Shown here: piece by piece, positions 1 through 64,000 of the stretch
Layout of the letters: each line of letters starts with the position of its first letter
Numbering within the stretch: position 1 is the stretch's first letter
Assembly: GCA_963718575.1 (NCBI GenBank)
Contig: OY970358.1
Coordinates: 514,172 to 578,171, forward strand
Direction of reading: 5' to 3'
Origin: an uncultured bacterium
Lineage (GTDB): Bacteria > Patescibacteriota > Minisyncoccia > UBA6257 > 2-01-FULL-56-20
Length of the DNA stretch: 64,000 nucleotides
Translations under genes and position numbers: made by a program
The notes under the pieces: generated by a model
What the model was told of the DNA's origin: nothing
The model's database searches: none
Seen by the model: the letters and a program-made list of their open reading frames with translations, nothing else

Positions 1-2
1 CC

Positions 3-200
3 AACGATGAAAGCTACCGCTCCCGCGCTGAACGCATCCTTCTTCAGCTCAAAGAAGACACCGAGCGCAACGGCGGCTACCCCGAGCTCATCGACGCAAA
101 CGGCGAACCTTATCGCACGTGGATCTACAAGAGCGCCGTCGCCGATTCTTGGTTTCCCCGCTTCGCGGGCGTGTGGCATAGGACGTTTGGGGTTCGCCCG
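3..200 (+). CDS. hypothetical protein, C-terminal fragment (gene begins upstream of window)
   Basis: Frame 3 is open from the window edge and translates to a protein-like sequence (...ERILLQLKEDTERNGGYPELIDANGEPYRTWIYKSAVADSWFPRFAGVWHRTFGVRP*). It converges on a shared terminator hairpin with the minus-strand gene 232-930. No recognisable family. Confidence 0.35.
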
Positions 201-211
201 TAAGAGGAGAT

Positions 212-250
212 AAAAAAAACAGGCCTCGCGGTTACGGCGAGGCCTTACTA
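212..250 (-). terminator. Rho-independent terminator (hairpin aggcctcgc/gcgaggcct) read from the minus strand, A-run on plus = T-run on minus
   Basis: Seen in sequence: 9-bp GC-rich stem with a 6-nt loop, directly after the stop of the minus-strand ORF 232-930 and preceded on plus by aaaaaaaa. Sits between two convergent genes. Confidence 0.5.
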
Positions 251-930
251 GAATCAATCGAAACGCTGGCGGCTTCCTGCGCGGCTCGCAGTGCTTGCGT
301 TTTTTTACGAGAACGGCGACGGGACCGCCCCCATTCCCTCACTGTTTTTCGCTCTTCTGCGGTGAGACAGAAATTCCAATCTTCCCGCGTTTGTTTTCTC
401 TTGGCGTGCTCATTTTTTTGATAACACCTCCAGAAAGTGTCTCCGGCTTCTTTGTCTTGAAAAAGCTCGAATAGTCGGTGGCACTCACATTCGGGACGAT
501 GAAAAATTCTTTTCCAGGTAATACGCGCTCGCTCCAAAAAATTCTTGACGAAATTCTCCGTGCGGAGGACTTTGCGAGCAAAATATTGGACACGGCCGCT
601 TGCATCATCAATGACAAGTATCCAACCCGCGTCCTCACCTGCGGGTCGTCCCACAACGATCTCAAAGGAGGAGCTCGGCATCCAATCGCATTGCTTCACG
701 ATTTTACGAGCACATCCCGTCCATGCCCTCACCCGATATCCTTTATGGGAGATCTCGAAGCCGACCTCTCCCGCGATCACAAATTTTTCCGTTGCTACCC
801 CGTTGTGATATTCAAGAATTCGTTGTTTTACCCACGGTGGGATTTCTTCAAACCCCAAAGCTTCCAATCCCTCCTTGAGTCCCCGATAATCCGCATATGT
901 CACCGGAACCGCTGCTGGCATGAAAACCAC
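232..930 (-). CDS. hypothetical protein
   Basis: 232-aa ORF with protein-like composition, stronger than the antisense ORF 478-1086. Followed by a terminator hairpin. No motif I can assign. Confidence 0.45.
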   Translation of the reverse strand: MVFMPAAVPVTYADYRGLKEGLEALGFEEIPPWVKQRILEYHNGVATEKFVIAGEVGFEISHKGYRVRAWTGCARKIVKQCDWMPSSSFEIVVGRPAGEDAGWILVIDDASGRVQYFARKVLRTENFVKNFLERARITWKRIFHRPECECHRLFELFQDKEAGDTFWRCYQKNEHAKRKQTREDWNFCLTAEERKTVREWGRSRRRSRKKTQALRAAQEAASVSIDSSKASP

Positions 931-1221
931 CTCCTTCCCCTATTGAGTTTTAAACGCTCATTAGGTTATACAAAAATCTGTAAAAAAGCACAATGTCCGC
1001 CAATAAATTCACATATTCAAAAAAGACAAAGGGCCACACATGAAGTGCAGCCCGGGGAGTCACTGTGGCACGTATATAAAATATAGGTGCGAAATTTTTG
1101 GCTCGTAAGCCAGAGAGCGACCGCTTTTTACGGCGGTTTAAATGATGATGATTAAGTTTCGGCAGTCGCTGATATAAATATACCAGAATCCGCCACTCCC
1201 GCAAACCCGCCCTGTGGATAA

Positions 1222-2424
1222 CTACAGAATAACCTTAAAAAAGCGCTTTTTGCCTACCTTTATAACCTCTCCGCCCCGGAGGACAAGCGGGATCTGCGGG
1301 TCGCGGCAGGGATGGTTATCCACATCAAATCCCCCTTGTTCAACAAGGCGTCGCGCCTCGCTCTTACTCGTAAACACCCCAGAAGCGATAAGAAGGTCCA
1401 CCGGTAAAATATTTCCGCTATTTATCTTGAGTGTCGGGATCGCGTCCGGGGTCTCGCGTCGCGAGAACATTTTTGCAAAATTTTCCGCCGCCGCATGCGC
1501 TTTCTTCTCGCCGTAATAACGCTTCACCACCTCGAATGCTAAAATCTCTTTCACTTTTTTTGGATTATCGCCGCCCTTGATGCCGTCGACGTGCTTCTTT
1601 ATATCTTTTTCCGGCACATCCGTCGCAAGATGGAAATAATTCGGGATCTGATCGTCGCGCACGGACATCACTTTGCCAAATTGGTCGTCGGGCGCGTCCA
1701 CGATATTGATGACATTGCCCCAGCTGGTGGACATCTTGCGGCCATCAGTGCCAAGCAGCATCTTATTTGTCATGATATCTTGCGGTTTTTGCTTATATCG
1801 CTCCTGGATCTTCCGGCCGGCGAGCAGATTAAAGAGTTGGTCCGTACCGCCGAGTTCCACGTCGGCTTTGATCGTCACGGAGTCGTATCCTTGTATGATC
1901 GGATATAAAAATTCGCGCAAACTGATCTCTTTGTGCGCCTCCCAACGATCTTTGAAATTTCTGCGCTCCACCATCTGCTGGATCGTGAACATCTCCGCAA
2001 GCTCCGAGATCTCTTGAAAATTCAATTTTCTGAGCCAGGTGCTATTGTAGCGAACCTCCGCTTTTTTGAGATCAATGATCTTACCGATCTGTGCAAGATA
2101 GCTCTTAAGATTCTTTTTGACCTGTGCGGCAGTTAGGAATGGGCGTTTTTCCAGCTTGTCGGACGGATCCCCAACCTGTGCGGTAAAATCGCCGATAATA
2201 AGAACTATCGTGTGCCCAAGGTCTTGAAACTCCCTCAGCTTCCACAGCGCCACCGCGCGGCCGATATGGATCTTATCCCCTGTCGGATCGATGCCGAACT
2301 TCACCCGAAGCTTTTTGCCCGAAAGCAGCGCCGTGCGCAGATGACTTTCATCGATCACCTCTTCCACATTGCGCGAGAGCAATGTTTCGATCTTTTCCTT
2401 ATTCAGTTCTTTATTGACCGCCAT
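1222..2424 (-). CDS. tyrS: tyrosine--tRNA ligase
   Basis: Class I aaRS motifs: HIGR (HIGH-like) near the N-terminus and KMSTS (KMSKS variant). C-terminal S4-like region (SKSEARRLVEQGG). 400 aa, typical TyrS length. Confidence 0.93.
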   Translation of the reverse strand: MAVNKELNKEKIETLLSRNVEEVIDESHLRTALLSGKKLRVKFGIDPTGDKIHIGRAVALWKLREFQDLGHTIVLIIGDFTAQVGDPSDKLEKRPFLTAAQVKKNLKSYLAQIGKIIDLKKAEVRYNSTWLRKLNFQEISELAEMFTIQQMVERRNFKDRWEAHKEISLREFLYPIIQGYDSVTIKADVELGGTDQLFNLLAGRKIQERYKQKPQDIMTNKMLLGTDGRKMSTSWGNVINIVDAPDDQFGKVMSVRDDQIPNYFHLATDVPEKDIKKHVDGIKGGDNPKKVKEILAFEVVKRYYGEKKAHAAAENFAKMFSRRETPDAIPTLKINSGNILPVDLLIASGVFTSKSEARRLVEQGGFDVDNHPCRDPQIPLVLRGGEVIKVGKKRFFKVIL

Positions 2425-2475
2425 GTAGCTCTATTCTAGCACGAAAATGCTACTATTAATACAGAAAGGCGCCGA

Positions 2476-2799
2476 TTGGCGAATATGGGAGGAAATGCAA
2501 TGGCGAGAACAGATTCGCAGTTGGAATCTTCCTTTGCTTCAATGCTGCTAGACGAGTCCTTAAAGGAAGTCCCCAGAGTGATGAAGCTGGGAAGCGTCTT
2601 TCACCTTGAAGCGCCAATCAACCTCGTAGGTCGAGAAGGGTTACATATTGCAGCGTTTTCCTGCCCAAAATGTGGGTTCATTGCTCTCATTACACGCAGA
2701 CAACTGTATGAAAAGGAGTTAATGATCTGCGGTGGAGATTTTTGTTCTGCGGAGTGGAAAATTGATGGCGAAGATATCGTTCTCCGCGAACCTCAGTAG
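2476..2799 (+). CDS. hypothetical small protein with CPKCG...C..C putative zinc-ribbon
   Basis: 107-aa ORF divergent from tyrS. Cys pair CPKCG plus downstream Cys residues. No family assigned. Confidence 0.35.
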   Translation: MANMGGNAMARTDSQLESSFASMLLDESLKEVPRVMKLGSVFHLEAPINLVGREGLHIAAFSCPKCGFIALITRRQLYEKELMICGGDFCSAEWKIDGEDIVLREPQ

Positions 2800-2875
2800 A
2801 AGAATTCTCCTACGCTCCAAAACCAAAAGCCCGACGCTTCGCGCGCCGGGCCATTTTTTACCTTGGCAAATCTTT

Positions 2876-3472
2876 TTAGGATTTCTTAATGATCTCGTCC
2901 ACCACGCCATAGGCCTTTGCTTCCTCCGCGGAAAGCCAGAAGTCGCGCTCGGTATCTTTTTCCACTTTCGCGAGCGCCTGTCCGGTGCTCTTCGCAAGGA
3001 TCTGGTTCAGCCGCGCCTTCGTTTTTAAAATCTGCCGCGCGGAGATCTCGATCTCCGTCGCCTGACCGCCGATCGAATCCACCGAGACCTGATGCAAAAG
3101 TATCTCCGAGTTCGGCAATGTAAACCGCTTGCCCTTCTTGCCGGCGGCGAGAAGGAACGACCCCATCGATGCCGCGATACCGACACACATCGTCGCCACA
3201 TCAGGCTTCACGTACTGCATCGTGTCGTAGATCGCCATGCCGGCCGTGACCGATCCGCCCGGGCTGTTGATATAGAGTTTGATATCTTTCTTCGGATCCT
3301 CGTGTTCCAAAAACAAGAGCTGCGCAATCACGGTGTTTGCAACCGCATCATTCACCGGGCCACCCAAAAAAATGATGCGTTCTTTGAGCAATCGCGAATA
3401 GATGTCATATGCCCGCTCACCGCTATTCGTCTTTTCGATGACCGTCGGGATCAGATACTGGCCTTCTTCCAT
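2876..3472 (-). CDS. clpP: ATP-dependent Clp protease proteolytic subunit
   Basis: Strong ClpP sequence ([11 protein letters not shown]..., catalytic Ser context [11 protein letters not shown], His context LLHQVS). Track ORF 2876-3571 has an N-terminal extension; the likely start is the internal Met (MEEGQYLIP...), placed by codon arithmetic from the track. Confidence 0.9.
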
Positions 3473-3492
3473 GGTTGGTTGTGTTTTAAAAA

Positions 3493-4035
3493 TTATTTCT
3501 TCAACTCTTCCAGTTTGTACACCGCCTCCGCCTTCTTTATTTCTTCCTTTGCCGCGGCCGCATCGCTCCATCCGGAGATCTTCACTTCTTTTTTCTGTAA
3601 GATCTTATACGTCTCAAAAAAATTCACGATCTCCTTTAAAAGATGCGGGTTGGACGTTTCGATATCTTTGATGTTATTGATTGCACTGAAGCGCGGATCG
3701 CCCGCCTGCACCGCAAGCACCTTCGCATCCGGCTCGCCGGAGTCGTTCATATTGAGCAATCCGATCGGGCGAACCTCCACAAGGCATCCGGTGAATAACG
3801 GATCGCCGCCCATCACGAGCGCATCTAAATGATCGCCGTCTTCGGAACGGGTACCCGGAATAAAACCATAATCCAGCGGATATTGATATGAGGCGTATAA
3901 AACGCGGTCCAATTTGAAGATGCCAAGCTCTTCATTAAACTCGTATTTGTTCTTGCTCCCTTTTGGGATCTCAATGATCACATTGACGATCTCCGGCGCT
4001 TTTTCTCCTAGTGGAATTTTTTCCCAGGGTGACAT
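3493..4035 (-). CDS. ppa: inorganic pyrophosphatase (family I)
   Basis: Family I PPase signature region (DGDHLDALV..., [11 protein letters not shown]). 180 aa. Confidence 0.9.
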
Positions 4036-4065
4036 AGTTTTATTTTCTTCTATTATATTACTTTT

Positions 4066-5337
4066 TTAGATTGCGATATCCTCCTTATCATCGGCCTCCG
4101 GCGCCGCGATCTGATCGCCACCGGAACTCCCTGCATCAACGAGTCCCGCAACGCCTCCTTCCACTTCTTCCTCCGGCCGCGTCTGCGAACGCACGTCGAT
4201 CTTCCACCCCGTCAGCTTTGCCGCGAGCCGCACGTTCTGTCCACCCTTTCCGATCGCGAGCGAGAGCTGGCTCTCCGGCACATACGCCCGCGCCTCGCGT
4301 CGCGGAAGGATCTCCACCTTTTCAACCTTTGCCGGCGACAGTGCATTCGCGATGAACTTCTCCGGGTCGTCGGACCACTCCGCAATGTCAATCTTCTCGT
4401 TGCCAAGCTCGTTGTTCACCGCCATCACGCGCGTACCGCGCTGGCCCACCAACGCTCCCACCGGATCGACGCCTTCGGCCTTTGATGCCGCCGCGATCTT
4501 CGTACGGTTTCCCGGCTCGCGCGCGATCGCCTTGATCTCAATCGCATCCTCCACCAATTCAGGAACCTCCATACGGAAAAGTTCTGCCACAAATTTCGGA
4601 TGCGAGCGGGAAAGGATGATGCCCGGGAGGCGCGTATCCTCCTGCACGGCAACCACTAAAAATCGCAATCGCTCCCCCGCCCGATAGTGTTCGCCCGGAA
4701 TCGATTCGTTGGCGAACATCACGCCGATCGTGCGGCCGAGATCCACAAAAATATTTCCGCGCTCGAAGCGCTGGATCACGCCGCTCACGATCTGCCCTTC
4801 GCGTCCGCGCCACTCGTTCAAAATGGAATCACGTTCGGACTCGCGCAACTTTTGCAGGATCACCTGCTTTGCGGTCTGCGCCGCAATGCGTCCAAAATCC
4901 TCGTGTGTTTCAAGCGGGAACATCATCTCCTCTCCCAGCTCAACATCTTTTTTGATCTTCTTCGCTTCATCAAACGTGATGTGTCGATCAGGATTGAACC
5001 GTGGAAGCTTCTGCTCATCATCCTCTTCGACCACCTCTTCCTTTTTCTTGGCTCCGTCTTTTTTTTCGACGGCCGCGCTCTCAGCCACTGACACCTCCTC
5101 TTCCTCTTCGACGAAACGCACCGTCGTATCATCTACAACGGTTTTGATCTGCCAGAAGTTCAGCTCACCGGTTTTTTGATCCATCTTGCACTTCACAACC
5201 TCACCGCGCTCGCCGTATTCTTTTTTGTACGCCGCCGCAATGGACGACTCGATAACGTCAAGAACCTTATCCGGATCCAATCCTTTTTCTTCCGCAACCT
5301 GCTTTAACGCTTTTGATAATTCTTTTATATTCAACAT
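4066..5337 (-). CDS. nusA: transcription termination/antitermination factor NusA
   Basis: NusA N-terminal domain, S1 region and tandem KH region (LAIGKGGQNVRLAAKLTGWKIDV) recognisable. Has an acidic insert and a C-terminal Gly-rich tail. 423 aa. Confidence 0.88.
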   Translation of the reverse strand: MLNIKELSKALKQVAEEKGLDPDKVLDVIESSIAAAYKKEYGERGEVVKCKMDQKTGELNFWQIKTVVDDTTVRFVEEEEEVSVAESAAVEKKDGAKKKEEVVEEDDEQKLPRFNPDRHITFDEAKKIKKDVELGEEMMFPLETHEDFGRIAAQTAKQVILQKLRESERDSILNEWRGREGQIVSGVIQRFERGNIFVDLGRTIGVMFANESIPGEHYRAGERLRFLVVAVQEDTRLPGIILSRSHPKFVAELFRMEVPELVEDAIEIKAIAREPGNRTKIAAASKAEGVDPVGALVGQRGTRVMAVNNELGNEKIDIAEWSDDPEKFIANALSPAKVEKVEILPRREARAYVPESQLSLAIGKGGQNVRLAAKLTGWKIDVRSQTRPEEEVEGGVAGLVDAGSSGGDQIAAPEADDKEDIAI

Positions 5338-5450
5338 TTATTTAGTTGTTATTAAGTTATATCTTTTAAAAAAAGCCGCTTGAAAGCGGACTTACATCGT
5401 TCCTCTATTATATTTGCACTATGCCTCTATGTCAAGAATATGGCTTATGA

Positions 5451-5822
5451 CTATAAATTTTCATAATGGCGAAGGTCGGCAAGTTTGCCATTTTTGAGCA
5501 CTATCGCGATAAAATCGATCTGCCACCCGCTCCCTTCATAAACCGCCCAAGGATGCCGCGCTAAAAATAAAGAACTCGCCCGAATGAGCTTATTAAGTTT
5601 TTCCCGACTAAGGTTATCCTCTGGCATAAATTCGATAGGATATCCTTCGCTATTGATCGTCTTTACCTCACAAAATATCAATAAACCATCCTTTCTTCGG
5701 GCAATTATATCTATTTCGTTGAATTTTTCCCTATGATTTCGTGCCAATATTAAATATCCATTGTTTAATAGATATTTATTAGCAATATCCTCTCCTATTT
5801 TGCCGGTTTCTATATTATTCAT
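5451..5822 (-). CDS. YraN-family (UPF0102) endonuclease-like protein
   Basis: Conserved N-terminal pattern GE.IA..YL...GY.IL.RN.R....EIDIIA typical of the YraN/UPF0102 family. 123 aa. Confidence 0.75.
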   Translation of the reverse strand: MNNIETGKIGEDIANKYLLNNGYLILARNHREKFNEIDIIARRKDGLLIFCEVKTINSEGYPIEFMPEDNLSREKLNKLIRASSLFLARHPWAVYEGSGWQIDFIAIVLKNGKLADLRHYENL

Positions 5823-5839
5823 AATTAAATATGAACGAT

Positions 5840-5992
5840 GAATTAAAATTGTGTTTTCCGTAAAACATATTAAAAATGTTTTTCAGCCAATTTTTGGCAA
5901 AAATTATTAAGAATTTAAAATATATACCTATTAATTGCCAATTTTTAATTTAAATAGCCGTCCCGAATTAAAATTGTGTTTTCCGTAAAACA
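5840..5992. repeat. two perfect 28-nt direct repeats (gaattaaaattgtgttttccgtaaaaca) about 125 nt apart in an AT-rich 460-nt spacer
   Basis: Seen in sequence at about 5840-5867 and 5965-5992. Each contains the near-palindrome gttttccgtaaaac. The spacer also holds the small hairpin gccaatttttggc. Confidence 0.7.
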
Positions 5993-6282
5993 ATTTTGAA
6001 AAACAATTTTGTTTTACAGTAGGTTTTATAGGTTTATCGGGTTTTGCCGTATTATTTTGATTTAATCCGGCAATCCGGCAAATCGCTCCTGTGAATTTGG
6101 CATCCTGTGAATTAAGACTATTCTGGAGTATTCCCCAAATGCCATCTTCGTCAGAGCTTCGACCGATAGGGCGATAGGAGGAACCCAGGAAGGCAACGGT
6201 GGGAGCAAAAACTATCTCAAGAGGTAAGCCAGTTTGAAATGCCAGACATATTGCCTTCCCGATCATCTCGCCGTATCCTTAT

Positions 6283-6621
6283 ATGACTATGAATCAAGAC
6301 CAATTAAAAGAATATAAAACGAAGTTGGAGAAAGAACGGGCGTTGCTCGCGGCGGAGATTGCGAACGATGAAAAGCCGGTGGACTTTGGAAGCGATATTG
6401 ATCATGGTGACGAAGAGAGCGACAAATCGGAACAGGTGGGGGATCAGCTCGCGGCGGCACAGGATTTGAAAAGTCGTTTGAATGAGATTGATATTGCGCT
6501 TGGAAAGATCCAGACTGGCACGTATGGAGTCTGTGAAAAATGCGGCAAGCCGATCGAGCACGAAATCCTCGCGATCGACCCGGAGTCGCGCTTTTGCAAG
6601 GAATGCAAATTGGAAAATTAA
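6283..6621 (+). CDS. DksA/TraR-family C4-type zinc-finger protein
   Basis: C-terminal CxxC-17-CxxC (GVCEKCGKPIEHEILAIDPESRFCKEC) with a preceding coiled-coil region, typical of DksA/TraR. Confidence 0.8.
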   Translation: MTMNQDQLKEYKTKLEKERALLAAEIANDEKPVDFGSDIDHGDEESDKSEQVGDQLAAAQDLKSRLNEIDIALGKIQTGTYGVCEKCGKPIEHEILAIDPESRFCKECKLEN

Positions 6622-6660
6622 TTTAGATTCTTTTAATGCTCGGCATGCGATAGTGCATGT

Positions 6661-8199
6661 ATGAGTAAAAAAATAGGACGATTATATTCTGCCGCGCTCG
6701 AAGGAATCGATGCAAAGATCATCGAGGTCGAAGCGGACATTAACGTCGGACTGCATTCGTTCAATATCGTCGGGCTCGGCGACAGGTCGCTTAACGAGGC
6801 GAAGGAGCGCGTCAATTCCGCGCTGAAAAATTCCGGCATTAAACCGCCGAATCGCGAGAATCGGAAGATCACGATCAATCTTGCGCCGGCGGATATAAAG
6901 AAGACCGGCTCACACTATGACCTTGCGATCGCTCTTGGATATCTCCTTGCAACGAAACAGATAAGAAACTTTATGTGCGCCGATAAGATATTTCTCGGCG
7001 AGCTTGCGCTCGACGGACGTCTTCGTCCGGTGAACGGGGCGCTGAATATTGCGGAGAAGGCGTCGCGCGAGGGATTTAAATATATATTTCTTCCCCGGCA
7101 GAACGCGAACGAGGCGGCGGCGATCGCGGAAATGAAAATAATTCCGCTGGATGACCTGCGCGATGCGATGGCGATCCTTGAAGAGAAAATAGATCGTGAG
7201 CCGGCTCGGTTCGATGAGGGGCTGGAGGGGGAACGATCTTTTTCGTCCGACGCGGATATCTCGGAAGTCAAAGGGCAGGAGAATGCGAAGCGGGCTCTTG
7301 AGATCGCGGCGGCGGGACAGCACAATGTTCTACTATTTGGCCCGCCCGGCGTCGGGAAAACATTTCTCTCGCGCGCGCTTGCGGGGATCATGCCTGACCT
7401 TACGACATTAGAGGCGATTGAGACAACGAAAATATGGAGTGCTGCAGGGCTCAGTCCCGGCGGCCTTATTCATAACCGTCCATTTCGGGTGCCGCACCAT
7501 ACGGCATCCATTACGGCGCTCGTCGGCGGAGGACAAGACCCGCGCCCGGGAGAGATAAGTCTTGCACACCACGGGGTTCTTTTTCTTGACGAACTTCCGG
7601 AGTTTCAAAGGAACGCGCTCGAGGCGTTGCGTCAGCCGCTCGAATCCGGCGTGGTGCACCTTGCGCGAACAAAACAAAGCGTGGCGTTTCCGGCAAAATT
7701 CATATTAGCGGCGGCCATGAATCCGTGCCCCTGTGGATTTTATGGCGATACAGAAAAAGAGTGTAAATGTTCCGCGTATGAGATCGTAAAATATCAAAAG
7801 AAAATTTCCGGGCCGTTGCTCGATCGCATCGATCTACAGGTGAAGGTGGGACGGGTTGCGATCGAGGAATTGAGAAAAGGAGAATATTGCGGCGGCGGAA
7901 AGAGCGGGGGAGGGAGCGCGGCGATAAAAACTCGCGTCGGTCGGGCGCGGACAATACAGATAGAAAGATACGGGAAACTCAATGCGGAGATGAGCTCCCG
8001 GGAAGCGCAAGAGACGACGAAGATGGACCAGGACGCCCGTGCATTCCTCGACACGCTCGACACCGGATATCTTTCTCCGCGAGGATATTACCGACTGCTC
8101 AAAGTTGCGCGCACCATCGCCGACTTGGAGGAGAAAGATGAGGTCACCTCACTCCATCTTGCGGAGGCATTCAGCTATCGATTAAAGGAAATACTTTAA
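6661..8199 (+). CDS. comM: Mg-chelatase-like AAA+ ATPase YifB/ComM
   Basis: N-terminal ChlI/Lon-like domain, Walker A LFGPPGVGKT, Walker B VLFLDELPEF, and a C-terminal Mg-chelatase domain. 512 aa. Confidence 0.9.
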   Translation: MSKKIGRLYSAALEGIDAKIIEVEADINVGLHSFNIVGLGDRSLNEAKERVNSALKNSGIKPPNRENRKITINLAPADIKKTGSHYDLAIALGYLLATKQIRNFMCADKIFLGELALDGRLRPVNGALNIAEKASREGFKYIFLPRQNANEAAAIAEMKIIPLDDLRDAMAILEEKIDREPARFDEGLEGERSFSSDADISEVKGQENAKRALEIAAAGQHNVLLFGPPGVGKTFLSRALAGIMPDLTTLEAIETTKIWSAAGLSPGGLIHNRPFRVPHHTASITALVGGGQDPRPGEISLAHHGVLFLDELPEFQRNALEALRQPLESGVVHLARTKQSVAFPAKFILAAAMNPCPCGFYGDTEKECKCSAYEIVKYQKKISGPLLDRIDLQVKVGRVAIEELRKGEYCGGGKSGGGSAAIKTRVGRARTIQIERYGKLNAEMSSREAQETTKMDQDARAFLDTLDTGYLSPRGYYRLLKVARTIADLEEKDEVTSLHLAEAFSYRLKEIL

Positions 8200-8208
8200 T
8201 CCGCGCCC

Positions 8209-8829
8209 TTAGCTCGAAAGGAGAGTAACATCCTTTTGGCTGGGAATGATGATCGAGATGCCCGGGCTAAGCGATGAGAAATTTACAGATGGGTTGAATT
8301 CGACTATCGTATTGATAGGAACGCCGAATATTGCGGAGATGGACTGGGGAGTGTCTCCAACGGCAACCTGATAGATAACGTCGGAGGTTGGTGCCTTACT
8401 AACCACGCTCGCCGCGGAGGCGGTGGTCTTAGTCTTCTCTATCGGCTCAGCATCCTTAAAGGCTCCCTCTCCGTAGAGAACGTTCGTATTTTCCACCGAC
8501 TGAATGCTTTCTGCATTAACGTTGGCAAACGCAAGGAACGGGGCGCTTTGCGGAGTAAGCGCGGCACTATCTATTTCCGCACCTTCGGCCTGGGGAATCA
8601 ACCCCGAACCGCCCGAGACCCTCCGCTCCTGGATCATCCCCGCCGGATTTGCAACAAAAACAGAGCTCCAAAGAAGTCCGGATAATAACCCGCCGATGGC
8701 CAAAAAAACAGCCACTCCTAATGGCTTATAGTCCTTATTGAGCTTTCGGATAGTCGTACTAATACTTTCGATAATACCACAATGGCTCCAAAACCTCAAA
8801 CACACCCCACGCCCGGCAAAGCCGGACAA
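8209..8829 (-). CDS. membrane-anchored LysM-domain protein
   Basis: Hydrophobic segment (LGVAVFLAIGGLLSGLLWSSVFV) then a C-terminal LysM motif (YQVAVGDTPQSISAIFGVPINTIVEFNP). The 5' end overlaps the helicase gene start, so the true start may be internal or non-ATG. Confidence 0.6.
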   Translation of the reverse strand: MSGFAGRGVCLRFWSHCGIIESISTTIRKLNKDYKPLGVAVFLAIGGLLSGLLWSSVFVANPAGMIQERRVSGGSGLIPQAEGAEIDSAALTPQSAPFLAFANVNAESIQSVENTNVLYGEGAFKDAEPIEKTKTTASAASVVSKAPTSDVIYQVAVGDTPQSISAIFGVPINTIVEFNPSVNFSSLSPGISIIIPSQKDVTLLSS

Positions 8830-10737
8830 CCCCCGCTAAACGCCGCCCAGAATGCGGCTGTTCACGCTCCCCACGCGCCGCTATTAATAGTAGCGGGGGC
8901 CGGGACAGGTAAAACAAAGACCCTGACCAGCCGAATTATCCATCTAATAGACACCGGAACACCTCCGGAGCGGATTTGCGCTATAACCTTTACTAATAAG
9001 GCTGCCAAGGAGATGGCCAAGCGGGTCAATCGGACGGGGCCGTTTTTAGGAACTTTTCATTCTTTGGGAGCAAAAATCCTCCGAAAGGAGTGCCGGCTGG
9101 CAGGCCGCGATCCTAATTTTGCCATTTTTGATGACCACGATTCGTTCGACCTGGTTAAAAAGGCGGTCAAAGCCGTCTTGCCGCCGAAGAAAGACGACGA
9201 GGACGATGGCATTCTGGCGAAGAAAAACAAAAAGGACACGCCGGTTTATTTTGCCAAAAAGATCTCCGAACTGAAAAATCTTGGAAAACTTTTGCCCGAG
9301 GCGCGGCCGAATGTGGATAAGGAGGCGCAGGTCCGGCATGTGTTTGAGAAATACGAAGCCGCGCTCGAACGTAACAACGCGTTCGACTTTGATGATCTTA
9401 TTGAAAAGACGGTGATGATATTGAAGGCGCATCCGGAGGTGTTGAAAAAATATCAGCAGATGTTTGACGCGATCCTCGTGGACGAGTATCAGGACATTAA
9501 TCCAAAGCAATACGAGTTGGTTTCATTGCTCGCGGGTGAGCATCGCAACCTGAGTGTGGTAGGGGATGACGAGCAAACTATTTACAGTTGGCGCTACGCC
9601 GACATCAAAACATTTTTGAATTTTGATAAAGAGTGGAAGGGCGCGAGCGTGCACTTTCTTGAAGAGAATTATCGTTCGACAGGAATCATTATTCGCGCGG
9701 CGGCGGCGGTCGCAAAACACAACCGCTTCCGTACGCCGAAAAATTTATGGACGCAAAATCCGGATGGCGACCCGATCGTTTTGTTTGAAGCGTGGGGCGA
9801 GAACGAAGAAGCGGAATGGATCGCGCAAAAAATTTATGACTTGCGCGCGCGCGACAAGAATACTGACATTGGAATTCTCTACCGAACGAATGCGCAGTCG
9901 CGCGCGATCGAGCAGGCGCTCATCCGCAATAACATTCCCTACCGCATCTTTGGCGGATTGAAATTTTATGAACGGCGCGAAATAAAAGATGCGGTGTCGG
10001 CACTGCGCTATATTTCGAATGCAAAGGACGAGCCGGCGCGCGAACGCTTGGAGAAGAATCTTACCAAGCGGCGCTTTGCTGAATTTAAAAATAAAGTGGC
10101 CGAGTTACAAAATCCGGCGAAGCTAACTCTAGAAAAGATTGCGCCGCTTGCCGCGTTAAAATTATTTTTGGAAACATTCGGCTATTTTGAATATCTTGAG
10201 TCGAACTTTGTGAATTCCGATGAACGCGAGGAGAACATCGCGGAGCTGATCACATTTGCGACTGATTTTACAAGCCTTGATGAGCTTCTTGAGCGATTGA
10301 GTCTGCTCCAGGCCGCAGATGAGATAGGGAACAAGCCAGTTGACGGGCGAGAGGTGAATTTAATGACGGTTCACTTGGCGAAAGGGCTCGAGTTTGATTC
10401 GGTGTTTATTGCCGGCGTTGCGGAAGGATTGTTGCCGCACGGCCGTTCGCTCGACGATGAGAATTCACTAGAGGAAGAACGGCGGCTGATGTACGTCGCA
10501 ATGACGCGCGCGCGGAAAAATTTATATCTTAGTTTTTACGGAACGCCCTCGCGGTTCATCAACGAAATACCGGAGGGTTGCATCACGCTCCTTGAAAGTG
10601 ACGGGTCGACGGACAATAGTATGAGTGGAAATGGGAGTGGCGGAAGCAGTTCGCGGTGGCATTCGCGTGATGCCGGCGAAGATTATGGCGACGACACGAT
10701 GGGCGAAGGCCATGAACGATTCATCTCTCTCGACTAA
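8782..10737 (+). CDS. ATP-dependent DNA helicase, UvrD/PcrA/Rep family
   Basis: Motif I AGAGTGKT, motif II DEYQD, and C-terminal motifs (VHLAKGLEFD, MYVAMTRAR). 651 aa. Confidence 0.9.
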   Translation: MAPKPQTHPTPGKAGQPPLNAAQNAAVHAPHAPLLIVAGAGTGKTKTLTSRIIHLIDTGTPPERICAITFTNKAAKEMAKRVNRTGPFLGTFHSLGAKILRKECRLAGRDPNFAIFDDHDSFDLVKKAVKAVLPPKKDDEDDGILAKKNKKDTPVYFAKKISELKNLGKLLPEARPNVDKEAQVRHVFEKYEAALERNNAFDFDDLIEKTVMILKAHPEVLKKYQQMFDAILVDEYQDINPKQYELVSLLAGEHRNLSVVGDDEQTIYSWRYADIKTFLNFDKEWKGASVHFLEENYRSTGIIIRAAAAVAKHNRFRTPKNLWTQNPDGDPIVLFEAWGENEEAEWIAQKIYDLRARDKNTDIGILYRTNAQSRAIEQALIRNNIPYRIFGGLKFYERREIKDAVSALRYISNAKDEPARERLEKNLTKRRFAEFKNKVAELQNPAKLTLEKIAPLAALKLFLETFGYFEYLESNFVNSDEREENIAELITFATDFTSLDELLERLSLLQAADEIGNKPVDGREVNLMTVHLAKGLEFDSVFIAGVAEGLLPHGRSLDDENSLEEERRLMYVAMTRARKNLYLSFYGTPSRFINEIPEGCITLLESDGSTDNSMSGNGSGGSSSRWHSRDAGEDYGDDTMGEGHERFISLD

Positions 10738-10758
10738 ATTATTTTTACTCTTATACAT

Positions 10759-11631
10759 ATGCAAAAACTTGGACAACATTTTTTAAAGAACACGGCGGTC
10801 TTGGAAAAGATCGTGGCCGCACTCGCACTTACGGACGGCGATCGCGTGATAGAGATCGGCCCCGGGCATGGGGAGCTCACGATCCCGCTCGTCGCAACGG
10901 CGAGAAAAAATAGCGGCGCGGTTGTCTGCATCGAAAAGGATCGCTCGCTCGTACCGGCACTCACCGAGCTGAGCGAAAAAGAAGGAGGGGGAATTCTCTC
11001 TATAATAGAGGGCGATGCACTTAAGTTGTTGCCGGAAGTCGCTGGGCGATTTGCCGCGACGGAGGCGTCTCATACAGCAGGTGCAGGGGATTTGTCACAC
11101 TATAAGATCGTTGGAAATATTCCCTACTACATAACCGGAAAACTGTTGCGTGTTATAAGCGAGCTTGAGCACAAACCCACGCGCACAGTGCTCCTTATTC
11201 AAAAAGAGGTTGCGGAACGGATCTGTGCCGCACCGCCCGACATGAACCGGCTCGCCGCGAGCGTGCAATTCTGGGCGGACGCCCGGATTGTGGCTCAGGT
11301 GCCACGCCACGATTTTTCTCCGCCGCCGGAAGTAGATTCTGCGGTGGTCGTGCTTGAGTCCAAGAGCACCGCGCAAAAATCTGAGGTACGCGGTGCGCAC
11401 ACTACTACATCCATCGACTCGGCGCTCTATTATTATAGAGCGGTGCGCGCCATTTTTGCCCAGCCACGCAAGACATTATTGAACAATCTTTCGGCATCGA
11501 CCGGCGGCACGATGACAAAGGGCATTATTATAGAGGAACTTAAAAAACTCGGCATCGATTCCGCCTCACGACCGCAAGATCTTGGCATCAAGCAGATCGT
11601 GGCGATCGCACAGGCGCATTTATGGGGATAA
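10759..11631 (+). CDS. rsmA: 16S rRNA (adenine1518/1519-N6)-dimethyltransferase
   Basis: LGQHFL...VIEIGPGHGELT SAM-binding motif of the KsgA/Dim1 family. 290 aa. Confidence 0.88.
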   Translation: MQKLGQHFLKNTAVLEKIVAALALTDGDRVIEIGPGHGELTIPLVATARKNSGAVVCIEKDRSLVPALTELSEKEGGGILSIIEGDALKLLPEVAGRFAATEASHTAGAGDLSHYKIVGNIPYYITGKLLRVISELEHKPTRTVLLIQKEVAERICAAPPDMNRLAASVQFWADARIVAQVPRHDFSPPPEVDSAVVVLESKSTAQKSEVRGAHTTTSIDSALYYYRAVRAIFAQPRKTLLNNLSASTGGTMTKGIIIEELKKLGIDSASRPQDLGIKQIVAIAQAHLWG

Positions 11632-11674
11632 CCCGAATAGCACGCAATTTCTTTTGGAGTTATAATTTGAATTA

Positions 11675-14041
11675 ATGATAGATGTCAAGAAGCTGATCAC
11701 AGGATTCCTTATTTTAGCTACCGCTGCGGTCTGCTCCGGACTCATCTTCGCTTTTACGAACTTTACGCCGAGCACGGCGGCGAACACTGCTAGCGCGGAC
11801 GGGATCACGATCAACGGTGTGGCACCCACAAATAGCGGGAGTGCTTTTATCCCAACCGAAGCTCAAGTCCAAGAGGTTGCCGCCGCGCTTGCGCCAGATC
11901 TCGCGTCCTCAACCATGCTCGTGAGCTCCACCGACCCAAACAATCTCACCGATCAGCTCGCGACGGATTTTGTGAACGGCGTCGTGGCCGCAAATCCGAA
12001 TGGTCCGACTGGCACCGACACAAACGGCAACCCAACCTTCAATCCTCCGGATGTAACAGCACTCGCTGCGAGTATCGCCGACACTACGAGCACCCAGGAT
12101 CTTCCGATTCCTGACTGGGATGTTGAAGCTGAATCCGTACCGATAGCCATTATTGCCACTTCCAGTGGTGCGGCATTGATGAACTATGGGAATGCCCTGA
12201 ACGACATTATGAACAGTCATCTTGATACCAATGCACAGGTGCAAAGTATCGTAGGCGACACGAGCGGCAGTGCCGACGCAAGCGATCTCTCTTTTGTTGG
12301 GGCACAAGTAGAAAGCGCGCTTCAGGATGCTTCCGCATTACAAGTTCCCACACCAGCAGTGGCTTATCAAAAAAGCTTGATAACCGACCTTGTGTATGAA
12401 AAGAATTTGATCCAACTTAACACCCTCGCGCAAACCGATCCAGTAAAAGCGTCTCTTCTTTTTCAACAAGAAGACAATAGGTTCTACGCGGTGCAAACAA
12501 ATTTTCTTGATCAGGCACAAAGCCTCACAAGCAAAACCCTTTCACTTCAAAAGCCTGCGCCGAATATCAGTGGTATGATATTATCATTCATTAATAACAC
12601 CTTTAGCATCTCTCAAGCCAATGCCCAGCTTGTAGTTGATGAACCCGTTTTGGATGCCATAACAATTCCCTATGATAACGCGAATCAAACACTCGATCTG
12701 ACTTCTCACGCCCAACAAGTAGCATCGAGCGCATCATTATTTTCACTCATCTCTTCCATTCATGTGCAAAACCTGGGACAAAGACTCGAAGCACTTCTTC
12801 AAAATACCTTATTACAGATCCTCAAGAATACGCTTGTCGCAATCATCCAACGCGAAGTGCTTACGTGGATACAAGGGAGCGGAGCTCCACGGTTCATCAC
12901 AAACTGGGGAACCCAATTAGTGAATGCTGCCCAAGCGAGTGCACTTAACAGTATTAATACTCTGTTTGATCAGAATGGTTGTACATTCCCTGCTTTTATA
13001 GGACAGGAAAAAATTACTTTAAATGCATTCTATAAGCCCGGAAGTAATGTCTGCGCAAACCAATTCGCGGCAGCGCTCGGAGCAAACAGCTTTCAGCAAT
13101 TCTATAACAATTTCGCAAATGGCGGATTCATCGCATTTGGAGCCAGCACCCTTCCAAGCGGCAATTCATATGGAAACCTTTTTTTCAACGCACAAACCGT
13201 TGCTTTTTCTTATAAAAATCAGCAAGGAGCCAGCCAGCTAAAAGCCCAATCTTCTAATGGACTTACCGGTAATCAGGTGTGTAGCGATGGGAGCGATCCA
13301 AATGGAACGCACGTTGAGTGTGAAAGCAACACCGCGAACGACTACGTACAACCTGCGGCTGGTTTTTGTTCCCAAGGCTACACTGCAGTCGTAGAGGATA
13401 ATAACGGTCTCTGTGCAAACGGCAATCAACCGCAAGTTACCACGCCTGCCGCAGCCACCGGATTTGTTCTCGGATCTGCCATTGATGCAACGCCAAAACA
13501 ACTTTCTGCGGCAAACGATATTGTCGGCGTCTTGAATGCGGTGCTTAATTCTCTCTTAACGGGCCTCGCAAGTACTGCGGTCAACGCGGCGGGGCAATTA
13601 GTAAATCAGGGGCTTACTTCTCTCAATAGCTCAAACATCACCGCTGGCGCAACCCCGCCTCCTACGAATCTACAAAATCTTGCTAGCACCACGAGTGGTA
13701 CCGCCGGAAATGTCGCCTCCATTCCGCTCGCGTGCAATCCATCATCGCAAACCATTCCTTCCACAACGGCCGGAACTGGTGGGTATACCCCCCAGGAAAC
13801 TTCTAGCACTTCTCCGTCTGCGGCCACCACAAATAGTTCCCCGACCTCAATTTCTGCGACCGGCGGAACCACTGATGTAGATGGTAATCCGCCAACCTAT
13901 TATTGGATTGATTCTAATGGAGTGAGCGGCACCGGGGCGTTCTTCAATGATACTTTCGCCGCTCCAGGGACCTACACCATAACTCTTACCGATTCAGCGA
14001 GCGACACTCCGGCGATCTGTACCGTGACCGTACAACAGTAA
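11675..14041 (+). CDS. large N/Q/T/A-rich secreted or membrane-anchored protein with C-terminal Ig/PKD-like domain (first gene of the T4SS-like cluster)
   Basis: N-terminal hydrophobic anchor or signal (ITGFLILATAAVCSGLIFAF), low-complexity polar body, and a C-terminal beta-sandwich-like segment (PPTYYWIDSNGVSGTGAFFNDTFAAPGTYTITLTDSASD). 788 aa. Confidence 0.55.
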   Translation: MIDVKKLITGFLILATAAVCSGLIFAFTNFTPSTAANTASADGITINGVAPTNSGSAFIPTEAQVQEVAAALAPDLASSTMLVSSTDPNNLTDQLATDFVNGVVAANPNGPTGTDTNGNPTFNPPDVTALAASIADTTSTQDLPIPDWDVEAESVPIAIIATSSGAALMNYGNALNDIMNSHLDTNAQVQSIVGDTSGSADASDLSFVGAQVESALQDASALQVPTPAVAYQKSLITDLVYEKNLIQLNTLAQTDPVKASLLFQQEDNRFYAVQTNFLDQAQSLTSKTLSLQKPAPNISGMILSFINNTFSISQANAQLVVDEPVLDAITIPYDNANQTLDLTSHAQQVASSASLFSLISSIHVQNLGQRLEALLQNTLLQILKNTLVAIIQREVLTWIQGSGAPRFITNWGTQLVNAAQASALNSINTLFDQNGCTFPAFIGQEKITLNAFYKPGSNVCANQFAAALGANSFQQFYNNFANGGFIAFGASTLPSGNSYGNLFFNAQTVAFSYKNQQGASQLKAQSSNGLTGNQVCSDGSDPNGTHVECESNTANDYVQPAAGFCSQGYTAVVEDNNGLCANGNQPQVTTPAAATGFVLGSAIDATPKQLSAANDIVGVLNAVLNSLLTGLASTAVNAAGQLVNQGLTSLNSSNITAGATPPPTNLQNLASTTSGTAGNVASIPLACNPSSQTIPSTTAGTGGYTPQETSSTSPSAATTNSSPTSISATGGTTDVDGNPPTYYWIDSNGVSGTGAFFNDTFAAPGTYTITLTDSASDTPAICTVTVQQ

Positions 14042-14055
14042 TAAGCCCGCGACTT

Positions 14056-16470
14056 ATGTCACCCAAAAACCATTACAAAAAAATATTCGTTATCACGGCA
14101 GCGCTGTTAATCCTTTTTGCGCCAGTCGTGATAACGGTGAACAGCGGGATGACGGCGGGACATGAAATCACGATTGGATTTGGTATTGCGAGAGCGCAGA
14201 CAACCCCAGCAACACCAAATCTATACGACTGCTCTACAAACCCTGTAACGTGCAGTATTTTTTTCCTATCGCTTACCGTTAATGGCTATATGGCGGTTCT
14301 TATTAGTGTTGGAGCATGGCTCGTACGAGTAGGTCTTCAATTCAACGATAATATCTTCAACTCTCCGGGGGTCCAAACAGGGTTTTCCGTTTCTCTTGCG
14401 ATCGCAAATCTTGGATTTGTGCTTGGTATTATTATTATCGCGATCGCCACCATTCTGAGAAACCAGACTTACGGAATAAAACAGCTCCTATGGAAATTGG
14501 TCGTTATGGCGATCCTTGTAAATTTTGGGCTCGTGATTACAGCACCAATCGTTGGTTTTGCGAGTAGTATGAGTAATTATTTTATCAACGCCACGAGTCC
14601 TAATTCGATGAGTATCGCCGGATATGAGGGATATGCAAATACTATGATGCAGGCTTTTGCGCCTCAGCTTTTTATACCAGGTGCGTCGCAGGTGGTCTCG
14701 GCAGGGGCGGCAGAGCAAGCAGCGTGTCTCCCTGCGCCAACTACCCCTGGAGGTGCTGCATTGTGTCTAAAAGCGGCACAAGACGCGACGAATGCCATCC
14801 AACAGGCAGCGACGGGACAGGGGCAGGCGAACGCGCTTACACAACAAGTTATGGCGATGTTCTTTGATTTGATTTTTTCCGCTCTTATTGCTTTTACCTT
14901 TCTTGCCTTGGCGGTTCTTCTTATCATCCGCTATCTTATGCTCGGAGGCCTTCTTATTATCCTCCCTCTTGCATGGCTCACATACGTATTCCCTAAATTC
15001 GATAATAGTTTTAGTAAATGGTGGAATACTTTTATTAGGTGGGTGTTTTTTCCGCCGCTCGCACTCTTCTTTATCTATCTCGCATTCATAGCCGCAACAA
15101 ATACAAATGGCGGCAATGCGATTGGAGTCGCAACAAATACAAATGCTACCCAAGTATATCTTACCCAAGCCACCGGGCTTCCTTCGGGCGCCGCTACGGG
15201 GGTTGAGGGCTCTCTCTACCAAGAGACTGGCCTTAGCGGAATCCTTCAGCAAGCTGCCGACGAAATTTTACTCATTGGTTTGACTATTATGGGACTTATG
15301 TTTGCAAGTTCTCTCGCAGGAAAGGCAGGGGCTGTGGCGGTTAATATTGGATCGACCGCAAGTAAGGCGGTGGCGGGGTACGCAGGAAGACAGACAAAGA
15401 AGGGCGCGCGCCTTGCTTACCAAAAAGCGGACAAGGCGGTTAAACTCCTTCCTGGTGACAAGGGAATAACTCAACGATTACAGGAGGGTGCTATTCCTGG
15501 TCTAAAATATGTTCCATTCGGGAAACGTGCCACATCACTCGTGGGAGCGGGGATATCAAGTATTGCCACAAACGAGGAGCTTGTAAAAGAATCCCAGAAA
15601 GATGTTCCAAAGACCTGGGATGAGGCGAAGAGTAAGCTCATCGGAGATATGAACACCCAGAAGCAATTTGCCCATATCACTCTTGGCGTTAAAGAGGGAA
15701 GGATCAAGCGGGATGACATGATCAATGGGACACGTGCCGATGAATTTTTGGCCAACGAAGATTTAGTGAAGCGTTATGGTCAAGAAAAATTAGTCTCGGA
15801 TGCAAACAAAATATGGATGGGCGACGCTGACACTCGCAATGCTGAGAAAGCCATTGCCGCGGCAAGAAAGAGCCCCGCAGGAAAAGCTGCTTATGAAGCG
15901 GCGTCGAAATCTGGCAAATCTTTCGATGAAGCTCTTGCTGCCCAAGATGCCGTTGCGGTAGTGAGGCCCACAAAAGATATTAAAGATGAGAATGGAGCTA
16001 TTGTCTTTAAAAAAGGCGTAGAAGCAAAAGCTGTGGATGTTAATGAGGCGGCGATGAAAGCATTCTTTAGTGGGATGGCAAAGACAGACGCTTCAAAGAT
16101 CGATACAAATTCTCTCTTTAGCCCTGCTGTTATGAATATAAAAAATCCTGAGGGGCTAGAGAAAGCACAAAGAGCAATTAAACAAATCGCTAAATATGCG
16201 CCACAAATTGTTCCTAACCTTATAAAGGGGATGAAGGGGCCGACCATACGCTCTTTTAGTAAAGAATATGATGACGCTCTGACCACTCTTATTGAACAGT
16301 ATAAGAATAACGGCGAAGCTAAAAAGGCAAAGGACTATGGGGAGATTCAGGAAATTTTCCAGAGAAGCATCAGGAAGAGTGTTTTTGAGACAGCAGACGT
16401 AGAGAAAGGTGATGGCGGAGGGGGCGATAAAGATGGCGGGAAAGGTGGGGGCGATAAAAAAGATCATTAA
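14056..16470 (+). CDS. VirB6/TrbL-like polytopic membrane protein with long hydrophilic Lys/Ala-rich C-terminal extension
   Basis: About 8 predicted TM helices in the first ~420 aa, with the hydrophobic and aromatic pattern typical of TrbL/VirB6 (inference from topology, no strict motif). About 380-aa charged C-terminal domain ending in a Gly/Asp/Lys-rich tail. Sits immediately upstream of PrgI-like and VirB4 genes, as in Gram-positive T4SS loci. Confidence 0.5.
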   Translation: MSPKNHYKKIFVITAALLILFAPVVITVNSGMTAGHEITIGFGIARAQTTPATPNLYDCSTNPVTCSIFFLSLTVNGYMAVLISVGAWLVRVGLQFNDNIFNSPGVQTGFSVSLAIANLGFVLGIIIIAIATILRNQTYGIKQLLWKLVVMAILVNFGLVITAPIVGFASSMSNYFINATSPNSMSIAGYEGYANTMMQAFAPQLFIPGASQVVSAGAAEQAACLPAPTTPGGAALCLKAAQDATNAIQQAATGQGQANALTQQVMAMFFDLIFSALIAFTFLALAVLLIIRYLMLGGLLIILPLAWLTYVFPKFDNSFSKWWNTFIRWVFFPPLALFFIYLAFIAATNTNGGNAIGVATNTNATQVYLTQATGLPSGAATGVEGSLYQETGLSGILQQAADEILLIGLTIMGLMFASSLAGKAGAVAVNIGSTASKAVAGYAGRQTKKGARLAYQKADKAVKLLPGDKGITQRLQEGAIPGLKYVPFGKRATSLVGAGISSIATNEELVKESQKDVPKTWDEAKSKLIGDMNTQKQFAHITLGVKEGRIKRDDMINGTRADEFLANEDLVKRYGQEKLVSDANKIWMGDADTRNAEKAIAAARKSPAGKAAYEAASKSGKSFDEALAAQDAVAVVRPTKDIKDENGAIVFKKGVEAKAVDVNEAAMKAFFSGMAKTDASKIDTNSLFSPAVMNIKNPEGLEKAQRAIKQIAKYAPQIVPNLIKGMKGPTIRSFSKEYDDALTTLIEQYKNNGEAKKAKDYGEIQEIFQRSIRKSVFETADVEKGDGGGGDKDGGKGGGDKKDH

Positions 16471-16473
16471 TCC

Positions 16474-17637
16474 ATGACTACTATTTCAGTCGATCAAGCA
16501 TTGGAACGATGGGATACACTCCCCAACCCGCTACGGGACGCGATTGTTTCTGACGCCAACTCTGAATTTATTTGGAAGACATGCGGAGATGAACACATCC
16601 CCGAAGAAAGAATCCCTGAAGTCGCGAGGGTAGTGGGATACGTTCTCCTTGGATTCCTACATCCCGAAGATTTAAACCAGGAGATTAAGGAGCGGCTAAA
16701 TGTAGACGCCAAAATCACGACCGCGATTGCGGATGCCTTGAATAAAAGAATTCTTGCGCCCATTCGTGCTGATCTCGATAGGGCTTATTCTCCGCTAAGT
16801 AAATTAGAGACCTCCGCGGCAATATCGGGGAATCAGAAAATTCTCCAAGATATTAGCGCGGGGACGCCGCAAAGCGTGAAGCCCGTACCCACCACGACGC
16901 CATCCAGCCCGTCGCTCTCGTTTAACAAGCCCGTGACCGTCGCCGATGTCGGTTGGTCAAAGCAACCTGCGGCACCAAAAGTGCCAACTCCTGCGCCCAC
17001 CGCGCCAACAATATCCGCAGAACCGGCGCCGATGATGCTTCACGAAGATACGGCCTTCAAGCCAGCGGAGAAGAATGCGAACTTTACCCTACCGCGACAG
17101 GGGACCATTGGCGAGATGAACCTGAATCGCGGGAGTGGCGTGCCGCAACCGGCACAGCGGCCGGCGGTCATCGAGTTCGGACCAAGATTTTCTTCCTCCC
17201 CCGTACCGCCAAAACCACCGACTCCCGGCGCGCCCGCCAAGCCTTACTCGGAATTCAAGCCTTCGCTCGCCGCCGTGCCGACGGCGAATTCCGGTCCGCG
17301 AAACGTGAGCCAGATCACAGCCGCGACCAGCCCGACGGCGAGCGTGAACACCACTCCAGCGATGTCCATCCCAGTGCCGATACCAAAGCCTCCGATGACC
17401 GCGCCAACACCCACCACATCTTCATCCATACCGATCCCGCCTCCGCCACAGATTCCAAGAACTCCGCAGGTGTGGCACATCCCCGCGCAGACACAGGCTC
17501 CCGCGCCGATGCCAACCACGCCATCACCACTAGCATCAGCCAAACCGCAAACGCCGTCGATACCGACACCGCCAAAGCCACCGACTCCCGGCGCGGCAAC
17601 AGCCCCAGTCGCGCCGATCCAAAAAGATTTTCTCTAG
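16474..17637 (+). CDS. proline/threonine-rich protein with globular N-terminal domain (T4SS-cluster member)
   Basis: About 110-aa N-terminal domain followed by about 270 aa of P/T/A-rich sequence, with an internal repeat PPKPPTPGA(P/A) occurring twice. No TM segment. Confidence 0.5.
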   Translation: MTTISVDQALERWDTLPNPLRDAIVSDANSEFIWKTCGDEHIPEERIPEVARVVGYVLLGFLHPEDLNQEIKERLNVDAKITTAIADALNKRILAPIRADLDRAYSPLSKLETSAAISGNQKILQDISAGTPQSVKPVPTTTPSSPSLSFNKPVTVADVGWSKQPAAPKVPTPAPTAPTISAEPAPMMLHEDTAFKPAEKNANFTLPRQGTIGEMNLNRGSGVPQPAQRPAVIEFGPRFSSSPVPPKPPTPGAPAKPYSEFKPSLAAVPTANSGPRNVSQITAATSPTASVNTTPAMSIPVPIPKPPMTAPTPTTSSSIPIPPPPQIPRTPQVWHIPAQTQAPAPMPTTPSPLASAKPQTPSIPTPPKPPTPGAATAPVAPIQKDFL

Positions 17638-17685
17638 CGTTAGCGCCGGTGGTAAATCCCGCGCGCGGGATTTACAATAGAATCT

Positions 17686-18201
17686 ATGCAGTATCAGGTT
17701 CCACAATTCATCGAAACCGAGGATAAGGTCGTCGGACCGTTCTCAATTAAACAATTCGCGTACGTTGGCGCCGCGGCGGTTATTAGCGGCATCTGCTATT
17801 TCATCTTACAGACGTGGTTGTTTGCCATCGTGGCGCTCATCCTCGTCGGCGGCGCGCTCGCGCTCTCGTTCGTAAAAGTAAACGGCCGGCCGCTTATGAA
17901 GGTGGGGCTCGCCGCGTTCAACTATTATTGGAAGCCCCAGATGTATGTTTGGAAATCCGAACACCCGGCGCCCGCGCAACATGCCGCGCCTGCGGTGGTG
18001 CGTGAACTGCCGCCCGTTACTGCGGTCGCATCCGGAAGTGCGCTCCATAAAAGCTGGGAAAACCTGCAGACCGGGACGCCGCCGGCTGGCAAGGTGCAAT
18101 CCGCACGGCAATTTGTTGAAAAGAAGATGGCCGAGCGCTATCAGATATTCCAACGGGAGAGCGGGGAGCGGGAGGCGGCGCGCCGCGTGGATTATCGCTA
18201 G
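17686..18201 (+). CDS. PrgI-family (VirB3-like) T4SS membrane protein
   Basis: The N-terminus (YQVPQFIETEDKVVGPFSIKQFAYVGAAAVISGICYFIL) matches the PrgI-family pattern (Y.VP...K..GPF..RQ then a TM hairpin). Two TM helices. Lies directly upstream of VirB4, as for PrgI/PrgJ and VirB3/VirB4. Confidence 0.55.
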   Translation: MQYQVPQFIETEDKVVGPFSIKQFAYVGAAAVISGICYFILQTWLFAIVALILVGGALALSFVKVNGRPLMKVGLAAFNYYWKPQMYVWKSEHPAPAQHAAPAVVRELPPVTAVASGSALHKSWENLQTGTPPAGKVQSARQFVEKKMAERYQIFQRESGEREAARRVDYR

Positions 18202-18215
18202 GATTTGTCCACAAT

Positions 18216-18923
18216 TTGTGCGAAAATAAGAGCATGGCAGCCCCTTCAAAGCAGGATGCGGGAAATTCCCTGGATCTTGTCGATATTAAAGAGATTAAAC
18301 AAAGCACCGTCATTGTTAAGGACGGCAGTCTTCGCCAGGTCATCATGGTGGGCGGCGTCAACTTTTCGTTGAAGTCGGAGATGGAGCAGAATATCATCAC
18401 GCAGGGATACCAGACTTTCTTGAACGGGATCGATTTCCCATTGCAGATCCTTATCCACTCGCGCAAGGTGAATATCGATAAATATATCGAGACGCTTACG
18501 CAAAGAAAGGACGTCGAGCAGTCGCCGATCCTGCAAAATCAGATCGATGAGTACAGTAAGTTCGTCCAAGGATTCGTGGAGAAGAACGCGATTATGGAAA
18601 AGGTGTTTTTGGTGGTCGTCTCGTTCTATTCCGCGACGGCGCTCCCCGGCGCGCAAAGCGTTTCCGGGGTGATGTCGTTCTTTGGCGGAAAGAAAAAACC
18701 CCCGGCGGCGGAAGTGGCACAGCGCGCCGAAGAATCGGAAAAGATGTTCAGCGAGAACCTTGCGCAGCTCGGCCAGCGCACGGCGCAAGTGACGAGCGGA
18801 CTTTTGAATATCGGCCTTGAAGCTACGGTATTGGACGACGAACAGCTCGTTGAGCTCTTCTATAACTTCTACAACCCGCAGACGATCGAACGGAAAACCG
18901 CGCCCGCGCCGCGGGAATCATAA
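18216..18923 (+). CDS. VirB4-family ATPase, N-terminal domain fragment (separate ORF, different frame from the ATPase core)
   Basis: The N-terminal region (VDIKEIKQSTVIVKDGSLRQVIMVGGVNFSLKSEMEQNI...) resembles the VirB4/TraC N-terminal domain. Its stop lies 8 nt before the next ORF, whose frame is open upstream. Combined length 235+578 aa is about that of full-length VirB4. Confidence 0.55.
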   Translation: MCENKSMAAPSKQDAGNSLDLVDIKEIKQSTVIVKDGSLRQVIMVGGVNFSLKSEMEQNIITQGYQTFLNGIDFPLQILIHSRKVNIDKYIETLTQRKDVEQSPILQNQIDEYSKFVQGFVEKNAIMEKVFLVVVSFYSATALPGAQSVSGVMSFFGGKKKPPAAEVAQRAEESEKMFSENLAQLGQRTAQVTSGLLNIGLEATVLDDEQLVELFYNFYNPQTIERKTAPAPRES

Positions 18924-18931
18924 TCATATCC

Positions 18932-20668
18932 ATGCCCGAGCAACCGCAACAAAATAATTTTGACGACGTAAAGAAGATCATCGCGCCTGCGGGAGCGCAA
19001 GTGTTCCCGAATTATTTGAAGATCGGGGATAAGCTCGCAAAGACGTTCTTCGTCTTTTCCTATCCGCGCTATCTTTCCACGGGCTGGTTCGAGCCGCTCA
19101 TCAACCTGCCGAATCTTTTTGATGTATCCATTTTTATCAGCCCGATCGATACCGGCAGCGCACTCAAGAACCTGCGCAAGAAAGCAGGGCAGCTCGAATC
19201 GCAGATGAACGAAGAACAGGAAAAGGGCTTGGTGAGAAATCCGGTGTTAGAGACGGCCATCAACGACGTAGAAAATCTGCGTGATTCGTTGCAGCAGTCG
19301 GAGGAAAAGCTTTTCAACACCGGCGTCTACATCACGATCTACGCGGACACGCAGGACGAGCTCGCGCGGATCGAGAGCAAGCTCGTCACGATGATGGAAG
19401 CGAAGCTGATCTATATTAAGCCTGCGCTCTTTGAACAGCTTGAAGGATTGTCTTCCATCTTGCCGATCAACGAAGACAAACTGCAGATTTATTCGCCGAT
19501 GAACACGAGTCCGATCTCATCGTTCTTCCCGTTCGTCTCTGAAGACCTTTCCTCCAACCAGGGGATCATGTACGGCATTAATCTTCACAATAGCAATCTT
19601 GTGATCTTCGATCGATTCTCGCTTGAGAACGCGAACGAAGTGGTCTTTGCAAAATCCGGCGCCGGCAAGTCGTACACCACAAAGCTCGAGATTCTGCGCT
19701 CGCTCATGGCGGGTATCGATATGGTGATCGTGATCGATCCGGAGAACGAATATGGCCGCCTTGCGGAGACATTCGGCGGGAGCATGTTCAATATTTCGCT
19801 GTCGTCACATGAACATATCAATCCATTCGATATCCCGCCCGTGCCGGAAGGCGAAACGCCGTCGGACGTTTTGCGCTCGCACATCGTGAATCTCGCGAGT
19901 CTGCTCAAGCTGATGCTTGGAAAACTCTCGCCGGAAGAGGATGCTCTGCTCGACCGCGCGATCACGGAGACGTACGCCTCGCGCGAGATCGTCGCCGAGA
20001 CCGACTTTGCCGGCAAGGAGCCGCCATTGCTCGGCGACCTTGAAACTGTCCTGCGCAATCTGGAAGGCGGCAAAGACATCGCGGAGAAGCTTTATAAATA
20101 CACCAAAGGCAGCTTCGCGGGATTCTTAAACCAATCCACCAATATCGACGTCTCGAACCGCCTGATCATCTTTTCCATACGCGATCTCGAAGAAGAGCTC
20201 CGCCCGCTCGGCATGTTCGTCGTACTCAACTTCATCTGGAACCTCATCCGCGCAAAACTCGCAAAGCGCCTGCTCTTCATTGACGAGGCGTGGATCATGA
20301 TGAAGAACGACGATAGCGCGACGTTCCTCTTCGGCCTCGTCAAGCGCGCGCGCAAATATTATCTTGGGGTCACAACAATCACTCAAGACGTGGAAGATTT
20401 CTTGCGATCGCCGTACGGCCGTCCGATCGTCACAAACTCTTCTTTGCAATTACTCTTAAAGCAAGCGCCTGCGACGATCGACATCGTTGCAAAAGCATTC
20501 GACCTTACCGAAGCGGAAAAGAATTTCCTTCTCGGCGCGGAGGTCGGCACCGGCATCTTCTTCGCCGGCAAACGCCACGTTGCCATCCAGATCGTGCCGT
20601 CGTATTACGAAGATCAGATCATCACTACGAATCCAGAGCAGTTGCTGGAGGAAAAGAATCAAGTGTAA
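18932..20668 (+). CDS. virB4: VirB4/TrbE/PrgJ-family type IV secretion ATPase (C-terminal ATPase core)
   Basis: Walker A FAKSGAGKSY, Walker B LLFIDEAWIMM (the DEAW motif typical of VirB4), and the C-terminal region. 578 aa. Confidence 0.8.
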   Translation: MPEQPQQNNFDDVKKIIAPAGAQVFPNYLKIGDKLAKTFFVFSYPRYLSTGWFEPLINLPNLFDVSIFISPIDTGSALKNLRKKAGQLESQMNEEQEKGLVRNPVLETAINDVENLRDSLQQSEEKLFNTGVYITIYADTQDELARIESKLVTMMEAKLIYIKPALFEQLEGLSSILPINEDKLQIYSPMNTSPISSFFPFVSEDLSSNQGIMYGINLHNSNLVIFDRFSLENANEVVFAKSGAGKSYTTKLEILRSLMAGIDMVIVIDPENEYGRLAETFGGSMFNISLSSHEHINPFDIPPVPEGETPSDVLRSHIVNLASLLKLMLGKLSPEEDALLDRAITETYASREIVAETDFAGKEPPLLGDLETVLRNLEGGKDIAEKLYKYTKGSFAGFLNQSTNIDVSNRLIIFSIRDLEEELRPLGMFVVLNFIWNLIRAKLAKRLLFIDEAWIMMKNDDSATFLFGLVKRARKYYLGVTTITQDVEDFLRSPYGRPIVTNSSLQLLLKQAPATIDIVAKAFDLTEAEKNFLLGAEVGTGIFFAGKRHVAIQIVPSYYEDQIITTNPEQLLEEKNQV

Positions 20669-20677
20669 TTTTCTTTC

Positions 20678-21562
20678 ATGGAAGAAGATAAAATAGACTT
20701 TTTCGATGCTGGAACGATAATGTTTTTTATTATGGCGCTGATCAGTGACGGCGCGTTTTTAGGTTTATTCGGCTTGCTTATTCCGAGAATAGGACTAGTA
20801 GTCGCAATGTTCGTCCTCGGCGCTCACTATTTCATCGGCATTATTGTCCTTTTTTATTTCTGGGGAAAGACTAAGGGCTTCGCGACAAAGGCAATTCTTG
20901 TGGCTGCATGGTTCCTGCCGTTGCCACTACTCACTATAGGATTATTCTTGGCGATTGTGCTTTCTACAAAACTCGGCCAAGAATTTATTGACTTGGCAGA
21001 AAAGGTGGCGATAAACGACCTAGAGGCGCTACCTCTCGCTGCCGCAGTTGTCGCAGCGCCTGAGACAGGCGGCGCGTCACTTGTAGCTGCCGGAGCTCTT
21101 GAGGGTGGTACAGTCGCTGCGGAAGGGGCGGTCATAGCAACTGAAGGTGCTGCCGTCGCAACAGAGGGAGCGGTGGCCGCAGGAGAGGCAGCAGCTGCAG
21201 CAACAGAAGGGGTGACAACCACCACTACCGAACTTGGAACAGAAGGAGTTGGGGCCGGCGCTGATTTAGGCGAGAACGCTGCCAGCGTCTTTAGTAACCC
21301 CTTGGATAATCCAGTTGGGGAGGCTGGGAAAGAGCTGGATATTCCATCGGAAGAGCAATTTCATGAAGGGGAAGGATTTGAAAACGAGACGCAAGAAGAA
21401 CCCGAGGGAGAAAGAGATGAAATGGATCATAATACCAGAAGGATAGTAAAAGGGGTGGAACGAGCCCAGAAGGTTGTTGATATTATTGATAATGTACGAC
21501 AACCTCAAGGGAATGACGAAGATGAGGATGAGCAGGCTGAAGATCTCGCGGACGCGGCGTAA
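20678..21562 (+). CDS. integral membrane protein (4 TM) with Ala/Gly/Thr-rich linker and acidic C-terminal tail (T4SS-cluster member)
   Basis: Four hydrophobic helices in the first ~120 aa, a low-complexity A/G/E/T segment, then a highly acidic C-terminus (DEDEDEQAEDLADAA). No family assigned. Confidence 0.45.
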   Translation: MEEDKIDFFDAGTIMFFIMALISDGAFLGLFGLLIPRIGLVVAMFVLGAHYFIGIIVLFYFWGKTKGFATKAILVAAWFLPLPLLTIGLFLAIVLSTKLGQEFIDLAEKVAINDLEALPLAAAVVAAPETGGASLVAAGALEGGTVAAEGAVIATEGAAVATEGAVAAGEAAAAATEGVTTTTTELGTEGVGAGADLGENAASVFSNPLDNPVGEAGKELDIPSEEQFHEGEGFENETQEEPEGERDEMDHNTRRIVKGVERAQKVVDIIDNVRQPQGNDEDEDEQAEDLADAA

Positions 21563-21605
21563 CACGCCATATTTCTGCCGTAATTTGCTATACTAAAGCA
21601 AAGAG

Positions 21606-22337
21606 ATGCTATCGCGAACCGTTTTTAAAAAAGTGGCGTTTCTATGCCTTATCGTCTTCGTTGCGTCGGGTGTTTTCCTTTCTTCAAAACCCGTGGAGGC
21701 GCATGCGCAAACCGCCAATGCATCATCACCAACGTTTCTTGTCACGTGGGGAACGACCGGGAGCTATATTCCATCATTTTATTTAGGGAAAGCACTGCCG
21801 ACGTATGGTTCGCAGATCACCGCATCACTTGAACTCATCTCGGCACAAGGAAAAGTGCTCGACCTCAGCGGGCAGACGATCTACTGGTATGTCGATGACA
21901 CGCTGGTGGGCGGTGGTGTTGGCGTGCAACACGTGACGTTTCCACCCGTCGGCGACGCGCCAAATTCCGTGGACCTTCGCGTGACGATTCCCAATTATAA
22001 CGGGGCATATCTTGTCCACGAGATAAGCATTCCGATGGTGCTCCCCAAAACGGTGATATACGCGCCGTATCCGAACGGACAATTTTCACAAAATCCCATC
22101 ACAGTGACCGGGCTTCCATATTTCTTTAACACCACAAGCACCTCGAATCTTTCCTACGCCTGGTCGGTGAATGGCCAAAACGGATCGAATACTGAAAATC
22201 CACAGCAAGCAGAGATCACGCTCCCGGAGGGCACACAGTCGGGGACAGGTCTCGCGATATCGCTCAATGTTACCAATCCGCAGGACTCTACGGTTGGCAC
22301 CGCATCCGTCAATTTAACCTACGAGAGCCAGCTATGA
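21606..22337 (+). CDS. secreted protein with signal peptide (T4SS-cluster member)
   Basis: N-terminal signal peptide (KVAFLCLIVFVASGVFLSSKPVEAHA) and a beta-rich mature region. Stop overlaps the next start (ATGA). Confidence 0.5.
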   Translation: MLSRTVFKKVAFLCLIVFVASGVFLSSKPVEAHAQTANASSPTFLVTWGTTGSYIPSFYLGKALPTYGSQITASLELISAQGKVLDLSGQTIYWYVDDTLVGGGVGVQHVTFPPVGDAPNSVDLRVTIPNYNGAYLVHEISIPMVLPKTVIYAPYPNGQFSQNPITVTGLPYFFNTTSTSNLSYAWSVNGQNGSNTENPQQAEITLPEGTQSGTGLAISLNVTNPQDSTVGTASVNLTYESQL

Positions 22338-22837
22338 TCGACATGAATTATTTATCTATTCCTGTTGCGCATGCGGTCTCGATCAGTATGGGAGTCCCCG
22401 GAACAAATCCGAACACGAGCAGCACACCGCCGGGCGCATTCGTCGCAAATGTTTACCAATTTTCGTTGGCGATCGCCGGAGTGCTCGCATTCGGCGTTGT
22501 GGTGTATGGCGGCGTGAAATATATGACGTCCGCGGGAAATCCATCAGGGCAAGGCGACGCAAAGGAATGGATCGAGGCAGCGCTCCTGGGGTTATTATTA
22601 TTAGCGGGAGCATATTTCATTCTGACCGTAGTCAATCCCCAGTTAACAAACCTCATACTGCCGCCGATCCCGGCGGCAAGCACACAAAGCTCCGCGCCCG
22701 GAGGATCAACTCCCACCCCTGCAGCTCCGCCGGTCACTTGTAATGGAACCACGTGTTCACCGGGACAAAGCTGTCTCCCCAGCACTGCTTTTTCAAATAC
22801 TTTCCAATGTTGTATAGGCACCATATCATGTAATTAA
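22334..22837 (+). CDS. VirB2/TrbC-like pilin candidate with Cys-rich C-terminal extension
   Basis: Signal-like N-terminus, then two hydrophobic helices separated by a short Gly-rich hydrophilic loop (FSLAIAGVLAFGVVVYGGVKYM - TSAGNPSGQGDAKEW - IEAALLGLLLLAGAYFILTVVNP). This is the hallmark topology of T4SS pilins. C-terminal segment is Cys-rich. Translationally coupled to the upstream gene. Confidence 0.45.
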   Translation: MIDMNYLSIPVAHAVSISMGVPGTNPNTSSTPPGAFVANVYQFSLAIAGVLAFGVVVYGGVKYMTSAGNPSGQGDAKEWIEAALLGLLLLAGAYFILTVVNPQLTNLILPPIPAASTQSSAPGGSTPTPAAPPVTCNGTTCSPGQSCLPSTAFSNTFQCCIGTISCN

Positions 22838-22841
22838 TCCT

Positions 22842-24182
22842 ATGAAACGCTATATTTATATCATCATCGGCATCATCGTCGCGGCGGCTATCGCGATATT
22901 GATCCTTTTCCTTTTAAAGGGGCGCTTAGGTAATTCAACTCCCGGCATAACGGGCAACACGACGAGCACCGGCTCGCTTCCGGTCGCGGGCACGCAGGGG
23001 AGTAACGGCACGGGGACGGGAAGCAGTACGACGCCGCTCGGCCTGTCGCCGATAGCCGGCAGCAGCACGCCGGCCGCGAGCAGCCAGATGTCTGTGCAAA
23101 ATTTTGGCGTGCTTTCAAGCGATCCCGTCCTTGATTATTTTATTGATACAAAGAACAACGTCACCGCCATCGAGCCGACCGGCGCCATCTTCACAATTTC
23201 AAATGGACAATCGGCCGTCATTAACTCCTCGACGATCAACGCGATCATCTCCGCCAGCTTTTCCTATGACGGCAAGATGACTTTGGTAAGTTATGGCACG
23301 GCCACCGATCCACAGGCGGCGATATTCAATGTTTCGACAGGCGTATGGACCGGGCTCCCTCAGGGGATGCTCTCGCCCCAGTGGTCGCCGGCAAATAACT
23401 ATCAGATCGCATATCTTGCGGCAACGGGGAACGGCAAACTCGCGCTCGCGACCATCAATGCGGCGAATCTTAAAGCGGGTCCGGTCACGCTGCTTTCGCT
23501 CAACGCGAACGACGTTGCACTCCAGTGGCCCACACAAAGCGAGTTTATTCTTTCGGATAAACCCACCGCGGAAAATGCGGGCTCGGTGTGGGTATTTAAT
23601 TCCGCCACAAACACACTGACTCCTCTTATCTATGAAGTTCCGGGCGCGGAAGGAATCTGGAGCCATAATGCGTCGATCCCGTACGGGTTGACCTTCTTTG
23701 CCAACCCCTCAGGACAAGGCGACACCCTGCAATTGCAGGCCATAACAGGAAATTTGCCGACTGAGGCGCTCAACTTCCTGACGTTGCCTTCCAAGTGCGC
23801 GTTTAACACGGAACTGATGCCGATATCTGCGCCAAGCTCGCCAACAACCGGAACTCCGACATCCACAGCATCCTCAGCTACAGCAAAGAAGGCGGTGCCC
23901 GTGATAGCCGCGGCGACATCCACCCCGTACCTCGCGCTCTACTGCGGCGTCCCGCGCAGCTCAAGCGGATTCTCTTCCGCGCAACTGCCGGACGCCTACA
24001 ACACGATGGCGCTCTTTACTTCGGATGATATCTATAAAATAAATACCGCGACGGGCGCGGATCAGGTGTTATGGAGCGATGCCACGGAGAATATGGATGC
24101 CTCCGATATGAAATTCTTCAACAACGCACTCTTCTTTATCAACCGTTATGACAGTAAACTATACGGCTTAACGTTTAATTAA
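22842..24182 (+). CDS. membrane-anchored protein with beta-propeller-like extracytoplasmic domain (T4SS-cluster member)
   Basis: N-terminal TM anchor (YIYIIIGIIVAAAIAILILFLL), an S/T/G linker, then a ~350-aa beta-rich domain with WSP and TolB-like repeats (inference). Confidence 0.45.
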   Translation: MKRYIYIIIGIIVAAAIAILILFLLKGRLGNSTPGITGNTTSTGSLPVAGTQGSNGTGTGSSTTPLGLSPIAGSSTPAASSQMSVQNFGVLSSDPVLDYFIDTKNNVTAIEPTGAIFTISNGQSAVINSSTINAIISASFSYDGKMTLVSYGTATDPQAAIFNVSTGVWTGLPQGMLSPQWSPANNYQIAYLAATGNGKLALATINAANLKAGPVTLLSLNANDVALQWPTQSEFILSDKPTAENAGSVWVFNSATNTLTPLIYEVPGAEGIWSHNASIPYGLTFFANPSGQGDTLQLQAITGNLPTEALNFLTLPSKCAFNTELMPISAPSSPTTGTPTSTASSATAKKAVPVIAAATSTPYLALYCGVPRSSSGFSSAQLPDAYNTMALFTSDDIYKINTATGADQVLWSDATENMDASDMKFFNNALFFINRYDSKLYGLTFN

Positions 24183-24184
24183 AA

Positions 24185-24245
24185 AGCTGTAGCTGTTGAG
24201 CGCTTGAGCGTTCCTACGCGGTAGCGAAACAGCTATGGCTTTTTA
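24185..24245. repeat. copy 1 of conserved hairpin-embedded element (core TGAGCGCTTGAGCGTTCCTACGCGGTAGCGAAA) with T-run, between convergent genes
   Basis: Seen in sequence. Outer stem agctgt/acagct, conserved ~33-nt core, then ttttt. See findings. Confidence 0.6.
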
Positions 24246-24247
24246 AT

Positions 24248-24685
24248 TTATTCCAATATCGGCTTGATAATGACGTAGCGTTCTTTTCCTTCGCCGGCGC
24301 TTTCTGTCTTCACTTCAGGATGCACCGCGAGCTCCATGTGTACCAGCCGGCGCTCGTAGGAGTTCATTGCGGGGAGCGCAACCTCCGCCTTTGTGGTTGC
24401 CGCCTTTTTTGCCGCAGCGCGCGCGAGTTCCGCGATCAAACGCTCGCGGTCGTGGCGGTAATTATTGACGTCGAGAAATATCGCTTCGGCCTGGTTCTTT
24501 TTTGCGACCATCTGGAGAATGTGATTCACCGCATCCACGATCGCGGGGAGGTTCTCCTTCACCATCTCGGCGTCTTCATAAATAAAAACCGAGCCCCGGC
24601 GTTCATCTATCTTTATCTCTAAGTGATAATCCTTAAATCCGATGAGGTCCAGCGTCTTTTTAATGAATGATTCCCAGTTGTCCAT
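24248..24685 (-). CDS. jag: Jag/KhpB-like RNA-binding protein (R3H domain)
   Basis: C-terminal R3H motif (SYERRLVHMELAVHPEVKTESAGEGKERYVIIKP). Sits downstream of yidC in the conserved rpmH-rnpA-yidC-jag arrangement. Confidence 0.8.
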   Translation of the reverse strand: MDNWESFIKKTLDLIGFKDYHLEIKIDERRGSVFIYEDAEMVKENLPAIVDAVNHILQMVAKKNQAEAIFLDVNNYRHDRERLIAELARAAAKKAATTKAEVALPAMNSYERRLVHMELAVHPEVKTESAGEGKERYVIIKPILE

Positions 24686-24769
24686 AGGTTCCCGTAACTA
24701 TTCCATATTCTGCCGACAAAATCAAGCATCGTCTGCCTGCCGTTGTTTTATATATGAAATATGAATTGC

Positions 24770-25483
24770 CTATGCCCCGTACTTTTTCTGGAGATGCTTG
24801 TTGACGAAGTACTGTTGGATGGCGGAGAAGAGGGAGCTCATCAACCAATAGAGACCGAGTGCGGCGGGAAAGTTATAAAACACGAGGATTGTGATGATTG
24901 GACCGACAAACACCATTTGTCGGGCGATTTTTTCGGCTTGCGATAGCGCGCCGGTGTTTGTGGGGGACCGATAGATGGTAAGTTTTGCCTGAAGAAATTG
25001 CGCGGCGGCGGCGGCGAGGATGAGGATGAAGTTCGGATTCGCAAGATTGATGAATCCTAAAAATATCGTGTTGATGTGCCGTGGAGCTGGGACAAAGGAA
25101 TATAATCCCGCGATCGCTCCCGTGCCGATACCGGAGCGGATCACCCAATAGAACGTGAGGAGGATCGGAAGCTGGATGATGAGCAATAACATTCCGGAAA
25201 ACGGATTCACGCCGTGTTCTTTATATAACTCCATCAGCGCCTTCGCCTGCGCATCGCGATCCTCTTTATGTTTTATCTGAATATCTTTTATCTTCGGCTG
25301 GATGCGTTGCATGAGCATCTGCTGCTTCGCGCCGGTATGGAAGAATGGATAGAGGATGAGGCGGATGAAAAGCGTGACGAGGATGATCGCGACGCCGAGA
25401 TCGTGATACCCGATTGTATTGTAAAAAAAGATAAGAAGGTTGAGGACCGGCCGGTAGAATATCTGCTGGTAGAGATAAACCAT
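24770..25483 (-). CDS. yidC: membrane protein insertase YidC (short, Gram-positive type)
   Basis: Five-TM core with the conserved region (QQ.L.Q.IQPKIK...) and a KK-rich C-terminal tail. 237 aa. Confidence 0.9.
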   Translation of the reverse strand: MVYLYQQIFYRPVLNLLIFFYNTIGYHDLGVAIILVTLFIRLILYPFFHTGAKQQMLMQRIQPKIKDIQIKHKEDRDAQAKALMELYKEHGVNPFSGMLLLIIQLPILLTFYWVIRSGIGTGAIAGLYSFVPAPRHINTIFLGFINLANPNFILILAAAAAQFLQAKLTIYRSPTNTGALSQAEKIARQMVFVGPIITILVFYNFPAALGLYWLMSSLFSAIQQYFVNKHLQKKYGA

Positions 25484-25494
25484 ATTTTTTATTT

Positions 25495-25812
25495 TTATAA
25501 TTGGGTTTTGGTCAGCGCCTTTACAACCTCCTCCTTAAATTGCTTCTTTGTGATGCGATTTGCGCCCGGCAAAACTATCATAAGGATATCACTTCCGGGC
25601 GTCGCGTGGGCAACAAGCACCGCTTGCGCCTGCCGCTTCCAAAAATTCCTTTTTACTGCGGTTTTATGAACGGATACTCCCGCCACGATCCCGATCCTTG
25701 CACGATCGCCGGCATTCTTCTTTGTTTTAAGAAGGAAAAACGCGGTTGGGGTTGTTTTATAGCCTCGGGCGCGGAACTGGTCCGAGGGAAGGCGCATTGT
25801 TTTAATGGCCAT
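25495..25812 (-). CDS. rnpA: ribonuclease P protein component
   Basis: Basic ~105-aa protein with the RNR-like motif region (RIGIVAGVSVHKTAVKRN..KR), between rpmH and yidC. Confidence 0.85.
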   Translation of the reverse strand: MAIKTMRLPSDQFRARGYKTTPTAFFLLKTKKNAGDRARIGIVAGVSVHKTAVKRNFWKRQAQAVLVAHATPGSDILMIVLPGANRITKKQFKEEVVKALTKTQL

Positions 25813-25830
25813 AATGGCTTTAAAGGCCGT

Positions 25831-25965
25831 TTAAACGGCAAGCTTCTTCCTTCCTTTCGCCCTGCGGCGGGAAAGAACGCGGCGGCCGGTAGGGCTGGCC
25901 TGACGCACTAAAAAACCATGGGTGGTTTTTCGCTTCTTTTTCTTCGGATTGTATGTGAACGACAT
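25831..25965 (-). CDS. rpmH: 50S ribosomal protein L34
   Basis: The last 44 aa of track ORF 25831-26124 read [44 protein letters not shown], a canonical L34. The start is the internal Met (cat on plus at 25963-25965). Confidence 0.88.
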
Positions 25966-26039
25966 TCCCTCGATAATATCATAGGTTTTTGAAAAAGCAA
26001 AGCCCCGCACCGCCAAGCCGCAGATGTTTTTTATTCTCT

Positions 26040-26125
26040 CCCCACGTAATCCACAGGAAGATAACTTTCTTTGTTTATGCGCTCTTTGACTTGTGCGAAG
26101 GAAGAGATAATAATGAATCCACAAA
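26040..26125. promoter_or_regulatory. DnaA-box-like motifs (taatccaca, gaatccaca) in the rpmH-dnaA spacer; dnaA promoter and possible oriC part
   Basis: Seen in sequence: 8/9 matches to TTATCCACA at about 26047 and about 26114, in the divergent spacer upstream of dnaA. Confidence 0.35.
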
Positions 26126-26143
26126 CTTAATTATTTTTTAATC

Positions 26144-27496
26144 ATGGACCTTGAACAGATGTGGCAGTCGACGTTAGGGGAGATGGAGGTTCAACTGACG
26201 AAGGCGCACTTTGCGACGTGGCTAAAAAATAGTCGGCCGATCAATAAAAAGGATGATACGCTCTTTGTCGCGCTCCCGAGCAACTTTGCAAAAACATGGG
26301 TGGAGGAAAAATATCAAAAAAACATCATCGGCATCGTCCGAAATATGGATACGTCGGTCAAAAAGATCGAATTCGTGGTAGGAAGCAAACAGATTGCGTT
26401 CAATGCTCCCGCGCCTGAGGTAAAGAACGTCCAAAGTGGCGGCGCCGAACTTGATTTTGCAAAAACCGATCCGGAAACAGGATTGAACCCCAAATATACG
26501 CTGGCTTCGTTCGTCGTCGGCCCCTCAAACGAACTTGCGTTCGCCGCCGCCGCTGCGATCACTGAAGCACCCGGCAAAAAATACAATCCTTTTTTCATCT
26601 ACGGCGGCGTCGGACTCGGAAAGACCCATCTTATCCAGGCGATCGGCAACGAACTCAATGCGAAGTTTAAAGGAAAGATAAAAACGAAATATGTTTCCTC
26701 CGAACAATTCACGCGCGACATCGTGTGGGGGCTTCGCAACGACCGGATTGAAAGCGTAAAAAAGAAATATCGCGATGTCGACGTGTTGATTATCGACGAT
26801 ATCCAATTCATCGGCGGAAAAGAAAAGACGGAAGAAGAATTTTTCCACACTTTCAACGCGCTCTATGAGAATGATAAGCAGATCATCATCTCGTCCGACC
26901 GGCCGCCGCAATCCCTCCCGACGCTCGAAGAGCGCCTTCGTTCGCGTTTTGAGGGCGGGCTTATCGCGGACGTGTCCTATCCGGAATTCGAGATGCGCGT
27001 GGCGATCATCCGCAGCAAACTCCAGGAGATGAACCACCCATTGAGCGATCAGGTGACCGACCTCATCGCGAAGCGCCTCCGGAAGAACATCCGCGAGTTG
27101 GAAGGGGTGCTTAAGAAGATTATATTCTATGAGGAGCGAAAACAGACGGAGATCACCGTGAAGGCGGCCGAGGAGATCATAGAAAAGGCCACCCAGAACC
27201 TCTCTAAGCGCGTCACCGATGCCCAGATCCTGAAGTCTGTGGCTGAGTTCTTTAATATCGCCGTCGAGGACCTTGTGAGCCATAATCGCCGTAAGGAAGT
27301 GGTGGAGCCGCGCCAGATCGCAATCTATCTTCTTCGGGATATCTCGGAGCTTTCCTATCCGTATATTGGTGAGAAGCTGGGGAGAGACCACACCACCGCC
27401 ATCCACTCCTACGAAAAAATCAACAGTGAGATCAACAGAAACCCCGCACTTAATCAAAAGATATTAACCATTAAGGATATGATTTATAAGAGTTAG
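26144..27496 (+). CDS. dnaA: chromosomal replication initiator DnaA
   Basis: AAA+ Walker A GGVGLGKTHL, sensor motifs, and the C-terminal DNA-binding domain IV (…IAIYLLRDISELSYPYIGEKLGRDHTT). Confidence 0.95.
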   Translation: MDLEQMWQSTLGEMEVQLTKAHFATWLKNSRPINKKDDTLFVALPSNFAKTWVEEKYQKNIIGIVRNMDTSVKKIEFVVGSKQIAFNAPAPEVKNVQSGGAELDFAKTDPETGLNPKYTLASFVVGPSNELAFAAAAAITEAPGKKYNPFFIYGGVGLGKTHLIQAIGNELNAKFKGKIKTKYVSSEQFTRDIVWGLRNDRIESVKKKYRDVDVLIIDDIQFIGGKEKTEEEFFHTFNALYENDKQIIISSDRPPQSLPTLEERLRSRFEGGLIADVSYPEFEMRVAIIRSKLQEMNHPLSDQVTDLIAKRLRKNIRELEGVLKKIIFYEERKQTEITVKAAEEIIEKATQNLSKRVTDAQILKSVAEFFNIAVEDLVSHNRRKEVVEPRQIAIYLLRDISELSYPYIGEKLGRDHTTAIHSYEKINSEINRNPALNQKILTIKDMIYKS

Positions 27497-27629
27497 TCCT
27501 ATGGTTGTCCACATAGGAAGTGCGTGGTAGGGGTTATGGATATTGAATAAAAAAACTTTATCCCCAAAAAAGCACCTCACTAATAACAATAATCATAAAA
27601 AGTATTTAAATATAATTTATAATTAAGAG
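27497..27629. promoter_or_regulatory. candidate oriC segment: DnaA boxes (ttgtccaca, ttatcccca) plus AT-rich DNA-unwinding-like stretch between dnaA and dnaN
   Basis: Seen in sequence: ttgtccaca at about 27505 (inside the inverted repeat cctatg...catagg), ttatcccca at about 27558, then about 50 nt with more than 80% AT. dnaA-dnaN spacers commonly hold oriC. Confidence 0.5.
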
Positions 27630-28742
27630 ATGAAATTTATTGCGATTAGGGTGAATATTAAAGATGCAATTTCGGCGATTGAGAAAGCGGTTGGAGAAAA
27701 CACCAACCTGCCGATATTAAAAAACATCCTCATTGAGGCGGAGAATAACACCATCACATTTACCGCGACCAATCTTGAGATCGCGATAACACACCGCGTT
27801 GCGGGAAAGGTGATTGAGGATGGAAAAATAACCGTGCCACTCGCGCTTTTCTCCAGCCTTATCGGGAATATTCAAAGCGATCGGTTGAATTTTGAAAAGA
27901 AAGAAAATAATCTTGAGATCGCGACGGATAACTACAGCGCGGTGATCAATGGGATGTCACCGGAAGATTTCCCCATCACCCCAAAGATAAAAAATACCGA
28001 GAACTATATCGAGATCAAGAGTGTGTTCCTCCGGGAAGCGATCCAGCAAGTCACTGTCGCCTCACAATATTCCGATCTGCGGCCGGAGTTGAATAGTGTT
28101 TTATTTAATTTTTCAATCGAGAGCTTGATTCTCGCGTCCACTGATGGATTTCGCCTCGCGGAGCGATCCATCCCTTCAAATATGTTTGTGACAAAAAAGA
28201 AAGAGACCTTCAAAATGCTCGTTCCGTTGCGCACGAGTTTGGAGGTTTCGCGCATTATGCGTGATGACGAAGTGGTACGCATCTACCAAGATGACAACCA
28301 AGTGCTCTTTAAGAGCGACCAGACGGAGATGATCTCCCGGTTGGTGGAAGGGAGCTTCCCGGATTATTCCGCCATCGTGCCGCGCGAATTTGCGGCAGAG
28401 ATCGTGGTGGAGAAGGATGAGTTTTTGAATGCGATAAAACTCGCCGGCGTGTTTGGGCAGAAAAACAGCGAGGTAAAGATCAAGATCCATCAAAACAAGA
28501 AGGCGATCGAGATCAGCTCTGCTGACCAGGCGCTTGGCGAGAACAACAATATCCTCCCGGCAAAGATTACCGGCGATATTCCCGAAGTATTTTTCAACTG
28601 GCGCTATCTATCCGATCCGCTAAAGAGCATTAAGGCCGCGGATTTATTCATTGGCTTACAGGAAGATGCGGGGCCGGCGCTTATCCGCGCAGTGAGTGAC
28701 ACATCGTATTTCTACGTTTTGAGGCCGATCTTAAAGTCCTAG
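27630..28742 (+). CDS. dnaN: DNA polymerase III beta sliding clamp
   Basis: Three-domain beta-clamp pattern. 370 aa immediately downstream of dnaA. Confidence 0.88.
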   Translation: MKFIAIRVNIKDAISAIEKAVGENTNLPILKNILIEAENNTITFTATNLEIAITHRVAGKVIEDGKITVPLALFSSLIGNIQSDRLNFEKKENNLEIATDNYSAVINGMSPEDFPITPKIKNTENYIEIKSVFLREAIQQVTVASQYSDLRPELNSVLFNFSIESLILASTDGFRLAERSIPSNMFVTKKKETFKMLVPLRTSLEVSRIMRDDEVVRIYQDDNQVLFKSDQTEMISRLVEGSFPDYSAIVPREFAAEIVVEKDEFLNAIKLAGVFGQKNSEVKIKIHQNKKAIEISSADQALGENNNILPAKITGDIPEVFFNWRYLSDPLKSIKAADLFIGLQEDAGPALIRAVSDTSYFYVLRPILKS

Positions 28743-28748
28743 CTTTTA

Positions 28749-30892
28749 CTAACTCCCGTATCCATTCGCCTGCGCCCAGTTTTCCACACCCGTTTCCCAA
28801 TTGTTATATTCAGGGTCTGTTGCCGGGTTTGTGGGATCTGGCCCGGTCGGATCGCTTTTATCAACATAGTAGAGGATGTTGTGGACTTGCCCGTTGATGA
28901 CGTATTGCCCCGTGAGGACTGGCTTTGTGGCGGTCGTCGGGGCGGGCGGCGTGAAGGTTGTGTTTGGCACTTCGGGCAGCGCTTGCGTCATGAACGCGTT
29001 CCACATCGGAACCGCCGCCAAAATACTTGAACCCGCTTTTTGCATCGGTGCGTCGTTATTGTTTCCTGCCCAGACGCCGACGACGATCGACGGCGTGTAT
29101 CCCATCGCCCACGCATCGGTGTAGTTGTTCGATGTTCCGGTCTTGAGCGCCACGTCATAACCGGGGAAGACGGTGAGGCCCTGGCTTCCGCCCATAAGTG
29201 GCGCCCGCGCCGCGGCGTCGGATAAAATATCATTGATGAGATTGACCGACTGCGCGTCCGCGACCTGGGTTGTTTGATCCTGATATGATTCCAGCGTGTT
29301 GCCATTCGCGTCGGTCACGGAGAGCACCATCGTCTGCGCGTGTTTCACGCCTTGATCGGCAAGCACAGAATATGCTTCGGTGAGATCGATAAGGTGTACT
29401 GCGCCGCCGCCGAGGACGAGTGAGAGGCCGTACTGCGCCGGGTCGGTGAGTGTGGTGAGGCCGAAGTTGTATGCGTTCTGGATCGCGTTGTGTCTCGCCC
29501 ACAAGGTAAAGCGCTTTTACCGCCGGCACGTTCACGGACTGTGCCAGCGCGTCGCGGATGGTAAGCGGGCCTGCAAACGTACCCTCAAAGTCCTGTGGGT
29601 GGAAACAATTCTTATCGGTTGAATTGAAGTCAGGGACTGCCGGGCATTCGGCGTCAATGCTGAACTCCGTGGGAACATCGAATAATATCGTGTCCGGCGT
29701 GTAGCCCATTTGGAAGGCGGTCATATAGACGAATGGTTTGAGCGATGACCCCGGTTGGCGAAGGCCTTGCGTTGCCACGTCGAAGTTGCCGTCATTCGCG
29801 GTGTCGAAGTAATTTGCAGAGCCAACGAGAGCGAGAATCTGCCCCGTGGCGGGGTCTTGTACCACCATCGCGGCGTTCGTCGCTTGATAGAGTTGCTGTG
29901 TTGCGTGCGACGCCCGCAGTGACCGCGGCTTCTGCCTGTTGTTGCATCGTCCAGTTGAGCGTCGTGATCACCTTAAGGCCGCCGTTATCAACCTCATTCT
30001 CGCCATATTTCTGCACGAGATAATTTTCCACCGCCATCACGAAGTGCGGCGCGCGGATTCCCGAGCCGCTCGCGGTCTGTGGCTGAAAAACGATCTTAAA
30101 ATTCTGTGCTGCGGTGAGCTGGGCTTTTGTGATCTTGCCGGTGCTATACATCTGCTGGAGCACCAACTGCTGGCGTTGGAGCAGTTCATCTACGTGCGTG
30201 CCGTACGGGTAATAATACGTCGGCGCCTGCGGTAATGCGGCGAGCACCGCGCTCTGCGCGATGTTGAGCTGATCGACCGGCACGCCGAAGTAATCTTCGG
30301 CCGCCTCACCGACGCCCGAGATGTTCGGCCCGTAGGGAACCTCATTTAAATAAAGCGCCAAGATCTGATCTTTTGAATAATATTCATTAAGCTTGACCGC
30401 AAGGATGAACTCGCGGATCTTGCGCGAGAGCGTCTGGTTGAGCGTCAGGAATGCGGTGCGCGCGAGCTGTTGGGTGATCGTCGATCCGCCCTCCGCAAAG
30501 GAATGGGTGGTGATATCAACATAGAGCGCCCGGAAGATGCCTTTTATATCGAACGCCGGCTCATTATAAAAATTCTGGTCTTCGATGGCGATCGTGGCAT
30601 CCTTCACGCTCTGCGGAATCTGATCAAACGGCACGAGCGTCCGATGGTCGCCATTATCAACATCGTAAAGCAGTACGGTGCCCGTCCGGTCGTAGATCTT
30701 TGTGGACTGGCTGATCTGCTGGCTGCCGATCTCCTGGATAGACGGCACGGTCTTTGCAAAATAGAGCACCGCGATGAAAAGTGCGATCACGCATGCGGCG
30801 ATGACGACCCCCGTTATCTGGAGGATCTTTATATACTTCTTTTTCTTTCGCCCGGACTTCGACTGAGAATTATTTTTAAGGTCGTTGTTCAT
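28749..30892 (-). pseudogene. class A penicillin-binding protein (PBP1A-like transglycosylase/transpeptidase) interrupted by two frameshifts
   Basis: Three consecutive minus-strand ORFs in different frames carry, in order, the GT51 transglycosylase motifs (EDQNFYNE, GGSTITQQL) in 29792-30892, the transpeptidase SSLKP (SxxK) and SVN motifs in 29230-29868, and KTGT in 28749-29504. Either a pseudogene or indel errors. Confidence 0.7.
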
Positions 30893-30970
30893 AAAAACGT
30901 CTCTTTATTTTACCTCTTTTCACTTCTTTCTTGTATTCTCTCCCTCTTCTTATTCACGGAGAGATAAAAA

Positions 30971-31036
30971 ATACCCACCGCTGTTGAGCGAGTGGGCGTT
31001 CTTACGCCGGAGCGAGACAGCGGTGGGTATTTTTTA
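30971..31036. repeat. copy 2 of conserved hairpin-embedded element (outer stem atacccaccgctgt/acagcggtgggtat, 14 bp perfect; core TGAGCGAGTGGGCGTTCTTACGCCGGAGCGAGA) plus T-run; likely terminator downstream of ruvC
   Basis: Seen in sequence. Confidence 0.65.
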
Positions 31037-31267
31037 TTAAGCTATTCTAACGGCTCTGCGTCGTCTGTTCCGGCGTCGCCGGCATCGGGAGCATCATCGT
31101 CTTCGTCCTCGTCGGTGTCATCGAGGTCGGTGTCGGGGCTGCTGGTTTCAATCGGGTCTTTTTCCTCGTCGGTCAACCCTGCCCACTCGAACTTAAACGG
31201 AAATAATTCGGTTACCATAGTTACAAATAATTAAACGACCTTTTTTATTTTCAACCAGTATATTGTA

Positions 31268-31750
31268 TCACCGCGTCGTGTCAAGCAAGCGCTCGCCTGT
31301 GGATAAAATCGCGAGCGCAAGCGCATCGCTCGCGTCGTCAATCACCGCAAGGTCGGGCTTATTAAGGATGAGGCGCACCATCTTAAGCACCGCTTTCTTA
31401 TCCGCAAAGCCGTATCCCGCCACGCCGGACTTCACTTCGTTCGGAGTGTACTCCTTTATACGAACACCACGCTCTTTTGTTGCAAGGAGGATGACGCCGC
31501 GCGCCTGCGCCACGGCGAGCGCGGTCTTGGTGTTCTTGGCAAAAAAGAGCTTTTCGATGGCCATCACATCCGGCTTGTGCTTTTTGATGAGCGCATCCAC
31601 GCCCTTTTTTGTTTCCTCAAGCGCCGACACGTCATCCGCTGTTTTTATTTCCAGGATCCCTGCCGCGACGAGCGTGAGCGCCGACCCGTCGCATTTCACG
31701 ACGCCATATCCTATTCTCCGACTCCCCGGGTCGATACCGAGCGCGATCAT
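31268..31750 (-). CDS. ruvC: crossover junction endodeoxyribonuclease RuvC
   Basis: MIALGIDPGSRRIGYGVV... N-terminus with the catalytic Asp, and a conserved C-terminal DDA(S)DALA motif. The start is an internal Met of track ORF 31268-31951. Confidence 0.9.
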   Translation of the reverse strand: MIALGIDPGSRRIGYGVVKCDGSALTLVAAGILEIKTADDVSALEETKKGVDALIKKHKPDVMAIEKLFFAKNTKTALAVAQARGVILLATKERGVRIKEYTPNEVKSGVAGYGFADKKAVLKMVRLILNKPDLAVIDDASDALALAILSTGERLLDTTR

Positions 31751-31760
31751 GAAAGTATCA

Positions 31761-32303
31761 TTAAAAGTTAATATTTGTGTAGACGTTTTGGACGTCGTCG
31801 TTGTCCTCGAGCGCTTCAAGTAAATCCACAAGCTTTTCTTTTTCGGCATCCTCCGCGATATCCTGCGGAAATTTCGCATTCCAATCGCGTTCTTCTCCCT
31901 CTGATAACGCAAAGGCCCACTGCACACTTCCGGACTCCGCCCACTTGCCATTATGATCCCGCAGAATCGTTTTTATTTCCTGCACGGTGCGATTACGGTT
32001 ATCGCTTACGGCGGTGATGATGATCGCCGCGCCGGCCGGGCCATATGCTTCGTATAATAATTCCTCGAGCTTTTCCGATGGATCCGATGCGCGCTTGATC
32101 GCGCGGTCGATCGTGTCCGCCGGCACGCCGGCCTCGCGCGCTTTTGACACCACGGTGCGGAGCCGGGGATTGAAGTCCGGGTTCGGCTCGCCGTGCGCCG
32201 CCGCCGAGATCAGTTTGAGCGACTTCGAAAATATCTTCGCCCGCTTCTTGTCGGTGATCTCTTTTTTATGTTTTATTCCCGCCCAGTGTGAATGTCCTGA
32301 CAT
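31761..32303 (-). CDS. YebC/PmpR-family probable transcriptional regulator
   Basis: N-terminus MSGHSHWAGIKHKKEITDKKRAKIF is the YebC hallmark. Conserved adjacency to ruvC. Shorter (180 aa) than typical. Confidence 0.85.
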   Translation of the reverse strand: MSGHSHWAGIKHKKEITDKKRAKIFSKSLKLISAAAHGEPNPDFNPRLRTVVSKAREAGVPADTIDRAIKRASDPSEKLEELLYEAYGPAGAAIIITAVSDNRNRTVQEIKTILRDHNGKWAESGSVQWAFALSEGEERDWNAKFPQDIAEDAEKEKLVDLLEALEDNDDVQNVYTNINF

Positions 32304-32412
32304 AGTGGTATTCTCACGAGCATTATATCGCCGCGCCCGGGCAAAAAAAAGCCCGCAGGATCCGGCAAAGACCATGCGGGCAAAGTGGAACGGGAGAAAA
32401 GGAATGCAACAC

Positions 32413-33252
32413 TTAATCTGTCGGTGAATCGGTGGGCGCGGGCGCGGGAGTCATTGTCGGACTTCCCGGCTTTACCGATGAAGCATTGGTGGACAGCTGC
32501 CCCTCTTTGCGTTCTTGATCGAAGCTCAGCGCGACATGCGTCACGTGTCCTGGTTGAACCGCGACCTTCATGGTGATCTGGCCACCTTTTATTTTTGCGG
32601 TGACCTCGTAGTCGCCGGGATCGAGATGTAATACCTCTCCCGAGATTCCAGAAAAGTTCTTTACCCGGCCATGTGTCGCGTCACGTCCATTCAAAAGGAC
32701 ATTTCCATTCTCTACCTCTTTCAGGTCCTTTTTAGGGATCTGGTCGAGGTCGAATTTAATGCCCGATAGATTGGCCGGCTCTCCAATGGCAAATTGGTAT
32801 CCGTATCCAAGCGATCCGTAATACCAAACCCCCGGATAAAATCCCCATGAGTAATACCATCCGGGCCCGTACCATATCCCCCAAAGGAGTCCGCCTGGCC
32901 ACCATCCACGCTGGTGAAATGCTCCAGCGGCAATTTCGGCGTTTCGGAATCCGCCAATGGATTCACTGCGAACAACTTCCCTTGAAGTAAAGGCGCTGTG
33001 ATTGGTATTGAAGCGTTGTTGGATGTTCGTCGGTTGCGATCTGCGAGAGGCCGTTTCATTTCTCGGTTGGGAGTTATCACGCGGTGCGCGAACTGTGTTC
33101 GCGCTTCTCACACTAACGCCGCCGGTGCTCCGCGCTACACTACCCGACGACGATCCGCCACGCGAACCACCGCCACCGCGCTGCGCCTCTGCCGCGAACG
33201 GCAGAAGAGCGAGAGCCAATAAAGTGATTACCGCAAACATTCTGAGTTTCAT
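32413..33252 (-). CDS. secreted protein with signal peptide, Gly/Ser-rich and Trp/Tyr/Gly-rich segments, C-terminal beta-sandwich-like domain
   Basis: Signal peptide MKLRMFAVITLLALALLPFAAEA. Unusual aromatic-rich block (GWWPGGLLWGIWYGPGWYYSWGFYPGVWYYGSLGYGY). No family assigned. Confidence 0.5.
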   Translation of the reverse strand: MKLRMFAVITLLALALLPFAAEAQRGGGGSRGGSSSGSVARSTGGVSVRSANTVRAPRDNSQPRNETASRRSQPTNIQQRFNTNHSAFTSREVVRSESIGGFRNAEIAAGAFHQRGWWPGGLLWGIWYGPGWYYSWGFYPGVWYYGSLGYGYQFAIGEPANLSGIKFDLDQIPKKDLKEVENGNVLLNGRDATHGRVKNFSGISGEVLHLDPGDYEVTAKIKGGQITMKVAVQPGHVTHVALSFDQERKEGQLSTNASSVKPGSPTMTPAPAPTDSPTD

Positions 33253-33295
33253 GATTCCTCTTCTCCGCGCCGGTTTGGCGCTGCCATATTCAAAT

Positions 33296-33324
33296 TTGAC
33301 TGCATGGTTCTGCGCTCATTATAC
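33296..33324 (+). promoter_or_regulatory. sigma70-like promoter candidate for pilB (TTGACT-17nt-TTATAC)
   Basis: Seen in sequence about 90 nt upstream of the pilB start. Weak -10. Confidence 0.3.
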
Positions 33325-33412
33325 CACCAAACTGTGCAATATGTCAATAATTGTTAAAAATCCATTAAAATCGGCTTGAACGGCGGCTTTTTAAGGGGTA
33401 TCATCTATATAA

Positions 33413-35089
33413 ATGCTGGATGCACCTCAGAACGACCTAAAAGAGAAGCTCGCCAAACTACATCGCGATGGCGAAGAGCGGGCGGCAGAACGGCTTGCGG
33501 AGAAGCTCGGGCTTTCGTATGTGGACCTGGCGAAGATCCCCGTGTCGCTCGACGCGGTGCGTATTCTGCCCGAGGCCGAGGCAAGGGATGCGAAGGTCGG
33601 CGCGATCGAGGTGAAGGGGAATAAGGTGGCGCTCGCCGCGATCAACCCGGAACTCCCTGCCACAAAAAAAATCGTGGAAGGGTTAGTTGAGAAAAAATAT
33701 GAAGTGAAAGTGGTCGTCGTTTCGCCGGCGAGCATGGAAGCGGCATGGCATTTCTATCAGTTCATCAAGCCCGTGTCGGAATCGATCACGGGCGAGGTGG
33801 ATATAAAAAAGGCGCGGCTCGATGAATTAAAGGCGCGGCTCGTCACGCTCGACGCGGTGCATAAGGAGATCGCCGCGCTCCCGCTCGCGAACGTTTCCCC
33901 GGTGGCGCTCATCGAAATTATTTTAGCGGGCGCGATGGGATTGCGCGCGTCGGATATTCATACCGAGGCCGGAGAAAAAAAGGCTAAGATCCGTTTTCGC
34001 GTTGACGGGTTATTGCACGATATTTTCGATGACATTCCGCTCGAGACCTACCGCACGTTTGTGTCGCGCATAAAATTATTATCCGCGATGAAGCTGAATG
34101 TGCGCGATGCGGCGCAGGACGGCCGATTCACGATCGGGCTTGGCGATAAGGATATTGAGATGCGCGTATCGGTGATCCCGGCGGAGTTCGGCGAGACGAT
34201 CGTGATGCGTATCCTTGATCCATCGGCGACGATGGTGGGCTTGCCGGACCTCGGCTTGCGCGCAGACAATTTAGATATCGTAAAACGCCAGATCGCAAAA
34301 CCGAATGGGCTGATATTGAACACCGGCCCGACCGGTTCCGGAAAGACGACCACACTCTACGCATTCCTGCGCACGATGAATGATCCGACGATGAAGATCA
34401 TCACGCTTGAGGACCCGATCGAGTATCGCATTGATGGTGTGGAACAGACGCAGGTGGACGAGGAATCGGGCTACACGTTTGCGAACGGCCTGCGCGCGAT
34501 CGTGCGGCAGGATCCGGACGTTATTCTTGTGGGCGAGGTGCGCGATCTTGAGACGGCGGACATCGCGCTGCAAGCGGCGCTCACCGGGCATTTGGTGTTA
34601 TCCACGTTGCACACAAACGATGCGGTCGGCGCGGTGCCGCGTTTGATCAATCTTGGCGTGAAAGCGGTGAGCATCGGCCCGGCGCTCTCGCTTGCGATCG
34701 CGCAACGCCTGGTGCGTGTATTGTGTAAGGAATGCAAAAAGGTCGCCGACGTGGACGCCGCGACCGCGGAGAAGATCAAAAATTTCTTAAGCAAGCTGCC
34801 CGCAAAGGTTGATAAGAAGCCCTACGATGGCTACAAGATCTACGCGCCGGTGGGTTGCGATAAATGCAACGGCATCGGATATAAAGGTCGCGTGGGCGTG
34901 TTTGAATTTTTAGAAGGCGGCCCGGATTTAGAGAAAACAATTTTGCACGAAGCATCGGAGCTCGCTCTGCGCGAAGTGGCTCAGCGTCAGGAGATGGTCA
35001 CGATGCAGCAGGATGGAATATTGAAAGTGCTTGAGGGAAAGACGACGTTCGATGAAGTGGCGAGCGCGACGGGGGAGTTGGTGTGGTGA
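33413..35089 (+). CDS. pilB: type IV pilus assembly / type II secretion ATPase (GspE/PilB family)
   Basis: Walker A GPTGSGKTTT, Asp box, His box, a Walker B region (ILVGEVRD), and a C-terminal tetracysteine motif (C..C...CDKCNGIGY). N-terminal GSPII_E-like domain. 558 aa. Confidence 0.85.
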   Translation: MLDAPQNDLKEKLAKLHRDGEERAAERLAEKLGLSYVDLAKIPVSLDAVRILPEAEARDAKVGAIEVKGNKVALAAINPELPATKKIVEGLVEKKYEVKVVVVSPASMEAAWHFYQFIKPVSESITGEVDIKKARLDELKARLVTLDAVHKEIAALPLANVSPVALIEIILAGAMGLRASDIHTEAGEKKAKIRFRVDGLLHDIFDDIPLETYRTFVSRIKLLSAMKLNVRDAAQDGRFTIGLGDKDIEMRVSVIPAEFGETIVMRILDPSATMVGLPDLGLRADNLDIVKRQIAKPNGLILNTGPTGSGKTTTLYAFLRTMNDPTMKIITLEDPIEYRIDGVEQTQVDEESGYTFANGLRAIVRQDPDVILVGEVRDLETADIALQAALTGHLVLSTLHTNDAVGAVPRLINLGVKAVSIGPALSLAIAQRLVRVLCKECKKVADVDAATAEKIKNFLSKLPAKVDKKPYDGYKIYAPVGCDKCNGIGYKGRVGVFEFLEGGPDLEKTILHEASELALREVAQRQEMVTMQQDGILKVLEGKTTFDEVASATGELVW

Positions 35090-35106
35090 GTAAGACAGTT
35101 TTATTA

Positions 35107-35137
35107 GAAAAAAGAAACCGACCAGCGATGGTCGGTC
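35107..35137. terminator. hairpin (aaccgacc agcgat ggtcggt) flanked by an A-run upstream and a T-rich stretch downstream; candidate bidirectional terminator
   Basis: Seen in sequence between convergent pilB and small gene A. Confidence 0.4.
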
Positions 35138-35165
35138 ATTAAAATTGATTTTGGGCATCGGTCCG

Positions 35166-35498
35166 TCACCTGCCGCCGGTGGCTCTGTCTATCATTTCCA
35201 CCCGGCCTTCCTGCGTCCCCTTCGCTAATCCCATCTTATAGATGCCGCTAAACATCAACTCAAGCGTGGTTTGAATACTATCTCCATCGGTATCGCTGAC
35301 AGCGACAAGGGCCTCAAGCGCTGATATCCCTAATTCGCACCCCTCCGGCGAGACGAAATCAAAGGAATCGATAACAACCTCGTTATTCGTTGCGTAGGCT
35401 TTTACTCTACGCGCGAACGTAGCGGGATCGTTTGGAAATATATTGGCATAAATTTCCGCAGGACAGGTGTTGTCGTTGCGGATAAATGCGATTTTCAT
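35166..35498 (-). CDS. small hypothetical protein, paralog A of a tandem pair
   Basis: About 110 aa. Shares the core IY.A.I...TF..R.....V..FD with the neighbouring ORF 35670-36047, and a conserved ~45-nt 5' leader. Start uncertain (Met10 or Met14 of the track ORF). Confidence 0.45.
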   Translation of the reverse strand: MKIAFIRNDNTCPAEIYANIFPNDPATFARRVKAYATNNEVVIDSFDFVSPEGCELGISALEALVAVSDTDGDSIQTTLELMFSGIYKMGLAKGTQEGRVEMIDRATGGR

Positions 35499-35669
35499 CA
35501 CAGCCCCCATTTCCCTGCTTGCCAGTTTCTGGTTCAAGACTTATTGGAAATTTTGAAGAACTATCGGGATTGCTCCCACTAAAAAATTCTCGTTTGAAAA
35601 TACTTTAGTGAAAGCCCAACCGAGGTTGGGCACCTGCATTGCAGGATTTAATGACCGTTTTTCGGCTGG

Positions 35670-36047
35670 TCAGACCGCCGCATTGGAAGTTGTTGCCTGC
35701 CTTCTCATCGCTTCACTAAAGCCCGCGATGTAGAATGTAGCCAACAATTCCTGCCACGCTCGAGGGTCACTCTTTTGGAGTTTCTCGAAAAGAGTAGCGG
35801 GGCATTGATCTTTGGAGGCGGCGTGACGGATGGTGGGCATATCAAACATACCCACAAGCTGCTCGCCGTTTCCGCAATCCACGTAGCGGTTAAAGAAGGT
35901 GTTGCTGGCGTCTTCGCGAGATGTCCCCTCGGCAATACCTGCCCAGTAGATAGGCGGAGCTTCCTCATCTTCGTGATCGCATTCCGGATCCATGTGCTGG
36001 CACGGACACAAAGACGGCTGCGCTATCACTCCCAGAAAAAATGTCAT
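35670..36047 (-). CDS. small hypothetical protein, paralog B of a tandem pair (Cys/His-rich N-terminus)
   Basis: 125 aa. N-terminal CPCQHMDPECDHEDEE. Central region homologous to paralog A. Same conserved leader upstream. Confidence 0.45.
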   Translation of the reverse strand: MTFFLGVIAQPSLCPCQHMDPECDHEDEEAPPIYWAGIAEGTSREDASNTFFNRYVDCGNGEQLVGMFDMPTIRHAASKDQCPATLFEKLQKSDPRAWQELLATFYIAGFSEAMRRQATTSNAAV

Positions 36048-36411
36048 AACTGGCTCCCGCTTCCATACCTGCCTTTTGGGTCAGGGTTTATTGGAATTTA
36101 GAAAATTAAAGGTGCGGAGCCCACTCAAACGTAGTAGACTCAGACCTGGGGGCAATTCCTCGCGAAAGGATAATGATCTCTTCTATCTAATGATAAAAGA
36201 GGCTAGAATTACTCAAAGGAGTGGACCAGCCGAAACCGGTACATCCTGTAGTTTTTAGAAATAACTCCCGCCCCCAGATCTGAATCAGCTACTTTTAAGG
36301 AACTTCGGTCAACTTGCCAACAGCCCTTATTTATTGGGCACTGGGATATGTTAGCATATAGAATATTATTTGTCAAGTCCCACCTTATCCCCACGTAATT
36401 CACATCCGACT

Positions 36412-37434
36412 ATGCCAAAAACACCCCCGACAACCAACAACGCCAACGGCTCTGGCAATAAAGAGGACCCGAATATCGATCTCACCCTCCGACCTACCGA
36501 GTGGGATGAATACATTGGTCAGGAAAAAATAAAAGATAATTTGAAGACTATTTTGAGCGCCGCGAAAAAGCGTGGCGAGTCCGCTGACCATCTTTTATTT
36601 TCCGGCCCGGCAGGTCTTGGGAAAACAACACTCGCGTATCTCGTCGCGCGAGAGCTTGGCGGGTTGATAAAAACGACCTCCGGCCCGGCGCTTGAAAAGG
36701 CAGGCGACCTCGCCGCAGTGCTCACCAATTTAACGCCCGGCGAAATTTTATTTATCGATGAGGCACACCGCATTAATCCGATGATCGAAGAAGTGTTGTA
36801 TCCGGCGATGGAGGCGCGCAAGCTGCACCTTGTCGTTGGCAAAGGGCCGTCGGCGCGGACGCTCTCGCTCGATCTGCCGCCGTTCACGCTGATCGCGGCG
36901 ACGACTCGGGAGAATTTACTTTCGCAACCGTTGCGCTCGCGCTTTGGCGCGACGCTGCGTCTTGGCTATTACACGCCGGATGATATTAAAAGCATCTTAA
37001 AACGCTCGGCGGCGATATTGGGCGTGGAAGCAAAGCCGGAGGCAATCGATATTCTCGCGCGCGCGTCGCGCGGGACGCCGCGCGTGGCAAACCGTCTGCT
37101 CCGCCGCGCGCGCGATTTTGCGGAAGTGCACGGCGAGAGCGTGATCGACGAGGACGCGGCGCGGAAGACGCTCGCGATGCTCGAGATCGATGAGGTGGGT
37201 CTTGAGCCGCAAGACCGCGAGCTTCTTATGACAATCATCGAGAAGTTTCACGGCGGACCCGTCGGCATCAACACCATCGCCGCCGCGCTTGCGCAGGACC
37301 GCGGCGCGATCGAAGACATCTATGAGCCGTATCTGATGACGCTCGGGTTTTTACAGCGCTCTTCTGCGGGGCGGATTGTTCTGCCTGCGGCGTATCGGCA
37401 TCTGAAGATAAAAGGATACGAGGAGTTGTTGTAG
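36412..37434 (+). CDS. ruvB: Holliday junction branch migration helicase RuvB
   Basis: Walker A GPAGLGKTTLA, Walker B ILFIDEAHR, sensor and arginine-finger regions, and a C-terminal winged helix. The start is the internal Met MPKTPP of track ORF 36370-37434. Confidence 0.93.
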   Translation: MPKTPPTTNNANGSGNKEDPNIDLTLRPTEWDEYIGQEKIKDNLKTILSAAKKRGESADHLLFSGPAGLGKTTLAYLVARELGGLIKTTSGPALEKAGDLAAVLTNLTPGEILFIDEAHRINPMIEEVLYPAMEARKLHLVVGKGPSARTLSLDLPPFTLIAATTRENLLSQPLRSRFGATLRLGYYTPDDIKSILKRSAAILGVEAKPEAIDILARASRGTPRVANRLLRRARDFAEVHGESVIDEDAARKTLAMLEIDEVGLEPQDRELLMTIIEKFHGGPVGINTIAAALAQDRGAIEDIYEPYLMTLGFLQRSSAGRIVLPAAYRHLKIKGYEELL

Positions 37435-37464
37435 TCGTATTAAAAAATCATTAAATTATTTTTG

Positions 37465-37552
37465 CATTTTCCTTCGGCTCGTGTAACATAAAAATATGCT
37501 TGTGGGCGAAAGCCCCTTTCAGCTAAGGGACGCCTAAAGCCGAAGACAAGCA
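37465..37552 (+). ncRNA. candidate structured small RNA or 3'UTR element downstream of ruvB
   Basis: Seen in sequence: GNRA hairpin gggcGAAAgccc, hairpin ccctt-tcagct-aaggg, and crossing helices ccttcggct/agccgaag and gcttgt/acaagc. These sit immediately 5' of a strong terminator. No family assigned. Confidence 0.25.
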
Positions 37553-37580
37553 CAACAAAAACGCCGCCCTCGGGCGGTGT
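37543..37580. terminator. strong bidirectional Rho-independent terminator (gccgccc tcgg gggcggt flanked by aacaaaaac / gtttttgtt)
   Basis: Seen in sequence. 7-bp GC stem extended by a complementary A/T-run on each side. Confidence 0.65.
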
Positions 37581-37918
37581 TTTTGTTGTGCTAATCATCT
37601 TCGATCCCATCGGTAAAAAGCTTCTGGCGTTTATTTTGTTGTAGATGGGAGTACGGCATGACGCTCCAAACATGGATATTCCCTATTTCTCTCTGTGCGC
37701 ATGGAACGCTGGAGGTGATTAACCCCATCCGCATTGAGAATTGTTTCCTGCTTAAAAAACGGGCTATAGATCGTCCGTTGTGTATCGTAAATTTGGCGCG
37801 CCTTTTCCTTTTTCTGTTCGAAATAACCATCATCCATGAATAATATCGTAGATTATTTCTCGTTCGATACCAAAAAGTTTTTAAGAATTTTTTAATATTA
37901 TTTCGGTATGATGAGCCA

Positions 37919-38495
37919 ATGATATATATCAACGAATGGTTTCCAAACCCGGTTGGCAATGATGCGGCCGGGGAATTTATTGAACTCTATAATAGTGGTG
38001 CGGCCACGGTAAGTCTCGATGGCTATGCGCTGGGCGATGGCGCAAAAAAGAGATTCTCATTAAGTGGCTACAGCATCCCGCCCGGCGGCTATTTGGTGTT
38101 AACACACGCAGACGACAAGCTGACTTTGAAAAATACCAACGGGGAAGTATTGTTATATGGGCCGAGCGGGCAAGTGGTGGATAGTGCGAGCTTTACTGGC
38201 GCGGCGCCGGAGGGGAGGAGTTTTTCGCGAGTGGATTACGGCGCGGCGACGATCGCAGCACTTTGCGTTCGTGTATCCGACGCCCGGCGCGGCGAACAAG
38301 ACGGTCGATACGACAGTGCACGCGAATGAGTATCCGTCGGGAGTTTCTCTTTCGCGTCAACTTTCGCCGGGTGCGTTCACGCTGCTCACGTTCGGCGTCG
38401 GATCGTTTTTTCTGCTATTCTTCATTTATGCCATCCAAAAAAATAGAAACATATCACAGTTTTTCTTCGGAGGAGACGAAGAAACTGGGGTTTGA
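37919..38495 (+). pseudogene. lamin-tail-domain (LTD) protein with C-terminal TM anchor, interrupted by a frameshift near 38240-38260
   Basis: LTD signature (INEWFPNPVGNDAAGEFIELYNSG...VSLDGYAL...IPPGGYLVL...EGRSFSR) in frame 1. The end of the domain (VYPTPGAANKT) and a TM helix continue in frame 2 (track ORF 38157-38495). Confidence 0.55.
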
Positions 38496-38893
38496 TATTG
38501 CGCAAAAGCTCGAAGCGCGGTCCGGCGGTGTTCGCGCTCCAGGGCGATCTTGGCGCGGGGAAGACGACGTTCACGCAGGGGTTTCTAAAAGGGCTGGGAT
38601 CGAAGAAGCGCGCAACAAGCCCGACGTTCGTGTTGATGCGCCGACACGGGCTTGGCAGTGGCACGCGTGGCGGCAAGAAATTCAAAAATGTTTTTCACAT
38701 CGACGCCTATCGCCTGAAAAAGCCGGAGCATCTGGCGGCGCTCGAGCTCGATGTTATCCTTAACGAACCGGGCAATATCGTTCTCATCGAGTGGCCGGAG
38801 CAGGCGAAAAAATTTTTACCAAAGCATACGGTATGGATAAAATTCAAATACGGGAAAAACGAGAACGAACGGATAGTCACAATAAAGAGATGA
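38428..38893 (+). pseudogene. tsaE: tRNA threonylcarbamoyladenosine biosynthesis protein TsaE, interrupted by a frameshift near 38515
   Basis: TsaE N-terminus (MPSKKIETYHSFSSEETKKLGFDIAQKLEA) lies in one frame (track ORF 38263-38763). The P-loop core (VFALQGDLGAGKTTFTQG...SPTF...IDAYRL...IEWPE) lies in another frame (38492-38893). Confidence 0.65.
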
Positions 38894-39858
38894 AAAAACT
38901 TTTACTTATCGATGCGAACTCGATTATCCACCGATCGTTCCACGCTTTGCCGCCATTTACGACGCCGGAGGGAAAACCGTCGGGCGCGATCTATGGCATC
39001 GCAAGTATTTTACTCAAGCTGTGGCGTGATGAGCGCCCGGACTACGCCGCTGCGCTTTTTGACCGGCCGGAGCCGACGTTTCGCGACGAGAAATATGCGG
39101 AGTACAAAGCCCAGCGCCCGCCCACGGCGGAAGAGCTTGTCTCGCAAATTATAGAGGCTCATAAATTATTCGACGCCTTCGGCATTAAAACTTTTGAAAA
39201 GGCGCGCTACGAGGCGGACGATCTTATTGCGACGCTTGCGGAGAAATTTAAAACATTGCCGGATGTGCGGGTCGTGATCTTGACCGGCGATCGCGACACG
39301 CTGCAGATGGTGGAAGGGGACAAGCTCGTCGTGCAGACGTTCAACAAGGGCGTGAGCGACACCACGATATATAACGAACCGGCGGTGATCGAAAAGTACG
39401 GCATCGCGCCGAAGCAGATGGTGGATTACAAGGCGCTCGTCGGCGATTCGTCGGACAACATCAAGGGCGTGCCGGGCGTGGGGCCGAAGACGGCGTTGGA
39501 GTTGATCAAACGATTCGGCACGGTGAAGGAAATGTATAAACAGCTGGATGGCAAGGCGGTGGCGGATGACGATGCTGAGCTGAAAAAAATTCGCGCGCGT
39601 TTCGGCGCGTTCAAAAAAGACGCTGAGCTTTCGGAAATGCTCGTGACGCTCGAGCGCCATGCGCCGATCGAGATCCCGCCGATCGAGGAACTCGCGCCAT
39701 TCGAGAATACCGACGCTGCGGCGAAGTATTTCGAGAAGATGGGATTCGCCACGCTTCTGAAGCGGATCCTTATGCCCGCGGCGGACGAAAAGATCGAAGC
39801 GAAGAAGAGCCCAAAAATAAAGTCGAAGCCCAACAACAATCAGACGGCGCTTTTTTAA
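38890..39858 (+). CDS. 5'-3' exonuclease (Pol I N-terminal / FEN-like domain, stand-alone)
   Basis: MKKLLLIDANSIIHRSFHA..., acidic catalytic residues (YEADDLIATLA, LTGDRD), and an H3TH motif (VPGVGPKTALELI). The start overlaps the tsaE stop (ATGA). 322 aa, no polymerase domain. Confidence 0.85.
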   Translation: MKKLLLIDANSIIHRSFHALPPFTTPEGKPSGAIYGIASILLKLWRDERPDYAAALFDRPEPTFRDEKYAEYKAQRPPTAEELVSQIIEAHKLFDAFGIKTFEKARYEADDLIATLAEKFKTLPDVRVVILTGDRDTLQMVEGDKLVVQTFNKGVSDTTIYNEPAVIEKYGIAPKQMVDYKALVGDSSDNIKGVPGVGPKTALELIKRFGTVKEMYKQLDGKAVADDDAELKKIRARFGAFKKDAELSEMLVTLERHAPIEIPPIEELAPFENTDAAAKYFEKMGFATLLKRILMPAADEKIEAKKSPKIKSKPNNNQTALF

Positions 39859-39892
39859 GAATAGCTCGCGGTGATGCTATAATAGAGGGACA

Positions 39893-41241
39893 TTGAAGAA
39901 TCAAACCTCAAAATTCAAAGAAGTCATTTTTTGGCCGGAATTCCAGTTAATCTGGGCGCTCATTGCGACCATTGTTGCGCTGATCGTTATTAATAGCGCG
40001 AGCTTCGCCAATCTGGGATTATGGATGATCGTCGCGGACGCCGCTTTGTTTTTGATCATCATCGCGCTTTCCGCGCTCGGCATTTATACTTCCGCGAAGA
40101 AGGATCGCGACACGAGCGTCGAGCGCAGTGAGCTGAACAGCATCCTTGAAGAGCTCAACGACGGGCTCATCGTATACGAAGCCGACTTCCGCGTGATCTT
40201 CTTCAATCCCGCGGCGGAGCGCATCTTTCAAGTTTGGATGCCAAGGCGGTGGTCGGCCACGTATTTTCTCCGCGCGACGTGGAGCGCGAGGGATGGCGCA
40301 CGCTCACACAGATCGTGTTCCCGTCGCTTGCGCCGCGCGTCGTCGCACGCACGAAAGAGGACGAGTATCCGCAGATCGTCGATATCTCATTCACTGATCC
40401 GCCGCTCGAATTCCGCGTGACGACCGCGCCGATCGTGGACGAGCGCGGCAGTACACTCGCGTTCATGAAGATCATCCGCGATCGGACGTCGCAGGTGCTC
40501 GCGCTGCGCTCAAAGAGCGAGTTCGTGACCGTCGCTTCGCACCAATTGCGCGGGCCGGTGACGGACATCAGCTGGGCATTGCAGTCGCTTACCAATATCC
40601 ACGGGACTGGATGATACCAATAAGATGATCCTCGATACACGCGCTTGCCGCGAGCCAGAGTCTTTTGCGCCGCATTGAGGACTTGTTGAATATCGCGAAG
40701 ATGGAAGACGGCCAGTTCGGATATAAGTTTGAAGACGCCGACATCGCCGATTTTATCTCGAAAGTATTAATGGAGGTTTTGCCTGCCGCGCAGAAGGCGG
40801 GGATCAAGATATATTTCGACCGGCCGCAGGAGCCCCTGCCCCATGTGATGATCGATCCGCGCCGGCTCTCGCTCGCGCGTCACGAATCTTCTCGAGAATG
40901 CGATCCGCTACAACGTGGAGAATGGCGAGGTGACGGTGAAGGTGGATAAGATGCAGGACAAGCCGTTCGTCGTGGTGAGCGTGAAGGACACCGGCATCGG
41001 CATCCCGCCGGAGGCCATCGAAAAGCTTTTCAACAAGTTCTACCGCGCCGACAATGCGCTCAAGCGCCAGACCGAAGGCTCCGGCCTCGGACTCTATATC
41101 GCAAAAGGCATCGTGAACGCCCACGGCGGCCAGATCTGGGCCGAATCCGAGCTCAATCGCGGCACCACGATCTCCTTCGCACTGCCCACCGACCCGAATT
41201 TGGTGCCAAAGACCGAGATCGGCGCGGAGGATTTGTTTTAG
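39893..41241 (+). pseudogene. sensor histidine kinase (TM-PAS-HisKA-HATPase_c) fragmented by at least 3 frameshifts
   Basis: Four successive ORFs in different frames carry the TM and PAS start (39893-40420), the PAS end and H-box SHQLRGPVT (40234-40614), the X/N region RRIEDLLNIAKMEDGQ (40665-40949), and the N/G1/G2 ATPase motifs (40915-41241). Junction near 40640 reconstructed as a 1-nt shift. Confidence 0.7.
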
Positions 41242-41283
41242 CTCTTCCCTTGTGATTTATTTTCGCATATACTTGTAGGCGAA

Positions 41284-42990
41284 ATGAGCGCGTCGAAATC
41301 CAAGCCCACCCACAAATATATTTTCATCGTCGGGGGAGTGATGTCGGGTGTCGGCAAGGGGGTTGCGTCGTCATCCATCGGAAAAATTTTGCAGTCGCGC
41401 GGACTCGAGGTCACGTCGATCAAGATCGATCCGTATGTGAACGTCGACGCGGGCACCATGAACCCCACCGAACACGGTGAGGTTTTTGTTTTGGACGACG
41501 GCACGGAGTGCGATCAGGATATGGGCAACTACGAGCGCTTTTTGGACCGCGATCTCTCCGGCGTGAACTACATGACGACGGGAAGCATCTATCAGACGGT
41601 CATCCAGCGCGAGCGGAGCATGGGCTACGGCGGAAAATCGGTGAGCGTGGTGCCGCACATCCCGATGGAAGTGATCGATCGCATCGATCACGCGGCGGAA
41701 CTCGCAAAGGCGGACGTCGTGATCACGGAAATCGGCGGCACTGTCGGCGAGTACGAGAACATTCTTTTCATCGAAGCGATCCGCATGATGAAGTTCAGGC
41801 ATCCGAAAGATGTGCTCGTGGTGCTCGTGAGCCACTTGCCGATCATGAGCGATGACAATGAGTTGAAGACCAAGCCGACGCAGCAGGCGGTGCGCGCGCT
41901 GAACGGCACGGGCTTGCAGCCGGATATCATTCTCGCGCGCGCGAAGTATCCGCTCGACGACAAGCGCAAGGAAAAGATCGCGTTCAATTGCGGCCTGCGC
42001 GAAGAGGACGTCATTTCCGCGCCGGATGTTTCGAGCCTCTACGATATTCCGGTCAATTTTGAAAACGACAATCTTGGTAATTTAATTTTGGAAAAACTTT
42101 CGATGCGCCCGCGCGCGAAGGACATGAAGGAGTGGCGCGCGTTCGCAGAAAAGATCCATAATGCGAAGGAGGTGGTGCGCATCGGCATCGTCGGGAAATA
42201 TTTTTCGAGCGGAAAATTCATTTTGGCGGACTCGTATCTTTCTGTAATCGAATCGATCAAGCACAGCGCCGCGTTCTGGGGCGTGAAGCCGGAGATCAAG
42301 TGGCTCGACTCGGGCCAGTTCGAGGATGTGAAGGATGGCGGCCAGGGTGCGGCCGGCCTGAGGGAACTCGACGGTTTTGACGGCATCATCGTGCCGGGCG
42401 GTTTCGGTTCGCGCGGCGTGGAAGGTAAATTGAAGGCCATTCAATACTGCCGCGAGAACAAGATCCCGTACTTTGGGCTTTGCTACGGGATGCAGCTCGC
42501 GACGGTGGAATTTGCGCGAAATGTTTTGAAAATGAAGGGTGCGAACACGACGGAGATCGACCCGAAGACGAAGTATCCGATCATCGACATTTTGCCGGAG
42601 CAAAAGAAGTTGATGGAAGAAAAGAAATATGGCGCGACCATGCGGCTTGGTGCGTATCCTGCGGTACTTAAACGGGGAACGATTGCCGAGAAGGCATATG
42701 GCCACGAGAAGATCTCCGAGCGGCACCGGCATCGCTACGAGGTAAATCCGGCTTACGTGGATCGACTCGAAAAAGGCGGCGTCACTTTCTCCGGCGTGTC
42801 GCCGTCGCGGCGTTTGATGGAAGTGATGGAACTCCCGCGAAGCGTCCATCCGTTCTTCCTTGGCACGCAGTTCCATCCGGAGTTGAAATCGCGCCCGCTC
42901 AAGCCGCACCCGTTGTTCCGCGAGTTCATGAAGGCCGCGAAAGCGCGGCGCGGGGCGGCCCATCCGAACGCAGTGGCAACGGCAGTGTAG
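41284..42990 (+). CDS. pyrG: CTP synthase
   Basis: N-terminal synthetase domain (KYIFIVGGVMSGVGKGV), and a C-terminal glutamine amidotransferase domain with catalytic GLCYGMQ and His/Glu. 568 aa. Confidence 0.95.
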   Translation: MSASKSKPTHKYIFIVGGVMSGVGKGVASSSIGKILQSRGLEVTSIKIDPYVNVDAGTMNPTEHGEVFVLDDGTECDQDMGNYERFLDRDLSGVNYMTTGSIYQTVIQRERSMGYGGKSVSVVPHIPMEVIDRIDHAAELAKADVVITEIGGTVGEYENILFIEAIRMMKFRHPKDVLVVLVSHLPIMSDDNELKTKPTQQAVRALNGTGLQPDIILARAKYPLDDKRKEKIAFNCGLREEDVISAPDVSSLYDIPVNFENDNLGNLILEKLSMRPRAKDMKEWRAFAEKIHNAKEVVRIGIVGKYFSSGKFILADSYLSVIESIKHSAAFWGVKPEIKWLDSGQFEDVKDGGQGAAGLRELDGFDGIIVPGGFGSRGVEGKLKAIQYCRENKIPYFGLCYGMQLATVEFARNVLKMKGANTTEIDPKTKYPIIDILPEQKKLMEEKKYGATMRLGAYPAVLKRGTIAEKAYGHEKISERHRHRYEVNPAYVDRLEKGGVTFSGVSPSRRLMEVMELPRSVHPFFLGTQFHPELKSRPLKPHPLFREFMKAAKARRGAAHPNAVATAV

Positions 42991-43007
42991 AAGCATATAA
43001 TAGTGGC

Positions 43008-43793
43008 ATGATCATCTTCCTCTACGGCCCGGACGATTATCGCCGTTCTGAAAAGAAGCGTTCCATCATCGCGGAGTTTTCCAAGAAACGATCGGAGATC
43101 GGGCTTGGCGTTTTTGATCTGGAGGAAAAGACGGCGCTGGAAAATCTCGGCGAATTTTTAAAGACGCAATCTATTTTTGAAACGGCGAAGCTTGCAGTGC
43201 TTGAAAATGCATTCGAACTCGATGCGCCGAAACTCGCAAAATTATTGAAGCCCTTTATCGAGATTAAAAATATCACCATCCTGATCGCGGAGAAGGACAA
43301 GCCGGTGAAGGCGCTCGCATTCTTGTTGGAGAAGCCGACGATCTCGCAAAAGTTCGAGACGCTCGCCGGTGCGGAGTGGGTCGCATTCATACAAGCCGAG
43401 GCAAAAAAGAATAACGTGAGGCTCGCGCCCCCCGCCGCGCAATTCTTGGGGACGGTTTATGGCGGCAACACATGGGGGCTTATCACCGAGATCGAGAAGC
43501 TGGCGGGGTTTAAAAATAGTGCAGTGATAGAGAAGAAAGACCTCGACGTGTTTGACCTTGAGGTGGCGCCGAACTATTGGGGACTGATCAACGGACTGAA
43601 GAATTACGACATTAAAAATAGATTATACGCGTTCGAAACGATGCTTGCGGCGAATGATCCGCCGGCAAAGATATTCAATATTCTGGCATCGCAATGGCAA
43701 GAAAAAACCCCGCACATGGCGGAGTATGATCTGGCCGTAAAGTCCGGAAAAGTGGACTATGAGGAGGCCTTGGTGGACTTATTGATAAGCTGA
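43008..43793 (+). CDS. holA: DNA polymerase III delta subunit-like (HolA)
   Basis: N-terminus MIIFLYGPDDY and the overall ~260-aa AAA+-lid architecture typical of short HolA. Assignment by pattern only. Confidence 0.55.
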   Translation: MIIFLYGPDDYRRSEKKRSIIAEFSKKRSEIGLGVFDLEEKTALENLGEFLKTQSIFETAKLAVLENAFELDAPKLAKLLKPFIEIKNITILIAEKDKPVKALAFLLEKPTISQKFETLAGAEWVAFIQAEAKKNNVRLAPPAAQFLGTVYGGNTWGLITEIEKLAGFKNSAVIEKKDLDVFDLEVAPNYWGLINGLKNYDIKNRLYAFETMLAANDPPAKIFNILASQWQEKTPHMAEYDLAVKSGKVDYEEALVDLLIS

Positions 43794-44032
43794 GAAAGGC
43801 GCGACTTCAAGCGGCTGGCCTTGTTCTTTTCGATGACCTTAGCTTTCGCAGCCTTATCAAGCGCTTTGAACACCGTCGGAAGCGCTTTCGCGGCATCCTC
43901 GAGCTTCTTTGCAACGACGAGCTTGCGGAAGGTGACGACCTGAAGCTTGTACGCCTCTTTGCGAACGACATTCCGCTTATGGCGGGTGGCGTTCTGGCGG
44001 AGCGCCTTCTTTGCTGACTTTGTGATTGGCAT
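43757..44032 (-). CDS. rpsT: 30S ribosomal protein S20
   Basis: MPITKSAKKALRQNATRHKRN... basic helical protein of 91 aa, typical S20. Confidence 0.88.
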   Translation of the reverse strand: MPITKSAKKALRQNATRHKRNVVRKEAYKLQVVTFRKLVVAKKLEDAAKALPTVFKALDKAAKAKVIEKNKASRLKSRLSQLINKSTKASS

Positions 44033-44124
44033 AACGCTTATTATATATAGAAAGTGAGAATTTACAAGGGAGTTGACTATTATAAAAAATTAGGATATTA
44101 TTTTGCCAGCGATGGAGGTATCGC

Positions 44125-44508
44125 ATGGCGACGTTAAAAGATATTCGCTTAGCGAAAGGGCTTAAACAAATTGATATAGGAGAGAAGCTTTTCTCTCCTA
44201 TAGGAGTATCGAGAGCCTATGCGCAGAAGCTGATTTCTCTGTGGGAAACAGGGAGGGCGCTTCCCGATGAAGCGCAGAAGGATGCCCTTTGTGAGGTTCT
44301 CGAAGTCCAGCGCGAGGAATTATCCTTTGAGAGCGAAATTCCCACGTTTCTATCAGTGGCTGCAAAGAAATCCTTTCTGCTTGAGATCGGCGTCCGCGAG
44401 GAGAATGTATTCCTCATCCTCAATAACCCAATAGTCCATAAATCTATTGCAAACGCTATGAATTGCGCATGCGATAGCTTGCGGAAAACATTTGAGGAGG
44501 GCTCATAG
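44125..44508 (+). CDS. XRE-family helix-turn-helix transcriptional regulator
   Basis: N-terminal HTH (LKDIRLAKGLKQIDIGEKL...SRAYAQKLISLWETG). 127 aa. Confidence 0.65.
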   Translation: MATLKDIRLAKGLKQIDIGEKLFSPIGVSRAYAQKLISLWETGRALPDEAQKDALCEVLEVQREELSFESEIPTFLSVAAKKSFLLEIGVREENVFLILNNPIVHKSIANAMNCACDSLRKTFEEGS

Positions 44509-44583
44509 TGTGAAATCTACACCGTGAGCCCTTTTGTTTTCCCTTAATGTATTTTTAATGCCCAAGCGCGCTATAATGAACGC

Positions 44584-45168
44584 ATGATATACAGCATTAA
44601 GGGCTCGCTGGCGCTTAAAGAGGCGAACTTCGCCGTGGTGGAAACGGGCGGCTTGGGGCTTAAGCTTTTTGCGAGCAAGCAGACGCTCGAGGCGCTTCCG
44701 GCGGCTGGCGCGGAAGTAAAATTTTTTTGCCATCTCCACGTGCGCGAGGATGCGTTGGATCTTTTTGGGTTCACGACCGGCGATGAGTTGGAATTTTTTG
44801 AGATGTTGATTTCAGTTTCCGGCGTGGGGCCGAAATCTGCGCTCGCGATCTTAGACACGGCGCCGCTCGATGAGCTTTCTGCGGCGATAAAGGAAGGTCG
44901 GCCGGATCTGCTCACGCGCGCGGCGGGGATCGGTCGCAAGACGGCGGAGCGGGTGATCGTGGAATTGCGCTCAAAGGTGCAATCGTCGAAATCCGGCGCG
45001 GTAGTGGAGAAGATGCAGACGGACTCCGATCTCGTCGAGGCACTGATGAGCCTCGGCTATCACCGCGATCAGGCTCGCGCCGCGCTCGGCAATGTGAGTG
45101 AAGATGTGGTTGGCACGGAGGCTCGCTTGCGTGCCGCACTTGCTCTACTCGCGAGTAAGCAAAAATAA
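44584..45168 (+). CDS. ruvA: Holliday junction DNA helicase RuvA
   Basis: MIYSIKG... OB domain, tandem HhH motifs (ISVSGVGPKSALAIL, RAAGIGRKTAERVIVEL), and C-terminal domain III. Confidence 0.9.
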   Translation: MIYSIKGSLALKEANFAVVETGGLGLKLFASKQTLEALPAAGAEVKFFCHLHVREDALDLFGFTTGDELEFFEMLISVSGVGPKSALAILDTAPLDELSAAIKEGRPDLLTRAAGIGRKTAERVIVELRSKVQSSKSGAVVEKMQTDSDLVEALMSLGYHRDQARAALGNVSEDVVGTEARLRAALALLASKQK

Positions 45169-45192
45169 CATGCGGCCATAAATCATTCATCC

Positions 45193-46461
45193 ATGCAAAT
45201 TTTTTTTAAAAATCTCCACCCGCGTTCCGTCTACCATTTTTTATGGGCGTGGACCGGCGCGCATCTGCACGGGCATCCGAGCAAGAAACTTTTCGTGATC
45301 GGCGTGACAGGCACGAAAGGAAAGACGACGACACTTGAATTGATCAACGCGATCCTGGAAGCCGCGGGCAAACGCACGGCGCTCATCTCTTCGCTTCGCA
45401 TAAAGATCGGCGATGAGAGCCAGAAGAACGCCATCGGCAACTCGATGCCGGGCCGCGGATATCTGCAGAAATTCCTGCGTCGCGCCGCGCGCGCGGAGTG
45501 CAATTATGCGCTTGTAGAGGTGACGTCACAGGCGGTCGTTCAGCACCGGCACCGCTTCATCCATTGGAATATGGGCGCGCTTACGAATCTCGCGCCCGAG
45601 CATATCGAATCGCATGGCTCGTTTGAAAATTATCGCGCGGCGAAATTGGATTTTTTGACGTACGTTATTGAAAAAGGCGGAAAGGTTTTTTTGAACCGTG
45701 ACGATAAGAATTTCGATTTCTTCATGGAGGCGCTCAGCGATAGCGAGCCGATCGCCTATTCCAAAGATGATGAATTCTTCCATGATTCGTTGCCGCATAT
45801 CCGCTCCACGCGCATGCGCCGCGATAGCGAGGCACCGCATTTCCTGATGAGCCCGTTCAACGAGGAGAATATCGCTGTCGCGGCGGCGATCGCGAAGGAA
45901 CTTGGTATTGCGAATAAGATCATAGACGATGCGATCATGGAATTCGAAGGCGTGCCGGGACGAATGGAGTTCGTGCATGTTCGCGATTACACCGCGGTCG
46001 TGGATTATGCGCACACGCCCGAATCGCTCGAGGCCGCGTATGTGGCGGCAGCGCCAAAACCGACGCGGGACTTTCCGAGGCCCCGCCTGATCTGCGTGCT
46101 TGGTGCCGCGGGCGGCGGACGCGATACATGGAAGCGGCCGTCGATGGGTACGATCGCCGCAGATCACTGCGATGAGATCATTTTAACGAATGAGGATCCC
46201 TACGATGAAGACCCGCAGGCGATCATGGATGAGATCGAGACCGGCATCCCGCAACCACTTCGCGAGGGTCAGCATGTTTATAAAATCCTCGATCGTGTGC
46301 AGGCAATCGAGAAAGCGGTCGCGCTCGCGAACGAGGGCGACGTCGTGATCGGCACGGGGAAGGGAAGCGAGGATTGGATCCACGCCGCAGGCGGGCGCAA
46401 GATCCCATGGAACGAACGCGCGGTGTTTGACGATGCGCTTGCGAAGCGAGTGGGGAAATAA
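45193..46461 (+). CDS. murE: UDP-N-acetylmuramoyl-tripeptide synthetase (Mur ligase, MurE-like)
   Basis: Mur ligase P-loop GVTGTKGKTTT, middle-domain motifs, and VDYAHTPESLEA (the MurE-type DYAHTPDAL motif). 422 aa. Confidence 0.8.
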   Translation: MQIFFKNLHPRSVYHFLWAWTGAHLHGHPSKKLFVIGVTGTKGKTTTLELINAILEAAGKRTALISSLRIKIGDESQKNAIGNSMPGRGYLQKFLRRAARAECNYALVEVTSQAVVQHRHRFIHWNMGALTNLAPEHIESHGSFENYRAAKLDFLTYVIEKGGKVFLNRDDKNFDFFMEALSDSEPIAYSKDDEFFHDSLPHIRSTRMRRDSEAPHFLMSPFNEENIAVAAAIAKELGIANKIIDDAIMEFEGVPGRMEFVHVRDYTAVVDYAHTPESLEAAYVAAAPKPTRDFPRPRLICVLGAAGGGRDTWKRPSMGTIAADHCDEIILTNEDPYDEDPQAIMDEIETGIPQPLREGQHVYKILDRVQAIEKAVALANEGDVVIGTGKGSEDWIHAAGGRKIPWNERAVFDDALAKRVGK

Positions 46462-46497
46462 AAAAACAGCCTCGCTCCGGTGAGGAAGCGAGGCTGT
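46460..46497 (-). terminator. Rho-independent terminator read on the minus strand (cagcctcgc...gcgaggctg, A-run on plus)
   Basis: Seen in sequence directly after the stop of minus ORF 46508-46822 and after the murE stop. Confidence 0.55.
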
Positions 46498-46507
46498 CAG
46501 GAGCGGC

Positions 46508-46822
46508 TTAAGCCATTCTTATGGCGGGGATTTGGTGGCTTCGACCGCGGGGCTTCGGCTGGTGCCGCGTGATCTCGCGAAGGACGGGACTTCTTTTTAC
46601 CGGCTTGGTTTCGTTTTTGAGCTTATAGCCCATGATCGCCAATCTAAGCTCCCGCTGTGCGTGCGGCGGAATGCCTGAAGCGTTTCTTTGCGCGAAGAGT
46701 TGTTCGACGAGAGCGCTTACTGCCGGATTGTTATAATCGGTTTCGGGTGACTGGCTTGGGCCATGCATTGCGGCCGTTACGCGCGCGATTTCTCGCTGTG
46801 AGTGTATAACCCTTTTCCCCAT
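46508..46822 (-). CDS. hypothetical small protein
   Basis: 104-aa ORF with its own terminator. No family assigned. Confidence 0.4.
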   Translation of the reverse strand: MGKRVIHSQREIARVTAAMHGPSQSPETDYNNPAVSALVEQLFAQRNASGIPPHAQRELRLAIMGYKLKNETKPVKRSPVLREITRHQPKPRGRSHQIPAIRMA

Positions 46823-46884
46823 GCGTGATTTTCTCCGACGAGTGAAGTTGTTCCGCCAATTACGATACTCTATACTTACCTCAT

Positions 46885-48231
46885 ATGCAACTCACTTTCT
46901 ACGGAGGCACGGGCGAGGCGACGGGTGCGAATTATATTTTGGAATCGGGCGGGGTGAAGATCATGATCGACTGCGGACTGCATCAGGGGAGCCATTATGC
47001 GGATCGCGAAAATTTCGATCCGTTCGCGTATGACCCGAAAAGCGTGTCGGCGGTGTTTATCACCCACTCGCACCTTGATCACATTGGCCGCTTGCCGAGC
47101 CTCGTGCTCGGCGGGTTCAAAGGCGCGATCTATTCCACGCACGCCACGCGCGACTTCGCGGAGCTGATGCTTGCCGACTCGGAGCATTTGCTTGCGGACG
47201 AAGCGAAGCGCGAGGCGCGGCCGCCGCTCTACCGCGACGATGATATCCCAAAAGTGACGGCGCTTTGGAAAGGACTGAAGTATCACGAATCGGTCACGGC
47301 CGGCCCGTTTAAAGTCGAATTGTACGACGCCGGGCATATCCTCGGCTCCGCGATCATCCACGTCGAGGCCGAAGGAAAGACGATCGTGTTCTCCGGCGAC
47401 CTGGGCAATGTGCCGTCGCCGCTCATCAAGCCGACGGAACAAATCGCGGCGGTGGATTATTGCCTGATCGAATCCACGTACGGCGATCGCGTCCACGAAG
47501 ATATCGGCCGCCGCCGCGAGATGTTGCAGGGCGCGATCGACGAGACGTTCAAGGCTGGCGGCGTGCTCATGATCCCGTCGTTCGCGATGGAGCGCACGCA
47601 GGACCTGCTTTTTCATTTCCATCAATTGCACGAAGAGGGGAGACTGCCGGATGAGCCGGTGTTCGTCGACAGCCCGCTCGCGATCAAGCTCACCGAGCTT
47701 TTTAAAAAACACGAGGACGCATTCAATGACACTGCGGAGAGCATCATGAAGGGCGGCGATGAGATATTAAGCTTCCCCAGCCTCAAATCCACGCTTACGA
47801 CGGACGAGTCGAAGGCGATCAATAATGTCCCCGCGCCAAAGATCATTATCGCCGGTTCCGGCATGTCGAACGGCGGGCGCATCTTACATCATGAGTTGCG
47901 TTATCTTCCCGACCCCAAGAGCGAGATCGTTTTTGTGGGCTATCAGGCCGAGAATTCGATGGGGCGTCAGTTGCTCGATGGCGCGAAAGAGGTGCATATC
48001 TTCGGCGAGGCGGTGCCGGTGCGATGCCGGAAGATCGACATTCCGGGATATTCCGCGCACGCGGACCAGCCACACCTGCTCGGCTGGCTGAGCTCCATGA
48101 AGGCTTCGTTGAAAAAAGTGTTCGTCGTGCAGGGGGAACAGACGTCGGCTGAAACGCTCGCGCACAAGATCATCGATGAATTTGGCGTTACTGCCGAAGT
48201 GCCGCACATGAACGAAAGTGTTACACTATAA
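46885..48231 (+). CDS. MBL-fold beta-CASP ribonuclease (RNase J / CPSF-like)
   Basis: Metallo-beta-lactamase motif HSHLDH, and downstream beta-CASP motifs (DAGHILGS, ESTYGD, H near C-term GYSAHAD). Confidence 0.8.
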   Translation: MQLTFYGGTGEATGANYILESGGVKIMIDCGLHQGSHYADRENFDPFAYDPKSVSAVFITHSHLDHIGRLPSLVLGGFKGAIYSTHATRDFAELMLADSEHLLADEAKREARPPLYRDDDIPKVTALWKGLKYHESVTAGPFKVELYDAGHILGSAIIHVEAEGKTIVFSGDLGNVPSPLIKPTEQIAAVDYCLIESTYGDRVHEDIGRRREMLQGAIDETFKAGGVLMIPSFAMERTQDLLFHFHQLHEEGRLPDEPVFVDSPLAIKLTELFKKHEDAFNDTAESIMKGGDEILSFPSLKSTLTTDESKAINNVPAPKIIIAGSGMSNGGRILHHELRYLPDPKSEIVFVGYQAENSMGRQLLDGAKEVHIFGEAVPVRCRKIDIPGYSAHADQPHLLGWLSSMKASLKKVFVVQGEQTSAETLAHKIIDEFGVTAEVPHMNESVTL

Positions 48232-48233
48232 CA

Positions 48234-48821
48234 ATGAAAAATAATCTGGACACGAAGTATCAGTTAAAATATAAAATTTGCGTTTCGGGTGCTGCGGTGA
48301 CGGAGGGTTCCCCGCCGGGAACATTGGAGAAAGCGGAAGAGATCGGCCGGCTTGTCGCCGAGCAGGGGATGGTGCTCGTGACGGGCGCGACCACCGGTAT
48401 TCCCTACTATGCGGCAAAAGGCGCGAAAGAAGCGGGAGGTATCGTGATCGGGCTTTCTCCCGCCGAGTCAAAAGCGGCACACGTGCGGACGTATCACCTG
48501 CCGCTCGATTACCACGACCTCATCATCTATACCGGGTTCGGTTATTCCGGCAGGAATTTATTGCTCACGCGCTCCGCGGATGCGGTGGTGACGGTGTATG
48601 GCCGCATCGGGACGCTGAATGAGTTTACGATCGCATTCGAAGATAAGAAGCCGCAGGGCGTGCTGACCGGCACCGGCGGCACGAGCGACGAACTCCAGCA
48701 TATTCTGGAGATCGCGCAACGCGGCAACGGCAAGGCGGTGTTCGATGCGGATCCGAAATCGCTTATTGAAAAGATCGTGACGCTGATCCATAAGGAAGAG
48801 GAAAAAAGAGAGATCGAATAA
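48234..48821 (+). CDS. LOG-family / TIGR00725-like Rossmann-fold protein
   Basis: ICVSGAA...LVTGATTGIPYYAAKGAKEAGGIVIGLSP...IIYTGFGYSGRNLLLTRSADAVVTVYGRIGTLNE pattern of the LOG/DprA-like (TIGR00725) family. Confidence 0.65.
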   Translation: MKNNLDTKYQLKYKICVSGAAVTEGSPPGTLEKAEEIGRLVAEQGMVLVTGATTGIPYYAAKGAKEAGGIVIGLSPAESKAAHVRTYHLPLDYHDLIIYTGFGYSGRNLLLTRSADAVVTVYGRIGTLNEFTIAFEDKKPQGVLTGTGGTSDELQHILEIAQRGNGKAVFDADPKSLIEKIVTLIHKEEEKREIE

Positions 48822-48833
48822 GGCACGGAGAGC

Positions 48834-49955
48834 ATGGCAAACAGATCGTTCACTGTTATGGCGGTCGTTGCCGCCGCGACGATCGGCGAAGGCGTGTTCG
48901 CACTGCCGTACGTCATCCAGACGTCCGGATGGCTGCTCACGCTGTGCTACTTCATTGCGCTCATCGCCGTCGTTTCTATGGCGCACCTTATCTATATGCG
49001 GACGCTTGCTGCAGTGAATGAAAAAGAGCGTCTGCTCGCGCTCGCGCGGCGGCACTTCGGCCCGGCGGGATTCTGGATCGGATTTTTCGCGATCGTGGTC
49101 GGCCTTCTTCTTGGATTCGTTGCGTATCTTGTCCTCGGCACGGAATTTCTCGGGATCATATTCCCTGGCATCCCGACGGGTGCTGCGCTCGGGATCTTCT
49201 GGTTATTGCTCGCGTGCCTTGTCTGGGGAAGCGAGGGGGCGATCGCCTGGCTTGAGGTGGTGGGCGTCGCGCTCATCTCCGCCGCGATCCTTTTTATTTT
49301 TTTCTCCGGCCGGGGCATTCCCGCGCTCGCGGGCGTGCCGTTCGCGGTGCCGCAGGATTTTTTTCTTCCTTTCGGCGCCGTGCTGTTTTCTCTTGCGGGA
49401 TGGACGAGCGTTGAACAGGTCTACGAACTCGTTCGCGGCAGAGGAACCAACGGCGGTTTGCCGATCCTGAAAACATTCTTTGTGTTTATGATCGGCACCG
49501 CATTCGCGGCACTCCTCTATTGGCTGTTCGCCATCGGGGTGATCAGCACGACGCCGCATGTTGCGACCGACACGGTTTCCGGGATCGCGGCGTGGCCGTC
49601 GTGGCGGCGCGACATTCTTGCGCTCGTCGGCATCTTGTCCGTCGCCGTCGTGTCCCTGCCGATCGCGCGCGAGATCCGCAATGCGATGGAGAAGGATCTC
49701 GCGTGGAACCCCTTCGTTTCGCGGGCGATCATCATTGTCTTTCCGATTGTCGTCGTGCTGTCGGGATTTAATGATTTTTTATTGATCGTGAGCGTCGCCG
49801 GCGGCGTGTTCCTCAGCACGCAATATCTTTTGATCATCGCAGTGGGCCGGCGGACGCTTGCGCTTTCGCTCCGCGAGAAAGTGCTGCTCGATATCATCTC
49901 GATCGTCTTCATCTCTGCGGTGATTTACTCCATCTATATGTTCGTAGTAAGATAG
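48834..49955 (+). CDS. amino acid permease, aromatic/hydroxy amino acid (HAAAP, Trp/Tyr-permease-like) family
   Basis: About 11 TM helices. N-terminal AATIGEGVFALPY motif typical of the TnaB/Mtr/TyrP family. Confidence 0.7.
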   Translation: MANRSFTVMAVVAAATIGEGVFALPYVIQTSGWLLTLCYFIALIAVVSMAHLIYMRTLAAVNEKERLLALARRHFGPAGFWIGFFAIVVGLLLGFVAYLVLGTEFLGIIFPGIPTGAALGIFWLLLACLVWGSEGAIAWLEVVGVALISAAILFIFFSGRGIPALAGVPFAVPQDFFLPFGAVLFSLAGWTSVEQVYELVRGRGTNGGLPILKTFFVFMIGTAFAALLYWLFAIGVISTTPHVATDTVSGIAAWPSWRRDILALVGILSVAVVSLPIAREIRNAMEKDLAWNPFVSRAIIIVFPIVVVLSGFNDFLLIVSVAGGVFLSTQYLLIIAVGRRTLALSLREKVLLDIISIVFISAVIYSIYMFVVR

Positions 49956-49984
49956 GGCTGTGCTTATCGCAGGACAACAGCCGC

Positions 49985-50056
49985 GCTCTCGTAGTTTAAT
50001 GGATAGAATATCTCCCTCCGAAGGAGGTGGTACAGGTTCGATTCCTGTCGAGAGCA
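49985..50056 (+). tRNA. tRNA-Arg (anticodon CCG)
   Basis: Manual fold: acceptor gctctcg/cgagagc (7 bp), D-loop with GG, anticodon stem tctcc/ggagg with loop cTCCGaa, T-stem acagg/cctgt with T-loop ttcgatt, discriminator A. Coordinates accurate to a few nt. Confidence 0.8.
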
Positions 50057-50275
50057 CAACGCAGTGAGACCAGACCGAGCAGGTAAATGCTACGTTTTTT
50101 GACGCACGTCAAACCGACCCCGCGTGGAAATCGAACTCGCAACAGTTTTTTGGGCACCCCGGTAGTGCGATCGAGCGAGTTTGGCTCCCGTAAGACAAGA
50201 TATGAGTTTTGATAGGTAGTTGGTTGAGGAAAGGTAGTTAAACTCTTTAAGAGAAAATAATCATATAATGGATAT

Positions 50276-52753
50276 ATGACAACTTCGACGAAATTTAAAT
50301 CCGGCGCGGAGAACGATTTGAAGTCCTTGCCCCTCGAAGACGTGGAGAACAAATTAGCATCTTCGCCGGACGGTCTTACCCAAATGGAGGCGGAAAAGCG
50401 CCTTGCTCAATACGGGCCGAATGAGCTTCAGGAGAAGAAAGCCAATCCGTTTCTGAAATTTCTGACATATTTTTGGGGACCCATTCCGTGGATGATCGAA
50501 GTTGCGATGGTCCTTTCGGGGATCGTCAGAAACTGGCTCGACTTTTTCATGATCCTTTTCCTTCTTTGCTCCAACGCCCTGGTCGGATTTTGGGAAGAAC
50601 ATCAGGCGGGCAACGCCATTGCCGCGCTGAAAGCAAAACTTGCGATCGGCGCTTCGATAAAACGCGACGGAAAGTGGATCACGGCGGTGGCGCGCACGCT
50701 CGTGCCGGGCGATGTTATCCGTTTGCATTTGGGAGATATTATTCCCGCGGATACGCGCTTACTGGCTGGCAATCCCATAGAAGTGGATCAATCGGCGCTC
50801 ACCGGGGAGTCGTTGCTCGTCGAGTGTAAATCCGGCGATGCGGTATTTTCCGGATCGATCGTTCGCAAAGGGGAGATCGACGGGCTTGTGTATGGTACGG
50901 GTATGGACACGTACTTCGGGAAGACCGCGCAATTGGTGCAGGAGGCGCATACCGTGAGTCATTTCCAACGCGCCGTGCTCAAGATCGGCAATTATCTAAT
51001 CGTCCTTGCGGCGGTGCTTGTTGCGATCATTGTTATTGTCGCTATTTTTCGTGGCGATCCGATTCTTAGTACGTTGGCGTTCGCATTGGTGCTTCTCGTG
51101 GCCGCGATCCCCGTGGCGATGCCCACGGTGCTGTCCGTGACCATGGCGGTTGGCGCAAAATTACTCGCAAAAAAAGAGGCTATCGTGACCCGATTGTCTT
51201 CTATCGAAGAGCTGGCGGGTATGGACGTTCTCTGTTCGGACAAGACAGGCACTCTTACGCAGAATAAATTGAAGTTGGGAGATCCGTTCTGCATAAAAGA
51301 TATTTCCGCCGACCAGGTCATTCTTTGCGGTGCGCTTGCCACGCCAGTGGATAAAAAAGATGCCATCGATACGGCGGTGATCGATGGTCTTAAAAAAGAT
51401 CAATCGAACGGCTATCAATTGATCCACTTTGTGCCGTTCGATGCAGTGAACAAGCGTACCGAAGCGACCATCAAGAGTCCCGATGGAAAAGAATTTTACG
51501 TTGCGATGGGGGCGTCGCAGGTGATTCTCGAAATGGCAACCAACGCCAGTGATATTAAGAACGATGTCGAAAAAGCGGTAAATGATTTCGCCGCGCGCGG
51601 TTTTCGCTCGCTCGGCGTTGCCCGGGCCGATGAGGAAGGCAAATGGAAATTTATCGGCATCTTGCCGCTATTTGACCCGCCGCGTGCCGAAGCAAAGGAT
51701 ACTATCGCGAATGCCGTGCAGATGGGAGTGAGTGTCAAGATGATCACCGGCGACCATATGGCGATTGCGCAAGAAACAGCCAAGCAGTTGGGCATGGGCG
51801 CGAACATTCTTGACGCGACCAACTTGGGCGGTTCAAAAATGCCTCCGACGAAAGAGATCGCGGAGTCCATTGAAAAAGCGGACGGCTTTGCGCAGGTATT
51901 TCCGGAGCAAAAATTTACTATCGTGAAAACCCTCCAAAAGGCCGGCCATATCGTCGGTATGACGGGAGATGGCGTGAATGATGCTCCGGCGCTGAAGGTT
52001 GCCGATTGCGGCATCGCCGTTTCCGGGGCTACGGATGCTGCTCGCGCGGCGGCATCGCTCGTGCTGCTCGCGCCCGGCCTCTCAGTGATCATCGATGCGA
52101 TCAAAGAAAGCCGCCGCATCTTCCAGCGGATGAACAGCTACGCGATCTATCGCATCACGGAGACTTTGCGCGTGCTCTTCTTTATGACGCTCGCGATCCT
52201 CGTGTTCAATTTTTATCCGGTGACCGCGGTAATGATCGTGATCATTGCGGTGTTGAATGACGGAGCGATACTTTCTATCGCGTATGATAATGTTCAATTT
52301 AAAGAGGAGCCTGAGAAGTGGAATATGTCTATGGTACTCACCATCTCTACGGTGCTTGGTGTGGCGGGGGTGGTGGCAACATTCGGGTTATTTTATCTTG
52401 CCGAGCGTGTGTTCCACATCGATCAGGCCCAAGCGCAGACCATGATGTACCTAAAATTATCCGTAGCTGGGCATTTAACTATTTTTCTCACCCGCACACG
52501 CAAGTCATTCAGGTCAACGCGTCCGGCGCGGATTTTATTGTTGGCGGTATTCGGCACTCAGACCATCGCGACCCTAATCGCGGTGTACGGGTTGTTCATG
52601 GCGCCGCTTGGCTGGGGGTGGGCGTTGTTCGTCTGGGCTTACGCGCTCGTGTGGTTCCTTTTGAATGATCAGGCGAAGCTTCTTGCCTATCGGATTTTTG
52701 ATTGGTTTGGAGCGAAAACGCTGGCCCCGCAGGTGATTTCACAGAAGGTTTGA
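50276..52753 (+). CDS. P-type cation-transporting ATPase, plasma-membrane H+-ATPase-like (P3A-type)
   Basis: DKTGTLT phosphorylation motif, TGES actuator motif, GDGVNDAPAL hinge, and 10 TM helices. N-terminal region and overall architecture resemble P3A proton pumps. Specificity is inferred. Confidence 0.88.
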   Translation: MTTSTKFKSGAENDLKSLPLEDVENKLASSPDGLTQMEAEKRLAQYGPNELQEKKANPFLKFLTYFWGPIPWMIEVAMVLSGIVRNWLDFFMILFLLCSNALVGFWEEHQAGNAIAALKAKLAIGASIKRDGKWITAVARTLVPGDVIRLHLGDIIPADTRLLAGNPIEVDQSALTGESLLVECKSGDAVFSGSIVRKGEIDGLVYGTGMDTYFGKTAQLVQEAHTVSHFQRAVLKIGNYLIVLAAVLVAIIVIVAIFRGDPILSTLAFALVLLVAAIPVAMPTVLSVTMAVGAKLLAKKEAIVTRLSSIEELAGMDVLCSDKTGTLTQNKLKLGDPFCIKDISADQVILCGALATPVDKKDAIDTAVIDGLKKDQSNGYQLIHFVPFDAVNKRTEATIKSPDGKEFYVAMGASQVILEMATNASDIKNDVEKAVNDFAARGFRSLGVARADEEGKWKFIGILPLFDPPRAEAKDTIANAVQMGVSVKMITGDHMAIAQETAKQLGMGANILDATNLGGSKMPPTKEIAESIEKADGFAQVFPEQKFTIVKTLQKAGHIVGMTGDGVNDAPALKVADCGIAVSGATDAARAAASLVLLAPGLSVIIDAIKESRRIFQRMNSYAIYRITETLRVLFFMTLAILVFNFYPVTAVMIVIIAVLNDGAILSIAYDNVQFKEEPEKWNMSMVLTISTVLGVAGVVATFGLFYLAERVFHIDQAQAQTMMYLKLSVAGHLTIFLTRTRKSFRSTRPARILLLAVFGTQTIATLIAVYGLFMAPLGWGWALFVWAYALVWFLLNDQAKLLAYRIFDWFGAKTLAPQVISQKV

Positions 52754-52829
52754 TCGGCCGATTATAGGGAAAGCAGGAATAACTTAAAAAGTAGCGATTC
52801 AATATTATTGATTGCGGTATAATTTTCTC

Positions 52830-53471
52830 ATGGATAAACTCGCCGAATTAAAGAACATAGAAGCGGAGATGGCGGCGAATGTGTCGCTCCCGTTGCGCGA
52901 TACGGCGAACCTTGTTTTCGGCGAGGGAAATGTTGATTGCAAGGTGATGTTCATCGGCGAGGCGCCGGGCGTGAACGAGGATCGCCTGCGCCGGCCGTTC
53001 GTCGGTCGCGGCGGGCAACTGCTCGACGACATGATCCGCGGGCTTGGGTGGAAGCGCGAGGATGTCTATATCACGAATATCGTCAAGCGCCGGCCGCCGG
53101 AAAATCGCGACCCGTTACCCGCGGAGATCGAGGCGTACAAGCCGTACCTCACGCGGCAGATCGAGGTGATCGATCCGAAGCTGATCGTCACGCTCGGCCG
53201 CTTTTCGATGAACTATTTTTTGCCGTTCGCGAAGATCACGCACGACCACGGCCGGCCGTTGCTCGTCGACGGTCGGACGATCTTTCCAGTCTATCATCCC
53301 GCGGCGGCATTGCGCTCCACGCAGATGATGGAGACACTGCGCGGCGATTTCAAAAAGATCCCGAGCGTGCTCTCCGGCGAGTTCGGCGTGGTGGATCTGC
53401 CCCCGGCGTTTGCGGAGCCAAAGGCGGCGAGCGTTAAAAAGGAAAACCCCCGACAAGCAGGCCTTTTTTAA
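52830..53471 (+). CDS. uracil-DNA glycosylase, family 4
   Basis: Motif A GEAPG.NE...G.PFVGRGGQLL and motif B HPAAALR region characteristic of family-4 UDG. Confidence 0.85.
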   Translation: MDKLAELKNIEAEMAANVSLPLRDTANLVFGEGNVDCKVMFIGEAPGVNEDRLRRPFVGRGGQLLDDMIRGLGWKREDVYITNIVKRRPPENRDPLPAEIEAYKPYLTRQIEVIDPKLIVTLGRFSMNYFLPFAKITHDHGRPLLVDGRTIFPVYHPAAALRSTQMMETLRGDFKKIPSVLSGEFGVVDLPPAFAEPKAASVKKENPRQAGLF

Positions 53472-53507
53472 CGCCATACCGCGGCCATTTAGTGTTATTA
53501 TTATGGT

Positions 53508-53855
53508 ATGGATTTTTCGGTCGTCTATCTGATCCGGCGGTTTTTCTACCGGTTTTTGGATTTTTTTCATCATTGGTATATCGACGGCTCGCGCGCGTTC
53601 GGGCGGCGTTTTATGGCGACGCTCACGGCGGCGGATCAGTCGTTTGCGGTCGCGATAACCCTGCGCCATTTTTTTGAGCCGCTCTATAAGGATTACAGCA
53701 TGATCGGCAGGATCCTCGGGATTTTTTTCCGGACGGTGCGCGTCGTGATCGGCGGCGCATGCTATCTTGTCCTCGCGGCGGCGTTTGCCCTTGCATACCT
53801 TGTCTGGCTCGCCATCCCGGCCGTTATATTTTTCTATGCCGCAAAAAATATCTAA
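53508..53855 (+). CDS. small hypothetical membrane protein
   Basis: 115 aa, two hydrophobic segments. Overlaps the probable start of the downstream ClpB-like gene. Low confidence. Confidence 0.3.
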   Translation: MDFSVVYLIRRFFYRFLDFFHHWYIDGSRAFGRRFMATLTAADQSFAVAITLRHFFEPLYKDYSMIGRILGIFFRTVRVVIGGACYLVLAAAFALAYLVWLAIPAVIFFYAAKNI

Positions 53856-56379
53856 GTACGAATTTTATTTCAACGACTCGCGCCTGCGCATGACGATCGC
53901 GGGCAGGGCGTTGGTGCGCATTGTGAGCTATGTTTCCTATCTCGTGCTTTTCGTCGCGACATTCATGTTTTTATTGTCGGACGTAAAGCCGCTTTTCTTT
54001 GTCGGGCTATTTCTCTTTCTTGTGGTGATCGATCTTTTTGTCCATCGTAACGAAGGGGATACGCCGATCTCGGAGCTGTCGCCGGAAACGCACGGTGGAC
54101 GAGTGAACCTTGCGGAGGTGATGAACGGTCCTGCATTTGGCATCATTGAGCGTGCGGCGGATCGTAGTGCTATCACAAAAAAGAGCCTTCTCCTCGAGCT
54201 CACGCATCGCCTTTTTGAACTCCCGCAGATCGAGGACGGACTCCGGCGGCTGGATATAAAGCCGGAGGAATTCAAAGCGAAGCTCGAAACGTTGATGGCG
54301 GAGCCGGCGGCGAAGGGCGCCGCCGCGGGCCCGCCCGCCGTGCCGATAAATCCCCAAATGATCGTTGAGCCGCTCGCCGTGCATGCGTTCGCCTCTGCGG
54401 TGAGCGCCGGCCACGAATTCATCACGCCCGCCGACCTTTTCTCGGCGCTCCCGGCGATGGGCGATGAGGCGCTCGACCGGCTGTTCTCGCTCTTTAATAT
54501 AGAGGAGGGGGATCTTGAGCGCGCGCTCATCTTCAGCGCGCTCGCCGGACATCGCGGATTCTTTGCGCGGCTGCCGTCGGCGCTCGGCGGCTTCGCGCCG
54601 GTGACGTACCATGTGCGCGAGCATCGCATCATGAACCGCGCGTGGACGTCGCGCCCGACGCCGACGCTCGACAAGTACGGCATCGACTTCACCGACATGG
54701 CGCGGGATCGTGAAGTGGGATTCCTGATCGGGCACGAGGCGGAGTATGATCGGCTCGTGGAGACGCTCGCGCGTCCCACGAATCCGAATGCGTTGCTGAT
54801 CGGCGAGGCGGGGATCGGCAAGGAGACGATCATCCAGCACCTGGCATTCTGTTTGACGAAGGACGACGTGCCGAACGGGCTTTTCGACCGGCGGCTCGTG
54901 GGATTGCAGCTACAGAGCCTGATCGCCGGCGCGCCGCCGGAAGAGCTCGATGCGCGCATGAAGACGATCGTCGAGGAAATTTTCATGGCGGGAAACATCA
55001 TCCTCTACATTCCCGATATCCATAACCTTGTGCGCACATCGGGCGGCGCATATCTTTCCGCGGCGGATGCCCTGATGCCGGTCATCATGGCGAATCAGTT
55101 CCCGATCGTCGGCACGTCGTATCCAAAGGAATTCAAGCAGTTCATCGAGCCGCGCAGCGACTTCGCCGGCATGTTCGAATCGATCACGGTGAGCGAGATC
55201 TCGGAGGCGGATGCGGAAAAATTATTGACGTACGAAAGCTTTTTACTTGAACGAGCTTCACGGATCGAAGTGAGCTTTGGCGCCATCAAGCGTGCGGTCG
55301 TGTTGGCAAAAAAGTACTTGCGGGGCAAATATCTTCCGTCGAGCGCTGAGGATCTGTTGAAGAGCGCGATGGTGGATGCTGAGCGCCGCGGCGAGAAAAC
55401 GGTGACGCCGGATCGCGTGATGGCGGTGGCCGAAGAAAAGGTGAACATCCCGATGCACGAGGCGGAGGGCGACGAGGCGGCGAAATTATTGAACATGGAG
55501 GCGTTGATCCACGAGCGCGTCATCGGGCAGGACGAGGCGGTGAAGGCGGTCTCACAAGCGCTCCGCGAATATCGCAGCGGGCTTACGCGCAAAGGCGGCC
55601 CGATCGCGAGCTTCCTCTTTGTCGGTCCTACCGGTGTTGGAAAAACCGAGCTCGCGAAGGTATTGGCGGAGATCCAGTTCGGCTCGCAAAAAATGATGGT
55701 GCGATTCGACATGACGGAGTATCAGGACAAGACGAGCTTCTTCCGCTTCATCGGATCGCCTGACGGCACCGTGCGCGGCGCGCTCACTGACGCGGTGTTG
55801 GAAAAGCCCTACAGCCTGGTGCTGCTCGATGAATTCGAAAAGGCATATCCCGATATTTTGAATCTATTCCTGCAGGTGTTGGACGACGGGCGGCTCACCG
55901 ACAACATGGGCCGCGTGGTGGATTTTACGAACACGATCATCATCGCAACATCGAACGCGCATTCGGACATCATCAATGAGGCGCTCGCGAAGGGCGAGTC
56001 GATGGCGGATATCGCGGAATATTTAAAGGCGCGGCTGGTGGATGTGCTGAAACCGGAGCTGCTCAATCGCTTCTCAAAGATAATCGTGTTCAAGGACCTG
56101 GAGATGGACGAGTTGCCTCAGATCGTAAAGATCAATCTGAACGATCTTTGTTCCATCGCGAAGACCCAAGGGATCACGCTTTCATTCAGCGCCGAGGCGA
56201 TCGCGAAGATCGCCAAGCTCGGCTATAATCCGGCGTTCGGCGCGCGGCCGCTCCGGCGCGTGATCGACGAACACATCCGCGCGCCGCTCTCCGAAGCCCT
56301 GCTTGCGAAGAAGATCGCAAAGGGCGCGCGGGTCACCTGCGGCGTTAACGATGATGCATTCGAATTCGTGAACCAGTAG
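53836..56379 (+). CDS. ClpA/ClpB-family AAA+ ATPase with N-terminal two-TM anchor and degenerate first Walker A
   Basis: Second AAA module canonical (FVGPTGVGKTELAK, Walker B VLLDEFEKA, sensor 2). First module has GEAGIGKE (Lys-Glu instead of Lys-Thr/Ser). N-terminal ~70 aa contain two hydrophobic helices. Start placed at the internal Met MPQKISKY of track ORF 53767-56379. Confidence 0.75.
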   Translation: MPQKISKYEFYFNDSRLRMTIAGRALVRIVSYVSYLVLFVATFMFLLSDVKPLFFVGLFLFLVVIDLFVHRNEGDTPISELSPETHGGRVNLAEVMNGPAFGIIERAADRSAITKKSLLLELTHRLFELPQIEDGLRRLDIKPEEFKAKLETLMAEPAAKGAAAGPPAVPINPQMIVEPLAVHAFASAVSAGHEFITPADLFSALPAMGDEALDRLFSLFNIEEGDLERALIFSALAGHRGFFARLPSALGGFAPVTYHVREHRIMNRAWTSRPTPTLDKYGIDFTDMARDREVGFLIGHEAEYDRLVETLARPTNPNALLIGEAGIGKETIIQHLAFCLTKDDVPNGLFDRRLVGLQLQSLIAGAPPEELDARMKTIVEEIFMAGNIILYIPDIHNLVRTSGGAYLSAADALMPVIMANQFPIVGTSYPKEFKQFIEPRSDFAGMFESITVSEISEADAEKLLTYESFLLERASRIEVSFGAIKRAVVLAKKYLRGKYLPSSAEDLLKSAMVDAERRGEKTVTPDRVMAVAEEKVNIPMHEAEGDEAAKLLNMEALIHERVIGQDEAVKAVSQALREYRSGLTRKGGPIASFLFVGPTGVGKTELAKVLAEIQFGSQKMMVRFDMTEYQDKTSFFRFIGSPDGTVRGALTDAVLEKPYSLVLLDEFEKAYPDILNLFLQVLDDGRLTDNMGRVVDFTNTIIIATSNAHSDIINEALAKGESMADIAEYLKARLVDVLKPELLNRFSKIIVFKDLEMDELPQIVKINLNDLCSIAKTQGITLSFSAEAIAKIAKLGYNPAFGARPLRRVIDEHIRAPLSEALLAKKIAKGARVTCGVNDDAFEFVNQ

Positions 56380-56406
56380 CGAAATCAGTATAATAAAAAA
56401 ATACGC

Positions 56407-57084
56407 ATGCGCATCAAAGTAAACATCAATATCAAGGTCGGGCGGCTCGTAAAATATTTCGTAATCTCCGATTTTTTCCTGCTCGCCGGATGGGGCTTGA
56501 TCGATCCGGTGTTCTCGGTATTCATCATCCAGCGGGTGGTCGGCGGGACGCTCCTTACGGTCGGCATCGCTGCCGCGATCTATTGGATCCTCCGTTCGAT
56601 TCTGCAGATCCCCATCGCAAAACAGCTTGATGATATCCCCGGTGAGCACGATGATTTTATGGCGCTCATCGGCGGCCTCATGCTTATCGGCATCTCCGCG
56701 ATCGCGATGTGCTGGGTCACTCAGGTGTGGGAGCTCTATGCGATCCACGGGGTTCAAGCCGTTGCCTTTGCGCTCTACTATGCGTCGTGGCCGACGATCT
56801 TCTCGCGCCACTTGGACAAGGACAGTATCGCGCTCGACTGGTCGCTTGATTCGGCGGTCTCCGGCATCGGCGCCGGCGTCACCGGATTCCTCGGCGGCGT
56901 CATTGCCGGAACGCTCGGCTACGACGTGGTCTTTGTCTCCGCCGGTATTCTCGCGTTCATCGCCGCGTTCGTTCTCCTTGCCGTGCCGGATCTTATTCTG
57001 CCAAAGCCCGTTGCTATCACAAAAGCCGCCATCGTCGCCGCCGAAGAGGCGACCGAGCACAAGCCGGGAGGTACGGCTGCGTAA
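56407..57084 (+). CDS. six-TM MFS-like membrane protein (half-size)
   Basis: 225 aa with six hydrophobic helices resembling one MFS repeat. No room for a second half upstream. Confidence 0.45.
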   Translation: MRIKVNINIKVGRLVKYFVISDFFLLAGWGLIDPVFSVFIIQRVVGGTLLTVGIAAAIYWILRSILQIPIAKQLDDIPGEHDDFMALIGGLMLIGISAIAMCWVTQVWELYAIHGVQAVAFALYYASWPTIFSRHLDKDSIALDWSLDSAVSGIGAGVTGFLGGVIAGTLGYDVVFVSAGILAFIAAFVLLAVPDLILPKPVAITKAAIVAAEEATEHKPGGTAA

Positions 57085-57126
57085 AAAAAGAAAAAGGCGG
57101 ACTTCGGTGAGAAGTCCGCCTTTTGA
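57083..57126. terminator. bidirectional Rho-independent terminator (ggcggacttc ggtgag gaagtccgcc, A-run upstream, T-run downstream)
   Basis: Seen in sequence between convergent genes. Confidence 0.65.
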
Positions 57127-57146
57127 TCGGCGCCGGGGGAAGATCC

Positions 57147-57479
57147 TCAGGCGTAGATATTTATTTCTGGAAAACCCGCTTCCTCCCGCGGAACGTGGAT
57201 ACTGGTGATGTTTTTTTTGGGCAGCCCTTCGCAGTTCGGACAATAAGGCAAAGAGAATGTTTCGATTTTCTCTCCGTCCAGATATCGTGCCTCGATTTCT
57301 AACGGGTGAATGGTTGCGTAGCAGGTCGCCAATTGAATCCTGGCGCTGCATTCTGCGCAGATCCATTTTAGCGGCCACCACCCGACGAGCCGGTAGTGTC
57401 CTAAATAATAACTCCTGATTACTGCAATAAAGCCTTCCCGTGTCAATCCTTCCGGCGGAGCTTCCATGTTCTTCGCCAC
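57147..57479 (-). CDS. hypothetical protein with CxxC...CPNC zinc-ribbon-like motif
   Basis: 110-aa ORF in an otherwise gene-free gap, ending at the bidirectional terminator. Confidence 0.4.
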   Translation of the reverse strand: MAKNMEAPPEGLTREGFIAVIRSYYLGHYRLVGWWPLKWICAECSARIQLATCYATIHPLEIEARYLDGEKIETFSLPYCPNCEGLPKKNITSIHVPREEAGFPEINIYA

Positions 57480-57567
57480 CTTTCTTTTTATATTTTACAA
57501 ACTTATAGATAAATTGTCAAACAACCTCGTTCCTTCATCCGCCCACGAGTGGTGTTAGAATATAGTC

Positions 57568-59355
57568 ATGCCCGAGTCATCCAACCAATCCATCGCCGAA
57601 GTCCTGCGCCAGATCGGCGAGTATTTGGCGATGCAGCACGTGCAGTTCAAGCCACGCGCGTTCGAGAAAGCGGCGGAGACGGTGGGCGCGTTCGAGGAAG
57701 AGGTGGCGGAGACATATAAAAAAGGCGGCATCAAGGCACTCAAGGAAATTCCGGGCGTGGGCCAATCAATTGCGGAGATTATAGAGGAGCTTGTGACGAA
57801 GGGGCGCAGCACGGAATATGAAAAGTTGAAGAAGGCGACGCCGGTGCGCCTGGACGAGCTCGCGCGCGTGGAAGGTCTCGGGCCGAAATCGATCCAGAGA
57901 TTATATAAAGAGCTCGGGGTAAAAAATCTGAAAGACCTGGAGGCGGCGGCGAAGAAGGGGAAGATCGGCGCGCTCGAAGGTTTTGGAAAAAAGAGCGAGG
58001 AGAAAATTTTAAAAGGAATTGGATTCGCGAAAAGTTCCGGCGTGCGATTCATCACCGGGCTCATGTTGCCGCAGATCCGCGAGATCGAGGCGCGGCTTGC
58101 CGCCGTGCCGGGCGTCACGAAAGTGACCGTCGCCGGATCGGCGCGGCGGCGCAAGGAGACGATGGGCGATCTCGACATCCTCGCCGTCTCGGCGAAGCCC
58201 AAGCTCATCATGGATGAATTCGTTTCCAAAACGCCGGGCCTGATGACCGTCATCGCGAACGGGCCGACAAAGTCTTCCATAAAGATCAGGCCGGGGTTGA
58301 ATATCGATCTGCGCGTGGTGCCCGCAGAATCTTACGGCGCGGCGTTGAATTATTTCACCGGCTCCAAAGAACACAACGTCGTGATCCGTGCGCGCGCCAA
58401 TAGGCTGGGGTTGACGCTCAATGAGTACGGACTTTTCAAGATCACGGAAGGATCAACAAAGAAGGGCGCGGAGCAGGAGGGCGCGCGCATCGCGAGCCGG
58501 AGCGAGGAGGAGATTTATAAAGCGCTCAGGATGGCGTACGTGGAGCCGGAGCTTCGCGAGAATACCGGCGAGGTGGAGGCCGCGGTGCGGGAGTTCGAAA
58601 AGAAACCCGGCGGTCTGCCAAAATTGATCGGCTACAACGATCTTCAGGGCGATTTACAAGTGCAAACGAACTGGACTGACGGCAGTGATTCGATCGAAAC
58701 GATGGCGCTCGCCGCTATGAAGCGCGGCTTGAAATATATCGTGATCACCGATCACACCAAGCGTCTTGCGATGACGCACGGCCTCGACGAGAAGCGCATC
58801 CGCGATCAGTGGAAAGAGATCGATGCGGTGAACAAAAAACTGGGCGGGAAAATAAGAATATTGAAAGGCGCCGAGTGCGATATTTTGAAAGACGGCACGC
58901 TCGACCTCGATGACGAGACGCTTTCAAAACTGGATGTCGTCGGCGTGTCGGTGCACTCGTTCTTTAATCTTTCGCGCGCGGAGCAGACGGCGCGCGTAAC
59001 GCGGGCGATGTCGAATCCGAACGTCGACATTTTCTTCCATCCCACGGGCCGGCTCATCAACAAGCGCGCGCCGTATGACATCGACATCGACGAGGTCATC
59101 GCGACGGCAAAACATACCGGCACGATTTTAGAGATCGACGCGCTCCCGGAGCGGAGCGACCTTAAAGACGAATACATCCGCAAGTGCGTGGAGGCGGGCG
59201 TGAAGATGTCCATCGATTCCGATGCGCACGCCGCGGCGCACTTCGGCTTCCTCGAATGCGGCATCGCGCAGGCGCGCCGCGGCTGGGCGGAGAAGGAGGA
59301 TATCGTGAATGCGTGGCCGCTCGAGAAGATGTTGGGGTTTTTAAAGAAGAAATAG
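57568..59355 (+). CDS. polX: DNA polymerase X family protein with C-terminal PHP phosphoesterase domain
   Basis: Pol-beta-like N-terminal HhH and lyase region, nucleotidyltransferase core (GSARRRKETMGDLDIL), and a PHP domain (ITDHT...H...D...H). 595 aa. Confidence 0.88.
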   Translation: MPESSNQSIAEVLRQIGEYLAMQHVQFKPRAFEKAAETVGAFEEEVAETYKKGGIKALKEIPGVGQSIAEIIEELVTKGRSTEYEKLKKATPVRLDELARVEGLGPKSIQRLYKELGVKNLKDLEAAAKKGKIGALEGFGKKSEEKILKGIGFAKSSGVRFITGLMLPQIREIEARLAAVPGVTKVTVAGSARRRKETMGDLDILAVSAKPKLIMDEFVSKTPGLMTVIANGPTKSSIKIRPGLNIDLRVVPAESYGAALNYFTGSKEHNVVIRARANRLGLTLNEYGLFKITEGSTKKGAEQEGARIASRSEEEIYKALRMAYVEPELRENTGEVEAAVREFEKKPGGLPKLIGYNDLQGDLQVQTNWTDGSDSIETMALAAMKRGLKYIVITDHTKRLAMTHGLDEKRIRDQWKEIDAVNKKLGGKIRILKGAECDILKDGTLDLDDETLSKLDVVGVSVHSFFNLSRAEQTARVTRAMSNPNVDIFFHPTGRLINKRAPYDIDIDEVIATAKHTGTILEIDALPERSDLKDEYIRKCVEAGVKMSIDSDAHAAAHFGFLECGIAQARRGWAEKEDIVNAWPLEKMLGFLKKK

Positions 59356-59408
59356 TTTTCCCGCCATTAAATTTTGATTAACCCGGCCGGCAATGCTACA
59401 ATCTTTTC

Positions 59409-59963
59409 ATGCCGTCAGCCCGCGAAATAGACGAATCAAAGCGTATCCCAACCAAAAAACAGGTCGTGGCCGGCTTTGTGGTCTATCGCAAAACGAGCGA
59501 CGGAATAAAATTTTTACTGCTGTACCGGCGCGGCAATTATTGGAACTTCCCGAAAGGCCACTTCAAACCGGGCGAGCGCACGATCGACGTTGCGCTTCGC
59601 GAGCTGGAAGAAGAGACGGGGATCAAAAAGAGCGAGTTGCGTATGCTCCCGAACTTCCGCGCGTACGAACGTTTCTATTTTAAGATCGGCAATCAGGGGA
59701 TTTACGACACCGTCATTTTATTTTTGGCAGAGACGCATAAGGCGGATATCCGCATCGAACCGCGCGAGCATAGCGGGTATGGCTGGTTCCTCTATCACGA
59801 TGCGCTGAACGTGATCGGAAAAAAGTATGGCGATACGCGAAAGGTGTTGAAGCAGGCGAGCGACTACCTGAAGCCGCACAAGCGTCCGGCGGTGAAGGCC
59901 GGTGCCCCTGCGGTGCATACAGCGCAAAGCCCCGCGGTTGTAAAAGAGGTAAAAAGTCATTAA
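59409..59963 (+). CDS. NUDIX hydrolase
   Basis: Nudix box GHFKPGERTIDVALRELEEETGI (GX5EX7REUXEEXGU). Confidence 0.85.
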   Translation: MPSAREIDESKRIPTKKQVVAGFVVYRKTSDGIKFLLLYRRGNYWNFPKGHFKPGERTIDVALRELEEETGIKKSELRMLPNFRAYERFYFKIGNQGIYDTVILFLAETHKADIRIEPREHSGYGWFLYHDALNVIGKKYGDTRKVLKQASDYLKPHKRPAVKAGAPAVHTAQSPAVVKEVKSH

Positions 59964-60069
59964 CGACAAAAGGCGCCGCGCGTCGGAATCTATTATCTTT
60001 TAAAATCACAATTCGTGATTTTAAAAGATAGGATTTATGCAGGACATCATTGCCTGGGGCTTATGAGCA

Positions 60070-60108
60070 AAATAAAAACCTCCAGACTTTGGAGGTTTTT
60101 ATTTTTTG
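60070..60108. terminator. bidirectional Rho-independent terminator (aaaaacctccag acttt ggaggttttt)
   Basis: Seen in sequence between the NUDIX gene (+) and rplT (-). Confidence 0.65.
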
Positions 60109-60110
60109 AT

Positions 60111-60464
60111 CTACTTTGCCGATTTGGTTGCGGCAACCACTTTCTTGAACACCGCCGGTTCGTGCTCCGCGAGGTCCGCGAGGATCTTGCGATCGATCTT
60201 GATGCCTGCTTTCTTGAGCGCCGCGATGAATGTGCTGTAGTTCATCCCTTCGGGGCGGATGGCGGCGTTGATCTTGACGGTCCAGAGCTGGCGGAAGGTG
60301 CGCTTCTTTTCCTTGCGGCCGCGGAAAGCATGAACCCAGGCGTGAAGTAATGCCTCCTTGGCGGCGCGCTCCTTTGATTTGCGGCCCCATTTAAAACCCT
60401 TGGTGTATTTAAGGGTCTTCTCGCGATGCTTATGAGCGTTTACTCCTCTTTTTACGCGTGGCAT
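60111..60464 (-). CDS. rplT: 50S ribosomal protein L20
   Basis: MPRVKRGVNAHKHREKTLKYTKGF... canonical L20, 117 aa. Confidence 0.95.
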   Translation of the reverse strand: MPRVKRGVNAHKHREKTLKYTKGFKWGRKSKERAAKEALLHAWVHAFRGRKEKKRTFRQLWTVKINAAIRPEGMNYSTFIAALKKAGIKIDRKILADLAEHEPAVFKKVVAATKSAK

Positions 60465-60484
60465 GGTGGTGGTTTAACGGGAAA

Positions 60485-60655
60485 TTAATTATTCAAAATG
60501 GTTCGGAGCGGCATATCGAGCGAGCGCTTCTTGCGGGAATCACGGTTCATTTTACTGCTTTTGCGGGTCTTAAAATGGCCCACGCCTCCGCGCCGGCGAA
60601 CGATCTTTCCGTTCTTTGTGATCTTTATCCTCTTAGTTACGCTCTTGGAAGGCAT
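60485..60655 (-). CDS. rpmI: 50S ribosomal protein L35
   Basis: MPSKSVTKRIKITKNGKIVRRRGGVGHFKTRKS... canonical L35. Start is an internal Met of track ORF 60485-60682. Confidence 0.9.
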   Translation of the reverse strand: MPSKSVTKRIKITKNGKIVRRRGGVGHFKTRKSSKMNRDSRKKRSLDMPLRTILNN

Positions 60656-60727
60656 TTCAGTAAAAAGAGCCGGATGGCTCAATGACAGTAAGCTTACTAC
60701 AGCTTTTCCGGATTGGCAATACCCGGC

Positions 60728-61141
60728 TTATCTCTCCGAGTGGTCAACGATATTGATATTTTTAACAACCGCTCCGACCGCCTGAGCTAAACGTTTCCGC
60801 TTTGCCTTTAATTCAGCATATTTTTCAGCGGTGATATTTGTCTCGTCTTTGATAAGCTGCAATTTATTGACAATAAGCCTTAACGCCTCCCTCGCAGGCT
60901 CTCGTATCGGGTGATTCGGCGCTTCTTCCGGGGTGAGATCTGTGATGGCATTCAACGCTATAATGTCGTGGGTCTGCTCAAAATTTTCAAACATGCCTTC
61001 AAGCTCTTCGATTTCCGGCCCGGCTTCGCGGCGTTTTTCCGGCGGGATCTCTCCTGTCCCGTACTTCGCCATCCACGCGTCGATTATCTCCTGTTTTTCC
61101 TTGCTAAAACTCTCAATGGGCTTTTCAGGGTTTTCATTCAT
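60728..61141 (-). CDS. hypothetical acidic protein inserted between infC and rpmI
   Basis: 137-aa ORF, Glu/Pro-rich N-terminal half. No family assigned. Interrupts the usually contiguous infC-rpmI-rplT array. Confidence 0.45.
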   Translation of the reverse strand: MNENPEKPIESFSKEKQEIIDAWMAKYGTGEIPPEKRREAGPEIEELEGMFENFEQTHDIIALNAITDLTPEEAPNHPIREPAREALRLIVNKLQLIKDETNITAEKYAELKAKRKRLAQAVGAVVKNINIVDHSER

Positions 61142-61173
61142 GCTTTCATAGTACTCTTTAAGATTAAAATAAA

Positions 61174-61238
61174 ATACCCCTCCCTTTGAGCGAGTGGACG
61201 TTCCTACGTTGGAGCGAAAAGGGAGGGGTATTTTATTT
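61174..61238. repeat. copy 3 of conserved hairpin-embedded element (outer stem atacccctccctt/aagggaggggtat; core TGAGCGAGTGGACGTTCCTACGTTGGAGCGAAA) plus T-run, directly downstream of infC
   Basis: Seen in sequence. Confidence 0.65.
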
Positions 61239-61739
61239 CTTTGCGATCTGCACCGCCGGGCCGTTGCCCAAAAACTTCGGCTCGTTGAGCTTCTTATACT
61301 CCACGGGGATCAACGTTAAAAATTCCTTGAGCTTTTCCATTGCCCAATCCTTGTTGCGCTTCTCGCGGCCCCGAAGGCGCATGTTCACTTCCACGGGATG
61401 GCCCTGCGCGAAGAACTTTTCCACTTGCTTTACCTTGACCATGAGGTCGTTGTGCGCGGCTTTGGCGCTGATTTGCACGGACTTCATCGCTGCGGTCTTC
61501 TGCGCCGCGCGCTCCTTTTTAATCCGTTTTTCTTCCTCGTAGCGGAATTTATCGTAGCTCATCAGCCGCACGACGGGCGGTTTTGCTGCGGCGGAGATCT
61601 CTATGAGGTCGATGCCGTCGTCCGGGCGGGCGAGGGCAAGCGCGTCGGCGCGCGACATGACGCCAAGATTTTCTCCTGTTTCGCCAATGACGCGGAGTTC
61701 TGGAGCGGTTATTTGATTGTTGATGCGGGGTTTAATAAT
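61233..61739 (-). CDS. infC: translation initiation factor IF-3, probable non-AUG (ATT) start
   Basis: The C-terminal domain is clear in track ORF 61233-61658. The reading frame stays open upstream and encodes the conserved N-terminal IF3 sequence (IIKPRINNQITAPELRVIGETGENLGV). An in-frame ATT ATT sits at about 61734-61739. infC classically uses AUU for autoregulation. Confidence 0.8.
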   Translation of the reverse strand: MIKPRINNQITAPELRVIGETGENLGVMSRADALALARPDDGIDLIEISAAAKPPVVRLMSYDKFRYEEEKRIKKERAAQKTAAMKSVQISAKAAHNDLMVKVKQVEKFFAQGHPVEVNMRLRGREKRNKDWAMEKLKEFLTLIPVEYKKLNEPKFLGNGPAVQIAKK

Positions 61740-61804
61740 GCCTCTATTATATCAGCTGTGGTAGAATAATCAAAACGGTTGGGCCTGGTCCGACCATAAC
61801 GATC

Positions 61805-62398
61805 ATGGACGAAAATCCCATAACTCACCCGGGCGTGCCCGAAGAGGTCTATCATACGATGGGGAAGAAGACGTTTTGGATCTTTTTCCTGGAGCGTATT
61901 CATGCGGCGTTCATTTTACTTCTGCTTGCGATTGCGCTCTTTATCGTGAGCCGGCAGGCGTTCCTTGCGACGACGCAGTTCGGCGACCTTACGCGCTACG
62001 CCGTGGCCGCGTGGGAGCTCTGCGGGCTGCTCTTTGTCATCGTGCTTGCGATCTCGCTCTTTGTGGCATGGCTTGTCTACTCGACGTATAAATTTTCGCT
62101 CGGCGACGATTCGCTAAAAATAAAGCGCGGAATTTTAAACAAAGAAGAGGTGGCGATCCCGTACCGGCAGATCCAGGACGTGGACATCAAGCGCGATCTC
62201 TCGTTTCAGCTGATCGGGCTCAGTAAGATCATCATCATCACTGCGGGCCACGAAGAGGACGAAAAACCCGGCGACGATGACACGGAAGGCATCCTTCCCG
62301 CGCTCGACAAGGATCTTGCCGAATGGCTCCAGGCGGAATTACTCAAGCGCGCGAACGTGCAAAAGGTGACCGAAGAAGCTCCTGTGCTACAAAAATAA
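61805..62398 (+). CDS. membrane protein with bacterial PH (bPH_2 / YdbS-YdbT-like) domain
   Basis: Two-TM hairpin (FILLLLAIALFIV..., LLFVIVLAISLFVAWLV) followed by a bPH-like segment (YKFSLGDDSLKIKRGILNKEEVAIPYRQIQDVDIKRDLSFQLIGLSKI) and an acidic tail. Confidence 0.6.
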   Translation: MDENPITHPGVPEEVYHTMGKKTFWIFFLERIHAAFILLLLAIALFIVSRQAFLATTQFGDLTRYAVAAWELCGLLFVIVLAISLFVAWLVYSTYKFSLGDDSLKIKRGILNKEEVAIPYRQIQDVDIKRDLSFQLIGLSKIIIITAGHEEDEKPGDDDTEGILPALDKDLAEWLQAELLKRANVQKVTEEAPVLQK

Positions 62399-62468
62399 AA
62401 ACCCCATTGCCGTTGAGCGAGTGGACGTTCTTACGTCGGAGCGAAACAGGGATGGGGTTTTTATTTTA
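62393..62468. repeat. copy 4 of conserved hairpin-embedded element (outer stem aaaaccccat.../...atggggtttt; core TGAGCGAGTGGACGTTCTTACGTCGGAGCGAAA) plus T-run, between convergent genes
   Basis: Seen in sequence. Confidence 0.65.
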
Positions 62469-62675
62469 TTTACTGCAGCAGCCGCACCGGACCATCTTTG
62501 CGCATCCAAGGATGATCAAGAGGATCGGCCACGTGACGGCGACGAATCCCGCCGTCAACGCGCCGGTCGCTCCCAGGAGGAAGTCGAGGCCGATGAGGAC
62601 GAGCATGATCGGCAATACTTTGTGGTGAGGGCAGTTGCACATTGGGCCCTTGCCGACTATCTTTGTTTCTTCCAT
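62466..62675 (-). CDS. small Cys-rich membrane protein (hypothetical)
   Basis: 69 aa. One TM helix flanked by CNCPHH and a C-terminal CGCCSK. Ends inside the copy-4 terminator element. Confidence 0.35.
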   Translation of the reverse strand: MEETKIVGKGPMCNCPHHKVLPIMLVLIGLDFLLGATGALTAGFVAVTWPILLIILGCAKMVRCGCCSK

Positions 62676-62739
62676 AAAAAATTAAAAATCGATAAAATTT
62701 ATTATTTCGACCTTTGATCGCATTCTTGTACTCTTTTAT

Positions 62740-62765
62740 TTTACCATTATTTGTGCTATAATAGC
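62740..62765 (+). promoter_or_regulatory. extended -10 promoter candidate for tmRNA (tgcTATAAT)
   Basis: Seen in sequence about 15-20 nt upstream of the predicted mature tmRNA 5' end. -35 weak. Confidence 0.3.
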
Positions 62766-62779
62766 GGCAGCCTTATCGA

Positions 62780-63097
62780 AGGGAGCGCACTGGCTTCGAT
62801 AGAGATAATCCATGGGTTTGCGAGCCGTTGGCAACGCCGTAACCGTTGCACAACCTATAACTGCCAACTCTAACGTTGCAGCTCCGAGGGCTTTCGCTTT
62901 CGCGTAACCTCTCGGGATCGGCTAGCTTGGGTTCCTTAGGCTAATACCGGTCTTATATAAGGGGACTAGCGTCAGGTTGACGATCATACGCCCGGCGCGA
63001 AAATATGATCACTTCGCTTAGCCTCGCTAAACTACGCTCGTAGACGGCCCATCGGCATTATCTTTACACGGCGGTTCGATTCCGCCCGCTTCCACAC
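62780..63097 (+). ncRNA. ssrA: transfer-messenger RNA (tmRNA, SsrA), standard one-piece form
   Basis: tRNA-like 3' end: T-arm ggcgg-ttcgatt-ccgcc, then acceptor strand cgcttcc that pairs with the 5' gggagcg. Internal tag ORF ...GCC AAC TCT AAC GTT GCA GCT CCG AGG GCT TTC GCT TTC GCG TAA encodes roughly ANSNVAAPRAFAFA*. Ends accurate to a few nt. Confidence 0.75.
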
Positions 63098-63998
63098 CCT
63101 GTGATTTAGAGGTAGCAAAATGCTCAAAAACCCTTAAAGGAAGGCACAAAGGAGCGGTTCTAAATCCAAATCCTCGGTCATAGAAAACGAGACCCTCAAA
63201 AACGAGGTTCAGCACCATATTTTTTTCGCTCAAATCGCCCTCAATCCACTTGTTATATGGGTCTTTTAGATAATCGAATACCATTTGCAGGGCGGTTCTA
63301 AATTCGATTCTCGGCTTCTTTGCGGGATCGTTTTTCTCCGTTAGCTTTTCCTCTTTCGCCGCCAGCTCCTCAATCTGTTTCTCATATTCCCGACGAACGC
63401 GCTCACTGGTCGCTCTCCGTGCCAGCTTTGAGAGGTCGCGTATCTCCGTCTGAATCCCCGCGATTTCGCCAGTCTCCCTCTTTTCGCCATCGGCCCGCTC
63501 TGCCACGCGCTTTTCCCATTTTTCGTAGAGCATCGCTTCGCTGATTTTGAGAACAAGAGGCTTCGGACGGATTTCCTGCAACATGGTCCTGAATTGTGTT
63601 TCTATAAGCTCAACAGGAATGCTCTTAGTGTGTTCGGGGCATGCAGTATTGGCACAACGATAATACGGCCGCCTATAACCCTTTTTCTTAGTCGTATATG
63701 AAGCAGTAAAAGGCCGTCCACAATTGCCACAGGCGATCTGCGTATGGCGCAAAGGGAAGTCCTCGCGCATGTCCGCTCTCGTCCTTACCGGACTGCGGCC
63801 TTCAATTTTTCGCAAAATCTTTTGGTAAGTTGCTAGGTCAATGAGTGGCTGATGATGGCCCTGTCGCCGTACTACCTCCCACGGCTCATATTGGATAAAT
63901 CCGGCATATATCCATACCCTCGCCAATAAGCGATTCGCCAACTGGAAGGGTACTTTGCTTTTGCCGATGAAGTCTTGCTCTCCTAAATAGCGAGCCAT
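63027..63998 (-). CDS. large serine recombinase, C-terminal ~320 aa (recombinase domain end, zinc beta-ribbon, coiled-coil); gene continues beyond window end
   Basis: Zinc ribbon CGNCGRPFTASYTTKKKGYRRPYYRCANTACPEH, followed by a long coiled-coil. This is the typical large serine recombinase (phage integrase type) architecture. The final ~23 codons overlap the tmRNA 3' end. Confidence 0.75.
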   Translation of the reverse strand: MARYLGEQDFIGKSKVPFQLANRLLARVWIYAGFIQYEPWEVVRRQGHHQPLIDLATYQKILRKIEGRSPVRTRADMREDFPLRHTQIACGNCGRPFTASYTTKKKGYRRPYYRCANTACPEHTKSIPVELIETQFRTMLQEIRPKPLVLKISEAMLYEKWEKRVAERADGEKRETGEIAGIQTEIRDLSKLARRATSERVRREYEKQIEELAAKEEKLTEKNDPAKKPRIEFRTALQMVFDYLKDPYNKWIEGDLSEKNMVLNLVFEGLVFYDRGFGFRTAPLCLPLRVFEHFATSKSQGVEAGGIEPPCKDNADGPSTSVV

Positions 63999-64000
63999 GT
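63075..64000. mobile_element. edge of integrated element (prophage or integrative element) inserted at the tmRNA 3' end; extends past window
   Basis: A recombinase gene abuts and overlaps the 3' end of ssrA, a classic integration site. Element extent unknown. Confidence 0.5.

What the first reader, a model, noticed from the sequence alone, without database searches (positions are those of the whole stretch)
28749..41241. Cluster of genes interrupted by single-nucleotide frameshifts (PBP1A, LTD protein, tsaE, sensor histidine kinase)
Within ~12.5 kb, four otherwise well-conserved genes are split across frames at 1-nt shifts: PBP1A twice, LTD protein once, tsaE once, histidine kinase at least three times. 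The VirB4 split is a possible fifth.

The interrupted sites are not obvious homopolymers. One example is near acacgcgcttgcc at about 40640.

Inference: either systematic indel errors (long-read or low-coverage assembly), or ongoing gene decay in a host-dependent lineage. Loss of PBP1A, a two-component sensor and tsaE would be biologically meaningful.
Basis: seen in the sequence. Interest (0 to 1): 0.55.

Follow-up and report, generated by a model that had tools for sequence, protein, structure and literature searches.

The report
Assembly-made frameshifts, not gene decay
Four genes in this small uncultured bacterium look broken only because nine extra bases were written into the assembled sequence where two co-occurring strains differ, so this is most likely an assembly error and not gene loss.

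Summary
PBP1A, an LTD protein, TsaE and a PAS histidine kinase are each split across reading frames between 28749 and 41241.

I mapped every break. There are 8 events totalling 9 nt, and all are insertions in the window: 29491, 29895, 38255, 38512, 40230-31, 40602, 40639 and 40879. Removing them restores ORFs of 713, 191, 154 and 447 aa with no internal stops.

Contigs of the same species from other assemblies are 98.6-99.99% identical and cover 58.8 of the 64 kb. They lack all 8 insertions, encode intact genes, and show no other indel against the window.

The insertions lie inside the part of the window that varies between strains, where the SNPs are mostly synonymous. At 5 of 7 single-base sites the extra base plus its neighbour spell both alleles of a polymorphic codon (chance rate 2-5%, P about 5e-6).

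Two other long contigs of this species carry the same kind of insertion-biased indels at other places, breaking dnaA, dnaN and pyrG.

The best explanation is a consensus artefact from collapsed haplotypes in a probable long-read MAG. Gene decay is not supported. The VirB4 "split" is the normal two-gene layout.

Read-level proof is not available here.

The parts
28749..30892 (-). PBP1A gene (class A penicillin-binding protein, transglycosylase plus transpeptidase). It is broken into 3 ORFs in the window and gives 713 aa once 2 nt are removed.
   Evidence: Pfam. Frameshift-aware alignment to the L037 orthologue gives 657/709 identical residues and only two +1 shifts. Repaired ORF. An intact 713-aa protein, P0001, is 99% identical and is encoded on L083/L084.
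29491..29493 (-). Extra base 1 in PBP1A. The gene strand reads GAG-AC[A]C-AAC. The same-species contig L083 has GAG ACC AAC.
   Evidence: The long contig L001 also carries an extra base here, but with a different neighbouring base (ACAGAAC), so the codon has several alleles.
29895..29896 (-). Extra base 2 in PBP1A. The gene strand reads ACA-[GC]-AAC. Strain B has GAA (Glu) and orthologues have CAA (Gln, 21 of 26).
37919..38495 (+). Gene for a lamin-tail-domain (LTD) protein with a C-terminal membrane segment. It gives 191 aa once 1 nt is removed.
   Evidence: Pfam. Repaired ORF. Intact 191-aa gene calls in L001 and L002.
38255..38255 (+). Extra G in the LTD gene. The window reads ATC-GCAG-CAC. 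Strain B has CAG (Gln) and orthologues have GCG (Ala, 8 of 12).
   Evidence: The base is absent from L001, L002 and L075.
38428..38893 (+). tsaE gene (t6A37 tRNA-modification ATPase). It gives 154 aa once 1 nt is removed.
   Evidence: Pfam. Repaired ORF. Intact 154-aa gene call in L001.
38512..38512 (+). Extra G in tsaE (CTC[G]AAG). It lies in a linker whose length varies among orthologues.
   Evidence: The base is absent from L001, L002 and L075. The allele-merge test is uninformative at this site.
39893..41241 (+). Gene for a PAS/HisKA/HATPase_c sensor histidine kinase. It is broken into 4 or more ORFs and gives 447 aa once 5 nt are removed.
   Evidence: Pfam. Repaired ORF. An intact 447-aa protein, P0128, is 97% identical and is encoded on L085. 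The same gene is called at 447 aa on L089.
40230..40231 (+). Extra AA in the kinase gene. The window reads TTT-C[AA]G-TTT-GG. This is a shortest common supersequence of the strain-B allele TTTCGTTTGG (Arg-Leu) and the orthologue-type allele TTTAAGTTGG (Lys-Leu).
   Evidence: The bases are absent from L001, L075 and L085.
40602..40602 (+). Extra C in the kinase gene. The window reads ATC-CACG-GGA. Strain B has CAG (Gln) and orthologues have ACG/ACC (Thr, 14 of 25).
   Evidence: The base is absent from L085 and L089.
40639..40639 (+). Extra A in the kinase gene. The window reads GAT-ACAC-GCG. Strain B has ACC (Thr), and L001 and the orthologues have AAC (Asn, 16 of 25).
40879..40879 (+). Extra G in the kinase gene. 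The window reads GCG-CGTC-ACG. Strain B has CTC (Leu) and orthologues have GTC (Val, 11 of 25).
26000..44200 (.). Strain-variable zone of the window. It holds about 75 of the 89 SNPs found against the same-species contigs, and all 8 insertions lie inside it. The 86 SNPs of the 10000-62753 comparison were classified: 81 are coding and mostly synonymous.

Best explanation
The eight frameshifts are errors of consensus building, not mutations.

The window very probably comes from a single-contig, long-read metagenome-assembled genome of a Paceibacterota/Parcubacteria (CPR) bacterium. The sequenced population contained at least two strains. They are identical over most of the genome but differ at 1-10% of positions in certain tracts.

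Where the two strains differ by one or two substitutions within a codon, the consensus step treated the mismatch as an insertion plus a deletion and kept bases from both alleles. That wrote a 4-base 'codon' (once 5 extra-length bases) into the contig.

Shown here:
- The positions of the insertions.
- Their absence from other assemblies of the species.
- Their restriction to the strain-variable zone.
- The two-allele signature.
- The same syndrome in two other long contigs of the species.

Inferred, not shown:
- The sequencing platform and the software step that produced the errors.
- That the second strain was present in the window's own sample.

In the organism, PBP1A, the LTD protein, TsaE and the kinase are most likely intact.
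For: 1. All 8 events (9 nt) are insertions in the window. They are absent from same-species contigs produced by other assemblies: L083/L084 for PBP1A (99.91% identical over 14.1 kb, and the only 2 indels are the two breaks), L002/L075 for LTD and tsaE, and L075/L085/L089 for the kinase.

2. Across 58.8 kb there are 89 SNPs, 8 insertion events, no base missing from the window, and no indel outside 29491-40879.

3. Deleting the 9 nt gives full-length ORFs without stops. Their lengths equal those of the intact homologues P0001 (713 aa, 99% identity) and P0128 (447 aa, 97% identity).

4. The SNPs are real strain variation under purifying selection in the repaired frames. Of 81 coding SNPs, 58 are at third codon positions, with 55 synonymous against 26 non-synonymous.

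5. Allele-merge signature. At 5 of 7 single-base insertions, deleting the neighbouring base instead yields an in-frame allele. That allele encodes the orthologue-majority residue exactly where strain B differs. The null rate from 4000 random insertions per gene is 2-5%, giving P = 5e-6. The +2 event is a shortest common supersequence of the Arg and Lys alleles.

6. Two other long contigs of the species have indels only inside SNP-rich tracts, and these are biased towards insertions: L001 with 70 inserted and 12 deleted nt, and L086 with 17 and 4. The SNPs in those tracts are 72-80% at third codon positions. The indels break dnaA, dnaN, pyrG, lon, yidC and the virB4-like gene. Breaks in replication genes such as dnaA and dnaN are very unlikely to be real, by general knowledge of their essentiality, which was not tested here.

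7. Exact proteins of the window are on record on an 881,652-bp contig held by NCBI and ENA. That size fits a complete CPR chromosome, as in the Nanopore-only MFD MAGs among its relatives. Those MAGs were assembled with Flye and one round of Medaka (PMC12313526). ONT soil assemblies are reported to carry more frameshift errors than HiFi assemblies (PMC13087279).

8. Nearly all of about 40 related loci have intact copies of all four genes.
Against: - No reads are available, so the error is inferred and not seen directly.
- The comparison contigs represent a slightly different strain (98.6-99.9% identical). No accurate assembly of the window's own haplotype exists to exclude strain-specific mutations.
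- Several of the comparison contigs (L002, L083, L089, L090, and probably Logan L003/L084/L085) come from one sample. Only 3 of the 8 sites are also covered by a contig from another sample (L075).
- That the comparison contigs are short-read assemblies is my inference from their sources and names.
- One break (29491-3) is shared in position with the long contig L001.
- Two of the 8 sites (29491, 38512) do not show the two-allele signature.
- The platform and the polishing step are not documented for this window.
- In a pairwise comparison, indels in L086 are not enriched next to SNPs.
Confidence: 0.9

Rival explanations
1. The frameshifts are genuine, very recent pseudogenisation in one strain of an episymbiotic CPR bacterium. 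Under this reading, eight real insertion mutations have inactivated PBP1A, the LTD protein, TsaE and the kinase in the window's strain only.
For: The breaks are in the sequence. CPR bacteria have reduced genomes, which is general knowledge. The window differs from the comparison strain by real SNPs, so it is a distinct haplotype. One break position is shared with L001.
Against: - Absent from contigs 98.6-99.9% identical to the window and from related species.
- No stop codons or other lesions, and repaired ORF lengths that equal those of the intact homologues.
- SNPs remain concentrated at third codon positions in the repaired frame.
- Eight insertions and no deletions, four of them in one gene, all inside the strain-variable zone.
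- The inserted base reproduces the other allele at 5 of 7 sites (P = 5e-6). No mutation process is known to do that.
- The same syndrome breaks dnaA, dnaN and pyrG in sister contigs.
Confidence: 0.06
2. The frameshifts are random sequencing or consensus indels caused by locally low coverage, unrelated to strain variation.
For: Long-read consensus errors are typically indels (PMC9262707, PMC13087279). The window probably comes from a long-read MAG.
Against: - Random errors would fall anywhere. Here none occurs in the 47 kb outside the variable zone.
- They would include deletions and homopolymer sites. All 8 events are non-homopolymer insertions.
- The two-allele signature is far above chance.
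- A dip in coverage over the same zone cannot be excluded as a contributing factor.
Confidence: 0.03
3. The breaks are decoded by programmed ribosomal frameshifting or switched by phase variation, so the genes are expressed despite them.
For: None beyond the presence of +1 shifts.
Against: - No slippery or repeat motif is shared by the sites, and none is a homopolymer or simple repeat.
- The shifts are not conserved in the same species or in orthologues.
- Four shifts in a single kinase gene are implausible for recoding.
Confidence: 0.01

Closest known systems
Frameshift (indel) consensus errors in long-read metagenome assemblies. These are detected by tests such as IDEEL and repaired by tools such as proovframe or by short-read polishing.
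   Same: Single-base indels split otherwise conserved genes. They disappear in accurate assemblies of the same organism. They are found in a probable Nanopore-type single-contig MAG. The literature reports such errors for ONT assemblies and more of them in soil data (PMC9262707, PMC13087279).
   Different: The classic error is a deletion or insertion in a homopolymer, spread along the genome. Here all events are non-homopolymer insertions, confined to strain-variable tracts, and they carry both alleles of a polymorphic codon. That points to haplotype collapse during consensus or polishing rather than to base-calling of homopolymers.
Collapsed-strain (chimeric haplotype) consensus in metagenome assembly, the problem addressed by Strainberry and Strainy.
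   Same: Two closely related strains are represented by one contig, and the contig is a mosaic in the tracts where they differ.
   Different: Those tools address phasing of SNPs. What is seen here is the side effect of mismatches being turned into net insertions that break reading frames. I did not find this signature described in the papers I read.
Pseudogene accumulation in host-dependent bacteria (for example Sodalis, Mycobacterium leprae and Rickettsia-type reductive evolution).
   Same: Several conserved genes are interrupted by small frameshifts in a small-genome, probably host-dependent organism.
   Different: True decay gives lesions that are shared by close relatives, a mix of deletions and stops, relaxed substitution patterns, and a genome-wide spread. 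None of these is seen here.

Membership tests
Assembly/consensus indel artefact (collapsed haplotypes) | The indels are absent from independent accurate assemblies of the same species. | tested here: met
   All 8 sites are intact in L083/L084, L002, L075, L085 and L089.
Assembly/consensus indel artefact (collapsed haplotypes) | Removing the indels restores full-length ORFs with no other lesion. | tested here: met
   ORFs of 713, 191, 154 and 447 aa with no internal stops. The lengths equal those of P0001 and P0128.
Assembly/consensus indel artefact (collapsed haplotypes) | The errors coincide with sites that are polymorphic between strains and contain bases of both alleles. | tested here: met
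   All 8 lie in the SNP-rich zone. 5 of 7 single-base sites show the two-allele signature against a 2-5% null, P = 5e-6. The +2 site is a common supersequence of two alleles.
Assembly/consensus indel artefact (collapsed haplotypes) | The same kind of error occurs at other positions in other long-read-type assemblies of the species. | tested here: met
   L001 and L086 have insertion-biased indels only in SNP-rich tracts, breaking dnaA, dnaN, pyrG, lon and yidC.
Assembly/consensus indel artefact (collapsed haplotypes) | The reads do not support the inserted bases, and two in-frame haplotypes are visible in the pile-up. | not testable with these tools
   No read data are available. The platform is inferred only from the 881,652-bp NCBI/ENA contig and from the methods used for related MFD MAGs (PMC12313526).
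Pseudogenes from reductive genome evolution | The lesions are inherited, that is, shared with close relatives. | tested here: not met
   Absent at 98.6-99.9% identity. Nearly all related species have intact genes. Only 29491-3 is shared in position, and only with L001.
Pseudogenes from reductive genome evolution | Additional lesions and relaxed selection (stops, deletions, excess non-synonymous change). | tested here: not met
   No stops after repair. Synonymous to non-synonymous counts are 14:12 in the kinase, 2:2 in PBP1A and 2:0 in LTD, against 16:8 in the intact pyrG. The numbers are small, so there is no clear relaxation.
Programmed ribosomal frameshift / phase-variable repeat | A conserved slippery or repeat motif at a shift site that is conserved in orthologues. 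| tested here: not met
   The site contexts are unrelated and non-repetitive. Orthologues and same-species contigs are in frame.
Class A PBP, TsaE, LTD protein and PAS histidine kinase (identity of the four genes) | The diagnostic Pfam domains are present and the gene length is orthologue-like after repair. | tested here: met
   Transgly plus Transpeptidase, TsaE, LTD, and PAS/HisKA/HATPase_c. After repair PBP1A is 92.7% identical to the orthologue in L037.

The most novel reading that the evidence does not exclude
The insertions are real and arose in the cell. Under this reading, recombination between diverged alleles of two co-existing CPR strains left heteroduplex mismatches that were mis-repaired into 'merged' four-base codons, so one strain truly lost PBP1A, TsaE, an LTD surface protein and its sensor kinase in a burst. 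This would be an undescribed, recombination-linked route to pseudogenes. The sequence data alone cannot separate it from a consensus artefact, because both predict merged alleles in variable tracts. It is disfavoured because sister contigs show the same pattern in dnaA, dnaN and pyrG, where breaks are very unlikely to be real.
Probability: 0.03. Interest if true: 0.75.

Novelty: not a real feature. Interest (0 to 1): 0.1.

Why it matters
For biology it matters mainly as a warning. Taken at face value, the window would suggest that a CPR bacterium is losing its only class A PBP, the essential t6A factor TsaE and a two-component sensor. That conclusion would be wrong.

For genome quality control the case is instructive. 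These errors are not the familiar homopolymer indels. They are clustered, insertion-only, and sit exactly where strains differ. They therefore survive high coverage, concentrate in the most variable (often most interesting) genes, and mimic localised gene decay.

The simple 'both alleles in a row' test used here could flag such sites in long-read MAGs without any reads.

Tried and rejected
1. Methylation-motif base-calling error. Early on, several window-specific differences seemed to create CpG or TCGA. With all 8 sites and 86 SNPs in hand, no common motif remained, so I dropped the idea.

2. Homopolymer error. None of the sites is in a run longer than 3 bases.

3. Adjacency of indels to SNPs in pairwise alignments of L001 and L086. 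The effect is weak for L001 (0.44 against 0.28 expected) and absent for L086. The pairwise view hides the second allele, so I replaced this with the orthologue-based allele-merge test.

4. VirB4 as a fifth frameshift: rejected.

5. ClpP (2876-3571) and pyrophosphatase (3493-4035) as a split gene. They are two different genes, and the overlap is only an ORF extension.

6. Looking for the window's own genome among the GTDB species representatives. The best match was only 90% identical at protein level, so the source record and its metadata could not be read.

7. Rfam search for the conserved element at 36.1-36.3 kb: no match.
Full report
**What the window is**

The window is a gene-dense stretch from a Candidate Phyla Radiation bacterium. 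The gene order runs rnpA, dnaA, dnaN, PBP1A, ruvC, yebC, pilB, ruvB, LTD, tsaE, a 5'-3' exonuclease, a histidine kinase and pyrG.

A search of genome representatives with PilB (33413-35089) returned Paceibacterota, Parcubacteria and Minisyncoccia MAGs at up to 90% protein identity, with the same gene order.

Pfam places the following fragments:
- Transglycosylase on ORF 29792-30892(-).
- The two halves of the transpeptidase domain on 29230-29868(-) and 28749-29504(-).
- LTD on 37919-38329.
- TsaE on 38492-38893.
- PAS, HisKA and HATPase_c on separate ORFs between 39893 and 41241.

Elsewhere the window is tiled by long intact ORFs.

**Exact anatomy of the breaks**

A frameshift-aware alignment of the PBP1A region to the orthologue in L037 gave 657/709 identical residues and just two +1 shifts. 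Nucleotide alignments with 10-16 orthologues and with same-species contigs fixed every site.

| Site | Gene |
|---|---|
| 29491-3 | PBP1A |
| 29895/6 | PBP1A |
| 38255 | LTD |
| 38512 | tsaE |
| 40230-31 | kinase |
| 40602 | kinase |
| 40639 | kinase |
| 40879 | kinase |

All eight events are insertions in the window, 9 nt in total, and none is in a homopolymer. Deleting them yields ORFs of 713, 191, 154 and 447 aa with no internal stop.

**Same-species evidence**

Exact-protein look-ups and homology searches recovered contigs of the same species from other assemblies:

| Locus | Source | Window span | Identity |
|---|---|---|---|
| L090 | JGI 3300041431 | 1-6088 | 99.95% |
| L087 | JGI 3300041431 | 10000-26470 | 99.99% |
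| L083 | JGI 3300041431 | 18749-32886 | 99.91% |
| L002 | JGI 3300041431 | 32926-38711 | 99.81% |
| L089 | JGI 3300041431 | 40273-62753 | 99.75% |
| L003, L084, L085 | Logan SRR13781587 | parts of 26975-42116 | 98.6-100% |
| L088 | Logan ERR11563597 | 10389-18281 | 99.99% |
| L075, L076 | other JGI samples | 34871-40438; 30708-33614 | 99.4%; 100% |

Together they cover 58.8 of the 64 kb.

Against them the window shows 89 SNPs and exactly the eight insertion events. It has no missing base and no indel anywhere else.

In these contigs the genes are intact. PBP1A is 713 aa (P0001, 99% identical to the repaired window protein). The kinase is 447 aa (P0128, 97% identical). LTD is 191 aa and TsaE 154 aa.

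Nearly all of about 40 loci from related species also have full-length copies. The few split copies there are mostly in Nanopore-type MFD MAGs, for example PBP1A in L007.

**The strain background**

Differences between the window and the other contigs are patchy. There are stretches of 5-15 kb with no difference at all, and a variable zone between about 26 and 44 kb that holds about 75 of the SNPs.

The SNPs are real biological variation. Of the 81 coding SNPs classified, 58 are at third codon positions and 55 are synonymous in the repaired frames. So the window represents a distinct haplotype that evolved under purifying selection with these genes in frame.

**The signature of the insertions**

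At most sites the extra base and its neighbour are the two alleles of a polymorphic codon.

| Site | Window | Strain B | Orthologues |
|---|---|---|---|
| 29895/6 | ACA-GC-AAC | GAA | CAA |
| 38255 | GCAG | CAG | GCG |
| 40602 | CACG | CAG | ACG |
| 40639 | ACAC | ACC | AAC |
| 40879 | CGTC | CTC | GTC |
| 40230-31 | TTTCAAGTTTGG | TTTCGTTTGG | TTTAAGTTGG |

The window sequence at 40230-31 is a shortest common supersequence of the two alleles shown.

I formalised this as a test. For each single-base insertion, delete a neighbouring base instead, and ask whether the resulting in-frame allele changes the strain-B residue into the majority residue of 12-26 orthologues. Five of seven observed sites pass. 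Only 2-5% of 4000 random insertions per gene pass, giving P = 5e-6.

A mutation process has no reason to insert the other strain's base. A consensus built from a mixture of two haplotypes does.

**The same syndrome in sister assemblies**

Two other long contigs of the species behave alike when compared with the accurate contigs. These are L001 (JGI 3300077760, 59.8 kb) and L086 (ENA ERZ25039484 contig_32193, 276 kb).
- They match perfectly outside divergent tracts.
- Inside those tracts, 72-80% of SNPs are at third codon positions.
- Their indels are strongly insertion-biased: 70 inserted and 12 deleted nt in L001, and 17 and 4 in L086.

Their indels break dnaA, dnaN, pyrG, PBP1A and the kinase in L001. 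In L086 they break the Lon-like protease (Lon_C/Mg-chelatase domains), yidC and the virB4-like ATPase. All these genes except PBP1A and the kinase are intact in the window. Breaks in replication genes such as dnaA and dnaN are very unlikely to be real, which is my inference from general knowledge of their essentiality.

**Probable provenance**

Exact copies of the window's PilB, DnaA and PyrG are on record on an 881,652-bp contig held by NCBI and ENA. That is the size of a whole CPR chromosome. Several relatives are single-chromosome MFD MAGs. Those were produced from Nanopore reads only, with Flye and one round of Medaka (PMC12313526). More frameshift errors in ONT than in HiFi assemblies of soil samples are reported in PMC13087279. 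The platform of this particular window remains an inference.

**Conclusion**

The frameshifts are best explained as merged-haplotype consensus errors (confidence about 0.9).

Real, very recent pseudogenes in one strain cannot be strictly excluded without reads. That reading would require eight insertions and no deletions, each copying the other allele, in genes that otherwise look selected (about 0.06). Random low-coverage errors and programmed frameshifting fit poorly.

**Caveats**

- The comparison contigs are a slightly different strain, and most come from one sample.
- Two sites (29491 and 38512) lack the signature.
- The 29491-3 position also carries an extra base in L001, although with a different adjacent base. 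The accurate contig L083 shows a third, in-frame allele there (ACC), so the codon has several alleles.

**The VirB4 question**

ORFs 18216-18923 and 18932-20668 are separated by a stop codon and 8 nt. They are identical in the other assemblies. Homologues of the first piece are almost all stand-alone proteins of 210-235 aa. This is the normal layout, not a frameshift.

**Side finding**

Between 35670-36047(-) and ruvB lies a segment of about 166 nt (36131-36296, + strand). It is 84-98% identical in most relatives compared (about 70% in the two most distant), while their flanking genes are only about 75-85% identical.

It folds into a long closing stem with three inner hairpins. The consensus structure has 46 pairs, 97.5% of cells paired, and 15 pairs with compensatory changes. 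Shuffled controls give 7.0 ± 1.4 such pairs, and slid registers give 35-52% pairing. G-U pairs favour the + strand.

Rfam 15 has no match even at E ≤ 1. It looks like an undescribed structured RNA of this CPR clade and deserves its own follow-up.

Noticed in passing
window 36131-36296 (+), between ORF 35670-36047(-) and ruvB (36370-37434): A conserved element of about 166 nt, 84-98% identical in most relatives compared, whose flanking genes are only about 75-85% identical. The consensus fold has 46 pairs, 15 with compensatory changes against 7.0 ± 1.4 in shuffles, and 97.5% of cells paired against 35-52% in slid registers. There is no Rfam 15 match at E ≤ 1. It is a candidate undescribed structured RNA of this Paceibacterota clade.
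   Followed up: partly
window 18216-18923 and 18932-20668 (+): The 'VirB4 split' is a native two-gene layout: a TraC-like N-terminal protein of about 230 aa followed by a 578-aa DUF87/TraG-P-loop ATPase. Homologues of the first piece are nearly all stand-alone proteins of 210-235 aa, and the junction is identical in the other assemblies.
   Followed up: yes
window 11675-24182 (+): A type IV secretion / conjugation-like gene cluster with PrgI-like, T4SS-pilin-like and VirB4-like genes. It includes two large proteins (788 and 804 aa) and several others with no Pfam match. It is perfectly conserved between strains (0-1 SNP in 14 kb).
   Followed up: no
L001 (JGI 3300077760 Ga0645786_0979) and L086 (ENA ERZ25039484 contig_32193): Two other long public contigs of this species carry dozens of insertion-biased indels confined to strain-variable tracts. 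These break dnaA, dnaN, pyrG, lon, yidC and the virB4-like gene. Gene calls from these records are unreliable in those tracts.
   Followed up: yes
window 26000-44200 versus the rest: Strain divergence is strongly mosaic. There are 5-15 kb stretches with zero differences next to tracts with 1-10% mostly synonymous differences. Alleles are shared in different combinations among L001, L075, L085 and the window (for example at 40323-40335). This suggests frequent homologous recombination in this CPR population.
   Followed up: partly
L007 (OY970354.1, MFD04540.bin.2.12), L009, L005: Among related species, the few split copies of PBP1A, tsaE and LTD are mostly in Nanopore-type MFD MAGs, for example PBP1A as 550 + 183 aa in L007. 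This hints that the same artefact is common in that data set.
   Followed up: no
window 32413-33252 (-): A 279-aa predicted secreted protein with a Gly/Ser-rich N-terminal part and a Trp/Tyr/Gly-rich segment. It has no Pfam match and is conserved next to pilB in the same-species contigs.
   Followed up: no
window 62781-63097 (+) and 49985-50057 (+): A tmRNA (tag peptide ANSNVAAPRAFAFA) and tRNA-Arg(CCG). These are the only Rfam/ARAGORN RNA genes found in the window.
   Followed up: yes

What the first reader, a model, noticed from the sequence alone, without database searches (positions are those of the whole stretch)
30971..31036. Family of four hairpin-embedded conserved ~33-nt cores (TGAGCGAGTGGACGTTCYTACGYYGGAGCGAAA) with compensatory stem variation, each followed by a T-run
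Copies seen at 24185-24245, 30971-31036, 61174-61238 and 62393-62468.

The outer stems (7-14 bp) differ completely in sequence between copies but stay complementary within each copy. The inner hairpin of the core shows covariation: gACGT-tcyt-ACGTc in two copies versus gGCGT-tcyt-ACGCc in the other two. The flanking GAGCGA motifs are invariant. All copies are in the same orientation on the plus strand and sit at gene 3' ends, often between convergent genes.

Compensatory changes argue for selection on RNA or DNA secondary structure, not just recent duplication. Possible roles: a specialised bidirectional intrinsic terminator, a protein-binding motif (GAGCGA repeats) on a terminator scaffold, a REP/MITE-like mobile repeat, or a small ncRNA family. 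I do not recognise it as a known family.
Basis: seen in the sequence. Interest (0 to 1): 0.8.

Follow-up and report, generated by a model that had tools for sequence, protein, structure and literature searches.

The report
Conserved cap on CPR terminator hairpins
Four long transcription-terminator hairpins in this candidate-phyla-radiation (Paceibacterota) genome carry the same ~34-base structured cap. It belongs to an undescribed repeat family whose cap is far better conserved than its stem; what the cap does beyond helping to stop transcription is not known.

Summary
The window holds exactly four copies, all on the + strand, of a 30-34 nt core at the tip of a 72-76 nt A-run/stem/T-run palindrome (0 expected by chance).

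The same element occurs in at least 57 distinct copies. All lie in soil or peat Paceibacterota/Minisyncoccia (CPR) contigs, at least 3-5 per ~0.8 Mb genome, always intergenic. There is no Rfam, phage or plasmid match.

- **Base:** the lower stem is a symmetric bidirectional intrinsic terminator.
- **Cap:** the core plus about 9 bp of upper stem evolves as a strand-specific fold. Inner pairs covary (A-U 41, G-C 15, G-U 1; G-C 38, G-U 13, A-U 3). G·T outnumbers A·C 40 to 6, on the GAGCGAG strand only. That strand folds about 6 kcal/mol better in 57 of 57 copies.
- **Conservation:** the core is about 90% identical between any two copies. The arms are 70% identical at orthologous sites and 45% at other sites.
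- **Turnover:** orthologous sites show flips, loss, decay, or replacement by other cap families (B, A').
- **Orientation:** it is not tied to the upstream gene. At tandem sites the cap is mostly antisense to transcription (about 11 sites against 3), which is unexplained.

Best reading: a new low-copy REP-like terminator family with a conserved recognition or stabilising RNA cap. The cap's specific function is unknown.

The parts
24177..24248 (+). Type-A hairpin copy 1 (divergent sub-type). Arms 24177-24197 / 24228-24248; core 24198-24227, GAGCGCTTGAGCGTTCCTACGCGGTAGCGA. Lies between convergent genes: the 446-aa ORF (+, ends 24182) and jag/R3H (-, ends 24248).
30963..31038 (+). Type-A hairpin copy 2 (the copy named in the finding). 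Arms 30964-30984 / 31017-31037, 100% complementary; core 30986-31015, with a G-C inner pair. Lies downstream of a 58-aa acidic ORF (-, 31042-31218) and upstream of the transglycosylase gene (-, 29792-30892). The core is antisense to both.
61167..61238 (+). Type-A hairpin copy 3. Arms 61167-61187 / 61218-61238, 100% complementary; core 61188-61217. Lies directly after infC/IF3 (-, 61233-61658) and 26 nt before the 137-aa ORF (-, 60728-61141), which is inserted in the infC-rpmI-rplT operon. The core is antisense to the flow of transcription.
62392..62467 (+). Type-A hairpin copy 4. Arms 62392-62414 / 62445-62467, 87% complementary; core 62415-62444. Lies between convergent bPH_2 (+, 61805-62398) and a LiaF-TM-like 69-aa ORF (-, 62466-62675), about 340 nt upstream of tmRNA (62781-63097).

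Best explanation
Each copy is a two-part element about 75 nt long.

**Part 1, the base.** It is a 12-20 bp G+C-rich stem flanked by an A-run and a T-run that pair with each other. It acts as a Rho-independent terminator for RNA polymerase arriving from either side. This is inferred from its form and position and has not been shown experimentally.

**Part 2, the cap.** It consists of about 9 bp of upper stem plus the 30-34 nt core: UU-GAGCGAGUG-[GRCGU-NNNN-ACGYY]-GGAGCGA-RA. The cap is kept by purifying selection as a single-stranded fold of the GAGCGAG strand only. It comprises:
- a 5-bp inner hairpin with a free loop;
- two GAGCGA boxes facing each other, giving two G-C pairs flanked by G·A/A·G mismatches;
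- closing U-A, U·G or C-G pairs.

The near-invariant box sequence goes well beyond what stability needs. The most likely role is therefore a sequence-specific recognition or stabilising module in RNA, probably bound by a lineage-specific factor. Such a module would make the terminator structurally polar: very stable when transcribed in the GAGCGAG sense, and carrying an open C/U-rich internal loop in the opposite sense.

**Turnover.** The family behaves as a low-copy dispersed repeat. Copies persist at orthologous sites for long periods, but they are also flipped, lost, eroded or replaced by other cap families.

**Status of each claim:**
- Shown: the anatomy, distribution, covariation, strand asymmetry and turnover.
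- Inferred: termination, action at the RNA level, and factor binding.
For: **Terminator form and place**
- All four window copies and all 57 distinct copies have the A-run/stem/T-run form.
- They abut the stop codons or 3' ends of genes, tRNAs and tmRNA at about -12 to +13 nt.
- The lower stem shows no strand asymmetry: G·T 6 against A·C 5, and the mean ΔΔG between strands is -0.5 kcal/mol.

**The cap is selected as a fold on one strand**
- Pair 27-38: AU 41, GC 15, GU 1, no mismatch.
- Pair 26-39: GC 38, GU 13, AU 3.
- Pair 16-47: UA 34, UG 13, CG 9.
- Covariation score 0.63, against 0.17 in shuffles and 0.15 or less when the pairing is slid by 1-3 columns.
- G·T against A·C is 40 to 6 in the upper 9 bp. 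After collapsing similar copies it is 21 to 8, p = 0.024.
- The apical module is 6.0 kcal/mol more stable on the GAGCGAG strand in 57 of 57 copies.

**The sequence constraint is specific to the cap**
- Core identity is 0.91 between orthologous copies and 0.90 between non-orthologous copies. Arm identity is 0.70 and 0.45.
- Positions left free in the search patterns (A22, G23, U24, G41) are still at least 90% conserved.
- There is no concerted evolution within genomes. Paralogous copies carry different variants.

**Turnover**
- The core is flipped at the bPH/LiaF site in L014, and at four further convergent sites.
- Presence or absence varies at the infC, tmRNA and jag sites.
- L121 holds a decayed copy.
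- Other caps occupy the same sites in other genomes.

**Not a known family:**
Against: - No transcript data exist, so neither termination nor RNA-level action of the cap has been demonstrated.
- At about 11 independent tandem sites the cap is antisense to the only gene that runs into it. These include lexA, tRNA-Val, tRNA-Pro, tRNA-Thr, tRNA-Arg, tmRNA, infC and the 58-aa ORF. At those sites the favoured strand would be transcribed only by counter-flow polymerases. Only about 3 sites have the sense orientation. This fits poorly with a module that works inside the upstream gene's own mRNA.
- The boxes never covary. Rare variants support two different pairing registers: L124:2269-2330 supports 17-46/18-45, whereas window copy 1, L088, L111 and L123 support 22-43/23-42/24-41. 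The fold of the boxes is therefore unresolved.
- G·T wobble is equally compatible with folded single-stranded DNA.
- The box invariance is partly imposed by the search patterns used.
Confidence: 0.5

Rival explanations
1. Selfish or neutral dispersed repeat, REP/MITE-like. The whole palindrome is copied to new intergenic sites by a transposase or by recombination. It is tolerated there because it terminates transcription. The cap is conserved because the mobilising enzyme needs it.
For: - The family is multi-copy, with a loose arm consensus across non-orthologous sites.
- Orthologous sites show presence/absence, flips and swaps.
- Breaks in gene order coincide with hairpins: the 137-aa ORF and its hairpin follow infC in the window but follow tmRNA in L014, and the S8 peptidase neighbour changes between L012 and L043.
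- Strand-specific folding is typical of elements handled as single-stranded DNA.
Against: - Only about 3-5 copies per genome were found.
- Copies stay at orthologous sites while their arms drift to about 70% identity, yet the cap stays at about 91%. This implies purifying selection at each locus, not recent copying.
- No target-site duplication and no conserved terminal repeats were seen.
- No transposase lies next to any copy in about 590 kb of sequence searched with the covariance model.
- There were no hits in viral contigs, phages or plasmids.
Confidence: 0.17
2. DNA-level site. The cap, extruded as a cruciform or exposed as single-stranded DNA, is recognised by a structure- and sequence-specific DNA protein such as a recombinase, a nuclease or a nucleoid or partition factor. 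It would mark recombination or chromosome-organisation sites.
For: - Orientation is independent of the flanking gene at convergent sites.
- G·T wobble is as acceptable in DNA hairpins as in RNA.
- Copies cluster on chromosomes: four within 38 kb beside oriC (dnaA, rpmH) in the window; 93, 190 and 269 kb of 829 kb in OY970354.1; 171, 179 and 260 kb of 726 kb in CAWDZM01.
- Rearrangement breakpoints fall at hairpins.
- A Xer-type recombinase gene sits directly next to copies in L004 and L088.
Against: - The core is not a dyad of the Xer/dif or parS kind. Only the inner 4-5 bp are palindromic; the boxes are direct repeats.
- Orientation shows no relation to GC or GC3 skew: 14 of 26 loci are positive, mean about 0.
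- Two copies 750 nt apart can be in opposite orientation (L041).
- The strict placement at the tip of a terminator is not required for a DNA site.
Confidence: 0.12
3. The functional RNA is the reverse complement, 5'-UUUCGCUCCGACGUAAGAACGUCCACUCGCUCAA. Two C/U-rich UCGCUC loops would be displayed on the terminator of the upstream gene, for example for a KH/R3H-type protein, for Rho, or for pairing with a G/A-rich RNA.
For: - In about 45 of 54 copies a gene, tRNA or tmRNA on the opposite strand ends at the hairpin, so this is the version most often present in abundant transcripts.
- Tandem sites are about 11 to 3 in favour of this orientation, and it is consistent across genomes at the lexA (3/3), tRNA-Val (3/3), tmRNA (3/3) and infC (2/2) sites.
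Against: - On this strand the variable pairs are C·A mismatches, not wobbles: 40 against 6 in the upper stem and 13 against 1 at the inner pair.
- Its fold is about 6 kcal/mol weaker in 57 of 57 copies.
- tRNA and tmRNA trailers are discarded after processing.
- Five convergent sites flip freely between genomes.
Confidence: 0.1
4. Independent small-RNA genes: each hairpin is the body and terminator of its own short transcript.
For: - The fold is strand-specific, with a U-tail on that strand.
- Several copies have 60-270 nt of unassigned sequence on their 5' side.
Against: - No conserved -35/-10 promoter elements lie at a fixed distance upstream.
- Some copies lie only 7-26 nt from the start codon of the neighbouring gene.
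- About half are simply the 3' end of a + strand gene.
Confidence: 0.04

Closest known systems
REP/BIME elements of enterobacteria (including BIMEs with a central IHF site) and other palindromic intergenic repeats such as the Correia elements of Neisseria
   Same: They are dispersed intergenic palindromes at gene 3' ends, often between convergent genes. They act as terminators or 3'-UTR stabilisers, and their positions vary between strains (bioRxiv 10.64898/2026.03.23.713779; the rest is from my own knowledge).
   Different: REP and Correia elements have hundreds of copies, conserved arms or terminal repeats, and a dedicated transposase (RAYT) or target-site duplications. Here there are about 3-5 copies per genome, the arms vary, the centre is conserved, and no transposase was seen.
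Ordinary bidirectional intrinsic terminators
   Same: They share the G+C-rich stem between an A-tract and a T-tract, the position after stop codons, and compensatory evolution of the stem with G·U intermediates (PMC5381666).
   Different: Ordinary terminators have 3-8 nt loops with no conserved sequence, as do six others in this window. These carry a 30-34 nt sequence-conserved, strand-specific cap.
Integron attC sites
   Same: They are imperfect palindromes at gene 3' ends. Selection acts on the fold of one DNA strand rather than on the duplex sequence. They lie next to variable genes.
   Different: attC has conserved outer R/L boxes and a variable centre, occurs in arrays next to intI/attI, and has extrahelical bases. 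Here the layout is the reverse, and there is no array and no IntI nearby.
Terminator-embedded RNA modules and terminator-associated Rfam motifs (for example the HMP-PP 'thiS' riboswitch, PMC6478431; Bacillaceae-1 with RUCCU loops, from my own knowledge)
   Same: A conserved structured RNA shares its helix with a terminator stem. Many copies have a C/U-rich apical loop (UCCU or UCUU).
   Different: Those motifs lie in 5' leaders or are free-standing RNAs with a fixed orientation. This one lies at 3' ends, has a variable orientation and variable loop letters, and matches no Rfam model.

Membership tests
Rho-independent (intrinsic) terminator | G+C-rich stem-loop immediately followed by a U-tract in the transcript | tested here: met
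   All four window copies and all 57 distinct copies have it, on both strands.
Rho-independent (intrinsic) terminator | Located just downstream of a transcription unit | tested here: met
   A gene, tRNA or tmRNA 3' end lies at about -12 to +13 nt of the hairpin on at least one side in about 50 of 54 copies. One copy (L043) lies between divergent genes.
Rho-independent (intrinsic) terminator | Transcripts actually end at the U-tract | not testable with these tools
   No transcriptome data are available for these uncultured organisms.
REP/REPIN (RAYT-associated) | High copy number (tens to hundreds) with conserved palindromic arms | tested here: not met
   Pattern matches per MAG were 3, 3, 3 and 4, with one more found by covariance model. 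Non-orthologous arms are only 45% identical, while the centre is 90% identical.
REP/REPIN (RAYT-associated) | A cognate Y1 transposase (RAYT) in the genome | not tested
   Whole genomes could not be fetched. None appears in the gene tables of the fetched loci.
MITE | Conserved terminal inverted repeats and target-site duplication | tested here: not met
   The ends are A/T runs of variable length and sequence, and no direct repeat flanks the copies.
Integron attC | Conserved R''/L''...L'/R' boxes at the base with a variable centre, in cassette arrays next to intI | tested here: not met
   The layout is the opposite (conserved centre), the copies are single, and no IntI lies nearby.
Any Rfam family | Score at or above a family's gathering threshold | tested here: not met
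   The window and 16 loci gave only tRNA, tmRNA, rRNA and a group I intron. The best sub-threshold hit on the element is RT-19, at 18 bits against a threshold of 78.
Kink-turn (k-turn) RNA motif | A 3-nt bulge 5' of tandem sheared G·A/A·G, with the canonical helix directly abutting the A on the other strand | tested here: not met
   This was checked by inspecting the alignment. Pairs 14-49, 15-48 and 16-47 are paired, so there is no bulge at the outer tandem. At the inner tandem the three extra nucleotides (GUG) lie 3' of the GA, on the wrong strand.
Hammerhead ribozyme | CUGANGA ... GAAA core at a three-helix junction with a cleavage-site helix I | tested here: not met
   Only two helices are present. 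There is no helix between the U-U and the first box, and the first box is GAGCGAG, not CUGANGA.
parS or dif-type dyad DNA site | Two inverted protein-binding arms around a short spacer | tested here: not met
   Only the inner 4-5 bp are dyad-symmetric, and the outer boxes are direct repeats. A separate parS-like palindrome occurs elsewhere in the window.

The most novel reading that the evidence does not exclude
The cap is a sequence- and strand-specific docking module for a factor found only in this CPR lineage. Grafted onto terminators, it could do one of two things. It could make them polar insulators, strong against counter-flow transcription but leaky with the flow. Or it could mark hot spots where flanking genes are exchanged, working like an attC site turned inside out (conserved centre, free arms). 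It would be one of several interchangeable cap families (A, A', B and others) that form a previously unrecognised layer of 3'-end signals in ultra-small genomes.
Probability: 0.15. Interest if true: 0.8.

Novelty: new variant of a known kind. Interest (0 to 1): 0.55.

Why it matters
- **Poorly charted territory.** CPR/Patescibacteria genomes are tiny and streamlined, the organisms are uncultured, and almost nothing is known about their non-coding signals.
- **A strong constraint on non-coding sequence.** A 34-nt element stays about 90% identical at more than 15 independent loci while its own stem drifts. This is among the stronger non-coding constraints one can expect in such genomes, so it points to a specific partner or mechanism.
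- **An unusual layout.** The arrangement of conserved tip, free stem, strand-specific fold and evolutionarily flippable orientation differs from REP, MITE and attC elements. The presence of several exchangeable cap families suggests a general design rule for terminators in this lineage.
- **Practical value.** The family gives a ready covariance model for annotating these genomes, a natural test bed for polar termination, and a marker for rearrangement breakpoints.
- **The ordinary outcome.** If the cap only stabilises long palindromes or speeds hairpin folding, the finding is a tidy new terminator variant and nothing more.

Tried and rejected
1. **Known RNA family.** Rfam at gathering and E-value thresholds gave nothing.
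2. **Fragment of tRNA, rRNA or tmRNA.** Only 7-8 nt chance words matched.
3. **Phage or plasmid origin.** There were 0 viral contig hits, 0 phage hits and one chance plasmid hit.
4. **k-turn, hammerhead, sarcin-ricin-like, T-loop or CsrA-type GGA loop.** The layout or the variable loop letters do not fit. This was judged by inspecting alignment A2.
5. **parS or dif-like DNA dyad.** The boxes are direct repeats, not inverted repeats.
6. **Orientation tied to replication.**
   - In the window all four copies lie on the + strand to the right of oriC.
   - GC and GC3 skew across 26 loci show no relation.
   - CAWDZM01 has the order -,+,- and L041 has +,- within 750 nt.
7. **Mutational explanation of the G·T excess.** Deamination of the non-template or lagging-strand template predicts either the opposite sign or a link to skew. 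Neither was seen.
8. **Own promoter (sRNA gene).** No conserved motif lies upstream.
9. **Association with one gene family.**
   - The neighbours are diverse housekeeping genes: infC, rpmE, lexA, ftsH, fmt, sodA, yidC/jag, xerC, tRNAs and tmRNA.
   - The 137-aa ORF travels with a hairpin in two genomes, but the gene in the same slot in L119 is unrelated.
10. **Cassette model.** The variable gene slot between infC and rpmI is filled with or without a hairpin.
11. **Deciding the pairing register of the GAGCGA boxes.** Rare variants support both registers.
12. **Literature.** Three full-text searches found no description of this element.

Full report
**1. Observation**

- A degenerate 30-nt pattern hits 24198, 30986, 61188 and 62415, all on the + strand. 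It gave no hit in 100 dinucleotide-preserving shuffles.
- A covariance model run over the whole window without filters finds these four at 69-87 bits. Nothing else scores above 19 bits, and those weaker hits are ordinary hairpins.
- Each core is the tip of a 72-76 nt palindrome. The arms are 21-23 nt, 87-100% complementary, and include an A-run on the 5' side and a T-run on the 3' side.
- As RNA the + strand folds at -34 to -46 kcal/mol, with z between -6.8 and -8.9.

- The stems are longer than stated.
- Both flanks carry a homopolymer run, so the hairpin is symmetric.
- Copy 1 is a divergent sub-type (GAGCGC...GTAGCGA), so the boxes are not invariant.

**2. Setting**

The window is the origin region of a small genome.
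- It carries rpmH-rnpA-yidC-jag facing dnaA-dnaN at 24.2-28.7 kb, a tmRNA at 62781-63097 and a tRNA-Arg.
- Relatives are annotated as Candidatus Paceibacterota or Minisyncoccia, which belong to the candidate phyla radiation.
- Copy 1 lies between the convergent 446-aa ORF and jag.
- Copy 4 lies between convergent bPH_2 and a LiaF-like ORF.
- Copy 2 follows a 58-aa ORF and precedes a transglycosylase gene, both on the minus strand.
- Copy 3 follows infC and precedes a 137-aa ORF, again both on the minus strand.

For copies 2 and 3 the + strand reading of the core is therefore antisense to the only gene that runs into the hairpin.

**3. Distribution**

- A scan of one genome per species, with the inner stem left free, gave 23 hits. 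Sixteen were hairpin-embedded copies in seven Paceibacterota/Minisyncoccia MAGs. Seven were chance hits without a hairpin in unrelated phyla, about the number expected.
- Viral contigs gave none.
- A looser pattern on metagenome contigs gave 90 stretches, mostly from peat, bog and soil.
- Together these yield 57 distinct copies.
- Covariance-model searches over about 590 kb of fetched loci add a few pattern-free members: L014:3431-3488, L119:9394-9455, L123:4609-4670, L113:150-211, L111:604-665 and L124:2269-2330.
- Pattern matches per MAG were 3, 3, 3 and 4. The last MAG has a fifth copy found by the model.
- Rfam, phage and plasmid searches and three literature searches give no match.

**4. 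Structure**

On the 57-copy alignment A2 the hairpin is strongly supported.
- 90-98% of cells are paired, and 18 of 23-25 pairs have double changes.
- The covariation score is 0.63, against 0.17 in shuffles and 0.15 or less when the pairing is slid.
- Compensation in the outer stem is what any terminator shows (PMC5381666). The informative part is the cap.
  - Inner pair 27-38 is A-U 41, G-C 15, G-U 1, with no mismatch.
  - Pair 26-39 is G-C 38, G-U 13, A-U 3.
  - The pair next to the boxes (16-47) is U-A 34, U·G 13, C-G 9.
- The tetraloop is free: UCUU, UCCU, GCUU, GAUU, UCGU, UCCG and UCGA all occur.
- The two GAGCGA boxes can face each other as G-C/C-G flanked by G·A/A·G. Rare variants support two different registers, so their fold is unresolved.

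**5. Strand specificity**

- Counted from the core outwards, G·T against A·C on the GAGCGAG strand is 40 to 6 in the first nine pairs. It is 6 to 5 in pairs 10-20.
- After lumping similar copies the count is still 21 to 8, p = 0.024.
- The apical module (core ±9) is 6.0 kcal/mol more stable on that strand in 57 of 57 copies. The lower stem is symmetric.
- The base therefore serves both directions, while the cap is selected as a fold of one strand only.
- A mutational cause is unlikely. Orientation is unrelated to GC or GC3 skew. Deamination of the non-template strand predicts the opposite sign.

**6. Conservation pattern**

| Comparison | Core (34 nt) identity | Arm identity |
|---|---|---|
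| Orthologous copies | 0.91 | 0.70 |
| Non-orthologous copies | 0.90 | 0.45 |

- Paralogous copies within one genome carry different variants, so identity is not kept by copy correction.
- Each locus holds its cap to the same consensus. That implies purifying selection on the sequence itself, beyond what pairing requires.

**7. Context and orientation**

- Neighbours are diverse housekeeping genes and stable RNAs: infC, rpmE, lexA, ftsH, fmt, sodA, yidC/jag, xerC, several tRNAs and tmRNA.
- In about 45 of 54 copies a feature on the strand opposite to the GAGCGAG reading ends at the hairpin. In about 27 of 54 a feature on the same strand does.
- At convergent sites the cap flips between genomes. 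Five sites show both orientations: bPH/LiaF, jag/446-aa ORF, rpmE, and two unnamed gene pairs.
- At tandem sites the orientation is consistent across genomes and mostly antisense to transcription.
  - Antisense: lexA 3/3, tRNA-Val 3/3, tmRNA 3/3, infC 2/2, plus tRNA-Pro, tRNA-Thr, tRNA-Arg and others, about 11 sites.
  - Sense: about 3 sites (xerC, pepO, yidC-jag).
- This bias is suggestive (binomial p about 0.06) and unexplained.
- No conserved promoter lies upstream.

**8. Turnover and sister families**

- The infC site carries type A in the window and in L119. It carries a different cap (type B, AATCCCGAAGGGTGAGCCC, whose complement carries a UNCG tetraloop) in L124. It carries no long hairpin in L017, L117, L121 and L122.
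- The jag/446-aa ORF site carries type A in the window, flipped type A in L062, and type B in L009.
- The bPH/LiaF site carries type A in seven genomes, a decayed remnant in L121, other caps in L117, L118, L122 and L124, and nothing in L119.
- A related family, A' (GACGGUCACGUUCCUACGUGGCAUUUCCGUC), keeps only the inner hairpin.
- Of 96 distinct terminator-like hairpins in the fetched loci, 58 are type A, 20 have plain small loops, and the rest carry other caps. This sample was chosen for type A, so the proportions are biased.
- In the window itself there are four capped hairpins and about six plain ones.

**9. Interpretation**

The base is a bidirectional intrinsic terminator. This is inferred from its form and position.

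The cap is a conserved, strand-specific, sequence-specific module.
- I consider an RNA recognition or stabilising module, probably with a lineage-specific partner, the most likely reading. It would make the hairpin structurally polar.
- The antisense bias at tandem sites argues against a role inside the upstream gene's own transcript. It leaves room for a role against counter-flow transcription or for a DNA-level role.

Rivals:
- A REP-like selfish repeat. The per-locus constraint and the low copy number argue against it.
- A single-stranded DNA or cruciform site for a recombinase or nuclease. There is no dyad and no replichore polarity, but copies do cluster near oriC and sit at rearrangement breakpoints.
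- Function of the complementary C/U-rich RNA. This fits the orientation bias but is contradicted by the wobble and energy asymmetry.
- Independent sRNA genes. There is no promoter and no room for one at some copies.

**10. Verdict**

- This is a real and statistically solid element, not previously described as far as these searches can tell.
- It is best filed as a new variant of the known kind 'palindromic intergenic repeat doubling as a terminator', with an inverted conservation pattern (tip conserved, arms free).
- It sits within a broader, unreported habit of this CPR lineage of capping terminators with exchangeable modules.
- The function of the cap remains open.

Noticed in passing
L009:3199-3291 and 3887-3983; L124:3385-3463; L027:5813-5886; L041:3235-3310; also L061 and L102: A second cap family ('type B') on equally long terminator hairpins: GAAC-AATCCCGAAGGGTGAGCCC-GTTC. 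Its complement carries a C(UUCG)G tetraloop that varies to UCCG, still a UNCG loop. It occupies sites that hold type A in other genomes (the infC site and the jag site).
   Followed up: partly
L075:1900-1962; L101:1069-1131; L124:7174-7238: A sister family ('A'') shares only the inner hairpin ACGUUCCUACGU with type A. It replaces the GAGCGA boxes by a Watson-Crick helix GACGG/CCGUC and an asymmetric loop GCAUUU. The inner closing pair is C-G or U·G.
   Followed up: partly
L011:19-95 = L104:3200-3276; L033:1011-1089 (flipped). Also L004:475-550 and L124:4600-4680: Further recurrent caps sit on long A/T-flanked hairpins: GGACC-TAGCGAGCAGACTCGAT-GGTCC, and GGCC-G(A)ATTATTCTTAT...-GGCC. Capped terminators therefore seem to be a general habit of this lineage.
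   Followed up: no
window 60728-61141; compare L117-L124 between infC and rpmI: The infC-rpmI-rplT operon has a variable slot just after infC. Different genomes hold unrelated small ORFs there: 137 aa in the window, then 105+74 aa, an ASCH-domain ORF, 133 aa, 135 aa and 112 aa. L118 holds a diversity-generating retroelement (RVT_1 plus bAvd) and other genes. L117 holds nothing.
   Followed up: partly
L014:3240-3414: A G+C-rich, apparently structured stretch of about 170 nt lies between the tmRNA-side hairpin and the next gene. It shows compensatory-looking changes relative to L041, and one segment resembles the tmRNA 3' end in reverse. It may be an integration scar at ssrA. No Rfam hit.
   Followed up: partly
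window 5852-5867 and 5977-5992: Two identical copies of TGTTTTCCGTAAAACA lie 125 nt apart. Each has three mismatches to the canonical parS palindrome. They may be parS sites or an operator pair.
   Followed up: no
L018:3543-3741 (within 23S rRNA 2711-7384): A group I intron lies inside the 23S rRNA gene of a related MAG (Rfam, 68 bits). In the same locus a type-A hairpin lies between tRNA-Pro and the 23S gene.
   Followed up: no
L118:14866-14955 and L121:7695-7786: Two long hairpins share a 52-nt cap (…GAACGGTCATATCTSGAAASGGATATGGGTGTCG…) in which a small inner stem-loop varies (CTGGAAACGG vs CTCGAAAGGG). This is another unassigned structured element.
   Followed up: no
window 36526-36601: An A/T-flanked hairpin with a 52-nt tip that contains TTGAGCGCC...GGCGAGTCC. 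It resembles the type-A boxes only faintly (9.8 bits with model R2).
   Followed up: no
window 20678-24182: A run of ORFs without Pfam hits, plus one weak T4SS-pilin match, sits immediately beside the rpmH-jag/oriC region and ends at hairpin copy 1.
   Followed up: no

What the first reader, a model, noticed from the sequence alone, without database searches (positions are those of the whole stretch)
62780..64000. tmRNA gene with an overlapping large serine recombinase: edge of an integrated mobile element
A one-piece tmRNA is identified by its tRNA-like ends and an internal tag ORF ending ...AFAFA*. On the opposite strand, the last ~23 codons of a large serine recombinase (zinc-ribbon plus coiled-coil C-terminal half; N-terminus beyond the window) overlap the tmRNA 3' end.

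Established knowledge: ssrA 3' ends are frequent attachment sites. Integrases often overlap and regenerate the target RNA gene's 3' end. Serine (rather than tyrosine) recombinases at ssrA are less common. The tag peptide sequence is also atypical.
Basis: partly seen in the sequence, partly recalled or inferred. Interest (0 to 1): 0.6.

Follow-up and report, generated by a model that had tools for sequence, protein, structure and literature searches.

The report
Self-splitting serine integrase at tmRNA
The window ends at the left edge of a small mobile element inserted at the last few bases of a Parcubacteria tmRNA gene; in close relatives the insertion cuts the element's own serine-integrase gene, swapping its last ~30 codons for antisense tmRNA sequence, and the window's junction matches that pattern, a design reviewed as exclusive to archaeal tyrosine integrases and only hinted at in Dehalococcoides.

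Summary
Both observations hold. A one-piece tmRNA lies at 62781-63097 (+) (Rfam 105 bits; tag ANSNVAAPRAFAFA*). On the minus strand, the C-terminal 323 aa of a 527-aa large serine recombinase (LSR) ends at a stop codon (63027-63029) inside the tmRNA.

Conspecific metagenome contigs, 99.9-100% identical, diverge exactly at 63096/63097 and run straight into chromosomal genes. That is an empty site, so this is a real, polymorphic insertion.

No long repeat regenerates the tmRNA. In six relatives, three free-form contigs (two apparently circular) and the empty site, the only sequence shared by attL, attR, attP and attB is 5 bp (TCCAC, window 63091-63095).

attP lies inside the LSR reading frame. 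Free-form contigs encode an uninterrupted LSR ending in a conserved tail (VDMVxKSWNxLESF...). In integrated copies this tail sits as an orphan segment at the far end, and the LSR body reads into antisense tmRNA, giving a Gly/Pro-rich tail predicted to be disordered.

The closest precedent is Dehalococcoides ssrA islands (DsiB); the analogue is archaeal "suicidal" tyrosine integrases.

The window's own far end could not be retrieved. Whether the tail swap has any function is inference.

The parts
62781..63097 (+). tmRNA gene (ssrA), one-piece, intact
   Evidence: ARAGORN; Rfam RF00023 at 105 bits, model positions 1-374
62863..62907 (+). tmRNA tag reading frame: GCC AAC TCT AAC GTT GCA GCT CCG AGG GCT TTC GCT TTC GCG TAA = ANSNVAAPRAFAFA*
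   Evidence: ARAGORN coding part 83-127 of the gene; sequence read
63060..63090 (.). B arm of attL: host tmRNA T-arm and acceptor 3' strand, identical in the empty site
   Evidence: blastn identity with L001/L003 up to 63096; att alignment
63091..63095 (.). Common core TCCAC (GTGGA in recombinase sense). It covers the last 3 nt of the acceptor stem, discriminator A63094 and one more base. It is the only sequence shared by attL, attR, attP and attB, so strand exchange must occur within it.
   Evidence: Invariant in 7 attL, 7 attR, 3 observed attP and 1 observed attB. The window-versus-empty-site break is at 63096/63097.
63096..63127 (.). P arm of attL, the left end of the element. It also encodes ...EHFATSKSQG of the recombinase and is conserved among relatives.
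   Evidence: the window arm ttgagcattttgctacctctaaatcacagggt is identical to that of L035 and near-identical to L006, L041 and L042
63027..63095 (-). Host-encoded tail of the integrated-form recombinase, (G)VEAGGIEPPCKDNADGPSTSVV plus the TAG stop. This is antisense tmRNA, not element DNA.
   Evidence: Translation; identical DNA in the empty site; AlphaFold pLDDT below 50 with no secondary structure for residues 497-527 of P0001
63096..64000 (-). Element-encoded body of the large serine recombinase, residues 205 to about 505 of 527. The N-terminal catalytic domain lies beyond the window; the predicted start is near 64610.
63582..63737 (-). Zinc-ribbon domain of the recombinase
   Evidence: Pfam PF13408, residues 88-139 of the 323-aa fragment, E = 1.4e-7
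63333..63560 (-). Coiled-coil insertion, two long antiparallel helices
   Evidence: AlphaFold model of P0001: helices 351-399 and 403-426; the same in P0012
63097..64000 (.). Left-most ~0.9 kb of the integrated element. The remainder, expected to be about 5-7 kb by analogy with relatives, lies beyond the window.
   Evidence: Homology break; element sizes in relatives

Best explanation
The window ends at attL of a small integrative element inserted at the extreme 3' end of the tmRNA gene of a Parcubacteria (CPR) bacterium.

The element is moved by a large serine recombinase (LSR) whose attP site lies inside its own reading frame, about 30 codons before the true stop. In the free circular form the ORF is uninterrupted. 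It ends in a flexible linker encoded by the att core, followed by a conserved helical tail (VDMVxKSWNxLESFIFxWGE...).

Recombination with attB takes place within a 5-bp core, TCCAC, at window 63091-63095. This core spans the end of the tmRNA acceptor stem, the discriminator base and one more base. The mature tmRNA sequence is therefore left unchanged and only its 3' trailer is replaced.

Integration splits the recombinase gene. The tail codons move to the far end of the element, next to attR. The catalytic, DNA-binding and coiled-coil body is fused to antisense tmRNA, giving the 22-residue Gly/Pro-rich tail seen in the window. Excision rebuilds the full gene.

Shown by computation:
- the tmRNA;
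- the insertion polymorphism;
- the core;
- the split and restored gene in relatives;
- purifying selection on the tail.

Inferred:
- that the window's own unseen far end carries the orphan tail;
- that this LSR is the enzyme that does the recombination;
- that the tail swap, together with head-on transcription from ssrA, changes the enzyme's activity or level after integration. I put that last point at about 0.35.
For: Empty site:
- Contigs L001 and L003 are 99.95-100% identical to the window up to 63096, then continue directly into chromosomal genes.
- Contig L002 ends exactly at 63096.

Free form:
- L042 (8.5 kb, 30-bp terminal overlap) and L043 (12.4 kb, 55-bp terminal overlap) carry the LSR with no tRNA or tmRNA after it.
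- Their ORFs continue in frame into ...SWNxLESF... tails.

Integrated relatives:
- Every integrated tmRNA locus with enough flank (L006, L007, L008, L009, L035-37, L041) has an orphan segment encoding that same tail.
- The segment lies on the LSR strand, 5.3-7.4 kb upstream.

att sites:
- The core GTGGA is invariant.
- The P and P' arms are conserved, the B arm is tmRNA, and the B' arm varies.
- Reconstructed attP sequences match the observed attP of L042.
- The host flank next to attR in L035 is orthologous to the flank that directly follows the tmRNA in the empty site: local alignment score 52 against a shuffle maximum of 33.

Tail:
- All 8 copies keep the reading frame; seven are 30-32 codons long and one is 43.
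- Pooled pN/pS is 0.43. In codons 10-29, pS is 0.61 and pN is 0.27.
- AlphaFold gives a helix at 516-539 (pLDDT 53-72) after a low-confidence linker in the free form P0012.
- In the integrated form P0001, residues 497-527 are coil with pLDDT below 50.

Family scale: at least 1523 homologues, and 77% of full-length ones end in T-arm-antisense peptide.
Against: - The window's own far end was not seen. The 881-kb source contig could not be fetched, and the metagenome scan did not return it.
- No experiment shows recombination by this enzyme.
- A dyad-symmetry scan did not single out a central dinucleotide within the core.
- The B' half of attB is not conserved between species. That is unusual for LSR attB sites.
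- The tail helix is modelled with only moderate confidence, and nothing shows it contacts the rest of the protein. It could be dispensable.
- The circularity of L042 and L043 rests on terminal overlaps alone.
- L006 shows extra scars: a second tail copy and a 16-bp tmRNA-end repeat. Arrays can therefore be messy, and my first reading of that locus was wrong.
Confidence: 0.8

Rival explanations
1. One reading: a classical tDNA island. The element's attP carries a copy of the tmRNA 3' segment (about 63027-63097) that regenerates the gene. The whole recombinase ORF is element DNA, and a displaced ~70-nt repeat marks the other end.
For: [quoted passage not shown] With only attL and attB in hand, identity up to 63096 cannot by itself place the crossover. 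L006 has a 16-bp repeat of the tmRNA terminus.
Against: No repeat of the segment occurs in the 10-kb flanks of any relative. The attR sites found carry only GTGGA, followed by unrelated conserved tail codons. Free-form contigs have attP with the same 5-bp core and no tmRNA-like sequence beyond it. The 16-bp repeat in L006 lies outside two tail-bearing attR copies, so it is a separate scar.
Confidence: 0.04
2. The anatomy is the same, but the tail swap has no consequence. attP simply overlaps the 3' end of a compact int gene, the last 30 residues are dispensable, and both enzyme forms work equally well.
For: C-terminal extremities of LSRs are variable. AlphaFold places the tail on a low-confidence tether and does not pack it against the protein. 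Elements are polymorphic and free forms exist, so the integrated-form enzyme presumably still excises. McMurdie et al. also thought the ssrA-encoded part unlikely to be functional.
Against: The tail's frame, length and sequence are kept in 8 of 8 close copies, and in about nine more distant free-form proteins 43-52% identical to P0012. Synonymous sites are near saturation while amino acids are conserved, including beyond the likely reach of a DNA-binding half-site. That argues the tail is translated and matters in the free form.
Confidence: 0.4
3. In this genome the element is a fixed, decaying remnant, or the recombinase is a domesticated chromosomal gene next to ssrA. It is no longer mobile.
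For: Only 0.9 kb of the element is visible. Tandem scars exist in L006, and L041 has a frameshifted LSR.
Against: The ORF is open over all 323 visible codons and the database protein is a full 527 aa. Presence and absence occur between contigs 99.9-100% identical in their flanks, and an assembly breaks exactly at the junction. That points to a recent or ongoing insertion or excision.
Confidence: 0.1

Closest known systems
Dehalococcoides ssrA-specific genomic islands with the serine recombinase DsiB (McMurdie et al. 2011, PMC3146451)
   Same: A ~530-540-aa large serine recombinase distantly related to CcrB. It lies next to attL on the strand opposite ssrA. Its ORF runs across attL with about 70 nt of overlap with the ssrA 3' end, and no stop codon occurs inside the element. 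The islands are small, lack transfer genes, and form tandem arrays and scars.
   Different: [quoted passage not shown] Here the core is 5 bp at the end of the acceptor stem.
- The six-gene DsiA/RecF/ParB/Mom integration module is absent from the close relatives.
- The hosts are Patescibacteria.
- The paper only speculated that the gene might be complete in the circular form. Here the completed ORF and the conserved displaced tail are observed.
- Sequence orthology to DsiB could not be tested.
Archaeal SSV-type 'suicidal' tyrosine integrases (SSV1, pTN3, pT26-2; PMC8371274, PMC7253208)
   Same: attP lies inside the integrase ORF. The target is a tRNA-type gene. Integration partitions the integrase gene, and excision restores it. 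The result is a compact int-plus-att module.
   Different: They belong to the unrelated tyrosine recombinase family and occur in archaeal hosts. Their split separates an N-terminal part from the catalytic part and yields two inactive pseudogenes. Here only the last ~30 of ~537 residues are displaced, and all recognised domains stay in one ORF. The 2021 review states that such self-disrupting recombinases occur only in archaea.
SCCmec CcrA/CcrB/CcrC cassette chromosome recombinases
   Same: Large serine recombinases that insert small non-conjugative cassettes at the 3' end of a single-copy housekeeping gene through a short core. CcrB is among the best NCBIfam hits.
   Different: Scores are far below the family cutoff (72-99 bits against 900). 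The target there is the protein gene rlmH, the ccr genes are internal to the cassette, and integration does not cut them (own knowledge).
[quoted passage not shown]
   Same: They use the tmRNA or tRNA 3' end as the attachment site, with the integrase gene adjacent to the intact RNA gene.
   Different: The recombinase family differs. There is no displaced tDNA fragment and no regeneration of the gene by the element. Islander states that serine-family integrases were not known to target tDNAs.
Integration-dependent immunity of mycobacteriophages such as BPs and Brujita (Broussard et al. 2013; own knowledge, not checked here)
   Same: attP lies inside a phage ORF, so integration changes that protein's C-terminus and with it its behaviour.
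   Different: There the cut gene is the repressor and the integrase is a tyrosine recombinase. A functional consequence is demonstrated there but not here.

Membership tests
tmRNA (Rfam RF00023) | Covariance-model score at or above the gathering threshold over the full model | tested here: met
   105 bits against 47, model positions 1-374, E = 5e-40; ARAGORN agrees
tmRNA (Rfam RF00023) | tRNA-Ala-like domain: acceptor stem with G3.U70, T-arm, discriminator A | tested here: met
   Read from the sequence: GGGAGCG / CGCTTCC with G62783.T63091, GGCGG-TTCGATT-CCGCC, A63094. CCA is not encoded.
tmRNA (Rfam RF00023) | Internal tag frame starting at an Ala resume codon and ending at a stop | tested here: met
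   62863-62907, ANSNVAAPRAFAFA*; similar tags in relatives
Large serine recombinase (serine integrase) | N-terminal resolvase catalytic domain with the Ser nucleophile | tested here: met
   Outside the window but present in the 100%-identical P0001: PF00239, invariant R11 and S13, matches to the TP901-1 and gamma-delta catalytic domains
Large serine recombinase (serine integrase) | Recombinase domain (PF07508) after the catalytic domain | tested here: inconclusive
   Not reported for P0001 or for the window fragment. Reported for many homologues. The model shows a folded alpha/beta region there.
Large serine recombinase (serine integrase) | Zinc-ribbon domain with an inserted coiled coil | tested here: met
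   PF13408, E = 1.4e-7, in the window; long helical hairpin at 351-426
Large serine recombinase (serine integrase) | Short att sites sharing only a small core around a 2-bp crossover | tested here: inconclusive
   A 5-bp common core was found. The crossover dinucleotide was not identified and the symmetry scan was flat.
DsiB-type ssrA genomic island (Dehalococcoides) | Serine recombinase next to attL, opposite strand, with its ORF crossing attL into about 70 nt of ssrA | tested here: met
   69-71 nt overlap; description in PMC3146451
DsiB-type ssrA genomic island (Dehalococcoides) | [quoted passage not shown] | tested here: not met
   Only the 5-bp TCCAC is shared, and it lies at the acceptor end. 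A lone 16-bp repeat in L006 is a separate scar.
DsiB-type ssrA genomic island (Dehalococcoides) | Syntenic integration module (DsiA small recombinase, RecF-like, ParB, Mom, ~700-aa protein) | tested here: not met
   Absent from L006, L035, L041 and L042. ParB and a second recombinase occur only in the more distant L043/L044.
DsiB-type ssrA genomic island (Dehalococcoides) | Sequence orthology to DsiB | not testable with these tools
   No DsiB sequence was available. Only weak CcrB and XisF similarity was found.
Self-splitting ('suicidal') integrases, SSV type | attP inside the integrase ORF, with the gene partitioned by integration and restored by excision | tested here: met
   Met in close relatives and inferred for the window: uninterrupted ORF in free-form contigs, orphan tail at attR in integrated loci
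Self-splitting ('suicidal') integrases, SSV type | Tyrosine recombinase of the Phage_integr_3 type, archaeal host | tested here: not met
   Serine recombinase domains; bacterial CPR hosts
Self-splitting ('suicidal') integrases, SSV type | Split products are inactive | not tested
   This needs biochemistry. Here all recognised domains remain in one ORF.
Classical tDNA island (Islander signature) | Intact tDNA plus a displaced tDNA fragment at the far end, with a tyrosine integrase | tested here: not met
   No fragment in relatives; the integrase is of the serine family

The most novel reading that the evidence does not exclude
This is the visible tip of a large, cross-phylum clade of serine integrases that specialise in the 3' ends of tRNA and tmRNA genes. 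They carry attP inside their own ORF, so integration exchanges a functional C-terminal helix for antisense-RNA-gene sequence.

On this reading the exchange acts as a built-in switch. The full-length enzyme made by the free element drives integration. The tail-swapped enzyme has its mRNA 3' end complementary to the abundant tmRNA and meets head-on transcription from ssrA. It is therefore down-regulated or altered in directionality, which stabilises the integrated state until the conserved small upstream ORFs (candidate directionality factors) act.

That would be a bacterial, serine-family counterpart of archaeal 'suicidal' integrases. It would also overturn the statement that serine integrases do not use tDNA targets.
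Probability: 0.3. Interest if true: 0.8.

Novelty: new variant of a known kind. Interest (0 to 1): 0.6.

Why it matters
1. Mobile elements of CPR/Patescibacteria are barely described. This work defines a family with exact ends, both att forms and a minimal integration module.

2. It gives sequence-level proof, in relatives, for something only guessed at in Dehalococcoides. The serine integrase gene is completed in the circular form and cut on integration, and the displaced piece is under purifying selection.

3. It contradicts two statements in the literature. One is that serine integrases are not known to target tRNA or tmRNA genes (PMC4383910). The other is that self-disrupting recombinases are exclusive to archaea (PMC8371274).

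4. There is a practical consequence. About three quarters of the deposited protein sequences of this family end in a peptide that is just antisense tRNA or tmRNA. Anyone mining these integrases as genome-engineering tools from integrated copies would clone the wrong C-terminus and the wrong att sites.

5. The attB is tiny and sits on a universally conserved RNA end, which is attractive for broad-host integration tools.

Tried and rejected
- **Fetching the window's own continuation.** Exact look-up of P0001 found nothing on record. The look-up with the bPH_2 gene did not return the 881-kb contig. The metagenome scan gave only relatives. Cluster members gave sister species only.

- **Long direct repeat of the tmRNA 3' segment.** None was found in any locus. 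Only a 16-bp repeat turned up, in L006. I first took it as attR of an 8.35-kb element. I rejected that once two tail-bearing attR copies were found inside it.

- **tRNA half-fragments after the LSR in L013 and L028.** I considered these as possible LSR attP sites with 47-48 nt of identity. I rejected that because each is followed by a DUF4102-type tyrosine integrase gene, so they are tandem tyrosine-integrase islands inserted at the anticodon loop.

- **Dyad symmetry around the core, to pin down the crossover dinucleotide.** No peak at the core.

- **Far junction of the proteobacterial tRNA-targeting relatives.** Candidate 'TGGTGG + conserved peptide' sites proved to be internal to a conserved element. 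This remains unresolved.

- **Promoter and terminator scan of 62400-64000.** Counts were at chance level.

- **Helical hydrophobic moment of the tail.** Significant only for two distant tails, not for the close ones. Weak support at best.

- **Direct homology test against DsiB.** Impossible without a sequence. NCBIfam gives only sub-threshold CcrB and XisF hits, and PDB hits cover only the catalytic domain.

- **IMG/VR scan.** Only three distant proteobacterial hits, none informative for attP.
Full report
**1. Observation**

ARAGORN finds a tmRNA at 62781-63095 (+) with tag ANSNVAAPRAFAFA*. Rfam RF00023 matches 62781-63097 over the whole model at 105 bits, against a gathering score of 47.

Reading the sequence directly:
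- The acceptor stem is GGGAGCG / CGCTTCC and includes the G3.U wobble.
- The T-arm is GGCGG-TTCGATT-CCGCC.
- The discriminator is A63094.
- CCA is not encoded.

On the minus strand, the frame entering at 63998 stays open down to the TAG at 63027-63029. It carries a recombinase zinc ribbon (Pfam PF13408). It is 100% identical to the C-terminal 323 residues of a 527-aa database protein, P0001, which has a Resolvase domain.

The last 22 sense codons and the stop lie inside the tmRNA gene.

**2. It is an insertion, and the junction is exact**

An exact look-up of the neighbouring bPH_2 gene returned other metagenome contigs of the same organism.
- L001 and L003 are 99.95% and 100% identical to the window up to 63096, then diverge completely.
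- L002 ends at exactly that base.
- Past the junction, L001 and L003 read GGGTCTTATATAAACACAG... and run into ordinary chromosomal genes: a membrane protein, adh_short, Nramp and a cold-shock protein.

These contigs show the empty site. The 69 nt of recombinase ORF that overlap the tmRNA are thus present in genomes that lack the element. They are host DNA.

**3. The overlap is a family trait**

Homologues of the fragment nearly all end in ...GVE.GGIEPP..., which is a T-arm read backwards.

A scan of one genome per species gave 18 loci.
- In Parcubacteria and Saccharibacteria the recombinase converges on, and overlaps, a tmRNA.
- In Nitrosomonas and other Proteobacteria it overlaps tRNA-Phe, tRNA-Leu or tRNA-Arg.
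- Metagenome loci add tRNA-Thr.

A profile search found at least 1523 homologues. Of 136 full-length members, 105 have a T-loop-antisense tetrapeptide in the last 45 residues, against 16% of control windows.

**4. Where the other end is**

Searching for a repeat of the tmRNA 3' segment gave nothing except a 16-bp repeat in L006. I first misread that repeat as attR.

The clue came from the minority of family members that lack the T-arm tail. They share a different, conserved tail...VDMVxKSWNxLESFIFxWGE....
- Their contigs have no tRNA or tmRNA after the gene.
- Two of them have terminal overlaps typical of circular assemblies: L042 (8,509 bp, 30-bp overlap) and L043 (12,376 bp, 55-bp overlap).
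- They carry replication or partition genes, or defence-like cargo.

A six-frame motif scan then found the same tail as an orphan segment in every integrated tmRNA locus with enough flank. It lies on the recombinase's strand, 5.3-7.4 kb upstream:

| Locus | Position of orphan tail |
|---|---|
| L006 | 5125, with a second copy at 4152 |
| L007 | 4601 |
| L008 | 6189 |
| L009 | 5293 |
| L035-37 | 4148 |
| L041 | 3368 |

**5. att sites**

I aligned seven attL, seven attR, three observed attP and the observed attB.
- The core GTGGA (TCCAC in tmRNA sense, window 63091-63095) is invariant.
- The P arm is conserved. It also encodes ...EHFATSKSQG.
- The P' arm is conserved. It is the first tail codons.
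- The B arm is the tmRNA.
- The B' arm differs between species.
- attP sequences reconstructed from attL and attR match the attP observed on L042.

In L035, the host flank next to attR is orthologous to the flank that directly follows the tmRNA in the empty site L001. The local alignment score is 52, against a shuffle maximum of 33. This closes the reconstruction across species.

Strand exchange therefore happens within five bases at the very end of the tmRNA. The mature tmRNA sequence is untouched. Nothing needs to be regenerated, and no long repeat exists.

**6. The tail is a real piece of protein**
- All eight close copies keep the frame. Seven are 30-32 codons long and one is 43.
- Pooled pN/pS is 0.43.
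- In codons 10-29, beyond the likely reach of a DNA half-site, pS is 0.61 and pN is 0.27.
- More distant free-form proteins keep the same pattern.
- AlphaFold models the free form P0012 well (mean pLDDT 88.9). The core-encoded residues 504-514 form a low-confidence linker, followed by a helix at 516-539 with pLDDT 53-72.
- In the integrated form P0001, residues 497-527 are coil with pLDDT below 50. The host-encoded tail within that stretch is 27% Gly+Pro.

**7. Mechanism**

Shown by computation:
- An intact tmRNA.
- A polymorphic insertion at its last bases.
- An integrase ORF interrupted by its own att site in integrated copies and continuous in free copies.
- A 5-bp core.

Inferred:
- The window's element has the same far end.
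- This enzyme performs the recombination.
- The swap matters. After integration the enzyme keeps its catalytic, DNA-binding and coiled-coil parts, so excision remains possible. It loses a selected helix, and its gene now ends head-on in a strongly transcribed RNA gene.

I put about 0.35 on this being a regulatory or directionality device and about 0.4 on it being neutral.

Two conserved small ORFs directly upstream of the integrase are the obvious candidates for a directionality factor.

**8. Comparison with what is known**

[quoted passage not shown] The authors speculated that it might be complete only on the circle. That is the same kind of element. It differs as follows:
- a 20-bp repeat;
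- a T-loop insertion point;
- a six-gene integration module.

*Archaeal SSV-type tyrosine integrases.* These are the functional analogue. A 2021 review says self-disrupting recombinases occur only in archaea.

*Islander.* This paper states that serine integrases are not known to target tDNAs.

NCBIfam and PDB give only distant CcrB, XisF and catalytic-domain similarity. Orthology to DsiB could not be tested.

**9. Verdict**

The 'edge of a mobile element' reading is supported. The proposed regenerate-and-repeat mechanism is not.

What is there is a new variant of a known but obscure kind. It has a cleanly resolved self-splitting integrase gene and a family reach far wider than reported.

The main gap is that the window's own far end, and any experimental activity, remain unseen.

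Noticed in passing
L014, L021, L031 (tRNA-Phe); L015, L022, L023 (tRNA-Leu); L016, L020 (tRNA-Arg); L027, L029, L030, L033 (tRNA-Thr): Relatives about 40% identical, in Proteobacteria including cultured Nitrosomonas marina and N. aestuarii, overlap the 3' end of ordinary tRNA genes by 32-71 nt in the same convergent way. Serine integrases were said not to target tRNA genes.
   Followed up: partly
L021 6631-11520, L022 6602-11520, L013 6594-11542, L014 426-5617: A block of about 4.9 kb (7 kb between L022 and L013) containing the recombinase is 80-83% identical across Nitrosomonas, a Burkholderiales MAG and an alphaproteobacterial MAG. It sits at tRNA-Phe in some and tRNA-Leu in another, which suggests loose target choice beyond the CCA/acceptor end. 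The far junction was not resolved.
   Followed up: partly
L013 11497-11545 and 11701 onward; L028 1960-2007 and about 2170 onward: The recombinase is followed by only the 3' 47-48 nt of a tRNA, then a DUF4102-type tyrosine integrase gene. A tyrosine-integrase island has inserted at the anticodon loop of the same tRNA, giving mixed tandem arrays.
   Followed up: yes
L006 3164-3179, 4152-4285, 5125-5257: There are two copies of the orphan tail segment about 1 kb apart, plus a 16-bp repeat of the tmRNA terminus further out. These look like scars of earlier elements, as in the tandem ssrA islands of Dehalococcoides.
   Followed up: partly
About 330 nt upstream of the recombinase start in L006-L009, L024, L035, L041, L042, L045, L012, L026 (beyond 64610 in window terms): Two conserved small ORFs. 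ORF-A is MLSLEQLRKIDEENQLSDQELLELRDALDPILERILNRYF, present in all tmRNA-type loci. ORF-B is the basic MDKKTISKVMREMGRRGG...KARRRKKNKK, present in the closest ones. Neither has a Pfam match. They are candidate directionality factors or regulators.
   Followed up: partly
L035 4318-9211; L041 3590-5670; L042 2680-7129; L043 1063-8287: Cargo differs completely between elements and looks defence- or addiction-like: AAA_14 ATPase plus an HpaII-type restriction-modification system with Vsr; Fic; DUF3800 and a TIR-like protein; a Ser/Thr kinase with a primase-helicase and ParB. No capsid or conjugation genes were seen.
   Followed up: partly
window 62863-62907; tmRNAs of L008, L009, L035, L041: Tags ending in AFAFA, SFAFV or LAYA are the norm in this Parcubacteria group. 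By my own recollection they resemble the ...YAFA tags of Mollicutes that are read by Lon rather than ClpXP. ARAGORN picked implausible tag frames for L006 and L007.
   Followed up: no
P0001 and most of P0002-P0145: Deposited protein sequences of this family include the antisense-tRNA/tmRNA-encoded tail as if it were part of the protein. This is a systematic annotation artefact for anyone cloning these integrases.
   Followed up: yes
window 50276-62717: The tmRNA's upstream neighbourhood is ordinary and syntenic in sister species: P-type ATPase, UDG, ClpB-like AAA+, MFS, PolX-PHP, NUDIX, L20, IF3, a bPH_2 membrane protein and a small LiaF-TM-like protein. tRNA-Arg(ccg) at 49985-50057 has no integrase next to it.
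   Followed up: no
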